A DNA stretch of 64,000 nucleotides from positions 30,201,112 to 30,265,111 of the forward strand of contig OZ316891.1 of assembly GCA_973895155.1 (NCBI GenBank), written 5' to 3'. This stretch comes from Marsupella aquatica (taxonomy: Eukaryota > Plantae > Marchantiophyta). Position 1 is the first letter of the stretch, and every line of letters starts with the position of its first letter. The position numbers were made by a program, and so were the translations under genes. The notes beneath the pieces were generated by a model. The model had not been told where the DNA came from and did not search any database. It was given only the letters and a program-made list of their open reading frames with translations. Shown piece by piece: positions 1 through 64,000 of the stretch.

Positions 1-520
1 ATTCTCTCCTTTATTGGATCTGGATCTCCTCTCTGAGTTTCTGTTCATAGCAAAATTGCTAGATTCCCAAAACTGATGTTCCCATGGACCAAGCCTATGA
101 ACCAAGCAAACCCCCATTGGATTTTCTCATCGTTTAGACTTCACTCATTGACAACCTTCTTGTTTCAAAATGATTTCAGCAGCAGAGTTTGACCTTCAAT
201 ATCTTCTTGACATCCAACAAAATTGGCTCTTTTTGGACTAGACAAAAGTTTGAAAAAACCTCCCAATTAGTCTAATATCTCTAGTTTTCATAAAGAATTG
301 AGAACTCATGAATTTATAAACATTACGCCATCACTACAGTAGTTGTCCACATGTAAGTGCTTCCAAAAGCTTTAGAGTAGCTAACCTTACATTATGTGTC
401 AAATGGAATCTTCTTCTTTTTCGGTTTGTCAGAAATAACTTTGCGATAGACTAATATCATCAAATGTCATTGAGAATTCAGAGCTGTACAAGTTTTGAAC
501 GATGATTGTCTGCCTTTCTT

Positions 521-678
521 GTCACATTTCACCCATCAATGTAATATGTGCTATACGAGCAAACAGATTTTTGCCACATTTTACCCCTCAATTTAACATG
601 TACTATATGAGCAATTTTTTGGCCACACTTTACCACTCAATGTAATATGTACTATATGAGCAAAAACAATTTTTTGCT
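521..678. repeat. Three degenerate tandem copies of a ~51-bp unit
   Basis: The unit gccacattttacccctcaatgtaatatgtactatatgagcaa recurs three times with mismatches. Confidence 0.75.
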
Positions 679-2156
679 GCAGTCATTTGGGTTGCAAAAT
701 TTTATCGAAGTAATTTGGCAAACATGGAGCTCCATCTGGGCTGCAATTTCTAGATTTCATGGGTCTCGATCATTTGCCATTGTTTTGTGTCCCGTTAGTT
801 AGTTTGCCTCCTAGCTGCTGGCTCAGTTGCCAAAACATGATGGTTATCTTCATATCTGAGAACTTAATCTAGTAAAATTATATAAAGAATATTTTTAGCA
901 CTCTTGCCTTCACACAAGGTGACATATGAGGCATGGCAAATAAAGAAATATTCTTAGCATTTTCTCATTGACATTCGCCACCATATGTCTCTTGCCTTTG
1001 GAATGCTACGAGAGCTCTCCTATTCTTTTGCCATCTGATACATACTTCGAGGCAGGACTCATGTTTTAAGAGAGTTGCAGTCTGAGTTGCAGTCTCATCC
1101 TTAGTGCACCTTCCCCTCCAATCTTAAGGGCTCTCACTATTGATCTAAATCGAACTAAAACCAATAAGCATGGGAACAAAAGCAAAAGAGGACAAACACC
1201 AAAGAAGACAAATGCAACAAGGACAACCAAATAAGAAAAAGAAAAGAAAGGGGGAAATGGAAACATTGTCAGCAACGTACATGTAAGCGTGTGTGGACAA
1301 GGTTGCCTCGGTGAGAGTAGGAGTGGGCAAACCAATAACAATAAGAAAGTGAAAATGGAAATTGAATTTATAATTGAAGGGGTACAGTGAAAAATGAAGG
1401 ATGGGCAAGAACAAACATTAAATACAAGGTAAAGAAGAGCTATAGTACAACAGAATAAAAACATTAAGAGGGGGCCCAACAATACAAAAGATGCACCTTG
1501 TCTCGCGCATGCTGAAGTCATCATACATATCAAAAAATCTGATTATAGCAAAAGACAGAAAAATGAAGGCCAATAATAAGGGAGTCACTAGGAATGACAG
1601 TACTGAATACTGAATTTTGATCAAAATAGAAGTGTGAGAAAATCTAGCCCAGTTGGAAATGACAATAAGCATTTTACGAAGCATCGTACTTGAACTCGAC
1701 TCCTTCAACCGAGCCTTTATTAGTGCCTTCAAGACACTTGACAATGATCACGTAACAGGAGTTTCACCTTTCGATCAGTGATCAGCTTCTGAAGTACTTC
1801 AACTTGAGCGCTGATGGAAGATACTTTTTGATCTTCCAGCAACCATCTGCTCTGCTGACTAGTTCTCGAACCCCTGACAGAGCCGACTGCACCTGATTCG
1901 TGTTTTCAGTCGGCCCTGAGACTTTAAGGGTTAGTCACTCAAAGAATATGTGCCTAGTTAATGTACAGACTTCTAGTCAGGAATCTCCCCTGAAAAATTA
2001 ATTCTCGTCCCCGCACCAATACCAATGGATCTCAGCAGAGATGCAGCCAAGGTAATGATTGTTAGACTCTCATCTAAATTCCCCGGCTATAAATTGATAA
2101 CCAATAGTAGCCAGTGATGCCTTCACATCGAAGAATACCATCGTCTAGTTCCCCCT

Positions 2157-5100
2157 TCAAGGATGAGACTGGACTGCATCACGTCTACTATTCTCGGCGT
2201 TGACAGGTAACAATAACGCCAAACGAGGCATAAATCTAGCAATCCGTTGCATACGATCATCCCTAAACCTGCATCGAAACATTGAGAGGAATGAGACATG
2301 AGGCATCGTATACTGCGAACTTATCAGGCACAACGTTCCCCTATCATGGGATGAGTTAGGCCCAACCGAAATTTCTTAGTATCCTAAATAGCACAAAATC
2401 CCAGACTCTTGCTCTTCCTTCAACAGACGACGGACGGACAACATTTATATTCCAATGGTTGCTGGTTGCAAAATCCACGAAGGACTGAAAGATTGACGGA
2501 AGCAATCGATGTCCTACTCAGCCAAAAGTGCAAGTGTAACTTCACATCAAGGCATCAAGGCCAGGGACTACCTTTTGCGAACATTCTTGAAATGCTCAAC
2601 GTGGTGGTGTAACAAATTCTTCTCGGTCATTGATTCAACAGAGCTTGGCAATTTTATCTGTAAGAAAAGACAAATGTACTATGACTACTACCGCTTGCAA
2701 TAAACCAGTAGTGTTCCCGCCTAATCTTGACCAGCCTAACACAATGCCCTCTTATACACAGGTAAATTAAGTCACAGGTGAGCAGGGTACACATGGGATG
2801 GCTTTTCCATCCACAGAACTACTGCTACGGACCTAAATTTTAAATTGAATGACCTTCCACGAAGGGAAAACTAAGAAAGTTATGGGTCGTACCTGGGTAA
2901 ACCTTGCAGCTTCTTCCTTCTTGCGATTTTCGGCAAATTCGGTCTTGCTTGGTCCTGGTTCTGCTGCCGGCGACGGGCTCGGAAGAGGGGGGCAATCCCA
3001 TAACATTGACTGCATTAAAACAAAACGATATAACTGTGCAAAGTGAGAGATAACTCACTCAAGACCGACAACCCTCAACGTCCCAATTTCATTCATGATA
3101 TAGCACGTATTTCCAAGAAAAACGTCACAAGCACGTGCATTCTTCCCACTAATGAACAGCTTTGCGAGGAACGTCCCAGATTTCCCTTATGCACGATAGA
3201 TAAGTCTTGAGCCAGCTACAAACAGCTCAATGGCTGAACAGAGGTAAGATAAGTCAACCAGCTTAACTTTATCAATCATTCACGAAAACAGAGTCCTTAG
3301 CGAGTGAACTAACAGCCAGATTTACCTGATCCCTTCTCATTACATCGTTCCTCACCCAACGGCGACAAATAGCGTATAAAGAAGCTGGATCCACGTCCGA
3401 GCTTAACTTCACCTGGAAAGCCAAATGCGAAACATGTGATGAAACTTCGACTTTCGCTTCAATTAGTTACAGCTGCTGAGTCAATTAAATATGTGGCAAA
3501 CAAAGACAATTGAACACTCTTAAGGTAGGTTTAGTCCTTTTGGTTCCCGACTGCTGGGAGCCAAACGAGGACATGATTCCACTGCTGTAGTTAAATCACA
3601 GATGTAGGGCTGTGGCACTTACTTTTCTGTCGCAGACATGGACAATAACCTGAGCGTCGCCAGACCTTTCCCTGCATTGATAAAGCTTTTCGTGAGAACG
3701 TAGAATCAACCCTGACATCGCTTCATAATATTTCATGGCTTCTAAGCTCAGAGAGAACGAAAAGATTGAAGGCAACCCAATGTCTCAAATAGTAGGAAAG
3801 AGTGGCACAATGGAAGAATCATTAATGATTATTGATCAACTAAGACCCACAAAAATTTGGGTCAAATCTTATATGGAGCAGGGAAGGTACCTGGGAAGAG
3901 TGTCACCACTGCTGGATGGTACTGTTCCCGAGATGACCGGACGGACCACCGAAAAAGCCTGCATCCGGAGAGCATTGAATAAAAATGTCAATGCCGGGTC
4001 AACCAGTGTTACACAGCTCCAAACTGAATGTCCAGGAGCATAACAAATAACAGGAAATTCGGGTGAGAGCGTTCGAATGTAAGGCGAAGTGGGCAACTCA
4101 CAGAGGGATTCTTCCCCAGCGTCGATGCCCCAGCTTGAGAAGGCGGCTGCGTCTGGCGATGAGATGCAACGGACACAGAGTTCGAGGATTGATGCTGCAA
4201 AAAGGCCTGTAGCTGAGGGCCGCTCCCAGGAAGGTGCACAGCATGGGCGGAAATGTGCGGGGAGTAGGAATTGGTGGAGAAAATCCTGGTGGAAGGGGAT
4301 GAGGGTACCACTGTGCTATGTCCTATCGAACCACCAAGCTGCTGCCCTTGGTGGGTTGGCAGCTCCTTGCTTGACTGTTGCGGCAAGCTTGTGGTCCGTG
4401 AAAAATTACGCTGGGCAGGAAGTCTAGGCTGACTCTGACTAGGGAATCCTTTCTGGAAGATAGACTCGTGGGCCTCAACAAGATGGCCGGATTGCTGCCT
4501 CTTTCCTCCTTGGCCAAGCGCGAATGAAGATTGTGCGGGGACGGCCTGCACTGCATTCGGGTTCGGCCTGCCCATGCCTTGGAAGTGCACCACGCCATTG
4601 TCCAGCCCATGCTGCGAAGGCGAAGACGAACGAACAAGAGAGGGAGCATGAGGGCGATGTAATTGGGGCAAAGGCGATACTCCATACTGCGGCTGAATTG
4701 GCTGGCGTGCGGTAGCAGCAGCCAACCCGGGAATCCTGGGCATTGACTTCAACTTCACAGGCTGCTGCTGCAGCTGCAGCTGTTGAGACACAAGGTGCTT
4801 CAGAGTTGCACCCAAGTTCGCTCGAGATGAATCCCTGTGATTCTCAATCGGAGAGGCTGGCCTCTGCATTAGAGGCTTCACAGGGGATTGAATCCGCCCT
4901 CCCAACACCGTCCCAAGTTGCTCGTGCTGCTGCAGCTGCCGTGGGTGCTGCTGATGTTGATTACCATTGTGACTACGGAGCGAGAGGTTGTTTTGATGTT
5001 GGTGAACAACAAACGAGCCCAGCGCGGGTGCTACAATCTGCTGTTGTTGTTGTTCTATTTCTTGCTTTGGTGGCGGCGATGGAACGCTTATGGCGACCGC

Positions 5101-5382
5101 CAGCGACAACCTCAGCTCCAGCATAGTATCCTCGGCGTTATCAGCGTCCTTTCCGTGCTCTTCGTTTCCCCTCATCATCAACATCCCTCTCCTAGCCTTC
5201 TTCCGCCTCCCTTCCTCGTCCTCGTCTTCCTCTTCGCCATTCCTCCTCCACTCCTCTCCTCCTCTTCTTCTTCTCGAGTCCACCTCCATTCCCTCGTCCA
5301 TCCCCTCTCTTCCTCCTCTGCTGTCCCCTCTTCCCTCGAACCAATCCACCCTAACTCCCCCTCGTTCCACCATGTCTGTCAT
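2157..5382 (-). CDS. LIN37: LIN37 homologue (DREAM/MuvB complex subunit), 7 coding exons, ~599 aa
   Basis: Exons 5382-4102, 3958-3891, 3671-3623, 3412-3326, 3009-2893, 2657-2572 and 2268-2157 are all GT-AG and join in frame (1800 nt, ending TGA). The C-terminal half reads VHVCDRKVKLSSDVDPASLYAICRRWVRND...PPLPSP...VESMTEKNLLHHHVEHFKNVRKRFRDDRMQRIARFMPRLALLLP. This matches the plant LIN37 motifs DRKVR..SLYxLCRxWxRN and LLxxH..RxxRIARY..RLALLLP. The start codon is less certain. Confidence 0.88.
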
Positions 5383-6139
5383 TTAAAGGAATCCTATCTC
5401 ATCACTCCCTCCAGCGTATCGTCTTCCTCCGTCACGCATTGACCGCCCTAATTGCTCCTCTTATGACAATTCCACTCAGCCAGAAACCCATTCCTTCTCA
5501 TGTCCCCCTTCCTCAACTCCCTAATCCCCACCTCCCGCTCTTCACACACACCACATAATAATTCCATCTCGTCTTTCACCATATTTCTCGATCGAATCCA
5601 CACCTCTACCCTGGTGCTCCTCATTTCGCCTTCCTTCCGCCCACATCCTGGACACCGCTTGGCCATCCACAAAGTTTTTTAAGCTTATGCCGTCATCACA
5701 CTCTCCAGTGCCTCATCGACCTCCACCTCCAACGGTGTTCCGCTCCTTCCTTCTCCCTCGTATTCGCTTTCCCGTGTCTTTGTCTCCTACGTCCGTCCAG
5801 CTTTGCAATCCGTATCGCTCTCGTCTCGTTTCATCTGCTCACGTTGTTTCCTGCCTGCTATAGCCTACAGGTGAACCACCCCCTTCCCTCTACCTCCTCG
5901 TGCCTCCTCCTTCGAATACTTTCCCTGAGTTCCTTCTTTGAATGCTCTTCCGGTATCAGTCTCCCGTGCGCATCGCGCCCTGCAATCAAATCCGTCACCA
6001 CTCCTCTCCTGTCCTGCTCCACAACGCTACCTCCAGCCCCCTTGCCTTTTAAGTCCTCCCGCCTCTTGCTTCCAATGCTTTTCCCGTGTACGTCTGTTGT
6101 TCGCCTCGCTCCCTGCAATCCATCCCCGCTCCTTCACTC

Positions 6140-6950
6140 TCCTCTCCTCTCCCCTCCTCGTCTCTCGTCTCGTCTCGTCTCTCGTCTCGTCTCGTCTCGT
6201 CTCGTTTTGTTATTGCTTGCTGCACCACTGTCTCCAAGAGAGCCGGGAAGAAGTAGAAGCGAGGAGACCACGAGACACAAAGAAAACCAAAGCACGAGCA
6301 ACAAGACTGGAGGCACACCGAGCAAGAACGCCACAGACCGAGACTTTCAGCAAGACCCTCACAGGAAGCCGAATCGCAGAGGGACGCAGAAGGATCTCCC
6401 TCTCCTCGCTCTCGCCGTGAGCACAACAAGTGCGCACTGCGCCAGTGACAGAAGCGAAATAGACGCAACGAACGAGACGGAAGAGAGTGCGTCGAGCAAC
6501 GAGGCAGAGGACGCCAGAGCGCGAACAGAGTACGAGAGAGGGAGCGACAGAGAGAGAAACAGAGCGAGAAACAGAGCGAGAAACAGAGCGCCCGAGCGAG
6601 AGAGAGAGAGAGAGAGAGAGGAAGGAAGGAAGGAAGGGAGGAAGGGAGTGGAGGGAAAGGGGGAGAACAATTAGTTTAGTTTGAGTTTGAAAACTGGAGA
6701 ACGCAGCAGCAGAGCAGCAGCAGGAGGAGGAGCAGGAGCAGCAGCAGCAGCCGCACGCATTCGGCGAAAAAGACTGCGGCGGCAGTACTCGCAGTAGTAG
6801 TAGCAGTAGTAGTAGTACTCCGCAGTAGTGCACTAGTAGTAGTAAGACGTAAGTAGCGCATCGACGACGACGACGACGAGCATCGCAGCTCACTCTACTC
6901 TACTCTACTCTACTCTACTCTGGTATTGTCTGGTCGGGTCTAGTCTAGTC
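6140..6950. repeat. Microsatellite cluster in the putative 5' leader/promoter of LIN37
   Basis: (TCTCG)n ~6160-6204, (GA)n ~6597-6619, (GGAA)n, (CAG)n, (AGT)n ~6790-6845, (CGA)n, (CTACT)n ~6890-6920. Confidence 0.85.
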
Positions 6951-7106
6951 TATAGGGGTAGGCTGGCCTTTCCGTGGTCCACTTTTATTGATTGTTTTTC
7001 AAAGTGCACATTTTCCAGGTGCCCAATTATTACCATCGTCACCGACCCACTTACCACACTACCAGGGACCTCGGACTCAACTACTGTAGTCTACAGTGAT
7101 CCCCGG

Positions 7107-7442
7107 CAGTGTATTTTTTAAGGTTTTTAGTTTTTGGCCGGAGTGGCGAATGCTGATGGGGTGCAGGAGAAGCGTACTTTTTAAGGTTTTTAGTTTTTGG
7201 CATGAGTGGCGAATGTCAAGGGCGTGAAGGAGAAGATGCTCAATATTATTTATCTGATTATTTTCATTATTGTCAGATGTCCCTAGATTTAAGAATCACC
7301 GTTAGATTTTTGCTGGATCGTGATTAGGTGGGACACTGGCAAATGAGACAAAAACATATTAGCCAATTTTAGTCAGAAGTGGCCAAAGCTTTTTGGGGAG
7401 GTGAAATTTGCCAATTTTTTGCCCCTAAAAAAGAAAAAGCTG
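7107..7442. mobile_element. Non-autonomous hAT-like MITE
   Basis: Starts CAGTGTATTTTT and ends AAGAAAAAGCTG. Flanked by an 8-bp near-direct repeat ATCCCCGG (7099-7106) / ATCCCCGT (7443-7450). Contains an internal ~66-bp duplication (tttttaaggtttttagtttttggc..gagtggcgaatg). Confidence 0.6.
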
Positions 7443-9517
7443 ATCCCCGTGTCTGAGTGTAGGCTTCCTGGGAGACATCACTTATCCATGAAATGCACTA
7501 TACTATAAGTGCATGAGATATCATATACGTGCACAGTTTGCATTTCTAGTAAAGACATGGGAAATTGTTTCCGCACTTCCTCATTGTGTTCTCAGGTCAC
7601 ACATCTTGGACTCCTCAAACCCCATATTGCATAATTCAACTGGATACACGTATGAAATTAGTACTTGTTTGGTGCACTTATCAATTGATGGGTGTTGTGT
7701 GTTGTAGTAACTGATAAATGCATTGTCACTTATATAGACGACAATGCACTAATATATCTGCCATTTAGTGTCGCTATTTGGCTATATAGTGAGTGTAGAC
7801 TGCATTTTTGGTGCATCTACAAAGAAAATAACTATAATGTTAGAAGCCTACATAGATGGCTTGCATTTATCCATGGAATGCATTTATCCACACTGCACTT
7901 ATCCACTGTTCATTGTACTGGAGTGAACATTTTATTAGAATGTGCTCAGATGTACCACACTGTTTGACTTTGAGACTTCGATTGACTGTTAGGAGCTTCG
8001 GTTTCAGCAAAATCAACTACTGTACCTTTTTTGGATCTTTTGGATTTTGGTACTTCGAAAGACCACAATGTTTAACAAACGATTCCTATAGATTAAGCAT
8101 TTGGTCACAACAGATTGACTTAATATTCTCTTGTTTCCTAAGCCTCTAATCCTTCCCCCTCCCTTGCTCGAACCTATATTTCTATCCCTCTCTCAATGTA
8201 CATTTTCTCCTGCAAATTTGAGTATAGTGGCTATATTATTCACTATCATCACAGAAATCATTTTGGGTCATTTTGATATGTATTTTTTTTCAATAAACGT
8301 CACCCACTGGGGGAAGACAACCAGGGCAAAGGTTGATATGTATTTAATCTAGAACAGATCAATACAAATTTTCTACATCAATTTGATGTCATTTTTATGA
8401 CACTTGATCAACAATATTCACCTAAAAATATTGGATGTACAATCACATTGACATTAAAGATATATTCATCTAATTCAAAATGAAAGTCAATATCCAAAAT
8501 GGTTGTCAATTTGATATACATTTCTTATAGTAACAGACCTGAATATCAAATGGATATACAACACACTTTGGTGATCATTACCCACCCTTGAACAAAGATT
8601 CAAGTGTTTCTATCCCACTCGTACTTTTTCACTTTGTCCAGTCACAAAATTGAGCAGTTACACCAAGAAAAAGGAGTCATAAGCTAGGTTGGGATCTCCA
8701 TCCAAACCTATGAAACTTGGATGGGATCCAAAATCCTTATTTCATGAAAGGAAAGGTTTATTCTTATTTTGATATTATATGGATCTCATGACATGTCTAT
8801 AGATGATCTGAACTCCAATCTTAGCTGAGATGGAATCTCATAAAGGTGTACTATGAGGAAAAAATAATTTTGAAATAGTTCATGTGAGTCAGGTTATTCG
8901 AGTTCCAACTTAATAGAATCTTTCCCACCAAATGCTTTTACTCCATTGTACTTTATTTGGTCTTTTATAAATAAAAATGATCCTTTTTCTTCTTTAAAAA
9001 TATTTTGTAATTGTCACACCATTTAGAGTGGTATTATAGTATATCTTATTATTTAGGCATAGAGGTTTGTTTGTGTGCTATATGAGCATTTCGTATTTAG
9101 TTGGTGTTTGTGTGAAAAATAGTTATCCCCTTGTGTTGGCTTAAGGACCTCATTTTTCAATGTTGAACCTATAAGCCTGTGAGTATTTGAGCACAAGCTC
9201 TGTTGGCTATGGGGTGGCTGACCAGGTTGTGTTCTACATGTAATGTGGATTCCTTGAAGCACAAGGTGCGGTGGGCTTGACATCTGTGTACACGTGATCG
9301 CATGGGGGAAGATCATTGTTGGATTGGCATTGATCGCTGTTCAATTTTTGTTGTTGAGATTATTGTGGGTTTTGGACATGGGTTCCATTTGGACTCCATT
9401 CTCTTATGTTTGTGATGTTAGATTGTGATTATGTTTGGATGTGTGTGACAATTTATGTATATTGTGTAGCGATGTGTATGCGCACAACCTAATCAAAGTT
9501 ATAATATACACAACTTC

Positions 9518-9678
9518 TCTCTCTCATATAAATACCATTTGGTCATCAGCACCCAGTCTAATAATATTATGCCACCAAACTAACAATCTTTACGGTCTCT
9601 CTCATATAAATACCATTTGGTCATCAGCACCCAGTCTAATAATATTATGCCACCAAACTAAGAATCTTTACAGTCTCT
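9518..9678. repeat. Near-perfect 78-bp tandem duplication
   Basis: tctctctcatataaataccatttggtcatcagcacccagtctaataatattatgccaccaaactaa.aatctttac.g occurs twice. Confidence 0.9.
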
Positions 9679-12600
9679 ATCGTCTTCAAACTTCACAATT
9701 TAAGCCTATTCTAAACACATTATACACTTTCTTAAGCAAAACAATTAAAGAAATATTTTTTTTCATCTAAGCAGATCATTTTCTCTTGTAATTTTGAGTC
9801 CTTCCAAAGATACCTCTTAACCTAAGCAAATTAACGTTTTCTTAGGGTTTTGGGGGGTCTTCTATCTCCCAGGTTTTCTCCTTTCTCAGCTAAGGCATTA
9901 GACCAATGTTGTTGCCAACGAGATCTAATGAAATCCTGCTGTTATGTATTCTCTCTAGCCGAATTTTTCTTTTGAGGTGGATTGTTCTGAGGACAACAAC
10001 AGCTATGTGATGGAGGGAGGCAAAGTCAGGTCTCTTGAAATTCAGGCTATGTGATTTTGCCAAAGGTGTACTTTTAGGTCTTGGAGCTCCTGGCTATAGA
10101 GTTCAAACTGTAGTCATAGTTTTTGCGCCACTTTGACTACCCTCCCGCACTCACTTCTACCTGGAATCCAGTTTTCTCAATTGCATTAGCTTGCTCTTGT
10201 TGAGGCGTATCAAATTGATATAAAACACGTCACAAACGGTGTCTATCGACATACTTATGGTCACATATATTGGTTTTTGACATTTTTCTGCCGTTTTTCT
10301 ATGATTTTTGCCTTCCTTTCGACGGTCATATATTGGTCAATCTTTCACGTATTCTGGATTTTTCAAGTGCTTTGGATAGCTCTTCTCCGAGAGAATCAAA
10401 TTGATCCCAAGACCGATCCAATTGGTCTCATATTTCCCAGATTGGACCTTGATTAGATTTCACATTTTTCTTCAATTTCAATCATACTCTCTTTCAATTA
10501 GCTTTGGGGTCATATATAAGTTCCTCGTTCATGGAATCAGGCATTCTCATGTGATTTGGTCAGCTCTTGTCTGGGAGTGCAACATCTATCCCTACCGCGG
10601 TCCTTTTGGTGACGTATCAACCTCTTTCTGCTTCGATTACAATTCAGATTTCCTCCTCAATTTTTGGTGACGATTTCCCTTGATCAACTTTGGAGCATTC
10701 CTATATCGCCATGTTTCTCCTCCGATTGGTTGTTGCCTTTCTTCTTCAGTTCCAGTAGGGTGGCTTTTTACCAAGTGTAGTGGACCATTTTGCATTCCAC
10801 CATCTTTGGGAGCTGTAGTAGCATGCTCAAATCAGTGAACGGATATTCACTCGCACCAACTGCTCAGTGGACACATTGATGAGTGTTTCAGCTTTGTTCC
10901 CTACTGTGCCTGTAGTGCTCAACAGTTTTCTAGGCTAGCGGTGGCGTCGTTTCTCGGATTGACGCAGTGGGCTCTCTCCATAGCCTTCCCTTTCTTTTCA
11001 CATGTCTTGGTTGGGCCTTTTGTCGCTTCTTGATGCACTTTTGCTTTTATCGTGTTGCGGCCTATTATGCTATGTTGAGAGTGTTGGCGCGGGGCAAGTG
11101 CCCAGCCCTACCACACACTTCTTCCCCCTCCTCCCCCCCCCCGTTCTCGTGGTCGCCTTTGTGTTTGCTCTTCTTCATTGGATCCCTCTCATCTTTGTGA
11201 TGACCCCATGCCCAATGCTCTACCAGTCCCCACAATCTACTGCCCACCCCATTGACACCCTAGCTCCTCTCCGCACCCCATACCCCCTCCACCCCTCCAG
11301 CATCCCCCTCCGGCCTCTTCGTCCACGTCTGTTCCACCCCCACCTCCTGTCCAATTATTTCTTGCTCCCTCCCCAGACGAGCATCCCCTGCATACTTGTC
11401 CTGATTGTGGTTGGGTTGGCATCTCCCTTCCTCATCATTGCGGGCGAGGTCGGTGCCAAGATCGCCAGCAAACACAATCCCAGCCTCAGTCTCCTCTTGA
11501 CCCAATTAGCTCTGCCCCTCCTTCCTTGGAGGCTTCCGAGCAGGCATGGAGTTGGGTTCGCACTCTAGACCCCCTTCCAGCCTACCATCCAAGGTACATT
11601 AGACCTCGCCTTTATAAGGTCCATATCCCATTAGCGTTGCGCCCATTAGTTTGGTCATCCTTGTTGCACCCCATGCAACTTATCTTGGCGCATCCTATAG
11701 AGGTCTCCTATTGGTCTTTACTCATGCTTTTTCCATAGTGGACTCTTACCTTCCCTAGTCATGGTGGTCGCGTGAGTCACCGTGAGATTGCCTCTCATAT
11801 CCATTGTTTTTTGCGGGAAGATTGGGAACAACTTCAGCTAGAGTATTTTCTTCGAGCCCGTTCCTTTATTAGCCCGGGCTTTGTTTGACCCAGCTTGCCA
11901 CTCTCATCCTCCAGAGCATAGACGCCTTTGTCACTCTTGTCTTTTAGCCCAGGCTGGTGAATATTGTTATGTTATCCAGGCCCTTTCTCCAACCACACCA
12001 GCCCCCCTAGTGAGGTCACCTTGACGGCCCTTCAGGATCTCCATCCACAGCCCTATGATCAGCTCCCTTTGTTCGTGGAGGATTTTGAGCCCGAGCAGGA
12101 TCTTCAGTTTAGTAGGGACCACTTCACCTATGCCTTCCTCCATGCCCCGCATTGCGCGGCTGGTGGCCCCTCTGGCTATGTCTTTGAGCATTTTCATGAT
12201 TTATTCCTCCCCGAGGGTCCTCAGTCTGGTTTTTGAGTTTTCTTCTCCTTTTGCCAGTGTATTGTTGCCGGCCATTTGCCTCCTCCCATCTCTCGGCTTC
12301 TGAGTGCTTCTTGTTTATTGGCCATGGCTAAGTCTTCACCAGGTGTTCGGCCCATAGCTGTTGGAGAGGTTTTTCTTTGGCTTGTGTCTCGCACTTTCAT
12401 TGTAGTATCGCTCTGCACTATCAGATCTTCTCTCTCCACATCAGTTTGTAGTGGGCGTTCCTGGTAGTTGTGAGACAATTATTGCGGGTATTTGCGCTAC
12501 CTTGGACCTCCACCCTGATTGGGTTGTCCTCCAAGTTGATGTCTCTAATGCCTTTAATACGGTTTCTCGGGCAACAATTTTTTGTGCTTTGAGGGCGGCG

Positions 12601-13555
12601 GATCCAGACATCCACTCCCTTATCCCCTTTGTCCATTGTTTTTATGGACTCGAGGCCCCCCTCTTCTATAGTCATCACACCTCTATAAGAGTATATACCA
12701 CTCTTTCTTTTGGAGAAGGTACACGTCAAGGTGACCCTTTGGGTGGGCCTTTTTTTTCCATTGCCCATTTTACAGCTTTACGGGAAGCCTCCGTGGCCCA
12801 CCCCCAGTGTATCTTCCCCTCCCTTTCAGATGACACCCACATCAATCATTGGTCCACCCAGCGCTGCGGTTACTTCTGCCCTCGCCACCCTTTCCACCCA
12901 TTTGTTGGGCCTCGGTTTATGGGTTCAGCCTGTGAAGAGTCGTGCATGGAGTCCAGTTGGGTTACCCTCTGATCTTGCGCTTCTCCTTGGGTTCTTACGT
13001 CCAGCCAACAGTCTTCGAGTCTTTGGCTCCCCAGTTGGTACCGTCTCCTTTTGCTCATCTTTCATTGCTGATGCTCTATAGGCGGCCTTAGCCCCTACTC
13101 CTATGCTCCCTAAGTTAGTAAATTCTCAGGCAGCATTTGGGTTGTTGTTGAGATGCATCCACCCTCGCGCGTCCTACGGGGCGTCCTATTTGGCTTGGAC
13201 ACATCCCCCTACCGAGGATCTTTATCTACACCTTCAAGCATTTGATGTCTCCATTTGTGAGACTTTGGCCTCTCTTTTAGGGCCAGGTACTTTTCTCTCA
13301 TCTCCGTGGCTCATCGACAACTCAGTCTTCCAATTTCTTAGGGTGGGTTTGGGCTTACTTCCACTGAGCGCCTTGCACCTTTGGCCTTTTTGGGCGCATG
13401 GGCAGCCACCTTCTCATTGTTGGCAGATCGTTTCCTTATTGAGGATTGACCTTTTCTACTTTTGTCTCTCATGGAGGTAGAGGAGGGTTCCCTCCCATTT
13501 CAGGTTCATTTGCGCACAGCGCGGTCATCATTACCAGATCCTGTCCATGTTGCGT

Positions 13556-13800
13556 CTCGGGGGGGTCACTTCCATGGAAGTGGCATATCATGTGCGACGA
13601 AGTATAGGGCCATTTAAATGGTTTTGGCGGAAGACTTATTAAGTCTTCTATGGAAATATAGGGTTGTTTAATTGCAAAATGCATACGTGTCATCACATGA
13701 TTGGTGTCGTACAACTTTATAGAAAGTGACTTAGGGGGGTCATAAATGACCCAAACCGTCGCACGTGATGTATGACCCTTCATATAGTGACCCCCCCGAG
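13556..13800. mobile_element. 245-bp MITE (CTCGGG family, copy 1) nested in the CRE element
   Basis: Perfect 15-bp TIR CTCGGGGGGGTCACT / AGTGACCCCCCCGAG and perfect 8-bp TSD TGTTGCGT (13548-13555 and 13801-13808). Confidence 0.93.
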
Positions 13801-14009
13801 TGTTGCGTTACCTTCATTTCAAGAGTTTCTATCCTTGCACCCCGTCCGTCTTCAGGCAGACCTTGTTGGGCGTATGCATGCTTTCACCCTCTCCAGCATC
13901 CTCACTGAGGCACCTGACACGGACCAAGCTCAGATTCTTTCTTCCAGAGGGAAGGGTGTAGGAGGATGGCTTCAGGCCAATCCAGTCATTCCTCACCTGC
14001 GGATGTCTT

Positions 14010-15899
14010 TGTCTCCTGCTTATCAAACGATTTACATGACAAATACGTATTTACTCCTACTGAAATCGTTTGTTACATACATACTCATCCTAGGATTCTA
14101 TTGCATGTAGGATGAGTATGTTTATTTCCGTTCCCATAAATGTAATTTTTGATCAAGTCTATCTACTAGTCCCTCTGCTTTTGATCAAGTCCCATGGACT
14201 ACGCCACACACCCACTCTTGTTGGTCGCTGGTGGAGTGCTGTCACCACCCCCCCTACTCACATGGTTGACCAAACTGTGCAAGGATTCCTTAGACACTTC
14301 TTGGGAAAAGAACACAACTGTGAGCCGGAAAAGATAATGCCACACCAAAACTTGAAGAATCAAACCAAATCCATATCTTTTGGCAAAAAGTGGTAACACA
14401 TTGCAAGGAAAACCCGGCCTCCTGCCGTCTGCCCAACTCCTGCCTCACTGGGGCAAGCGCTACACCTCTACCTCACTACTCTGGCTTGATTTCCCCTTCT
14501 GGCTATGAGCTAACTTCCCTAACACCAATACTAGACTGAGTTCCCCCCTGCTCCTACCAGGGCTGCCCCCTAAATACTGAAAAAAAACACCAAAGCACCC
14601 CTCACGGAGTGGCAACAACGGCGGCAACCCTAGCGGCGCCACCAAAAACATCAAAGAGATAAACTAACCAAAAGCGTGCGGCACACACACGCTGTGAACA
14701 ACCCTAGCCCACTATGGTACCAACGGTGCCTTTGCTGGTACTAACATCCAATCCGTAGTGCATGAAAAGCAAGGCCCTACATTAGTCTTCACCGGACTCA
14801 CTTACTGAACCAGGGCTCCAACCCCTGGAATCCTCACCTCGACCACTAATGATGAGGGTGATGAAATGTTGGCACCGTGACTAGCAGATATGGTGGCACC
14901 GTGACCAGCTTGGGTTTCCCGTGATGACTTACGGGTCTCCCGCAACTGTTTCTCCAACATCTTACTCTTCTCCTTCTCCTTCTCACTCACGGTGCCCTGG
15001 CTTGAGCCCCGTGAGTTGGTCTCCTCATCGCTCTCCATTGGAGTGGATACCACTCCGCTAAACAAGGACTCACTTGAGTCCACCACCTCCTATCCTATCT
15101 ATCTACCCTGCCTACCAGCCTCAATCCTCCTGATCGCCACCACCGGTTTGTTGTAAAAGGAGGGGGGCCCTATAATTGTTGAAACTAAAATTTTCTCAGA
15201 ATTCACTTCTGGAAACATATCTGAGGAGCCCTCCTCTTCCTGATCACAGCTCCGTAAACGGTGCACAAAACGGAGGTCAAACAGCCAAGATATGGTCGTT
15301 TAAGTTTTCACGGGGCACCGTCTCCCTCCGTTTCGTCCGTACAACATCAGGGGGCCCCGGCTTTGCAAAACACGGATCAGGGTTTCCCCGTATGTGCTGC
15401 TACCTCCTCCTTCTCTTGCAAAGCTGGGACCTCCTGCCGTACGGACATTCGTATGGCCTCAAAACTCCTGTATTCTAAAAAAAAAGCGATCTATTGTATC
15501 TTCCCTGTCTTAGCTCCATTTTGGCCGTGTGACACATCGTTGGATTCAGTTCGGCGAGCTCTTTCCAACAAGCCCATAGACTCCTGATTTTGAGATGGTC
15601 AAAAATCTGATGTTCGTACAACCAGGGTCCGTGCACACGTTGAAAGCAAACACAAGAGGGAAAGGGTTTAGGTATGGATGGAAACCCCACAAGTGAGAAT
15701 AGAGAAAAAGGGAAGAAAGAAAGTGTGAGGGCCCCTTCTACGGTGGCCCTTCTACGGTGGGGAAGGGAAAGAGAGCAAAAACAAATGTGAGGACCACACA
15801 AAGTGTGATGGGGAACGCAAGTGTGGGAACCCCTTCCTTCTAAGGGTCCTCCTACCATCACTACTCCAAGATTACTACTGGGTTTGGGGCCCTGTCACA
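14010..15899. mobile_element. ~1.9-kb solo LTR (or LTR-element remnant) nested in the CRE element
   Basis: TG...CA termini with a 5-bp TSD GTCTT (14005-14009 and 15900-15904). Removing it restores the CRE reading frame HLRMS-STEFATAMHLCMGLPHP. Confidence 0.82.
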
Positions 15900-17591
15900 G
15901 TCTTCAACGGAGTTTGCAACAGCCATGCATCTTTGTATGGGCTTGCCCCACCCACTTCTTGTTGGTTTACCTCCTTGCACTTGTGGGAAGCATTGTGATG
16001 CCACAGGTGTCCATCTTCTTTGGTGTAGTTTGGGAGACAAAACCATTTTTGTTCACAATGTTGTGAGAGATGCGACTTCTCAGGTTCTCTCTGGCTCTTT
16101 GGTCTGTGCACGGTGGGAGCTGGTGCTCGAGTTACCCGGTCCTCCATCACAGCGGTTACGGGTGGATCTTACCATGGTCTGTGAGGGTCAACGTACTTTG
16201 GCAGATGTAGTGGTGGCAAACCCATTGCGCCAAGACATCATTGGGACAACGACAATAATGGAAGGGGCAACAACATCACAAGCAGCAACAAGAAAGGAGG
16301 CCAAATATGTTGCAAGAGCTTCATCTAATAGCTTCCTCCCCCTCGCTCTTGAGATATCTGGGCGTCTCCATCATCAGTTCAACGGGCTTCTTCGACAAGC
16401 TGCTTGGGATGTTCATGGCCGGTTGGGTACCACCGGACCCCCGCTATCAGTTTTGACCACGCACTTTTGCCAACACATTTCAGTCACCTTATAGCGTGCT
16501 CAAGCTCGGGCCATCTATCATCGATTTTTGACAGTGGGTGCTAGTGTGACTCTGCAGTGGCTAGCCCCCCTAGAGGACATTCCAGTCCCACTTGCAGATT
16601 TAGTTTTGACATTTGATGTAGACCATTCGCTTTTTGCCACATTTGTTAGGAATGATGAGGACCTCGGTCCATTTGCGGTAGTTTTAGTTACTCTTTCTTG
16701 GTTTTTAGGGGTTTCCTTTTGCTTCCTTCTTTTGCGGTTGGTTTTGTCCACTTGGGACCTCTCTTGTTTTTTCTTTTGTACTCTATTTGGCCTTTTTCTG
16801 TAAAAAGTATGTATATATATTTCTTCCAATTGTATTCTACCCTATTTGGCCCTTTTCTGTAAAAAGTATGTATATATATTTCTTCCAATTGTATTCTACT
16901 GTGAAAAACATTCTTCTAGGATTTCTAGTCCTTCCAATAGGGCTGGTGGGCTACAGTGGCTTTCCATATCGCCAGTTGTACTTTTTCCTCCTTAGTAGCC
17001 AAATACACCTTTGTAGTCTAGTGGTAGCAACTCACATGACACTGATGAGGTCCCAGATTCAGATCTCAATGATGGGTGACTTTGTATCCTATTATTAAAT
17101 GTGGAATGGACCCCGGTAAGTACACATTATATGATCAATAATGAATTCATCGTCCCCTTCAAAGATAGAATCCAAAATATATATCAAAGGACGTCAAAGA
17201 CATATATAAAGCTACAAGAAAAGTTAGAACAAAATCTGAATGGCGATTCTTCACCACCTAAAGTGGCGGCTGATAGTGAGTAGCTCTACGAATTGTTGTC
17301 TGTTGCTATTTTTGTGGCAGAGAGATAGAGAGTTATGTTCTTGTTGGCTAGAAAATGATGCTCCCATGGACCACAAGAGTGATTTGCAAAAACCCCCATG
17401 GAACACTTTTAAAATTTGAGTTTAATTGTAATATCTTGGTAGTAATTTCAGATATGTTTGAGTTTTGAGTATGTGCTAGAGGAAATGTAAGCTACACTTT
17501 CATGAAAGTGACAGTGAATTTTTTGTCATTTTAGTTGAATTATTCATAGTGGGGTGGGCAGGGGTAATTCTCATTGTGTTAATACAAAGTA

Positions 17592-17825
17592 CAAGCCCTA
17601 TGCCAGTGCTTTGCACTGTGCAAGGAGGGCAGGCCCATAGGAATTGGCGGGGGCATTATGGGGCAGCGGGAAGCAAATACATGATAGGGGTGTATATTTT
17701 TCTCATCAATGGTGAGCAAAAACAGCTAATCAAATCCAACGGCTGTGGATCTTTCCCGCCCAGAAGTTTTTTTGTATGGTGACCAAGGACGGAAAAAAGG
17801 CGGGATCCCTTATTATAGTTGTAGA
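17592..17825 (-). mobile_element. Short non-autonomous Helitron-like element
   Basis: On the minus strand it begins A|TCTACAACTATAATAAG. It ends with a hairpin CAGTGC-AAA-GCACTG followed by CTTG|T (one mismatch to CTRR). It sits between A and T with no TSD. Confidence 0.6.
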
Positions 17826-18097
17826 TTGGGGCTTGTGTTTCTTAGGTCTGTTCCTTCTCTAGTTGCCTTGCAGGTGCAAAACTAACCAAAGTTTGAGGAC
17901 TCATAATCATCAAGTTATAAGCCCAAAACTCTCATGGACCGCCAAAATGTGTTCCATGTGAGCACTGTGTCCACCAAGGTGGTCCATCCAGGCTTCCCTT
18001 TCACAAGTATAATCTAAATATTAAAATATTATGTTACCTGGTTAGTTATGACCTATGTTTTCTGAAAAGAGACACTTATATACCAAATTACATTACA

Positions 18098-18121
18098 ATA
18101 TATATATATATATATATATAT
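18098..18121. repeat. (TA)n microsatellite
   Basis: Uninterrupted TA run. Confidence 0.9.
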
Positions 18122-18126
18122 GAATC

Positions 18127-18301
18127 TGAATGCCCATTCTTTGAATGTTAAAAAAAAATTGATTTACAATCAAAATATGTAATCTCATTTTAACTCACAT
18201 ATCTTATCATTTTTTCATCCACATAAAACTTTGTTGGGGCTCTAGAGTCACAGTCTAGATGTCTCACTCTAGAAGTCTAGACCCCAAATCTAGCTTCGCA
18301 T
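18127..18301. repeat. Dispersed repeat, copy A (copy B at ~47335-47502)
   Basis: Shared blocks tgaatgcccattctttgaa, tttttcatccacataaa and gggg..tagagtcac..tctaga..agacccca..tctagcttc.cat. Confidence 0.65.
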
Positions 18302-20210
18302 GGAGATTAGTTTCAAATGTGACAAAGAATACACATGCTATATCGAATGTACAATGATGGAGAAAATGACACAAGCGACTTGGTTTGACAAGGACAACTC
18401 TAGTTTCCCGATCTATCTAAGGAATTCATGTCAAAGAATTTAGAGGTCAAAGGTACCCTGGCAGAGTGCTACAGTGGTACCCCGTGCATAAATGTATTGG
18501 GACCCACACAAGAGTAACTTTTCTCTTCTGGGGGTGTTGTAACTCATTATGGAGGACCTTTCCACAATTTAGGGGCTAATAATTTGTTCGCTTTTCCTCG
18601 TTTCATGTTTCGGCTTCGCACAAAATACTCTAGTAGGATTCTTACTTTGGAGACATGTTCTACGATGTGGTTAATACGCAGCATGCTCAAAATTGGGCAA
18701 GTGGGCGAGTTCGTGAACTATGTGAGAATTGGAAAGTGAAAAATCCCACCAAAGTTTATAAACCAGAAAATCAAAGTACAATGAAAGGAAGAAAAAGTGG
18801 TCCAAAGAAAAAGAGGTCCAAATTGGAAAGTTGCTTTTCACTCTTGAGTTTCCAAAATCGTTAAGCCCTTCAGCACAACAATTATTCCAGATTAAAGATT
18901 TGGATACTTTGGGTTTTTCCCCCTTTTCAAAGATTGAAAGGGAATCTACCTCTGAAAGTAAGTGCCACACAACACTTTTGAGAGATTGGGTATTGTTGGC
19001 TAAATCTTAGCCTCTCCTTGCTTTCTCTTTGACTTTGAATGTTTGAAAAGATTTCACAAAAAGAAACACAAAGTGTAGTCTCCATAACCATCTGAGTTAT
19101 AAAGTAGTGCCCCAGATTCTGGACTTGCTTTGTAGTATAGATTCTACTAGTCTGAGATAAGATGTTGAGGCATGACGAAGAAATCCAAATGAGGCAAAGA
19201 AGTTTTTGAGGGCTCTTATGTGTTGTTGTGCCATGCCATCATCTTGCCCATGTTGTCCTTGTGGCCATTAGGGTGTCTCAGCCATGTGGTCATTGTGGAC
19301 ATACTGTCAAAGTGGTTGAATGTGCTGTCAGGTGTGCAGCAATACCCAACTGCGCATTACATGAAAATGTCAAGGTGAGAAGAAGAATTGCAAGTAAAAC
19401 AAAGAAGTATGGTTGAGATGAGGCGAATTGCAAGTGAGGATTGTCATTGTGACCATACGATCATTCCAAGCATATGGTTGTGATGCAACAATGCCTACCA
19501 CTGTGGATTTGGCATTGCTTTTCACATATTCCTGGATCAAGCAATTATATCAATGTCATCGACTGGTCCATTTTGTTGGTGAATCTGCTAAACAGTGTGG
19601 CATCATGTTGTCATCCTCCACAATATGATTGTGGAAGAGGAGGATGTCACAACATTAAACAGTGAATTCCTGTTTGAGCAAAAGATGTGGAGTGGCAGCA
19701 CCCTCCTTGACCTCCACTTTAGTTTGCTAGGCTCACCCATAGTGTGGCCCACATTGGCATGTGCATAGTGCTGGGAACTGAAGTTGGACCTCATTGAGCA
19801 TATGTTGCAATTGCATGGAGAGGGTGATGAGTGATGCGAGGTGTGATCAAGTATTCATTGCAAGTGTAGGGACCTCGGAGGGACCTGCATTGCAGAATGT
19901 AGACTTGTACTCAATTATTTGAGTAAAACTCTTCACATTTCAGTGTACATTTGCAGATGCAATTTGATACTATGTATAAGAGCCGCCCTTTTTAATTTCC
20001 AAAACCAAAATGTACAATGTGTTGGTTGCGCCAACATTGTGGTGGTTCCAGAAAAATAGGTAGTTGCTTGAGCACCCTACCAAAAATTATTGCTACAAAA
20101 TAGGTACTCTCACCGTGATAGCCCTACCCAAAACCAAAATTCCAATCTAGATAAGTAGTTGGTATTGGCCATTGTTGCAAATTGGATATTGCTACGAGAC
20201 TGACTACATA

Positions 20211-20507
20211 CTCGGGGGTTTCACTTCCACAAAAATGGCATATCACGTGCGACGAAGGATAGGGTCATTTTATTGGTTCTAAGGGAAGACTTAAGAATTT
20301 TTGTAGAAGAACAATAGGGTCTTTTAAATTCAATTTTGAGACTTATAAGAATATTAGGGTCTTTTTAATCCAATTTTTAGAATATTCCAAGAATATTCCA
20401 ACTTTATAGGGGTTAAAAAATTAATTTTTTTTCTTACATTTTAGGGGGTCCGAGGCCTAAAAACGTCGCAGGCGATGGGGAGGTCCCCATATAGTGAGAC
20501 CCCCGAG
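20211..20507. mobile_element. 297-bp MITE (CTCGGG family, copy 2, divergent subfamily)
   Basis: TIR CTCGGGGGTTTCACT / AGTGAGACCCCCGAG with perfect 8-bp TSD ACTACATA. The subterminal ggcatatcacgtgcgacgaag is shared with copy 1. Confidence 0.9.
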
Positions 20508-23500
20508 ACTACATAGCACTAAAATAAGCCCCACTATAATGGCTTCCCTCATGGGGTTGCAACTCTTCACGCATCTGAATCTATTGAAGAGGTGTCATTA
20601 GAAAATGTGGTCTAGTTGGACCATGATTTACTGACAATGCCATTATGAGCCTCTGCTCCTTGTTGAGCCAGACTTTGTACTCAAGTCTGCACTAGGCCTC
20701 CTTCCGTTTTTGTTCCTTGTCCAGAGCAATTCTATCTTTGACATTGGGGACCATCACCTTTTGTTGGCTCCTATATATATATCATGAACTCCTTGTTTCT
20801 TTGTTGGCTTGATTTTTTGGTGTTGTCAATGACCCTCTCTCAGTGTGTGGGTGCAATGTGGATCCTTTAGACATAGCCGTGTCTTCTACACCTTGGACTT
20901 TTGATTGTGTGTACTCTACCACCTTCTCCTTCCCAGGTGACTTTCCTTCTTGCTTGCACATGCCCTTGCAAATGAGTAAATCATAATGTAGAACTGGACA
21001 GTCAATGTCCACAAAACAATGGAGGGAAACATTGAAAGAGGCAACCACAACAGATGTGAGCAAGGGCTAGTGATCGACAATAGAATTGGTGAAAAAACTT
21101 GTTCAAGCAACATACATAAGTGAATTATCTCGGAACACACTTGAGTACAAGAAGCCAATGAAGTTTGCTCTGAAGGGACCTATGTTGCAAAAATGATCAA
21201 GGATGGGAAAGAAGTATTGGTTGATGGAATCTATGAGTTCACTTGTCGGTACAATTCACAAGGAATGGAAGGAAGTCGTTGTTGAAAATATCAAGGCATG
21301 TTGTCTTTACAATGAGCACCTGTCAATCCCTACTGGTAATTGTTCCCGCCTTGCTATATGATTTCCATTATACTAACTCTTGTCTCTGTCATACTGGATG
21401 GCATATCAGATGTGATGGTTTCTACCCTTGGATGCCGCTCATCTCAATGTCAACACAATTTGCAATCAAAGTTTCTCACACTCAAACTGAATGCACACAA
21501 AAAAAGTCAGGCCATAAAAAACTAGAATACAAGGTCCCACCACTTTTTATAGTGGTCGTCTTACAAAATATAGTGTCACCTATGCCAAAGGAAATCAGGA
21601 AAGTAAAGCTAGAAGGGGTCATGAATGTTGGGATAATATCTAGACCAAAAGAGACAAAGTCAACACATGTGAACAAACATCCATAAACTCTGACAATGAA
21701 AGTACATGGTTAACCCGTCTGGGCTATGTCTATAGAGTTGGGTTTAGAGTAAGAACTTAACTATTCTTCTCTTTAATAGCCTGAATTCGTTCCCCTTAAG
21801 AGCTATTGAGACCTGAAAGATTGTATTATAATACTTTGAGTACTTTTGAGTAACATACTTAGGTTGATGGAAGGAATTTTGTGATACTTCCATAAAAGTT
21901 ATGACATTTTTACCGTCTATAGTGCAATCAAAAGGGGGTAAATAAACACAACCAAAAGCTGGTGGCATGAAGAACTATTATTAAGCAAGTCATAGTTGAT
22001 AATACACCCTATCACTACATGGTAACTCATGACCAGCGGTAGTACATTAAGAATTATTGGTGTAAAAACTCATCTATAGTGATGCTTAATGATTATCCTC
22101 AAACCAACCATCTTCAAATCTATAAAAGATTCATATAAGGTAGCCGGTGTTAACTTTCTGACCAATGTCAAGGCAAAGGTGGTACTGATCACTCTGAACT
22201 ATCTTATTCCTTTATTCAATCCTTCAGATTGCTCTTTTAGGTCTATGCAATTTATGAGTTCTCGTATGGTGCATCTTCCACTAGTACTTAATAAACCATA
22301 AGTACTTCATAATTAACATGAATCCTTAGACCTTTGCATGACCTCAGGCATGCATTTCCAGTCAGCCTAAAGGTTAACTATGACATTGCCAGTCACTTTA
22401 CACTAATGTCCAAACACAAAGTCATAGATTGTTAAAGTAAAACTCTCAATGAGAAGGAGACTTAGAGTTTTGAAAGATAATTCATGAAAATTGTATTAAG
22501 TCTGAGGGTCAAGGAAGAAACTCTCTCTTATATAGTAGAGAGATCCCCTTGAGAAAATCGAGGAGAAAATACATGAAAAGACATGCCTTTTCATTATGTC
22601 AGAATTAATAAGGTTTACTAGATAAAACTAATTACACTAGATGAAAGGGGAGAGCATAATCTTCATTCCTTTCCTACAAAACATGGAAAATGGTTGGAAC
22701 AAAGGCTAAAAACATATTTCCAGTTCAACCTCTTTTGGAATATCATAATCTGGTTTAACCAGATTTAACGAGGCAGTAGCCGGTTCATTGGCGTAGGTAA
22801 AATGTAGGAGTACAAGAATAATCACAATGATGATTGAGTCTCTCCATCTTCCAATGAATAGATACATCTTTTCATAATATCCTTTCATACTTTGTCAACC
22901 GTTTTGATTGGTTAAGGTCCATTGCCATGGATCATACTCTCTATTGATCCAAAGTCATTCTTGAAAGTCTAATAGTGTGGAAATAACGCTTCAAAATCTT
23001 CATTACATTCTTTGTTTGGAAATCTCATATATCTCTTGGTTGCATCGGTTGGAGTCTCATAATCTTAAGTGGGTCAATTTCATATTTCTTTATATCAATC
23101 TTAACCGTCTCAAAAAGAGCTTTCCAACACTTTACAGATCTTGAATTGGATAAATGGTTTGAGAGTTATGGTCAATTTTCTACCGGGTGGTATATTCAGG
23201 CCGGTTCAGATTTCGGTTCAACCGGTTTCTGGTCTGTCAACTTGTTTTGGTCTCTTGGTTAGACTATGAGTCTATTCTAAATTCATGGTTTACTCTTCAG
23301 GTCTTTGGTATGATGTCATTCTCTCATAAGAATATCTCGGGTTGAAAACATTGGGAAGCCTTCCAACTGGATTAGGGAGGTTGAACTGGCTTCAATGTTT
23401 CCGACTTAAATTTAGAACACAATAATTTCTAGTTAAGGTTCCTTAATTGTCTCAAAGTTGCATTGGAGGCCTCTAAGGTAGGATTATAAACATTTAAACA

Positions 23501-25199
23501 GTAAAAATCTCAAGACTTTCCTTCTTTTCTCTCTTTAAGAAATAAGTATCATCTCACAATGTCCATGACTGTAAGAGAAATTCAGTAATGCAAAATGATT
23601 ACACTCGCCATAACTAACATGCTAGAGCTCCTCCTCTCACTCTAGCCCTCCTATTGTTTCTCCTAAAGAGTGAACATTCAAGTGTGAGCACAAGTTTGTG
23701 TTCCCCTTGGGTACACCTCCTCTCATGGTCTATGGGAACCTGGAATTCAAAAAAGTGCTATCCTAGTCTGTTGAAGTCAAGCTAGTACTATGGAAGTCAA
23801 TAGCTATACTAGAAGGATAGCCTAACTATCGAAAACAAGCCACGGCAAAAGCTATAGGGGGAAGAATCCTACTTGATTCTGTACTTGATCCTCCTCATCA
23901 TAGTACAAGCTTGCAACAAGTAAGTCACTCTGCTTGACCTCCTCAATGTACTTACAAGTACTCTCACTTGTCCAATTCATGGCCATTGTCTTCTTTGTAT
24001 TTCCCTGCCCCAATGTACTTCCCATGTGCCATGCAATGCAAGGAGAGTGTAGTAGCCCTCCCCTTGGTACTCCCATGAAATGAGTACGTTTTATAAAACA
24101 AATTATATACTTGGCACAATTCAATATGTATTTATGTCAAATAGCAAGGGGTTGGGGGCCAAACTACTCTTGGCTAGTAGGGTGGTAGGGTTTAGGGATG
24201 CATATATATGAGGGGACCACCACATATGACAACATCTTTTACATAACTAAGGTCATCTTTGTGTAATGGCATCTTTTGTGCAATGTCATCTTTTACACAT
24301 CAAGAATCTTTTGCACAACATCATATTTTTCGTGAATGACATCTTTTGTGCAAGAAAGTCTTTGACTTAACGATATCTTTTGTGTCGCGAGGTCTTTTAC
24401 CAAATGACATCTTTGATTTAATGACATGTTTTGGACCCAACATATTTTACACAACAGCATCTTCCGTGCAACGCATGAGATTAAACTTGTGTTATACATA
24501 TTAACATGGCAGACATTGAAAATAGCGAGGACCATTATTATTAGATGACAATGTAAGTTGCTTGCATGTTGCAAGCAATCTACATCTATAATATTTGATC
24601 CTGCTCATTTTTGTCCTTCATCTCATTACAATTTTTCTTTTTTGGCGGGAATGAATGACAGCCATTAGATTGTTTGGGTGATTTTTTGTAACCGTTTGAT
24701 TATTAATTAATAATAGGAAGGATGTATGAAATCGTTTCACTATGGTTCCATGGCCAAGGTAACAATAAACACATCATGACATTGCAATAGCAAGAACAGT
24801 TGTAATTGAGAGCATATCCAAAGATCAGGGAGACGGTAGCGAGAACTTGGCATGGAGGAAAAAAAGGGGAGGGCCACATAAAGAAAAAAAGGAACAAAAA
24901 TTGAGGAAGAGGAGAATGAAAAAGGTAGAGAAAAACATAGAAGGGGATAAAGTGACATAATTTTGTATTTTCTTGCCCCTCATTTTTCAAAAACAAATAT
25001 GTATATATCTATGTATTTAGAATATTAATAAATTTAATTTTAATAAAAACTGCATCATTTTTTTGGGTGATCATGCTACGACTTCGTGATGTAATGGCCA
25101 CTCTCACCCATCTTGCATCTCCATGTTCTCAACTTCATCCTCCTCAACAATAACACATTCACAATAATGACAACATTTTGCAACAATGACAAACTGACA

Positions 25200-25730
25200 C
25201 CATCAAACAATGACATTTTTCATGCAACATCTTTTTACGGTGCATAAGGAATGAGTTTGTCTGCATTGTTTTATGTTTCCTTGACAACTCTGCCTCACCC
25301 CCACATTTTTTTCTCCTTTCAACGTATTTTCTTCACCTCAACATCTTCTGTGCAATGCACAGGTGCCGACATTTTTTGTGTTCTTTCCCTCACCCTCGAC
25401 ATCTTTTCTCTCCTCGAGATGTTTTCCTCATCTTTATATCTTTTTCTCACCTTGCCATCTTTTTTCTCCTCAGCATCTTTTTTGCACTTTGACTTCTTTT
25501 CCTCACCTCGACATCTTTTTCTTTCATCGACAACTTTTTTCACACCAACATCTTTTCTTAGCCCCTCAACATCTTTTTCTCTCATCGACAATTTTTTCAC
25601 ACCAACATCTTTTCTTTGCCTCGACATCTTTTCTCTCATTGACACTTTTTTCACACCAACATTTTTTCTTTGCCTCGACAACTTTTTTCACACCAACATC
25701 TTTTATACACCTCAACATCTTTTGTGCAAT
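25200..25730. repeat. Degenerate low-complexity tandem repeat (acatctttt-based), probably TE-internal
   Basis: Many copies of (g/c)acatctttt(tt)c / cacaccaacatc. A similar tract lies at 24230-24470. Confidence 0.6.
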
Positions 25731-25787
25731 GATAAGAAACACCAGGCACCTGGGCTAGTCAATGATAACAACAAAGCTAGATGGTAC

Positions 25788-26034
25788 CTCAGGGGGGGGG
25801 CACTTCCATGGAAGTGGCATATCATGTGCGACGAAGTATAGGGCCATTTAAATGGTTTTGGCGGAAGACTTATTAAGTCTTCTATGGAAATATAGGGTTG
25901 TTTAATTGCAAAATGCATACGTGTCATCACATGATTGGTGTCGTACAACTTTCTAGAAAGTGACTTATGGGGGTCATAAATGACCCAAACCGTCGCACGT
26001 GATGTATGACCGTTCATATAGTGACCCCCCCGAG
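25788..26034. mobile_element. 247-bp MITE (CTCGGG family, copy 3), nearly identical to copy 1
   Basis: Internal sequence is almost identical to 13556-13800. TSD GATGGTAC / GATGATAC (8 bp, 1 mismatch). Confidence 0.9.
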
Positions 26035-26559
26035 GATGATACATAATTATCAAGTACTCTACATGAATCAATACAAATAATTGCTTTCATGTTGGTACTT
26101 GATCAAGCCAACTGCTGTTGCATTCTGCTATTGTGTTGCCGCCTCTTTAGTAACCAGGTCCTCCTAGTCTTCATCGTCTTATTTCTCCTTTGTTTGGCCA
26201 AGAATCCAGATAAATTTGGCATTGAGCATTGACTTGGAGCTCATCCACCTCACCCCAAGGTATCTTCCAAATTGTGCTAAAAATAGGTTAAAGAAGGATG
26301 AGTGGAAGGATGCAATGGGTTGAATGAATTGATACCATAAGCACGGGCAAGGGCACAAAGGTGCACGTATCTGAACGTGCAAGGAGAATGTTCTCCTGGA
26401 ACTCCACATTGCTCCCTTTCAAAACAAGATTCAAAACCACATTGTGTTTCTGGAACTCCACATGTATTTGTTTTTCATTTGCACTTGTTGTGGTAAGTGG
26501 ATCCTCCTCCCACAGAGGGGGTAGCCCCTTTATTTGATGAAGCAATGCCCGCTCTACCA

Positions 26560-27353
26560 CTTGCCTCTTCTGAAGCAAGAATTGCTTTGCTGGAGCGTCC
26601 AGATTGGTGAGGTACTTGAAATAATTAACACCCACAATAGGCATTGTTGCAAAGATCCAATTATTTCAAGTTGACCTCACCAATGAGAGCAGTGACATCT
26701 ACTAAGGCACTTACATTCTTGCTATTCTTCCTCTCAATTTTTTCCAGCTCCTTTGCCTTCTTGTTCCCCAATGGCCTCTCAGTCACCATTTCTGATGTGG
26801 CGGTCTGGTTGGCTAATGTGTAATCCTTCTCATCTGCGCATGTGGAAATTGATGTAAAATTCTACATTTGCCTTTGCTTCCGTTCCAGTTTGTCCAAGAG
26901 TTTCTCATTCAATTTGGGCAGCAACCTGCCACTTAGGGGAGTCCTTAATAATCTTTCGAGCTTCATCAAATTGAAATTGAACCCCCTTCTTTGTTGTTCA
27001 TTGATATGGAACTTTGGCTTTCTGATTTTGCTCATCCTCGTTTGTGCCACTCTCATTTTAACTCCAGAATGGGCGACATGGCACAGACTAGAGTTTAACT
27101 TTGCACAGTCGTGATTGATGTTGCCCCACTTTCATCCGAGGACCTCACTGACCTTGGGACTTTCTTCCCAACACCTAGGTTCTTCCTTTGGAATTTTGCC
27201 ATAGCCTTGGTAAAATGTTGCTTGATTTTGCCCCAATAAACATCAGACTCCTGTTGAGCTCAACACAAGAGCATAAGCTGCAAGCAAGCCAGAACCTGAC
27301 AATCTGTTCTATCTAAATATTACTAAAATTTGATGGCTTCATTGCTCTGCCAT
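26560..27353 (-). pseudogene. Decayed PIF/Harbinger-type Myb/SANT-like (NAM-associated) ORF
   Basis: Minus-strand fragments QESDVYWGKIKQHF, KWGNINHDCAKL and ERPLGNKKAKELEK resemble the W..I...F / W..I..DC.KF / RP.G.KKAK motifs of Harbinger ORF1 proteins. Multiple stops and frameshifts. Confidence 0.6.
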
Positions 27354-27540
27354 TGCCCGTGCGGTCAACTGGTGTGTTGTGTGCACACAACAAAATTGAG
27401 GTTGACAGATTGGATGTTGGGCGAGAGAGGTGCATGCAAGCAATGAGGAAACTTTGAAGGACATGAGTGATTGATCAGAAACAAGAGACAGCTTGAGGGG
27501 GCATTCATTCTGTATAAAGTGTAGAGCTCCTAGTGTCGTC

Positions 27541-27849
27541 CATGGGGACTTCACTTCTTTTCGTCCGACCCATTGTGCGTGAAGAAGTTAGGGTTTTTTA
27601 AAATTTAATTGGGTGGAAGAATTTAAAATTTTTGCTGAAGAAAAATAGAAGTATATTTCAATCCAATTTTAAGAATTATAAAAACTATATGGGGTCTTGA
27701 ATTCCAAATTTGAAAATACTCCTAGAATATTCCATAAAGTTGGGGGTTAAAAATAGTAAAAATATACTTAAGTTTTTAAGTTTTAGGGTGTTTATTACTT
27801 GAAAACTTTGTGCATGATATGGGACCTCCCTTAGAGTGAGGTCCACAAG
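27541..27849. mobile_element. 309-bp MITE, older relative of the CTCGGG family (copy 4)
   Basis: Imperfect TIR CATGGGGACTTCACT / AGTGAGGTCCACAAG and TSD GTGTCGTC / GTGTGGTC. The interior shares motifs with copy 2 (aatccaatttt.agaat, agaatattcca...ggggttaaaaa). Confidence 0.72.
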
Positions 27850-28488
27850 GTGTGGTCTGATCAAGATCTGCCCATAATCTCCTCTGGTCAAAACATTATG
27901 TTGGCCAAACTTTAGTGTTGACTTCCCTATTGTGAAAACCCCACTCCCAAAATGTCCGTTCGTGTTCCAGTAAGGGCATTCAGCCTGACTTTTTGGGTTT
28001 TGCTTACTAGTTCGGTGAACAAAATATCACAATCACTATATTCATTAAAACTGTACTTTTAAAAGTCCATAAGATGAACCCTAAAGTTATTTTTTTCAGG
28101 CCAAATTTCTATTAAAGCATTCCCAAAAGCTAATTTTTTTCAGCCCAAATATACACTTTTGAACGCCCAAAATTTTGTTTTTTTCACCCAAATGTTTAAT
28201 AATAACTTAAATCAGATATTCTAATTAATTTAAAAATTAGAGTAAATTTAATTTAGTCCAAAAATCAGAGGCCAATACCACTCAGACCATCTATAAATTA
28301 AAAAATATAGATGGTCATAAATCAAGGGTCAAAATGAGATTGACCCACTATATAATTATTAAATTGTCCAGTCCAGTGAGAGAGCCTCACACTAAGCATA
28401 TCCTAATTATTTACTTTATCCTACATGTTCAAAACATATCCTTTGACATAATATGAATGTACAATTCAGGGTAGGCACTAGAGCAACC

Positions 28489-31400
28489 CTATCTCCTAAT
28501 GATCAAGACAAAACTCATTTGAACAAGAAAGTCTGCTTCCTGATTTATCATAGCGGATGTCACGGTTGCAAGTATCTCTCGCATGGTGGTTCTTAAACTT
28601 ATTGGTGAGATCCCTATAGTAGTTCTGAGAACTTTCCAAATAAAATGCCTTCTATTTTGTGTATGAGGACCAGAATAGTTGTCTCCAAGTATTACGTTTG
28701 CAGTTTCTTCGATCTCATCCGTGGTCCACGTCTCTAGTGGTGGGTAATGCTGCACCTCGTTTTTTCCGTCCCAAGGAATCTCTTCAGGAGTCACATCCAA
28801 GATGGTTCCAAACTCCTTATGGATACAACGACAATCTCCCCACTTCTGTTCCAAAAGAGCATAGATGGCAGCATGATCCTCCTTGCTTGTTAATAAATTG
28901 AAAACATACCACTTTGGATTGTTGACAGTGATATAATGTTGAACACAGTAAGCCTTTCTCAATTTGCAAAGATACGGCCATAATATCTCGGGCAAAAAAG
29001 TGTCATTTGAAGCTGTGTGAGTAAATAGATTTGGAAACAATCCATTCACGTCATAATTCAAAAATGCCTTCAATGGAGAATCATCAATAAGAACTGTATT
29101 AGAAGCATCATATTTTTCTGGAAAATGGTCCCAAATGGTTTGCAAATTCTTCAGAAGTAAATTGGCCTTCCCATCTGTTATATCTGGCCTTTGGATGCAA
29201 CTATCAAAGGTATCTTCTTGAGTAAAGACAAACTTGAACTTCTGTCGCTCCTCCTCAGTGAAAATCAACTCCATTAAGTCCATTGTTTTTGGCCTCCTTG
29301 CACAAGTCCAAATTGCGATGTCAAAAACCATGAAAGCTGCATATAGAAATTCGTGGAGGTATGGGCGCTCCACATACATGAAATTAAACCCTCCACGTCT
29401 CCCCTAGTGCACACCACGTAAACTTGTCTGATTTCGCCATGGTCCTGAGCTTCTGGTCTTAATGCAATCCCAACAAATCTTGTTAAGGTCAAGAACCAAG
29501 AGCTTTCGCCGGATCGGAGAGTGTAGTATTGGAGTGAATTCTGGAAACATTAAAATAAGCCCTTAGTCAATGCGACTCAAAGTTTAAACAATTACTACGG
29601 AGGAAAACTCTCAAAATTTGAAATCAAACAAACTTTGTTATAGCATTTGAAGTAGAGAGGAACAACCCTGGGGCGACCCTCCTAGAAAAACATTAATTAC
29701 ATTCAGATGCCATTTTTTAGATCCAAAGTATACCTGGGTCAAACCCTTCCTCCACAGCAACGCTTTCCGAGGGAATGCCAACAAAATCCTTTGAGGAAGG
29801 AGATTCTACGACGGAACTTTGGTCTGTAAAAAAGTATATTATTACAAAGATAAAGCTTAGATTGTCATTAAAATACCAAGAACCAAAGAAAGGGCTAATA
29901 ATTTCCAATGCTAAAATGCCCAAATTCAACTATTGTTTGATCACCTAGAACACTCTGTATCTCAGAATTGATACCACTGGGAAGTTGCTCTTCAAAGGAT
30001 GGGGGTGCAAAAACTGGGCTCAATCTCAAGTTCAGTTTTTTGTAATCTGATTTTGCCATTATCTTTGGAGCATCGTCTAGTGATTCTATCATTCCAACCT
30101 TTGGTCCATTTCTCCATATAAAATGAGTTGCAGGATGGACTGTTTTCATATATCCAGTTCTGCCGATCTCGGATCCAGAATTTTGTGAAAATGATAATAC
30201 TACGGGGCTTCCTGTAGAAGCACTTGTAAAAACCAATTTAGTCTCTGATGAGCAATATAGAGGAGACAGGGGAGGATTTGAAGCACCTACCTTCTCTTCT
30301 TCATTTGCAGCGGTCTTAGGTACTTGACGATCATCCTCCTTTGCAAGCGCAATGTCTGATATTTCTCCCAGTTCTACTGCGTCAATATTGCCTAGACCAT
30401 CTGCGGTTGCCTTCCAATGTGCTTCCGATGTGGACGATGTAAGATCTGGGTCCGATTGGTGCATCCAATTCTCTACACCGGCAAAGGGATTTCTTGGTGG
30501 GTCGCCCTCAGGTCGACCCACAACATCGGCCAACCCCACACCAAAGTAGGGAATACCTACCACTTGTGTTCCACGTTCATCCAAATTTCGGGTGACCTTG
30601 TCGTCTGTGTCATGACCCAATACTCCTTCCTCAATATCATCTTCGCCCTGGTCTACGCCTTCTTTGGCACCAACATGCTCGGAAACCCCATCGCGGGCTC
30701 TACCAAATTTGGAACCGCCCATCCGGTCACTCATTATGGAAGGAACTTTCTCGTAGAGAACCCTTCCATATGCCTGAGTGAAATCATATTCATCCTCAGT
30801 GTCTGAATACGCAAAGCATTCTCTGAAACACAACAATGACACCTTCATAACCTGTCCTCCCGAGAAAAAGTCAAGTATAGTCTCCCCTTCAGCCAAAAAA
30901 AATTCAATAATACTCTGCAGCATACATTTTGGCTTAGCGTGAATATTCACAAAGCCACCTCTACTTCCCACCATCTCAAACATGGGAGCCTTTTGTAAGA
31001 AATCTCCAATGTGAAATGCTGAAGTTGACTCAGTCTCTGTCTCCTTACTTGTCTTACTCTTATTCTTATCTCGCTTTTCCGTCTTGTCTTCCACTTGGAA
31101 ATCAGGGTCGATCGCCGAATTGTAAGAAAATTGGCAATTAAATCCAGGCCTGAACACTTACTTCCAATCAAATTTCTCCTCAGTGGTGATTCCTGCAAAG
31201 ATTATCTCTTCCATACCACAACTGAAAAGTAAGCCCTCTGGAACTGGTGTATCACTCCGTCGATAGCTCCCGTAGTCAACGTGGATGTCCATTCCCTTTT
31301 CATGTTGCAATTTCCTAAGGGCACTCAAAATGTTTGCAGCAAGTGGCCCCGGATGCACAGTCATGACAACAACAATTGTTGGATTTCTTGGAAGATCCAC

Positions 31401-34400
31401 AATGTATTGCAGTAATGCAATAATTTCAGCATCGGTCCAAACATGTTGTCGGAGCCTACTAAAGTCAACAATGGCAAGAGGACACAAGGCGAAGGCTCTT
31501 GTAGCATTTCCGGCACGGTCGTCTTCATCAAATTCTCACTAAGAAATGTCAAGAAAGGCTCCGTGCGAGAACGACCAATCCCACCAAATTCTTTAAAATA
31601 CAACCCATCTAGTCTGACCATCAGACTTTGTGGGAAACTCTCCTTGACCACATTCTTCTTCAATGAATTGTTGAGGTAAACCTCACCCGCTGCTCTCCTC
31701 AATTTTGTCATCTCAAGCTCAGATTTCAAGGAAGGCAACAATATCACCAGAGACTCCCAAGATGTGCCAACAGGAAACTTATCACGATACTTTTCCACAA
31801 AATAGCCAATAATGACTGTTCTCAATTTGGACATTATCTTGATTGTAAGGGCCAAGTCTCCCATTGCGACAAGCTCTGATTTGTTGGTGATATCCTTCTT
31901 CAGCAAGACACGCTCCTCTTCAACGTCCTTCAAGATCTCAATTATCTATTTGCTACTAATCTCTCCTTCAAAGCATCGAAAGGTACCAGGAGTGATCAAT
32001 TTTGGGGGTCTTGGCCCTCCATACCCACCAGCCCCATCTTGGAGCTTCCCACTCAACCATTTTGCACACACGTTCTGCCATAATTCAAAGAGCTCATCTT
32101 CGGCAAAAAGTAACCAATAAATGCTCTTTAGGCTTGACTTCCCCATTGTAACCTTTGCCTGGGCAAACCAATCCTGCATATCCAATGGACTTGATATTAG
32201 TTTCAGGGTACAATGCATATGTTAGAAAATTTATACCTATGTTTGAAACAGGCTAAGCCGCCTCGCCCCAAGGGCGTGGCGAACCTCTACATCTAACTGC
32301 AATTGACTGAAACGGAACTAGGGAATTCTTCTTAGAGAGACTAGTCTAGGTTGCCTCGCCCTGAGGGCGAGGCAAACATTTGCTTTAATCTTCTAACCAA
32401 GGAAAACAAGAAAAGGCAGCCTCGCCCTTGGGGCAAGGCAAACCTCTACCATTGACAATCTTTAAACAAAGCGGATCAAGAATAGTTTGCGTTGCTCCAA
32501 CATGTACCTAATAGTTTTTCCTGTCTGTATTTTGATTGGTCCCAATCCCTGGACGCGGCGGTTTCCCGCACTCCTCAAATTGCCTTCGTGCATGAACAAT
32601 AGTCTCTAAAAAACAAGACTTAAATTGCATAGTATCATTGACAGCATTCGATAAACTTGAATGCTCAACCAAAATTGTCTTCGGAGTGAGGTCAGATAGG
32701 ATCCTTGCTTTCCTATACTTTAGTTTGTTGGCAAGATCTGTCAGCTTGGCGTCAGTCTCGGCCCACCCTTGGATCCATTGGGCAGCTCTTCCAGAATGCT
32801 GGCCACTGATGGCAAGGAATTGGATCTCATGCTTCTTCACACCAATCAAAAACTCTTTCCTATCCTGAGGTGTGTTGTCATAATGAAGCAACTGTTTAGT
32901 GCTCTCGCGATACGAAATCAAATCAGCAACTTGTGGTTCCTATCCAGGGTTTTTCATCATAGACTTTGATATCTCCATTGCATGCGAAAGATTGAACATT
33001 CGATATACAAAAACGGCCGATGGCGGATTAATACTTTTTACAAGAATATCAAAAACTTCGCGGATGCCACAAGTATAATACTGCTCAATATTACGCAAAA
33101 CCTCTTGGCCTTTGAGCACATCATCTTCTTTGGGTCCTTCTGTCGGACACATATCATCCTCTGGATGCAAGACAAAGTTTGAAGTCGACCCTGACATTGG
33201 TTTTGATTTCGCAACCTTTGCCTTCTTTGTCTGCTTTTTTTGGGGGCCCTCATCATCTTCATTTTTTTTAGCCATCTTCTTACGACGTGAACTCCCAGAT
33301 TGTTTCTCTTGTTGAACAACCGGCTCTTGAAGCTTTCGTTTCTTCTCTGTCTTTGATTGCGCACTTCTTTCCACTATCTTCTTTCTCTCCTTTGCCTTAT
33401 GCTTTGCTTCTTTTTTCTTCATCTCTGAAATCCACGTCCGGCAAGCGGCCTCTTGAAACTCTGGACAAAAAATGAAACTCTTGTCGATTGCTTGCTCGTA
33501 TGAAAAATGTGCCTTCTCAATCATCCTTTGAACTATCCAAGTAGACGGAGGGTCCACACTGTCCGCATTGTCATGCATGTGCTTCTTTACGTAGAGAAAT
33601 CCAAACACTAGGTCAACTCCACTTATTTGAGAACGCATCTTCTCAAACATCTGATCAATTGTTACTCCATCTGGGAAGAATCCCATATCAGCTACGCTTA
33701 TCTCCAATCGAGCCATCCACTCAACATTCAGTAAAGTCGAGTAGAGTTTTATTGGCACCAGAAGTCTCATCCACTGAGATTTCTCATTGGACTCAACAAT
33801 AATCGTTGCATTGCGGTTGTTGTCCGTGTTCACAAGGACGACTGGACCTAGAGTAACAATTGTCTTGCGGTCATTCAATTGACTCGTGAGGCCCTTGAAA
33901 CAAATCAAGAGACTGCCTTCCGCCGACACCCCAACTTCTAGTGCCCATCTAAATCCTGGAGTATCTTGGTCAGGGAAAACAAAGTCCTTGATATCCTCAT
34001 CCATAATATTTAACTCCGGCTTCTCAAGATTTTTTCCTGGTAAGAAACATTGAAAACAAAATGGTCAGCATCATATTTTTAACATTGACATGTGGAAAAC
34101 TTTCAAGGTGCCTCACCCTTGGGGCGAGGCGACAAATAGAAGATTGCAAAATCTTCTTTGCTCCTAGTGCAATTAGCCCTGCCACCTCATCCAAGCAATC
34201 AAACATTATTTAGGAATGCAGACGACATCGCCTCGCCCCAAGGGCGAGGCAACTTCTGGAAAGTAGACAACATTTAGGAATGCAGAGGACATCGCCTTGC
34301 CCCAAGGGCGAGGCAACTTCTGGGAAAGCAGACAACATTTAGGAATGTAGAGGACATCACCTCGCCCCAAGGGCGAGGCAACTTCTGGGAATGCAGACAA

Positions 34401-34907
34401 CATTTAGGAATGCAGATAACATCGCCTCGCCCCAAGGGCGAGGCAACTTCTGGGAATGCAGACTACATTTTAGGAATGCAGACAATATCGCCTCGCCCCA
34501 AGAGCGAGGCAAAAAATAGAATATAGCTTAAGATCCTTTATTAATGTAAGATACAAGGTCCAATACACCTTCGGAGCAACAAGAAATCTAGAATGAAGTA
34601 GACATCGCCTCGACCTTGGGGCGAGGCGACTACAAAGGAATATAGAAATTTTCCTAATAAGAAGTTTGAAATCCAAATTAAAGTAAAGTTGCCTTGCCCT
34701 TAGGGCGAGGCAAGAAGTTGAAGCAGGTGGTGCCTTACGTGGAAAAGTTAACTGGGCTTTCTTTGACGCCTCCAATGCATTGTTAACCAATTTTTGGACA
34801 TCCGGGTCTTCAGGGTCATATTCATACAGAGAGTTATAATTGAAGTTCAATGACTCTTGAGAACTGGCGGAGGTGGTGGAAGCTTCAGAACTGGAGGAAG
34901 TAGACAT
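28489..34907 (-). pseudogene. Large spliced TE-type gene: K-rich region, ParB-like domain, N4/N6 DNA-methyltransferase-like domain, acidic linker and FCP1/NIF HAD phosphatase-like domain; disrupted
   Basis: Exon 1 (34907-34739) splices in frame to 34036. Further GT-AG introns lie at 32507-32174, ~29.9k-29.82k and ~29733-29541. Motifs: FLAISGQHSGRAA (~32.8k); HAKPKCMLQSIIEFFLAEGETILDFFSGG (~30.85-30.95k); RKLLVLDLN (~29.5k), RPYLHEFL, IAIWT, KNLQTIW and NTVLIDDSPLKA. In-frame stops at 32940, 32508 and 31158 plus several frameshifts. Confidence 0.7.
34209..34510. repeat. Five tandem ~65-bp units, each with the 21-bp palindrome GCCTCGCCC-CAA-GGGCGAGGC
   Basis: Palindrome starts at 34230, 34294, 34359, 34424 and 34490, inside intron 1 of the minus-strand gene. 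Confidence 0.92.
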
Positions 34908-36071
34908 TGTAAGGGGCGAGTGAGATTTAAGATGACACGTGGCAGCAATGGAGAATGCCACAGGCTGCAAGAGGGCACTAACAGGCAAACAATGATCGAG
35001 GGAGCGACCCAAAAGGGAAGTGAGCAAGGCGGAAATAAAAGCCTTAGAGCGAGGCGGAAAAAAAATCCCAAGAGCGAGGCAAAAACAAAAGCCCTAGAGC
35101 GAGGCAAGAGGGAGGCAAGGAGTGAGGAGACGAGAGAGGAGGCAAGAGGGAGGCAAGGAAATGAGGCCTCAAGCGCAAGGCCTGCCTGCCTATACCCCCT
35201 ACGAGCGAGGAGTCCGAGGAGGCAAGGATCCGAGAGGGTACGGAGGCATCAATGCGCGCCAATGATGGAGACCCTCCTCGCTGCATGTGATCGTGAGTCA
35301 CCGATGGTGTGACCACTCACGACCACTCGCGACTCACCTACCAATTTTAAACTTCCGAGCTGTCAGCGATGTGTGCTCGCAACTCACCTATCACTCGTGA
35401 GTGATTGGCTGACACCCTATCCGATGTCTACTTGTGTGCTGGGTGCGTGCCTCATCCACCCGTGCCTGATCTATTGGTGTCCACTCGTGTGCTGGGTAAT
35501 GTGTGGGCTTTTTGCCTCTCAAACTGAGTATAGACCTCCCACAATCCATGTTTTGGTTCATTGTCATTTAGACAGTGATTGGTACGATCACTGACTCTCC
35601 TCTGTCCGAGTGCCTTGTTTAGGTCCGCATGGTTGAATGCAAGATTTAGTAAGGGCACTGGTGAGCACTGTGGTGCTAAGAGTTATAATGCTGGCATCCA
35701 AGGTACCCATTTAGCTTGTACAAGGGTGGGCAGAGATATATTGCGGAGCAGGTTAGTGATTTTATTTATTTATCTTAGAAGTACTAGCTCAACTACATCT
35801 AATTCAATACCTTTAAGCCAAACCTAGATTAAGATTTACACATTAGGTTCTAGATCATATATTTTACTCATTTCTAGACCTTTATCCACAGTCTAGCATG
35901 TGTAGAACTTACTGTACCCCTTTATGTGATTACTAACATAGTTTCTAGAAGTGGGTCGGAATTATTTCGTGCCGACCTGACTATGTCATCTTAACTAGCA
36001 TTTTAAACTGGTATATAAAAGCATAAGCAAGATAGTTTCACAAATAGTTTTGACATAATTTCAACTTAATA

Positions 36072-36400
36072 GTTGGAGTAGGGTCGAAATAATTCCGACC
36101 CAACTTGTCAATGTTTAGTCAATTAAATCATTTTAAGACATATTGTTGGAGGAGGGTCGAAATAATTCCGACCCGACTTGTAAATGTTTAGTCAATTCAA
36201 TCATTTTAAGACATATTGTTGGAGGAGGGTTGAAATAATTCCGACCCAACTTGTAAATGTTTAGTCAATTCAATCATTCAAGACATATTGTTGGAGGAGG
36301 GTCGAAATAATTCCGACCTGACTTGTAAATGTTTAGTCAATTCAATCATTTCAAGACATAATGTTGGAGGAGGGTCGAAATAATTCCGACCCGACTTGAA
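36072..36400. repeat. Five tandem ~73-bp units, each with the 21-bp palindrome GGGTCGAAAT-A-ATTCCGACCC
   Basis: Palindrome starts at 36081, 36154, 36227, 36299 and 36372. An inverted degenerate copy lies at ~35953. Confidence 0.92.
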
Positions 36401-36524
36401 TGTATTTAGGGTTTTGAGTGATTTTACAATATTTTTTGGAGGAGAGTCCAGATTTTGAAACATGATTGTAACATGGGGAACTTAACAATTTCTAACTTTA
36501 TTTGAATACAGATAGTCCGCTATC

Positions 36525-37730
36525 ATGATCAATTTTACACGAGGGGATGAAGTGTCATTGGTGATCGATGAATTTGAAACGGCAATTGGGATAGTTCAAA
36601 AGGTTGACCCCCAGGATACTATACAGAACATTTGTCTAGGGGATAATCGAATTGGGGTATTGATCAAAAAGTGTTTTGACGGATCACGTCAACTTCCATT
36701 TCCTTCGCCCAAATTTTCTACATTGGCTGAGGCAATTGACTCCTGCGTGATTTGGGATTGTGCATTGGCATACTTGAGGTCATCAACTCAGCGCCGAAGA
36801 ATCAATGTCGATGATTTCTCTTTGGCTGGAGATGCTGGAAATGATAAATCCAAAATTGATGTAAGGGTTGAAGAGGACGTGTTCAAGGAAGGAGATGAAG
36901 TTCAGATGTTCATTTTTGATCAGTTGGTTGCAAATGGAGTCGTTTTCAAGACAAATCCGATGGATATTTGTCATACTGAAACACTCGGGGTTGGTCGCAT
37001 CAGTATAAGAATATCTGATATTGTTAAGGGAAATCAAAAATTGCCATACTCGCACCCTGGAGCTGATACAATAGAAGAGGCCTTGCATACCTGGGTAATC
37101 TGGGATGTTGCGCATGTTTCTAGAAAGGGCACTCTACGAGATTTTGGCGTGTTTGGTAGTTCAAATATTTTCAATGATCTTCCATTAAAAGATTTTACAC
37201 TACGTTCCAACTGGATGGCGGAGGAGGTTGATTTGTATGACGCTTCTCGTTGTCGGAAGGTTGCAACAGGTGTTATCACGGTCCCATTTGAAACAGGTGC
37301 CGTTGACAATGAACTACTTGGTGCAGATCATGTTGGTGTTGTTGTTGTTAATATCAATGAACCCGGATTATTTCCAAATATCCGTGTTGGTAGCCCTGGC
37401 TTGGTGAGGTGGGAAATCAAATCCCTTCTATTGATTTCGTCTCAAAGGTTTCTTGGGGATCACTTCTTGCTTATCCTGTTCAGATCGAAGAGTCAAAGAT
37501 GGAAGCTTTTCTGAGATGAAGACATGGGATGTTTTTCAATTTGGATGGTGGTACTCACATAAGCTGGGCTTGCACAAGTAATAGTGCGTAGGCTCGGTCT
37601 TAGTCTGCAATTATAATGCTCCTTTGTTGTGGACCAATGGATAAGAAGCGCTATCGAGCATACAATTCTTAGTTGCGGAAGTTTTACAGAATTAGTTTGG
37701 AGACTTTGATAGAATTCTTTGGCCACCAAG
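36525..37730 (+). pseudogene. TE-associated protein with three tandem Tnp1/En-Spm-like (DUF8039-type) domains; 3' end frameshifted/truncated
   Basis: Three repeats of (GDEV)..VA.G.V...P......LG...I.V.I......LP.......TL.EA....V.WD in ORF 36525-37514. Coding-like sequence continues with stops (KKRYRAYNS*LRKF). An acceptor (aatacag) lies just upstream of the ATG. Confidence 0.65.
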
Positions 37731-39295
37731 GTAATCACAGGAGTCCAAAAGAGCATTAACTTTCTGAGTCGAACAGCTGCAATCGCACCAGGCCCGGGTG
37801 CACTTGTCTAGAGGATTGATTGTTGTTTCATACTGGGTTGTTTCCTACTTGCCTCTTATTGTACTGCATCTTCTATGTACTACAATTTGAGACTTATTTC
37901 CCCTTTTCAAAAAGCTCTGCACAAAACTATAATGTTCAGTTATCAAATCAAAGCAAAGCAACACAAAGTTTAAAAAGCTCTGGACCAACAGGTTTACTCG
38001 TGTCTGAGGTGTGTGTGTCCAGTGAACATGATGGAAACATTTTGACATTCTTAGCTTTTCAAAAATTTAGCTAATGTCACAAAACAAAACCTATTTTGAT
38101 AGCACAATGTTGTACACTTTTTGGCAGTCCACCACCCCAGCGAGATAGTAGCTTCTAATAATATCAGCTTTTATGTAAAAGTAAATTAGAGATTAAATTT
38201 CCACATTAGAAGCCCAAGAGTAGTCTTTTTTGGAGACAGACTGAAGAAATGGCCCTTCAGTTTACCTTTTCGCTCACTAGTATCTCTATAATTGTAACTA
38301 CATGCCTATAGGGTCACGACTAGCAGTTTCACTCCGGCAATTGGCAGGGTTTCTAGTATCTCCAGTCCTTTTGGCTGAAAAATTCATATCTTTGTTCAAA
38401 GAAAAACAAATTTACACACATTCCTTGGATCAACAAGGGGTCCACGGACTAATTTGAGGAGGGCATTATGTGAAGTATCACAAAAATAGGAAAGATAAAA
38501 CCCAAATATAGTGTTACCAAATAAAATAACATAATAACTTATCAAAATCACAAGATTTGTTTAAACTTCTTTCATGCCTTTGGCCAATTGCAGGCCCTTT
38601 TGCTTGGATTTTCTATTCAGAGATTCACTTTTTTGTTGTTTGTTACCCAAAAATCACTCAAGTTTTTAAGCACATTAATGTGCTAGTTATTGGCATTATG
38701 AGAATAATGCACTCAAAATTTGGGCTGCCACCCTCATTTTTCAGGGCATTATATCTCATAATGCCCCTCTAACCAGCACATTATCCTATTCAAAATGGTC
38801 TTGTCTTGTTTGTCTACAACCATGCTGACATGGCATGCTCCCGTGCCAGGATTTTGCAAAGGACCCTTAGGGGGAGTCAGTATATAGTGACATGCAAATA
38901 CAAAAACAAACTTTTATAATATTGTCAATTATAACTTCTTTAGTGAGAAGTAATTCAAAACTAAACCAAAATTATAAACATCTTTAATGATAATTAAAAA
39001 CTAACTAGCATAAAAGCTAAACAGACGAGTGCAGTGGTCGAGCAAGCGATGAAAGAAGAATCGATCCAGCGATTTGTGCGATTTGTGTACAGGAGTAGTA
39101 CAGTGGCGGTCATCGAGCCAGAAAGCCAGAAGCGGATGAGACGCTGAAGTGGGTCTTACTGCCGATCCGATTTAATCAGATGCAGCATGCTCGATCGAGT
39201 GATTTCATTGACAGATCTTGTGACTGCTCCCTCGTCGTCTTCATGCTCGTCTTTGTTTAATGAGGAATTGATGAGATCCAATCCATGCCAAGAAA

Positions 39296-42200
39296 ATGGC
39301 ATCGGCAGCATCTGGGCGAAATGCGCATCACCACATCATTGCAAATTCGAGTAGGAGGCGCCTCCGAGCTGTGGTGGCATCAGCTTCATCGCTGTTCTCC
39401 TCCAATTGCTCAGTTGTAGGATTGGAGGAGCAGCAGCACTATTGGCAGGGGAAGAAGAAGAATTCAGGGGCTGCTGAACAAGTATGGAGCCCATTTGCTG
39501 GACCTTCTGGTGACGATAACTCGAAATGTTGTACCAAACCTGCCCCTTGTTTCGACTACTACTGCTACTCCTACTCAGCTGTGGCCACTGGCAGCAGCGA
39601 AACGAGGAGGGCACAAAGACCTCCTTTGTGGGCCCGAATCCCATCATGGATCTCTGTCTCGATCATGGATGAAATGGGTAATCCACCCTCCAGCAACTCA
39701 CCCCACAGAAATGCAACCCGCAGTGGAATTCGACTTGCATCGAGCTTGGGACCACAGCAATGCATCCTTTCGTCGAGAAGGTTTGGTTTGCAGCAGCAGG
39801 CTGAAACTGAGATTTGTCAAGGCAGGTTGCATGTAAAGGAAATTTCGGGAGTTCGAATTTGGCAGAGCCCTAGAGAATTGCAGACGGGACATTCCTGCCA
39901 TGGAGGAGGAGGAGGTGATGACAAATCTGGGAAGATCGCGCATGATGGGAGAAATGCACCTCCCAGACTAAGGCAGTTTCATGGGTCGAGCCTTTTCTCT
40001 TCCAACTGGGGATCAAGGCAGTGCATGCAGTCCTCAAGATCGTTTGCGTTGCAGCAGGAGCATGAGTTTGTGACTGATCACGGTAAACCGGGTGTGGGGG
40101 AATCATCCCGAGTTCGGATTTGGCACAACCCGAGACGATTTCACATGGGGCATGCACACAATCATCATGGAGGAGGAGAGCATGATAAATCTGGGAAGGC
40201 CAGCGAACGTGTCCTAGGGTGGGGATTGTGGAGTGACATAGGTCTTGCGATTGGCAAGGGTGGTGCTGGTTACGTGTCTGCAAGCACGGCATTGATTGCT
40301 GATGCTGCCCACTCAGTTTCAGACATTGTGAGTATCTCCTCCGCGTGTGAAAGAAGTAACTCTGCATGACAGTCATACAAAAATTGTGATTTGACAGTAG
40401 TAGCAATTCGACACTTGATTTGCACTTGCCTCCTGAATTCAAGCGACAACTTTGTACCTTGTGCAGGCTTTGAGTGGTGTGGCACTCTGGACCTCCAAGG
40501 TGGCTCATGCTCCAAAAGACAAGCAACATCCCTATGGTAAGTTCTGTTGAAAAGGTTAGAAGTTTGACATCCTTTCAGATTCTTGCAACTTAATATCTCT
40601 TGTTGCAGTAAGGAGACATTTTACGTGGTCTAGTGGAGGATAACGCAATGTTAGTCGTTCATCCGACCAGTTGTTGCGCACAACCTTTTCTTTGCCCCTA
40701 TTGTGTTGTGTGGCTGATCGAAGGGCCTTTTGCTGTATGGATGCCCAGGTCATGGAAAATTTGAATCAATTGGTGCACTTGGGATATCTGGTATGCTTCT
40801 ACTGACTGGTGGCGGAATAGCATGGCATTCCTTGGAATCGCTGCAGGTATGAACCTCTCACCTTCTGTGTTATAAGCACCGCTTCGGTGTCGTGTAGCAC
40901 GCAAGACTAAAGATTGAAATCCATTGATGATCCCCGAAATGTCGGTACTGTTGATTGGACTATAGATTCTGCTAGTACGAGTTAGGCGTTACCTACGAAA
41001 CCTGCTATCGCGTTAAAGAGGGACTACTTAGTCAATTGAGTGTTTGAATAGTTTAGTGGCCTACCGCTGTGCATCCATCTGCTTCTCATTCGGTTGTCAT
41101 ATAATAAATCCAGTTGCAGTTTATGTGTTTGTGATGATATCATGGGAAGCTTTAAGGTATCTGCGGTGATTCCCAGATTCCTGATCGATTCCTTCAGGTA
41201 CTGCACTGTGTCAGACATTGTGTAACATTTCAGAATTATGTTTCTCAAGGTACACGTGACATTAAGAAAGCCACCTGGGTGGAATTCGTCCCTTTTTGCA
41301 ACAGCCATTTCTTCCAATGATGTCTGAGTGGGTGCAAACGACAACTGGTCACTCCCATGATCTTGGACAAGGAGGACATCATCATGGTATTGACTTGCAG
41401 CATCCATATGTGGCTCTCACTGCAGCAGTTGCCTCCATTGGGGTGAAAGAAATGTCTGCCACAATTCCTCTTAGACAACTAGAAATACCTGGAATTATGT
41501 TTGGCTCTTAGCATTATCTTTCCATTCTTTTTGTGAGGTTGAACTACATTCAGGTTGCTGTGCGTTTCTTGATCCCTATTGTGTTCTTTAATTTGAAGAG
41601 CTTTTCTAGCTCTACTTTCTGTCTCTATTTTTTGGCTTATGGTGACGAGGAGGATTTTAAAAATGGAACTCAGAAACTCATATATTTTGGCCGCTTACGA
41701 CCGTAGGTTTTCTTGATGTGTTGCTGGAGATGAATGCAACCTCGCAGGTTTTTTTTTCCCAGTCAGATTAATTGATGTGATACGTGCAGATTGTATCAGC
41801 GAACTAGAGCAATAGGGGAAGCGCAGCACAGTGAGCTACTCAAAGCAAGTGCATGGCACCATCGTAGTGATGCTATATCCTCAATTGTTGCTTTACTTGG
41901 CATTGGTAACTTCTCTCACTCCCCTCACTTGTAATCTTTTAGTCTTGGTGAGTATCAATGGCAAAACTCCGCCCGAAGTTGAAGAGCTAAACAGATTCTT
42001 TGCCATTCACCTAATTAAAGCAATTCCAAAGCGTCATCAACGTGACTACATTTAAGGGAAGGTTCACCAAATTGGTCTTTGATCACTTTCGGTTCATCTT
42101 TCAGGGGGCGCAATATTGGGCATGCCCCTATTAGACCCGGTAGCTGGGTTTGTTGTGTCTGGCATGATCATGAAGGCAGGGTTTGAAACTGGATATCAGA

Positions 42201-45200
42201 GGTATTTTACTACAATTTTATTCATCTGATACTAGAGAGGTACATTTTGGTTTCATATCAATGATGCTGTAGTCCCAGATCAATATAAACTCCTTCCAGG
42301 AATATCTGATGGATTTAGAACCCTCTGTGCCTTTGCAACCAAAACTGTGTCGTCAGTGATTAGAAAAACATTTGTTGAGACATCTCTCTAGACATCGGTG
42401 AATCTTGAATTATAGGTGTTCCTTTTCAGAGGTTATATCTCAGCAGTAGTGTTTTTATATAGAGCTTCAGATTGCAGGGGTGTCGTAATTATGAGGACCA
42501 ACAGTAACGGAAAGACACTTTAGCGTACTACCTGGTGTATCTGAGTCCTGTGCCTAGTTGGTCGAGCTTAAATCTCAATCCATCGAGTATCTGCGGTACA
42601 AGACCTGTGTTTTGGGGGTTTTGTCTCTCTACTAAGGCTCTCACGTGTCAGCTTTCTCTTGTATGTTTTTTGTTGTGAATAAGACGAACCTGTGAGTCAC
42701 GGATGAAATACATTTAGGTTTAGAAAGCACGCACTGTTCTGTGGTCTCTTAAAGAATACTGTCATTTGGTTCCAGTTCCTTAAATGCTTGACGTGCCAGT
42801 AGCTCAATACACCCAATGACTGGTCAAACTAGTGTCCCTACATTCATCTGCTTACAAAGCATGAGCTCTATTTGTTTGGATCAGTCTCCAGGATTTGGTG
42901 GACTCTGGTGTACAAGAATCTATTCTTGCTCCAATTAGAACTACTGTCCTTGAAGTTGAAGGTGTGGAGGTATGGCGAGATCTTTGGGCATCTTCACATA
43001 TCTGTCAGTGTCATATTTCAGATAGTTTCTGGTTATAATGATGGTAATGTTTTTTACGTGCTTGCATACACATTGTTCCGAAATTGCAAAACCCATCACC
43101 GTAGTGATTCTTTTTGTTGAGCTTCTCAATGACGAAATCAAGGGCACACTTTTGACATTCTTAGCATTTTCAATTGTTTTGTGCACTTTTTGCTTTAGGG
43201 TTGCCATCACTTGCGAGGACGAAAGATGGGATCCTTTATTCACGTAGATGCTCATATTGAGGTAATTAATCCTGTACTCCCGAGTTTCGTTCGTGTTGAG
43301 TGAGTTCAAGAGTCTTCATCTCATCAGCAGATTGACACCAGTCGTTGCAACCTTTCGCAGGTGGATCCTTGGTTGAGCGTGAGTGCTGCCCATAATATAG
43401 CCGAAGCAGTTCGTCATCAAGTACATAACAAGCACCCAGAAGTTACTGAGACATTTGTACATATAGGTAACTCTTACTTGCTCACGTTCTCCAAATCCCA
43501 ACGTCCTTGGGAAATAATCTGAATGTGTTTTCTTCTCAAGACTGCTCGAACCTGCAGACCAGGTGTATGAGTTGCTCTAGTCACCTAGGACCAAGTTAGA
43601 AGAACAGTCGTTGGCTCGTTTCATGCAGCTATAATTGAGAGTTTGTATTGTGTCTTCTGATTTACGAAGCCAGAATGCAGTTTTGAATGTGGCAGGAGAC
43701 ATTACTAACAATTATGTGTAACTTCCATCGTTTCTGATGAAAATAAGTACTCAGTGGAAAGCATAACAGAAAATTCATTCCTTTATGGAAATATTTAGTT
43801 TGATACTTTCTACAAGGTTAGTGTCACATATTCAACTGTGATCCTAATTCTTTAGGTAAGTTTCAGCATCTCTCAATATGGAGTAAAGTTTGACCAAACT
43901 GCTGTAGGGGCTTAATGGCAGGTGTTGTTCCTGTTGTATCTTTTGATGGACAGAACCAGCTGATGGAGGAACCAAAATCGTCACCCATCAGGAGGCTGAA
44001 ATTGAGCATGAGTTACATGCTCACAAAGGAGACTCTCATGAGCACCCGGACAAAAATGATCTTTCTTTCAACAAAAAGGATCTGACAAACCTGGGATCCA
44101 AGTCAGATCTCATGAAGAGTATTCACAAAGAGGAATGCTTGGATGATGGTTTTGAAATTGATACGCGTCAGCACTCGGGGATCGAGCAAGATGTCCGTAA
44201 TGTTGTGGGAGCCAACTTTCACGAGGTACGTTTCTAGATTCAAAAGAAAAATCTTTTCAAAAGGCTGTCCCATTAGAGATAGCAAATTTTGTTTTTGTTT
44301 ATGAAAGGACACGAGTGTGATTCATTCAAGTTCCTATCGGAGGAGATACAATACTATGTAAGGGCCACATACTACTCTACAGTGGAGTAAAGCTGCTAGA
44401 GGTTTGGTCACATGCAGTTATAGAACCTTACAACTCGAAGGGACATGCACATTCATAATTCCCCTGCTTACGTGCAGAGCATGGGTGTAAACCCTCAGCC
44501 CCCCCCAAAAAAATTAAAAAACTGGTAGCAAATAAAATCATCAAATGGAGAAATGGCGGGTGGACTTGTAGACTCCGGTGTGGATTTTCGATGCCCGATA
44601 TTGACAGTTCAGCTGTCGGAGTTCCGAGAAAAATCCTGAAATGGAAAGTAGAATTAGGGATCAATTTTAAGGATGATCTGTTGTAATCTTGGTTGTCCAA
44701 GCCATTTAACAATTCTTCACAAGCAATGCATCTAGTTCAGTGACTACAAGTTCCGACTGCAACAAGACGCAACTGAGTCCCCACATTGAAAGCCTTCAAT
44801 ATTCAAGATTTGTCCTTTCCCTTCTATCTTGAAGTGTATCATTACTTCTCTCGTCATTTCTCGAGATTAGATAGTTGCTATCACAGGAGCATACGAGAGT
44901 TGTACTTCTGTGTAAGAAATTTGTGAGTTCGTCATCTATGTCATGTGCGCAACAAGGTAAGTAGACATTGAATGTGTTTCGTACCTGCTATGCAATAATG
45001 TTTCTTCCTTGCCTGTTTGTAGAGAATGAGCATAAGTCACGTTACATCCCATTTTGTGCAAGGCAAAGTGGTCGTAGAGGTGGAAGTGTCTATGAACCCC
45101 GAGATCTCTGTAAGGTATGTGCACACGATTTGGGAATCGTGCGTATTGGTTGACCTGCAGTCTTTATTTATACGGCTTCCAATCGGCTGGTAGAACAATC

Positions 45201-45379
45201 TAAACTGGTACTTGACGTGATGCTGGATTTCTAATAAAATCTTTTGTGGTTCCTGGGATTGTAGGAATGCGATGGATTATGCAGCTGAAGCTCAGCGGGC
45301 CATATTAGAAAAGGTATCAGACATTTCTACGGTGCGAGTACAGTTGAAGCTTAGCAAAAGCTCAACTCAGAACCTGTAA
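39296..45379 (+). CDS. MTP6: Cation diffusion facilitator / metal tolerance protein, mitochondrial MTP6 (MTPc1, rice MTP2) type, 12 exons
   Basis: Exons 39296-40327, 40467-40536, 40749-40846, 41305-41453, 41790-41905, 42105-42201, 42885-42969, 43199-43261, 43361-43466, 43954-44225, 45023-45114 and 45265-45379 (TAA). CDF motifs: STALIADAAHSVSD, HPYGHGKFE, AWHHRSDAISS, LDPVAG, HLRGRKMGSFIHVDAHIEVDPWLSVSAAHNI. Confidence 0.93.
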
Positions 45380-47334
45380 GCGACTGGGTCTGTTGGAAAC
45401 TTCTCTCGACATCGTTGAATTTAGTTACACTATTTTCATACATTAATTTTCGAATCATCCCAACTAATATTGACCTCAAGACGTACCACAAGAAGTAAAT
45501 CACGTGTTAGTCTGTAGGTCGTTTTAGTTTCGCATTCGTGACTGAATATTTACCGACACAAAAGTGCTCACTGAGAAGTGACAAAGGGCTCCTGACCCGG
45601 TGTGATCTACTTTGCCGGTAGCTTCCGTAGTTCCACCGTGGCTTTAGGTTTATGCGCTCCGTTTTCGAACTGGTGACAGTTTCCACACTATATTTTGTTA
45701 GACAAATTTTAGGAGGTGACGTTCTGGACCCAATTCGTAGAGTCTTTTGCCTTCAACTGGCCTCAAATAATGTAGAAGAAATATTACATTATTTAGTCTA
45801 GATTTTGGAAGCGAAGCACACAGCTAACAAAACAGGCATCCTATTTCAAATGGCTTTCATTGTCTGGACTCTGATAACTCGAGGGTACGAACCATTTTGA
45901 GCCCTTATTCTTCTCTCATTCTCGTTGAAGTTGTCTTACTTGATTTCAGCACCGAGAGACTCAGGTTTTGCCGTTTTTTTATTGGGATCCTGGAATTGTC
46001 TAGCAAGTCCAGCTGTGAATCGTAATTGCTTTTGCCCATGTGGTGGCTATTGAGGGGCCAGAAGTAGTGTTTGCTATCTTTGCCTTCTACTTACTGATTG
46101 TATTTTCTGGTGAAGTTGAGCCACGCGGAATAAATCATCTGTAAAACACCGAAGACATCCAGGTTAGTGATTCTAGATCAATGTCAACTTTTCATGATGA
46201 TTTCAGGTTTGTGTCGGGGCCGTTCCTCCCATCACAAAATATCTGTTACAGCGCCGTGAGCTACATGGGTTTCAATTGATGTGATTTTTGTCGAAGATTC
46301 CCCACAAGAACGTTCTACCAGTTTCTCTTTGGACTGCGTGATATTCATTTGCCCCCGAAATTGCAAATAGCTCGTCACGTGGGGAGCAAGTGGAATAGAG
46401 CTGCAAAATCCCAAGAGCTCTAAGTTTTTTCTATGTCCATGAAATTATGTAGTATTCCTCGAGAGTTTTTTAAATTCCAGGGTAAAGAGACAGCCCTTGC
46501 TTCAAGAAAACCATGCCTAGTTTTCTAATGTTGGTCAAGGTTGAACATCCAAACTGCAACTGAGCGACTCGCAAACTAATCACTGTGCCTAGTTATACCT
46601 GTCATTTCTATTCACGTGGATTCCAAAATTTCTTACAAAGATGGTCGTTCCAAAAATAGTCCAAATTTCAGGTGATGCATTCTGCCTCACTCCCTACGTG
46701 ATCTAACTGGGAGGCTTTGCCATCACGAGATTGCCTTTACTGGGGCCGTTTTGCACCATGGGCAGGTGTTCTTTCACTTCTAGTGATGTTTGCTTGCTAG
46801 GTAGCCACCGTTTGTGCATGTGGGCAGGTTTTGGAGAGGGCTCTGGGTTTCAGATTGGAAACTGCTAATTATTGGTCGATGTCCATTAGCACGAAGCCTG
46901 CTTTCAGGTTTAGATTTGGGAGAGCCACCCCGGGGAAAGTTCCATATTGGCCTGCACCGTTGAGATGTCAATGGAAGTCCGTGTGGGGCCAAGGCTGTCT
47001 ACGGTATTGCAGGAGCAAAAAGGCAAAATTGATTCTGATTGAAGTCAACATTTGCCTTGGCCTGGGTGCCATTTTTTGTACACAAACCATGAGCAAGAAA
47101 GAGAGATTACATACCACTGACATTACTGACCGTTCTTGAAACTAGGTAGAGGACAAAAAGTACATTGCCAAAGGTTTTTTTTCCTATTATTCATATTCAA
47201 TCAATGATTTGTCCCCAATCCCTGCACCCCACCTTCAAATATGCGTGAGGGTCATGGTCTAGAGGCTCCACTCTAGAGAGTAGGCAGTGAAAGTAGCTCT
47301 CTTAATTTCTTATTAGATACTTATAGAGACAGTT

Positions 47335-47502
47335 TGAATGCCCATTCTTTGAAGAAATGACAAATGACAAATCATGCATGATCATCATTTTATGATACAT
47401 AAGATCTCATTGGTTTTTTCATCCACATAAATTGTGATGGGGTCTTAGAGTCACGTCTAGAGGCTTGAATCTCTAAGTTAGACCCCAACTCTAGCTTCTC
47501 AT
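47335..47502. repeat. Dispersed repeat, copy B (copy A at ~18127-18301)
   Basis: Same collinear blocks as 18127-18301, in the same orientation. Confidence 0.65.
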
Positions 47503-50500
47503 TACTGTTTATTAGTAAAATAAATAGATATTATCTAGATCCACATCTTCATGAGGGCTACCTACAATATGCTTGTTTTCCGAGTGTAGTGATGTAGGAT
47601 TCTCAATAATGCATACAGAAGTCCAGTAATTCTATTTAAAAAAAAAGTCTCCAACGCATCATTACTGATGTCCATCAAGTGAGTCAATTATCGATCTGTA
47701 CCAAGTAGTCAACTGGATTATGGATGTAGCTTTTAGAATTAGAAATGGTACGTTTTATGAACTGTGAGCTATTTGAAGCACTAACTTTTATGAACTATGA
47801 GCTATGTGACTGGGGAAGTGTTGTCAACAATTATAGCCAGATTTGGGAATATACAGAGAAAATGTGGGATGGGAGCATGTTACAGAATATAACATGGAGG
47901 GCCAAGAACTTTGGAAGGTAGCAGAGGAGGGGAGGAAGTAGGATTTGTTCCATGTCTGGAGACCATTGAAAAGCTCTCGTGGTCAGGGGCCTGGCTGTCC
48001 AAAACATTACAGCCCATTTGAGAATATGCAGAGAAAAGAAATATGGCACTGGGATGGTACAGAATACAAGATGAGGAAGGTTGAAGGAAGTTTGCTTAGT
48101 AATAGAGGAGGGAGGCGGAAGGAGGGAAGATTAGTTTTAGTCTTCTGGTGACCAAAGCACTCTTTGGTCACAGGCAGGGTAGGGTGTTCAATACTGTAAT
48201 TAAAAGTCAAATAACTCCTATTTATAGAACAGCTTCCCCCTATGTCCTTCTCAAAGTCCAACAATTGATAAGTCTGTGCCAAGTAGCTAAGTGGATTAGG
48301 AATGTAATCTATGAAATTACAATGAAACAGACACAAATTTATGAACTATGAGTAATTGGGCCCCTCGGTGGAAGACTTTCCTCAATGGAGCTAAAGAGAC
48401 TATGAGGCACTATATTTCTTCCTGCCTATAAAGACTTTCATGATACAAGAAATGACAAAACCTTGCTTCTAGGTGCATTCATGTACTATCCAAACAGGGG
48501 CTGGCAAAGTATATTTTGCTCCATACCTTGACTTCCATGCCATTGGCCAACATGTACTTAAAGAGCCACTAGCCATGACATAAACCTGGTTACACCAAAT
48601 TTTACCATTTTTAGTATTCTTTCCTGAAATTGTGGAGCAAAGTCTCATTGTAAAGGAGAGGAATGTGAAAAAGAGAGAAATCTTGGATATTTCTCATTCT
48701 TTATGGCCAATGTTGGTTTAAATATATACAACCTGGGTCTTAGGAAGAGAAAATTATAAAGAAAAACTAGAGAAAGTCTCTTCCTGAATTGCAGCAGGCT
48801 ACATTGCAGTGTGGAGCTCGCCAAAGTCACAGTCATGAGTAATATACATGCTGGTTAGCTAGTCCATCATTTCATTTCAAATTGTCACAAGGAGCAGATG
48901 CTACTGTCTAAAATCTTGTGGTGAAATAACTACAATTTGGGCAATGGGCATTGTCATGGGTTTATATTCTACGCCTCAAAGAAAAGTTTAAAGAAGGCAT
49001 GAATGTTGACCACGTGAACCTGCTGGACCAAGCACTTTCAAACCCCGAACAATGTCAGCAACAAAACAAAAGGAAGGTATTATTTATCTGAATAAAAATA
49101 AAAGGGGGATCTACAAGATACGAGCAAACAATACTTTTTGCCAGATGTGAAGGGTATTGCTAGAGAGGCAATCTGATTGCTAGCAAGTCACAGCAGTCCA
49201 CCAGTTTAGAATGAATTTATGAAGTCTCTTGGACACCTCTTTGTCAGCCAAGTCACTAGTCTCTGATGGTATCTGTGTATTAACTCCATGTCTACTCTAC
49301 GAGCATATAGGTGCTCTCACACGGGTAGATTCAAGTGCTTTGTAGGACTCCAGATGGTCATCAAGTTTTGCGAGCCAAACAACAAGTCCCAATTTGGGTT
49401 TTTGAAAAAGATGACACCAAAATCAAGGTTTCTGAAACCCAGTTCTGGCTAGCAAGGACTAAGTTGCTAGCAAAGTGGTGGATATCTAGGGCTCCTATGA
49501 GAACAAGGAGTGGTATTGCAAGGAATGTTCTTGTTTGCTTGCATGTTACTGATACCCAAAGAAATGTGTCAAAAATATGTAGGCAATCTATTTAAGCATC
49601 TTGTTAAACATTGTGATCAATAGAAATCATGGTTTCAATATTTGGAAGACAATTTGATAAACTCTCCCTTAAATATGATGTTGTAATAATTTGCAGGACC
49701 TTATGGGGTCTTGCGTCCCAAGTTCAAAGCATTTGGGCAATGCCATGATGTTTGGACTTCCAGCACTATCTGCCGGTTCAATACTATTCTTGCTATTGCA
49801 CGAAGACTTTTCCGAAGTACAATCACATTTTCTGACCAGGCCTAGTTACTACTCTTACACATTTTTGACCAAGTGTAATTACTGGCCTTACACTCCCTTA
49901 GATTTTCTCAAAAAGTGCCTGACTGGATGGGCCAGGACATATTTTTCAGTGATCAGCAGGAAGACTTTCTGGATGTGAGTTCCTTTCCATAGTCGGAATA
50001 CAAAGATACTGTAAAGCTAAATTAAGGGGCACAGGGAAACCAAACATTCGCCCCAGGGCCACCATACAATCCCACCTGGCACGCAGATTGTGGATAACAA
50101 CTTACACAAAAAAAAGTGAAGAAGGCCCCAGGTCTTGCTGTAATAATGAACCAATGATATGATCATGGGAGCTTTTCATTAATATCTCAGTCTTGGTGGT
50201 TTCACGACATGCACATCTATGGGCCCACAAAAATCCAAACAAATCTCTGAAAGTGTCCCAACACTAATGGCCATTCAAAAATATTATTTAAAAATGCAAA
50301 AGCTCCTCTGGGCGCCATTCAAATTGTTGTCAATTGGTCAAAAGGCTTCTTTCATGAGTGCTGGAGCCTCACTCTCCCTAGGGGGTAATTTGTAAGGTTT
50401 TTGGCCATGGTGGCTAAATTTACTCTTGTGTCAAAAGAAAAGATACGCAGCATACTTCTTATATAATTTTAGCAGACTGATTTTTTATACTTAGATATCC

Positions 50501-51044
50501 CTACATTTCTCGATAACCCTCAGATTTTGGATAGGGTCTCTGACTAGGTGGGAAAGCGAAGACTTTTCTGGGAGGTGGAATTAGGAGAATTTTTGCCACT
50601 TATAAAAAGTTGCTCCCCTAGCGTCTTTTTCTCGTGCTACAGTGCTGCTATAGACTTCTGGCTAGCATCTCTCACGCAAAGGAGACCCTGTTAACAGCAT
50701 ATCCATCCTTGGAACATGCTTTAGCTTAGAATCTCAGGTATGGGCAGATATTCTATTCTAATCCAACCCCAACTTTTGAACTCTTGTTCAGCATACGGTC
50801 TGGTCAATGCTGGATCTAAAATTCAAATCCAGCATTTACATTTCACCCTTAGTGCTCACTCATTGTCCTCCTCTCCAATAAGAACCCTACATCTCACACT
50901 TTCAGATGAAGCCAAAAACACATAAAAAAGGGAGGAAAAGTCAATTATTATAATCATTGTTGAATCACATCTGAGTCTTTATGCCTTGAAAACCAAAAGC
51001 AGGCCCATCCAACAGAGGATAGACGTCCTGCTTTGGAACATGCA

Positions 51045-51300
51045 TTTCTATATAGGGTAGCCACAAGGGGACAATACCCAGGGATCCGACAGGGACCAGA
51101 CCAGGAGGGAGAGAGGATTAAACCAGAACCCAAAGTGGGCAACCAGGGCTGAGGAGATAATCAATACTCCCACCACTACACCCCACCCACACACACACAC
51201 ATACCCTCCACACCCCTTATGTGTGGAGGGAGGATTGAACCTGGGACCTCTCGATTCTAGGCTCATCCTCTGGCCAACTGACCAAAGCCAGTTGGTTACA
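51045..51300 (-). mobile_element. tRNA-derived SINE-like element
   Basis: The minus strand has an A-box-like TGGTCAGTTGG and a B-box GGTTCAATCC (51232-51241) at tRNA spacing, followed by a (GT)n tract and an unrelated body. There is no intact cloverleaf. Boundaries are approximate. Confidence 0.6.
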
Positions 51301-51744
51301 TCTGAGCCTTTATATTCATGCCCTTCTGACCACACCCTGACACCTCCTCCCCATTGAGGTGAACAGTCTCGAGAAATCCATTCATCACAATCCCTTGGGT
51401 CCCACTCAATTAGTTGTCTCTGTTTTACCTTTTCCATGTAGATGATAATGAGTGATCCCCATTTTTCCTAAGGGTGAAGTTCATTTTGCGGGCATGGGAC
51501 TTTGGTGAAGACCACTTGGGAGGGGGGTGCTAGTAGACTGATGGAGCTTGAACTGGGAAAGTCCTCAAACAATGAAGATTACTACCACTCGGTTACGCTT
51601 GCTAGCATGACTCAGAGCATCTCCTATGGTGAATGCTATTTGCTTATTGTATACAATAAATGTAGAGTAAAGAGCTGCTTTTTTTGGTCTAGTGTGTGTA
51701 CAGCAAGGATGATATGTTAAAAATCAAGCCCAATGGTTGTTTCA

Positions 51745-53420
51745 GTACCATTTCTGTGACATAAAAGCTACCAAATTTACCACGGTTGTCGTTATCCCAT
51801 GATCGTTCATTCTCGTCATTGATGGTACAAAAACAATTACTGTGGCATACTAAATCATAATATAGAGGGTTCCTACGGTCAAGAATTTGTTTTCATATAG
51901 GGGGACAGAGGAAGTACCGCCATCAGATCTACCACAGTATAGTAGCTGTGTTAAAGGAACAAGGTGCTGAAACATACCCTAAGTAAACTTCTCTTACAGT
52001 AGGCAACTTACTTACTCTCCTCTTGTGAAAGTCCACCAAGGTGAAAGTTGATCACTATTTTGGCACATTCTCGCCTATAATGAAATGTTTTCAGCATATC
52101 AGTTTGGACATAGTTATTCACTACAGTCCCATTTCTGTGACACAACATTGGGCAATTAGGTTATTGAGGTTGTCTTTATCCCATGACTGTTCATTCCCTT
52201 TACTGTTGGTTCGATACAATCACTGCAGTTTCATAAGTCATAGCATATATAGAGGGTAGCTAGGGTCAAAATTTTGTTTACTAATAGGGGGACAGAGGAA
52301 GTAAACTGTCTTCAGACCTAGTGTAGTAACGTGTTAAAGGAACAAAGTGCTGAAAGTACCCTGAGTAAACTTCGCTTTAGTCGGTAACTTACTTACCCTC
52401 CTCTTGTGAAGGTCCACCAAGGTGAAGGTTGATCACTATTTTGGCACTTTCTTGCCTAAAATGAAATGTTTTCAGATTATCCGTATGGACATAACTGTTC
52501 ACTACAGTCCCATTTCTGTGACACAACGTTGGGCATTTAAGTTATTAAGGTTGTCGTTATCTTATGAACGTCCATGCCATTACTGTTGCTTCGAAACAAT
52601 CATTGTAGCGTCGTAAGTAGAGCGCACCTGTGGTAAAGAATTTGTTTTCTTAAAGGGGGACAGAGGAAGTAAACCACTTTCAGAACTAGTACTGCAGTTT
52701 TGTTAATTAAAGGAACAAAGTGCTAAAGGGTACCCTACTTAAACTGCTCATATACTAGTTAGCTTTACTTACTCTCCACTTGTGAAGTTCACCAAGGTGA
52801 AGGCACTATTTGGCTGTTTAGCCTAGAGTTTAATATTTTCAGCAAGACTATGTGGACAGATTCACTACAGGACTATTTTCGGCAACACAACGTTGGGCAA
52901 TTATTAAGTTTAATAGGGTTGTCGTTATCACATGAAGGTTCATTCTCGTGACAGTTGGTTAGGAAAAATTACTGTAGCGTCATGAAGGCATAACATAGAG
53001 GGTACCTATGGTACATACAGTCCTGCTTTTTCTTTTTCTGTAGCTCAAAAGGATTCGTCAGTTTTGATTAGTGTAAGGTGTAAAAACTTAGTTTGACAAC
53101 AGTGTCAAACTTGCTGTCCTATTGTGAAAAAGTCCACCAAGGTGAAGGTTGATCACTATTTTGGCACGTTCGCCTAAATTGAAATATCTTTAGAATATCT
53201 GTGTAGTGATGTTCACTACAGTCCCATTTCTTGTGCCACAACGTCGCGCAATAAAGTTGAATAGGGTTGTCGTTATCACACGAACGTTCATTCTCGTTAC
53301 TGTTGGCTCCAAAGTCCAAACAATCACTGTAGAGTCTAAGTCATAACACAGAGGGTACCTAGGGTACAGTAACAGTTAAATATACATTCCTGCTTTTTGT
53401 TTTTCATATTCTGTAGCTCG
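51745..53420. repeat. About 4.5 diverged tandem copies of a ~345-380-bp unit
   Basis: The anchor ccaccaaggtgaa.gttgatcactattttggcac occurs at ~52034, 52415, 52790 and 53135. ggttgtcgttatc and gggggacagaggaagta also recur. Confidence 0.88.
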
Positions 53421-55146
53421 AAAGCATCTCCAAAGTTTGGTTCTGTAAAAAATACCGTTTGGTCAGTTTTGGCCAAGCTGCATCAGGACATCTCACAGAA
53501 GGGCGATCTTGGCTATGGTAGATTGGATGCTGATCCTTATGAATGTGGCATGCCTTGCATCCTTCATGCCACATGCCCCAGCCAAAAGCATATCAAAGGA
53601 GCCCTCAGAAAACTTTACCCTAGGTTTTGTGGATTAATAGCTCACTGAATTCTTGGCTTAGCTCACCATGCTTTTCTGAATTTCACCCTCTAGTTTTAAA
53701 CTAACAAATCTAATGTGTCATTTGCAAAAATCACCCAAAACAAACATATCTGGAGAGTTTCATCCTCAGCATTTAAGGATAACTTAATTATGTGTGAAAG
53801 TCACCCAAAAAACATACCTGGACCAATAATTCAGGGCACTATATATATTAAGGGAAAATTTGTGAAATCTCATAGAAAGTCTTGAATTATCACAAAGTCA
53901 TATGTGATCTGTCTCTTCAGGCAAGATTTTTAATGAATTCCAGAGGATATACCCCTTTGTACCTTTGCTGAGCAGAGTCAATGAGGCCTTTTTCAACCGC
54001 ACGCTGGATGATACAGTTCGCATGGAAATCAACGGCCTCAAGTCAGGAGTCTACTTTACTAGGCCCTAGACCGTCGATAGTGATCCAGTCACGTGAATGG
54101 AAGGGTGAGTGAGAATTACCTTGTAAATTCCAGGGGACAGTTGACGGAGACAGCGCTGGCGTATTAATACGTCTTTCCGGTATGAACGACTGTATTGTAC
54201 ACGGTTGGTCTAAGTGCAAAAACCATAAATGCAAAACCTGGATAATTGCAAGGCCTCAAATTCTTCCCTATTTCATTAAACTTAGTTTGCAATTTTTCTA
54301 CACTTTTGTAACTTCAAACATGCCTAAATATTTTCACACATAACAACTTTAATAGAGCAAGTTGAACAGTACATGTAAACCTGTAAAAGCACAATCCCGT
54401 CTAAGTGCATTTACTGATAGGTACAATTCCATGGGCCTTGCACGAGGGTTCCCTTTTTTGTTCTGGGCAGGTGACAATTATGGCGCGCTGACAAGCCTCC
54501 GCTTAGCAGAACCTTTTTACAAGTGACATTATGACAATTAGATTTATTTGCCGTCAGATCTGGACAGTTGATTGGGCAAATAATACATAAATCTTTTAGA
54601 AAATCCCTTTCCATCATTACAAAGCCATTTCCATATGTGCCAAAATTTGCACAGAAAAAATAAAACTGGCTTGCATTATCATTGGGTGCAAACCAGCGTT
54701 TAGTGCACACTGATCATTCTTCCCGGGAGTATGCACTTAGGGATTGTTATTAGTTTGGCACACGCTATAAGACATGAGCCGTATACGGAAAATCCTTTTA
54801 CAGTGCCGCTTGGTTGGGTTTTGGGCTACAGGCTATGGGGATTTGATTCCTTCACGTCCATTGGGAAACCTTTGCTCGTGGCAGTCTTATGGCCCGTCCG
54901 GAAAGCGGACAGAGCATCATGAGCTGCGCGAGAAAAGAGAGAGAGAATCTCAGTTCACTCATGTGCCCACTTTTGGCCTTTCCTTGCACAGGGCCAGGCT
55001 TACCTCTTTTTCTGACGCAAGTGGCAATAAAATATATCACACATTTTTGTCTTGCACGAGGCTTTCTGAATATTCACTTGCCAGGACAGAAACATCATAG
55101 TAACTTGGTTGGCAATGTTTCTTTATAGTAAAGTTGGCAATGCTTG

Positions 55147-55298
55147 TATATAAAAATTAAAGAATACACAGCTTTGCAGAAACGGCCAAACAGAGTACTA
55201 AAGAAAAAACAAAAGATGCACAAAGCAGACAAAAACCAAACTCAAAAGAGAAATGAGCAAAGAGAAAGAGGAAACAAAACTGACCTAAATGGACCAAG
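55147..55298 (-). mobile_element. Short 5'-truncated 3'-end fragment of a CRE-related non-LTR element
   Basis: The reverse complement (cttggtccattt...tgttttttctttagtactctgtttggccgtttctgcaaa) resembles 16663-16820. It is flanked by a 24-bp direct repeat atagtaacttggttggcaatgttt (55097-55120 and 55306-55329). Confidence 0.65.
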
Positions 55299-58200
55299 TT
55301 TGATGATAGTAACTTGGTTGGCAATGTTTGTATATAGATAGTAGTAACTTGACAATGTTTGTACATCTTGGTGTCCGGGACATTGTGGGCTATAATGCCC
55401 CCGAAAAGGAGTTTCATCTCCAGTTTGAGCTGTTATGATTGCCCAAAGGTTATGATAGCGATATACTTAAAAACACAGATTTTTGTTTTTACTAGTTTTA
55501 GTACAAATAAAATAAAACTTTGATCACTGGCTCATCAGAATCTTGACTGGACAGTCAATAATGCACTGAACGTTATTTTTAAATCACTAAGGGCATTAAT
55601 TACTTTTACAGATTTTTTAGTGGGTGGGCATTTTCACTGATCCCAACCAAACGAACACGCGTTTGTGGCTTTGGACAACATGCTAAAAAGGGCATTTCAC
55701 CCTATGCAATTTTTTTCAGGATGTCATATCTGGATTTAATTTCCTACCCATTCCCCAAAACTACGTGCTCATGAAGTAACTCCAATGTAGATGTTAATCA
55801 ATGTTATTAGCCCGTAAAACTAGGGAGCCTTCTGTGCAATGCTTGACCCCAATATTAATACAAATAGTAGGCACTAAAGAAACCAAATGTGGGTCATTCC
55901 AAGTGCAAGGATTAAATTGTGGGGGAGGCATTCTTTCTTTTGATATAACCCCACCCAAAAGTGGGGTTCATTCACAAAAACTGGCACTTAGGGAGAAAAG
56001 GAACAAAATGGAGATAGTCCATATCTCCCGGGTAAGGAAAACAGAGGGCTGGAAATTTCAAAATTCAATGAGCCTCGATATTGGTTTCGGTAGTGAATAT
56101 ATTCTTTCAGTAATGTGTCTCAAAGTTTCAAAGTTGCAAATGATTATTTTTGGCCAGGGTGCTCTAAACTTTTTCACTAACCTCTAATGTGACTGATGTT
56201 CATGACATATGATTAATATTTTATGGAGAGAAATTATGTATTGCAAATCAGCCTTAATTTATTAAATTTAGGTCCATCCAATTTGAAATTTTGAATACCC
56301 TAATGCACCTATCTTGGAACACACGTTCGTTAACCTTGCACCCAAATGATTTTAATCAATTATTATTGTTAGGCGTCAGCCTAGTTACTACCACGGTAAC
56401 TTTCCCGAGGAGGGAGAATCCAGTCTGCGGCTCTGCGAGTAATGTTTTTTCCTGATAATGATTGACGTACACATCTGTCCGAAACTTCCGCAGCAGCTCT
56501 GCAGCAGCCTGCAGCCAGGAGGTAGAAAGTACTGTGTTGTATAAGGACAAGCCGACTTTCAGAAACGTACTTATACGGTCGAGTGGTAGGTCCATTTCAG
56601 GCATAGAGCCACCGACCAAATGGCATTAACGTCAGATGTCGGGCCAGAACTGGCTAGTAATGTGGGCAGTACTCAACTGCCATTGATTGTACTCAAGTCA
56701 CAGATCGTTCGTTCGTTCATTGATTGATTGGATGATTGCTTTCTGCTTCAGCGTTACTTCGTGAGCCCCATGGCCCCCATGAACCAAACCGTGTACGATG
56801 ACGACTCTCGTTGGACGCGCAATGCATCGAATCGTGTGACGGAACAGCGTTTTGGGAGCTCGATCATATTCGATAATTATGTTTTAGTAGAGAAGGAGTT
56901 CAGATAATTATCAGTCTGATGCCTGATGGAGATTAGTGTTTAGTATTTGTTCTATTTTGCTTCAGTAATCATGCGTGGTACTGCACGAGTGGTGTTGGGT
57001 TTCAATGATCTATTACTCGCGAGCATGGGCCGGGCCAACTATGATTCCGTTCGTTCCGCACACTTTGATTACCTCTAATTATGGGCTTGCCGGGGCTGCT
57101 CCCCATCACCACTACCGGCATCCTCATTCATCATTATTTGGTATCATCGAGACTCGAGAGAGTGGACAGTCTACCGTATAGTAAGTAAGACTGCGCAACA
57201 ACAGGCACTTTGCGAGAGTAATCTGATGGTCGGGCTCTTGGCAGCGACCGTCATGCATTCATGAACAGCCAAATAATTTGCAATGTCGATCGACGAGCTC
57301 CGGTCATGACACAAACCATGAAGTAATTTGGGCTAAGCAAGAATTGCAATGACCACCTTTTCGCTCTGACTATCTCGCTGAGGTATATGTGTGATGGGCC
57401 CTCTAGGGAACCTTTCTTACCTGATGGGCCCCTATGGAACTTTTTTTACCCAATGGGCCCCCTCTTAATGATTTGTACTCACTGTTCTTGTGAGGGCCAA
57501 ACTCTGCAGTTTATCACAACGTAACTTAACATCGTACACTGCGTGGTCGTGTCCAGTCCTCCGTGGTCCGCGCCGTAGTTTCCGTGGTCCCAACTGAGTG
57601 TCCAATGCAGTCAACACCACGGTTATAAATACGGTGTGGGCGGGTTTACATTTGAATACATATTATATTATGTATTCGGTTGTTTTGGGGGGTTTAGGGT
57701 TCCCTACCGCTAAACCCCGACAATCGTCGGTCTATGTTGTTTGGAGAGAAGAGAAGCTCTCGGGTTTTGTTGATCTGCTGGCCATGCTCGGGCGGGTGCT
57801 CGGGTTCAATCGATGCTCGACTTTTGTGGATGTCGCTGCTTGTTGATGATCGGGTTTGTTGATGGTCGGGTTCGGTAGGAGAAGACTGCTGCAGCACGTT
57901 GAATTTTTTGTTGGGAGCATGGGCATAAGCAAAGCGCGGGGTCCAATCTGGTTGCACAGCAGCAGCCACTAAATGCGACGTTCCCCACCTGGACGACGTT
58001 CCCCACCTCTCAAACTGGCTACCCAATGTGTCTGTAAGTTTTGTCTTGTTGCATTGAGTCAATCTGATTGCCGATGGTCCAAACATTATCATTTCAGAGT
58101 ACCAGAAATGAATGTAGCCCCGTTTTCACTGGTGATGACTATAGATTGGCCTCTATAAATTATTTGCGCAAACTTGCATTGCTGTTTGACCCCCTCAGTG

Positions 58201-59344
58201 CTGTGGCAAAGAACCGCAGCGAGCTGTCAGAACCGCTCTTTGAGGTTTGAGGTTTCGCGAGAGCCAAATGTGACCCTGTGACTCTGTGAGGTTGCAACCA
58301 TTCCAACTCCCAGGGGTCCCGTACAGGACTCATCGATGCGCGAGAGATTCAAGGGCGTTTTGCTTTGAAGCAACGAGGTAGGCAGGCTGAAGGTTGGACG
58401 TTCTCCTATACTTAAGTTTGGCTTGCATTGCTTTAGTTTTGGTAGTTGAAGAATAGTCGAAAGACGTAGCAGACGAGAATGAACTAATGTCCCGTAGAGA
58501 GATCGGTAGTGTTTGTTGGTGGGAGACAAAAGAGGGTTTTGGAAGAGAGGCGGGTGAGGAAGAATTGGACTGTTACATTGATCTCAGGCGGCCATCGGGA
58601 GGCCGGAAATTCGCGTTACCTCTTGCTGTAGTGTTGGTGCATGATAGTTGCTTCTCGTTGTTCTCTCTTTTTCTCTCACTCAGTCTTTAAAAGTGCTCTT
58701 TCAACCCATCAATTCGTTTGCAACGACAGTCCCCCAGGTTGAATGATTTTGTAAAAGTTCCTGAATCTTCGTCTGTCTCCTTCAAGTTGTTCGCAACTAG
58801 GTCAAAGCATTTTCTAAAGCTCTCTAAAATAAATCTTAGTTCTACTCGCACTGTCTCGTTTCGTTTGCTACTAGATTTGGTTTAATCATTAGTCAATTGT
58901 TGGCAGAGAATTCTTAGTTTTACAAGCACTCTCTATGCACAGGCATTGCAAACATTCCATGATCTGCCCCCAGTTTGATGTAAACCGAATTTTTGCAATG
59001 ACGACTTCTGCAGTTCATGGCTTCTGTAGTTCACTTCACCTCCCGTGCGGGAATCGGGACTCTCAATTATCATACTCTAAGAAGCGCGCACCTGGAAAAT
59101 AAAACTTGACGCCTGGTTTCTTCCCCTGTTCCGTGTGATTATCATCATCTGCTAGGTCACTCTTTGTGTAGGGTGAAGTTTTATTTGGAGCTTTTGATGC
59201 TGCTATATTTCCTGTGTATGTTGGTATGTCTTTTTAATTTCCTGCGTGTCATTCTAGGTGTGGAGTGGCAATTGAAGAGCACAGACGAGGGTTGGGTGAG
59301 ATCTTGAGCCCAACCAAGGCTGCTTTGTAGTCTTCACAGTTGCT

Positions 59345-62300
59345 ATGGCGCCACAGGGCACTAATTACTCCATAGCCAAGGAAGATGTCCACTTCCGTCA
59401 CCATGTTGATGGCAAGGGCAAACACAACTGGTTTTGCATAGTTGGGACCCATAAGCCCCGCTCCTATCCATCTTTCAAGGCATTCCAGACCCATATGTAT
59501 ATTGCCCACAACCTGCAGTTGCCAGCTGCACTGTTGGAGCCGGGCCTGCCTTGGTTGGCTTCAAGATTTGAACTCTCAGCTCGTGTAGACAAGAACCGCA
59601 AGCCGGGTCGGATTGCTGCTGTGAAGGAGCCTAATAAAGCAACATGGACGTGCCTGAGGTCTACCGTTCAGCTGCAATGGAAGCAATCCAAGTCTAGGAG
59701 GAAAGCTATGCTGAAGAAGAAATATCTGGTTGTTGGAGAGGAGCCCACTGTCCCAACAAAAACGCTTCTCGTTCGGGTTATCAAAACTGCACACATTCAT
59801 CCCATGTGCAACCAGGGTTGGTCCTGTTTGCTAGATGATTCTATGTTTGAGATGTTGTTGGAATTTCTGGAGTCTGCTGGCACTTCTCCTATTGTGTTTG
59901 GATGGATTGAGCTTATCAAACAGATGCCCATTGTGCTGCCAAGGGATAAAAAACTGGTAGCTTTAAAAATGGACAGTGCCATGCTACAATGTTTTTTCCC
60001 TCAGCTGCATGTGGAGGTGCAACCTCCCCATCTTCTGCACATTGAGGAGGTTCGGGAGAACCTCATTGGTCAGGCAGTGGAATACTTGAAGCAGAAAAGG
60101 GCACTGCTGAAGTGGAAGATTGCGCCCAAGCTAGTAGATTTCGAAGCTGCTGCTGCTGACTACAGGGAATGGAAGCGAGACCAGAAGCCCACAACGCTTG
60201 CAAAGTCTACTACAAATCTCATCCAAGAATACAAGAGGAGGGGCATGACAGTTCGAAGTGCTCAGGAGGCGGTAAGTCTAGGCTCCATGAATTATTTGTT
60301 TTGTAATGTATGCCTGTGCCATGTGAGATTCATAGTGCTGTGTTATTGTGTAGGCTGGAGTCTCAGAGGTGTGGCAGGACACCTCTGATGAGAGTGATTA
60401 TGAGATTGGCCCTGCAAAGTGGGGTTTGCTGTGTGAGGAAAGTGATGAAGAGGGACCCAAGGAAGAACCACAGGAACCTGCTATAACTGGTGCAGCAGCG
60501 GAAGACCCGGAAGAAACAATGGCGGGGGATGAAGAGGATGGACCTCATGAATCAGTTCATGGGGATGACGAGCCAGCAGAGGTCCAAGCACAGCAAGAAG
60601 CCCAAGGGGAGGACGAGGTAGCAGAGAACCCACCAGAGGAACAACCACAGCAAGAAGAGATATGGGAGGAGGAGGTACCAGAGAACACACCAGAGGAACA
60701 ACCACAGCAAGAAGCCCAAGGGGAGGAGGAGGTACCAGAAAACACACCAGAGGACCAACCACAGCAAGAAGCCCAAGGGATGGAGGAGGTACCAGCTCCT
60801 ATTGAGGACTGTCTATGTGAAGAGGCATTTCAAGTTCCTATCCATCCAGAGATCCCCCTCAGCTTTCAACAGAATGCACATGTGTTGGAGCCTCCCACCG
60901 ACGTATGGAACTCATTTTCTGACCTCTTTGGGCCCCAATTACTTTGGTTAGCCTACATCTAGAATTGCTTTGCACGTTGAAGATGTGATCCTTCTTGTCT
61001 TTTAAGTTTGTTGTGCATTTGTTTCATTGTAGGGAGGAATGGGTGTATCCCTGGACATCCCAGACAGTCCAGCACCAGCAGAACTCCAGGTCTACTGTGT
61101 AGCGCCAACCAAGCCCTCCAAGGTCTGGAATAGATCTGCCCCCAATTCCCTTGCTATTTCCGTGTCTTGAATTGCTTTGCAGGTTGGAGACGAGAACCAT
61201 GATGTCTTTCAAGTCACCATTCATTTTTTTTCTTGTAGCGACGAAGGAGGGGGGCATCCCTCGAGATCCCAGCACTAGCAGCAGCACCGCCCCCTGCAGC
61301 GCCAACCAACCCCTCCAAGGTCTGGATTGGATCTGCCCCCAATTCCCTTGCTATTTTCGTGTCTTGAATTGCTTTGCAGGTTGGAGACGAGAACCATGAT
61401 GTCTTTCAAGTCACCATTCAATTTTTTCTTGTAGCGACGAAGGAGGGGGGCATTGTTGGAGAGCATAGCAGCAGCAGCACCGCCCCCTGCAGCGCCAACC
61501 AACCCCTCCAAGGTCTAGATTGGATCTGCCCCCAATTCCCTTGCTATATACGCGTCTTGAATTGCTCTGCAGGTTGGAGACAATAACCACGATGTCTTCC
61601 TGTTCACATTAGATCTTTTTTTGTGTAGGGACGAATAAGGAGGGGGGCATTGTTGGAGAGCAGAGCAGCAGCAACAGCACCGCCCCCTGCACCGCCAACC
61701 AACCCCTCCAAGGTCTGGAATGGATCTGCCCCCAATTCCCTTGCTGTATACACGTCTTGAATTTCTCTGCATGTTGGAGACGATAACCACGATGTCTTCC
61801 TGTTCACATTAGATCTTTTTTTGTGTAGGGACGAATAAGGAGGGGGGCATTGTTGGAGAGCAGAGCAATAGCAACAGCACCGCCCCCTGCACCGCCAACC
61901 AACCCCTCCAAGGTCTGGAATGGATCTGCCCCCAATTCCCTTGCTGTATACGCGTCTTGAATTTCTCTGCAGGTTGGAGACGATAACCACGATGTCTTCC
62001 TGTTCACATTAGATCTTTTTTTGTGTAGGGACGAATAAGGAGGGGGGCATTGTAGAGCAGAGCAGCAGCAGCAGCACCGCCCCCTGCACCGCCAACCAAC
62101 CCCTCCAAGGTCTGGAATGGATCTGCCCCCAATTCCCTTGCTCTATTCGTGGTTTCGCTTTGCAGGTTCAAGACGTTAACCTCCACTGCCTTTGCATGTT
62201 TGTTTGGATTGTAGGGAGGCAGGGCAAGGGGAAGAGAAAGGGTATCCAGGGTATCAGTGCATGAGCTCCCTACAGCTACTCCACCACCTGCCCCTACACC

Positions 62301-62846
62301 AGCACCTGCACCAATGGGCTCCCAGGTATGCCACATTTCTATCATCAATGTTTTGCTGGTCAAACGCCTTAAGTTTTGTAATGTCAATATAGAGTTTGCA
62401 ACATCTTCTGATGTTTGTTTGGATTGTATGGACTACAGAGAGAAACTACACTGGCCTTAGGACCTGTTCAAGCCTCTAAGAAGAGGAAACCGGTCTCAAA
62501 ATCGCACCAGGGTCAGGCTATTAAGATAGTTCCTCTACTCGCAGTTGATCCGACTACCAATGTTGTGTTTCTGAACCCTGAAGATGATGACCTAGCAGTG
62601 CAAGACAGTGTCATACAAAAGCAGAAGCGGCATAAGAGCGTGGCAAGTAGAGGGAGGGGCCGAGGAAGAGGGGGACCATCTCATGTCATGAGTCCCTTGG
62701 ATGATATTCCAATAGATGATGGTTCCACTTTAGACACGTTTATGCTTTCAGAAATACTTCAGATTGACTCCCAAGTCACTTCTTCTCAGGATACTTTCAG
62801 GCAGAGTATCAACCAGCTGCTGCACCCTTCCCAATTTACCAGTTGA
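59345..62846 (+). CDS. Spliced orphan gene, probably TE-borne: N-terminal Zn-finger-like motif, acidic repeats, tandem Ala/Pro-rich exons; possibly a pseudogene
   Basis: Exon 59345-60271 (donor GTAAGT) joins 60354-60902 in frame. It is followed by repeated phase-0 exons from 61033 to 62109, an exon from 62215 and a terminal exon to 62846. Motif WFCIVGTH..F..H...AH. The exon at 62029 contains a TAG. Confidence 0.55.
60590..60795 (+). repeat. Coding 60-bp tandem repeat (QQEAQGEEEVPENTPEEQP), ~3.5 copies
   Basis: Visible in both the DNA and the ORF 60369-60962 translation. Confidence 0.85.
61025..62215 (+). repeat. Six tandem ~195-206-bp exon+intron units
   Basis: Acceptors (TGTAG) precede 61033, 61239, 61435, 61629, 61829 and 62029. 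The last three units have an exact 200-bp period. Confidence 0.92.
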
Positions 62847-63108
62847 CTTCCACACCCTTCCCCATTTTCAGTGGTAGCGTCATGGGTACTTCATGAGCTC
62901 CCAACAGTGGTAGTCATATAATGGGTCCTCATAACTTGTACAGACATTTCCTTCAGTACATTTTTCACCTTACAAGGTTGTGTTCATTATGAAATTATTG
63001 TCCATAATTGATTACCAATGACACCTCATGTCTGTTTGGATACAATGCATGCTAAAGCTAGGTAGTCTCGTTCAAATAGTAAGCAGGGGCCAACTCCGTT
63101 CAACCTGG

Positions 63109-63860
63109 TCACAAAGTGGAGTTCCTTACTATTATAACATGATCATTCCAGTCTGCTTCTGTGAAGTTTAGAATGCAAAAGACGACACGCATCTTGTCTT
63201 CCGCACTCACAAATGGCCAAAAAAAGAGGACACTTGGAAACTTTCGGGGCAAACCTGTAGACTCCATGATCTTGTCTTCATTCCACTTACAAATAATGTG
63301 AAAGACCGGGTGGGGGCGGACAGCCAGAAGAAGGGTACCCGGGTTCCTAATTACACACTTTGGAAAAAGGAAGACAACATGTATGCTGTCTTCCATAACT
63401 CTTACACATAATTTAAATGACCGGGTGTGGACGGCCAGATGAAGGGGGTGTGGGTTGTAGGCAGACTTGGGCAAATTTGGAGACACCATTAATTTTGCCT
63501 TCACTCACTATTACAAATAATCTGAATTGGGTTTCATTCAGACTCAAATATATGTAGGGCTAATTATGTGAACACAACATTAATAATGTCTTCACATATA
63601 GTTTTCCTTGTGTTAGACCCCCTCATGTTATGTGGCATCCTTGCAAAGGAAGAACATTAGGCACAGCAAGAAAGAACATTTGGCACAATATTAGTAAGAA
63701 GCCTCTTACATATGTCACATTAATGTTGGGTCTTCGGCCCCGGCATGCTTGGGGTTCTGGGAGGCAGCAGGGACCATGGATGAAATCCGCATAGATGGAC
63801 AATATTAATTTTTGCTTCAATTCAATGGTCACGTATGAGGCCAGGTGTGTTTGTGTCGTG
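63109..63860 (-). CDS. 3' exons of an unidentified gene extending beyond the window, convergent with 59345-62846
   Basis: 131-codon ORF 63109-63504 and an upstream coding-like exon ending at a GTAAG donor (~63708). No recognised domain. Confidence 0.35.
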
Positions 63861-64000
63861 AGATGATTCCTTACTGTAGAGGAGGTGTGTACATAAAAGC
63901 ATGAACTTGTATGAGTTTAACCTTTATTTGATTTATTCTTGCTTTGTCAAATTTACCCAAATACAAGTTTAAGTAAACCATTATGCCCTAAACCTAAACC

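Follow-up and report, generated by a model that had tools for sequence, protein, structure and literature searches.

A mutated ParB-methylase-like gene with candidate palindromic binding sites in a likely non-autonomous transposon of the liverwort Marsupella aquatica

The window analyzed here, a 64,000-nucleotide stretch of Marsupella aquatica contig OZ316891.1 (assembly GCA_973895155.1, positions 30,201,112 to 30,265,111), contains a spliced minus-strand gene that joins a ParB-like part to a domain with the beta-class amino-methyltransferase fold. The PPY of the catalytic motif has been lost throughout the family. We favor, with about even confidence, the reading that the gene is a mutated copy of an accessory gene from a plant transposon, likely a non-autonomous one, and that its product would be a non-catalytic self-recognition factor binding the element's own palindromes. 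A preliminary description had joined the gene to a neighboring phosphatase-like frame; the gene is real and spliced, but probably yields two products rather than one triple fusion.

Gene structure and the adjoining NIF/HAD frame

The main gene comprises three exons (34907-29895, minus strand, ~1325 codons) and encodes, in order, an N-terminal domain, a ParB/DUF3723-like part (SGQHS), a helical linker, the beta-class amino-methyltransferase fold, an acidic stretch and a small C-terminal domain. It is adjoined by a frame of the NIF/FCP1 HAD family.

34739-34907, minus: exon 1, predicted from sequence and frame; ATG at 34907, Ser-rich leader, phase-1 donor
34037-34738, minus: intron 1, predicted; eight palindrome copies (34110-34711), partly in a 65-bp tandem array
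32508-34036, minus: exon 2; conserved N-terminal domain, Lys-rich linker, ParB/DUF3723-like domain (~33100-32520)
32174-32507, minus: intron 2; three palindrome copies (32260-32439); junction spanned by P0003, P0044 and P0046
29895-32173, minus: exon 3; helical linker, methyltransferase-like domain (~31560-30750), acidic low-complexity stretch, C-terminal domain (30293-29910)
29734-29823, minus: possible 90-bp exon, on sequence grounds, between phase-1 GT-AG introns (29944-29824 and 29733-29541)
28489-29550, minus: NIF/FCP1-family HAD frame, 353 aa from an in-frame ATG at 29550; stop at 29405 in the window copy

Confirmation of intron 2 (32507-32174) came from an annotated protein of Calypogeia fissa crossing the junction and from two further proteins that end there. 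Exon 2 is 44-47% identical to P0001 and P0002 and 56% identical to P0003 of C. fissa; exon 1 is covered by none of the homologues. Each of the four introns has GT-AG ends and preserves the reading frame, giving a joined model of 1690 codons including the stop. The three motif blocks of the preliminary description lie where it had placed them on the minus strand: SGQHS (32807-32793) in the ParB-like part, AIVDFSR (31475-31455), HAKPK (30941-30927) and DFFSGG (30872-30855) in the methylase-like part, and LDLN (29493-29482) and IDDSP (29088-29074) in the NIF/HAD frame. It had counted three stops and a few frameshifts, and this we correct to five stops and one frameshift: two stops lie in exon 2 (32942 and 32510), two in exon 3 (31948 and 31160) along with the frameshift (31485), and one in the NIF frame (29405), where frameshifts were rejected in favor of this single stop. 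These lesions support the view that the copy is a pseudogene. The high-depth contigs are open through all five stops and the frameshift. An intron starting at 31161 was rejected because relatives and the high-depth contigs stay open across it.

Assignment of the adjoining frame to the NIF/FCP1 HAD family was upheld by PF03031, matched above its curated cut-off (E 1.6e-12, 47.8 bits against 21.8). TIGR02245 (HAD-IIID) was matched at E 6.8e-13, below its cut-off, and the best solved relative was UBLCP1 (3shq, E 3.8e-8), which is described as a proteasome phosphatase. HAD motif I is DxDx(T/V); the DLNKI at 29490 does not match this pattern, DLN being without the second Asp. Because the best matches are UBLCP1 and HAD-IIID and motif I reads DLN, the proposed dephosphorylation of the Pol II CTD is unsupported.

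The earlier picture of one ~1700-codon triple fusion survives only in part. The frames can be joined by GT-AG introns, with the 90-bp exon required for any fused or leader-spliced NIF product, but a fused relative was not found. E[YFH]G[ST] lies 2-21 residues before the protein end in 27 of 58 proteins (17 clusters; the P0048 row, a different site, was left out), most homologues being gene-caller frames from contigs whose stops could fall in introns. Relatives end just past a conserved E[YF]GS, where the window gene has its stop. Exon 3 ends EFGHFSIGNY-stop, and this natural stop (29895-29897) is kept in the high-depth contig, the family reading IDEFG there. None of 59 collected proteins matched 28481-29900, and none of 894 candidate proteins (533-2000 aa, E 1e-10) matched the NIF frame, the latter being a weak test. 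The triple fusion is not shown, since the third intron would delete the conserved C-terminal end and the natural stop is kept. A spliced fusion to the NIF frame is possible; most likely, the NIF/HAD protein is a second product of the element, made via its own ATG or alternative splicing.

The methyltransferase-like and ParB-like domains

A structure model, Foldseek and the family profile support the claim of a beta-class amino-methyltransferase. The model of a relative, P0044, has a permuted Rossmann fold with the beta-class motif order (pLDDT mostly 80-94 across the methylase fold). Its residues 463-752 matched CcrM with a Z of 16.9 (rmsd 3.9, 218 aligned), MboIIA with 15.7, RsrI and PvuII each with 15.1 and the rotifer N4CMT with 14.9. 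Over 11 beta-class entries Z was 13-17 across 186-229 residues, against at most 5.4 for unrelated folds, and Foldseek concurred. The family profile matched M.RsrI at E 1.3e-5, aligning VNP..K..DFFSGG with a motif I loop one residue shorter; the window frame matched PF01555 at E 0.0079, below the cut-off, which was reached by 6 of 29 scanned matches.

In this class the two prolines and the aromatic residue of motif IV position the target amine (accessible text of PMC4738411). The absence of DPPY/SPPY that had been noted in the gene proved to be family-wide: [DSNH]PP[YFW] occurs in 0 of 58 family proteins, so that motif IV is not intact and D[FL]xR stands in place of [DSN]PPY. D[FL]xR ends the predicted strand 492-496 in 12 of the 58 proteins (10 clusters), in a register set by strand order. 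DFFSGG or a near variant was present in 27 of 29 pattern rows, the other two being false matches, and three features persist among proteins only 18-36% identical to P0004, namely the Asp of motif IV, motif X (VNP..K) and motif I. That DFFSGG and the motif IV Asp are so strictly conserved agrees with retained chemistry and counts against our favored reading.

The claim that the ParB-like and methylase parts are fused holds in relatives, among them liverwort proteins, that carry both in one open frame; P0044 and P0046 match 33287-30750 colinearly in a single frame. The methylase-like part had no relatives among viral contigs (33 stretches). Of eight metagenome loci, L001 is a family fragment and the two inspected, L002 and L006, are type III Mod-like genes with DPPY, aligned in profile comparison only over the motif X-I block; P0040, which is aspartyl-protease-like, was dropped as a false match.

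The ParB identity is likely, though only weakly supported. Of the earlier ParB/Srx assignment, what stands is a set of language-model look-alikes and sub-threshold profile matches; what does not is confirmation of the fold, as both models had pLDDT below 50. By language-model features, DUF3723 was the best named look-alike (0.95), without a Pfam sequence match; the Atlas ParB_N cluster took the last of 30 places (score 0.91, 122 of 256 features). Searches for Pfam ParB_N and NCBIfam families gave zero matches, DndB matched P0003 below threshold (E 0.031), and PDB profile searches with the N-terminal and ParB-like parts returned nothing meaningful. The P0003 model, made from four sequences (mean pLDDT 38.6; alignments A6 and A7, with misplaced ParB-like fragments, were excluded from folding), gave helix matches only, with a best Z of 5.3. 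Among viral fold matches, a phage protein named ParB/Sulfiredoxin ranked fourth. Prokaryote genomes (24 stretches), viral contigs (72) and plasmids held no relatives of this part, the one phage record (E 4) was not a relative, and no helix-turn-helix was identified in the protein. At the Box II position, in an inferred register, all six covering proteins and the window read SGQHS, with serine replacing the GxxR arginine. Since this arginine is needed for nucleotide binding (accessible text of PMC12704722), a nucleotide-gated clamp is doubtful.

The repeated element, its palindromes and their interpretation

The transposon context suggested earlier was supported as a repeated-element setting by a block of high contig depth, with a weak TnpA-like neighbor. 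The element and its further features are listed here.

28034-38513, no strand: repeated element, tentative, non-autonomous EnSpm/CACTA-like; boundaries inferred
35022-35105, no strand: tandem array of 25 bp lying upstream of the ATG; contains GCGAGGC, a half-site of the palindrome seen in the introns, three times
35953-36392, no strand: second 9+3+9 palindrome family, GGGTCGRAA-N3-TTYCGACCC, six copies, mostly in a 73-bp tandem array
36516-37514, plus: TnpA-like 332-codon frame, head-to-head with the ParB-methylase gene; weak similarity to a TNP1/EN/SPM domain

Contig depth was ~360-990 per bin across the element and ~19-20 in flanking contigs (26002-27805 and 38737-41000; run X1), and loose ends at 28031/28032 (run X5) coincide with the CACTA at 28034. 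This CACTA and a TAGTG ending at 38513 are the putative ends, with an inverted match of only 9 bp in a region where CACTA turns up roughly twice in each kb; a search for terminal inverted repeats gave nothing significant. No target-site duplication was found (AAT before 28034, TTA after 38513 or ACA after 38889), and the ends may be misplaced. The TnpA-like frame, which lies inside the same high-depth block as the ParB-methylase gene, matched PF03017 at E 0.012 (15.8 bits, below the cut-off of 21). No DDE transposase was found, the 18 flanking frames scanned in 18762-37807 being without a transposase family, and Rfam gave zero matches in 27000-39500. We conclude that the element is likely a non-autonomous DNA transposon of a land plant; the lack of a detected DDE transposase or target-site duplication speaks against the favored reading.

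The window copy differs from the high-depth contigs by C-to-T in 24 of 33 cases, 20 of them in CG or CHG. Rates were 6.3% of CG, 4.2% of CHG and 0.4% of CHH sites (p 2e-8). This pattern would reflect host methylation pressure on the element, and we counted it for the favored explanation. Introns 1 and 2 contain a 21-bp palindrome, GCCTCGCCC-N3-GGGCGAGGC, in eight and three copies respectively; all 11 matches in the window lie inside these introns (0.01 expected). Parts of the palindrome recur as half-sites upstream, and it is kept amid differing flanks in the two introns. Palindromic, parS-like candidate binding sites lie within the ParB-like gene itself. The second family, beside the TnpA-like gene, had 0.07 copies expected by chance.

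Under the favored explanation, the N-terminal half would load on the 21-bp palindromes in the manner of ParB on parS. Stripped of its catalytic motif, the methylase domain might grip DNA or SAM, or scaffold a partner as METTL14 does. Occupancy of the palindromes could shield the element from host CG/CHG methylation or aid a transposase supplied in trans. Because the copy is heavily C-to-T mutated, any protection must be incomplete. It is equally conceivable that the palindromes serve the TnpA-like protein, a point against this explanation.

Three other readings were weighed. It is unlikely, in our analysis, that the methylase domain is active in a non-canonical way, using D[FL]xR for DPPY, holding SAM at DFFSGG and marking its own element with 4mC or 6mA once loaded at the palindromes, a mode of action suggested for the ParB-methylase accessory proteins of algae. 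The complete, confidently modelled fold, the conserved motifs IV (Asp), X and I, and the active 4mC enzymes described in Marchantia and rotifers would suit such an enzyme, but the prolines and aromatic residue of motif IV are missing in all covering members, motif I is shorter than in M.RsrI, and the active eukaryotic enzymes retain SPPY in the accessible accounts. We give still less credence to a main product that is the 1689-residue ParB-methylase-NIF fusion, which would link binding of DNA to the removal of phosphate from RNA polymerase II or some other chromatin protein. It is true that the frames can be connected through two canonical phase-1 introns and an open exon of 90 bp, that the high-depth contig shows the first donor and acceptor unaltered, and that the stop and the NIF ATG are just 345 bp apart; in En/Spm, moreover, a single transcript is alternatively spliced. 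Nevertheless, the splice deletes the E[YF]GS terminus that 17 clusters have conserved, the protein searches above found no NIF fusion, and both the DLN motif and the kinship to UBLCP1 fit this product poorly.

We consider it just as improbable that the gene is carried passively as cargo, or belongs to a host-serving family within a repeat, and that the palindromes are TnpA-like sites or by-products of tandem duplication in the introns, unrelated to the ParB-like domain. TnpA of En/Spm binds short repeated motifs, and a TnpA-like frame is present; several palindromes sit in the 65-bp array, and Box II is without its arginine. Against this stand the retention of the palindrome in differing flanks, the different palindrome adjoining the TnpA-like gene, and a family frame that is open and conserved across deep divergence. 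A wider picture, which we regard as speculative and unlikely, is that early land plants carry transposon pseudo-enzymes derived from phage ParB-methylases, which would recognize parS-like palindromes in their own introns as an anti-silencing system, with an alternatively spliced NIF module on demand, one 9+3+9 palindrome per gene, and a ParB-like part that is perhaps the plant counterpart of Starship DUF3723.

Relation to known systems

The comparisons below draw on the accessible portions of the cited papers. No land-plant members were found described there, though some might be listed in the supplementary material to PMC12477816, to PMC4738411 or to the preprint on Bostrychia. The general idea of a transposon-encoded module coupling ParB-type binding to a methylase is in print for algal transposons; the FCP1 fusion as main product, put forward in the preliminary description, is not supported here. 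In Ectocarpus, the giant transposon Sola1-1_Ec32 encodes an accessory protein of >1000 aa with ParB-like and N4/N6 methyltransferase domains, opposite in direction to the transposase gene; the authors suggest that it binds and modifies the transposon that encodes it, possibly as a new class of such proteins (PMC12477816). Our gene resembles it by architecture and context, with a ParB-like part and an amino-methylase in one long protein. It differs in belonging to a land plant rather than to a brown-algal Sola element, in its weak EnSpm TnpA-like neighbor with no DDE transposase found and, compared by description only, motif IV included, in the family-wide loss of PPY and the adjoining NIF/HAD frame.

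In Bostrychia, PAG2 and PAG3 of Plavaka (EnSpm/CACTA) carry PF01555 and ParB-like accessory domains, and red-algal Plavaka elements have inverted-repeat arrays, proposed as binding sites, beside the ParB-like gene (bioRxiv 10.1101/2025.02.11.637652). A tentative EnSpm assignment, both domain types and the inverted repeats are shared with our locus. However, Plavaka has the two domain types in different genes, joining the methylase to SET and ParB to a 2OG oxygenase, whereas here they are fused to each other and it is the introns of the gene that contain the repeats. Phage proteins combining ParB_N and N6_N4_Mtase (PF02195 and PF01555; PMC12704722) have the same domain order and methylase class, but our gene is spliced and eukaryotic; its product has a helical linker ~200 residues long and additional domains at the ends, and it reads GQHS where GxxR would stand and D[FL]xR where DPPY would. 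MpDN4MT1 of Marchantia and N4CMT of bdelloid rotifers are host genes with SPPY intact and demonstrated 4mC activity (bioRxiv 10.1101/2021.02.12.428880; PMC8885841); they share the eukaryotic beta-class fold but are without a ParB-like domain. DUF3723 (PF12520), a conserved cargo of fungal Starship elements (bioRxiv 10.1101/2021.12.13.472469; 10.1101/2025.02.28.640899), is likewise an accessory gene of giant mobile elements; the likeness is one of language-model features, and no link between DUF3723 and ParB was found in print. UBLCP1 and HAD-IIID share PF03031 with the NIF frame, which has no visible ubiquitin-like domain, reads DLN at motif I and lies in a repeated element.

The locus carries the ParB-methylase architecture over to land plants, in a whole diverged family that retained the fold and lost the catalytic motif, and provides a lead on the DUF3723 of fungal Starships. 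It also supplies a defined sequence as candidate binding site, along with a family that is young and multi-copy, and the self-binding hypothesis is therefore testable with one protein and one 21-bp oligonucleotide. Taken together, since accessory genes combining ParB and an amino-methylase are known from algal giant transposons, we conclude that this locus is a land-plant, apparently non-catalytic variant of them.

Structure of the gene and its homologues

The frames and motifs listed in the preliminary description are present at 34907-28489 on the minus strand, where four in-frame GT-AG introns (34738-34037, 32507-32174, 29944-29824 and 29733-29541) can connect them. They were examined with homologous proteins and public contigs. 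Splicing all four yields 1690 codons, and splicing only the first two yields 1326 codons with a stop at 29895-29897. Because exon 1 and both downstream introns share phase 1, the transcript could be spliced in several ways. Three homologues of the 143-codon frame 32511-32939 were found among 160 candidates. Two, both unnamed proteins, end at intron 2, and the third, from the liverwort Calypogeia fissa, crosses from exon 2 into exon 3, which confirms the intron 2 junction. A search of 1.84 billion sequences with frame 29898-31157 gave 38 representatives (E 0.001 or better); one of these, P0040, was a false hit. Where any of 30 proteins looked up carried an organism name, it was that of a liverwort, either C. 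fissa (3) or Riccia sorocarpa (2), which points to a land plant, possibly a bryophyte, as the likely host. Two relatives, P0044 (1009 aa) and P0046 (1219 aa), contain a ParB-like part, a linker, a methylase-like part and a C-terminal domain in a single unbroken frame, and the first three parts are colinear on the window by tblastn. We conclude that the ParB/methylase-like gene is real.

Two further domains were observed on the minus strand. An N-terminal domain of about 200 residues (33430-34036) is conserved in family proteins P0001 and P0002 and is without a Pfam or PDB match. The small C-terminal domain (29910-30293) is conserved (HY.W..GP.KG ... E[YF]GS), its model is partly confident, and no family match was found for it.

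Methylase-like and ParB-like domains

The window frame fell under the PF01555 cut-off, which 6 of 29 scanned hits reached, and the family profile matched M.RsrI over the motif X-I block (E 1.3e-5). An AlphaFold2 model of P0044 built from 15 sequences was confident in the linker and most of residues 460-745. Against 48,161 chains, its best matches were all beta-class amino-methyltransferases (Z 13.3-16.9). MT-A70 proteins came next with Z 8-10, unrelated folds did not exceed 5.4, and Foldseek ranked them in the same order. We conclude that the predicted beta-class methylase fold is complete. Motif I, DFFSGG, is one residue shorter than that of RsrI. The preliminary description had seen no DPPY or SPPY motif, and indeed [DSNH]PP[YFW] occurs in 0 of 58 family proteins. 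In 12 pattern-matching proteins (10 clusters), D[FL]xR lies at the end of the strand expected to bear motif IV, a placement based on beta-class strand order. Residues 455-745 of P0044 also resemble unnamed ESM Atlas clusters of 81-109 members (0.93-0.94), suggesting a larger unannotated family of this domain; one of these clusters is auto-named 'Trimethylguanosine synthase (Fragment)'.

A ParB-like domain is likely, and we favor a ParB fold for this part of the N-terminal half. The resemblance, also claimed in the preliminary description, is supported by language-model look-alikes, a DndB match on the C. fissa protein P0003 (E 0.031) and the motif SGQHS in all six covering proteins, but profile searches of this part gave nothing above threshold and a serine replaces the Box II arginine. 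Among the 30 look-alikes, unnamed fungal clusters and DUF3723 (0.95) lead and a ParB_N cluster is last (0.91). Structure models of this part have low confidence. The fourth viral fold match was a phage protein named ParB/Sulfiredoxin (rmsd 25.9), probably driven by the methylase part. Loss of the Box II arginine abolishes nucleotide binding, according to PMC12704722, and a nucleotide-gated clamp is doubtful.

A decayed copy in a repeated element

The copy in the window is dead, as the preliminary description proposed, and the family reads through. In sequencing run X1, possibly the window's own source, contigs over the gene reach a depth of ~430-550 compared with ~19-20 on each flank, suggesting 20-27 similar copies, although depth is no true copy number. 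None of the stops at 32942, 32510, 31948 and 31160, nor the frameshift at 31485, occurs in these contigs, whose collapsed sequence represents the majority base rather than one intact copy. The changes at 32510, 31948, 29405 and 31485 were present in all four runs compared (three studies, three organism codes). C-to-T changes in the window copy account for 24 of the 33 substitutions separating it from the high-depth contigs at 29800-33000, with 11 in CG, 9 in CHG and 4 in CHH contexts (6.3%, 4.2% and 0.4% of such sites). CG/CHG-biased C-to-T change is the expected outcome of plant CG/CHG methylation, and the window copy follows this pattern when the majority base is taken as ancestral. Other X1 contigs at depth ~309 match only conserved gene patches within 30212-33930, suggesting a second, diverged high-copy subfamily.

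A CACTA at 28034, where contig ends are loose in one run, pairs with an inverted match of 9 bp that ends at 38513. No target duplication was found at these ends and no DDE transposase in the scanned frames. We tentatively assign a non-autonomous EnSpm-like element of ~10.5 kb. Neighboring features are:

39275-40369, plus strand, start of a cation-efflux host gene (PF01545, E 4.6e-5), at flank-level depth immediately right of the repeated block
12406-13480 and 15844-16494, plus strand, probable remains of a retroelement, with broken frames resembling reverse transcriptase (12406-12969 matches RVT_1 at E 4.5e-4)

A second repeated block at high depth (22000-26400), in which no protein family was found, includes a pyrimidine-rich 19/37/56-bp tandem array (25382-25723); 25781-26034 is 96% identical to 13547-13800. 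The region 59300-62846 is possibly another element. It combines a 362-codon frame that matched nothing in Pfam with a 57-bp coding repeat rich in Glu and Gln (60577-60795) and, at 61103-62146, a tandem array of 200 bp. Another array (units ~350-385 bp) occupies 51770-53306.

Products, proposed role and known systems

The preliminary description joined the gene to the downstream phosphatase-like frame. That frame is a clear NIF member, as described, and is closest to UBLCP1/HAD-IIID; its motif I is DLN. UBLCP1 is described as a proteasome phosphatase (PMC5451543). A triple fusion as main product is quite unlikely, because the donor at 29944 would remove the conserved E[YFH]G[ST] end and 0 of 59 proteins compared extend into the NIF frame. 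Of 58 family proteins, 27 (17 clusters) terminate within 2-21 residues of this motif. The window has EFGH at 29927-29916 and then a stop, which the high-depth contig keeps while restoring the consensus Asp just ahead of the motif. Long homologues of the NIF frame numbered 0 among 894 candidates, which is weak evidence. The frame is probably a separate product. Weighing against this, gene-caller frames make up most of the homologues, both downstream introns are canonical and keep the frame, and no more than 345 bp separate the stop from the NIF frame.

Introns 1 and 2 hold all 11 copies of the palindrome GCCTCGCCC-N3-GGGCGAGGC (0.01 expected), and three half-sites lie upstream of the ATG. A second 9+3+9 palindrome, in 6 copies at 35953-36392 (0.07 expected), lies in front of a frame in head-to-head orientation that gives a weak TNP1/EN/SPM match. 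That the gene is passive cargo, with the palindromes serving the TnpA-like protein, seems to us rather improbable. An active, non-canonical 4mC/6mA writer is unlikely. Prolines and an aromatic residue position the target amine, according to PMC4738411, and these are missing from the family, so standard amino-methyltransferase catalysis is unlikely. With an Asp and a SAM block that are conserved, the domain may still bind or carry out an altered chemistry. The most likely reading, to which we give an even chance, is a non-catalytic self-recognition factor. Such a protein, if expressed, would bind the intronic palindromes of its own element and, once bound, would shield the element from silencing or help transposition in trans.

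Our topic searches of the literature brought up neither a land-plant family of this kind nor its D[FL]xR motif shared across members, the intronic palindromes or the NIF neighbor; such cases may appear in supplements or subscription papers. PMC12477816 describes a 1104-aa accessory protein with ParB-like and N4/N6 methyltransferase domains, encoded opposite the transposase of an Ectocarpus Sola element, and refers to others like it from green as well as red algae. Accessory genes with PF01555 and ParB-like domains occur in Plavaka elements according to a Bostrychia preprint (bioRxiv 10.1101/2025.02.11.637652), where inverted-repeat arrays adjoin them and the same self-binding idea is raised. 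Phage ParB-methylase fusions are common (PMC12704722). Based on these algal and phage sources, we conclude that the ParB and methylase architecture and the self-binding hypothesis are already known.
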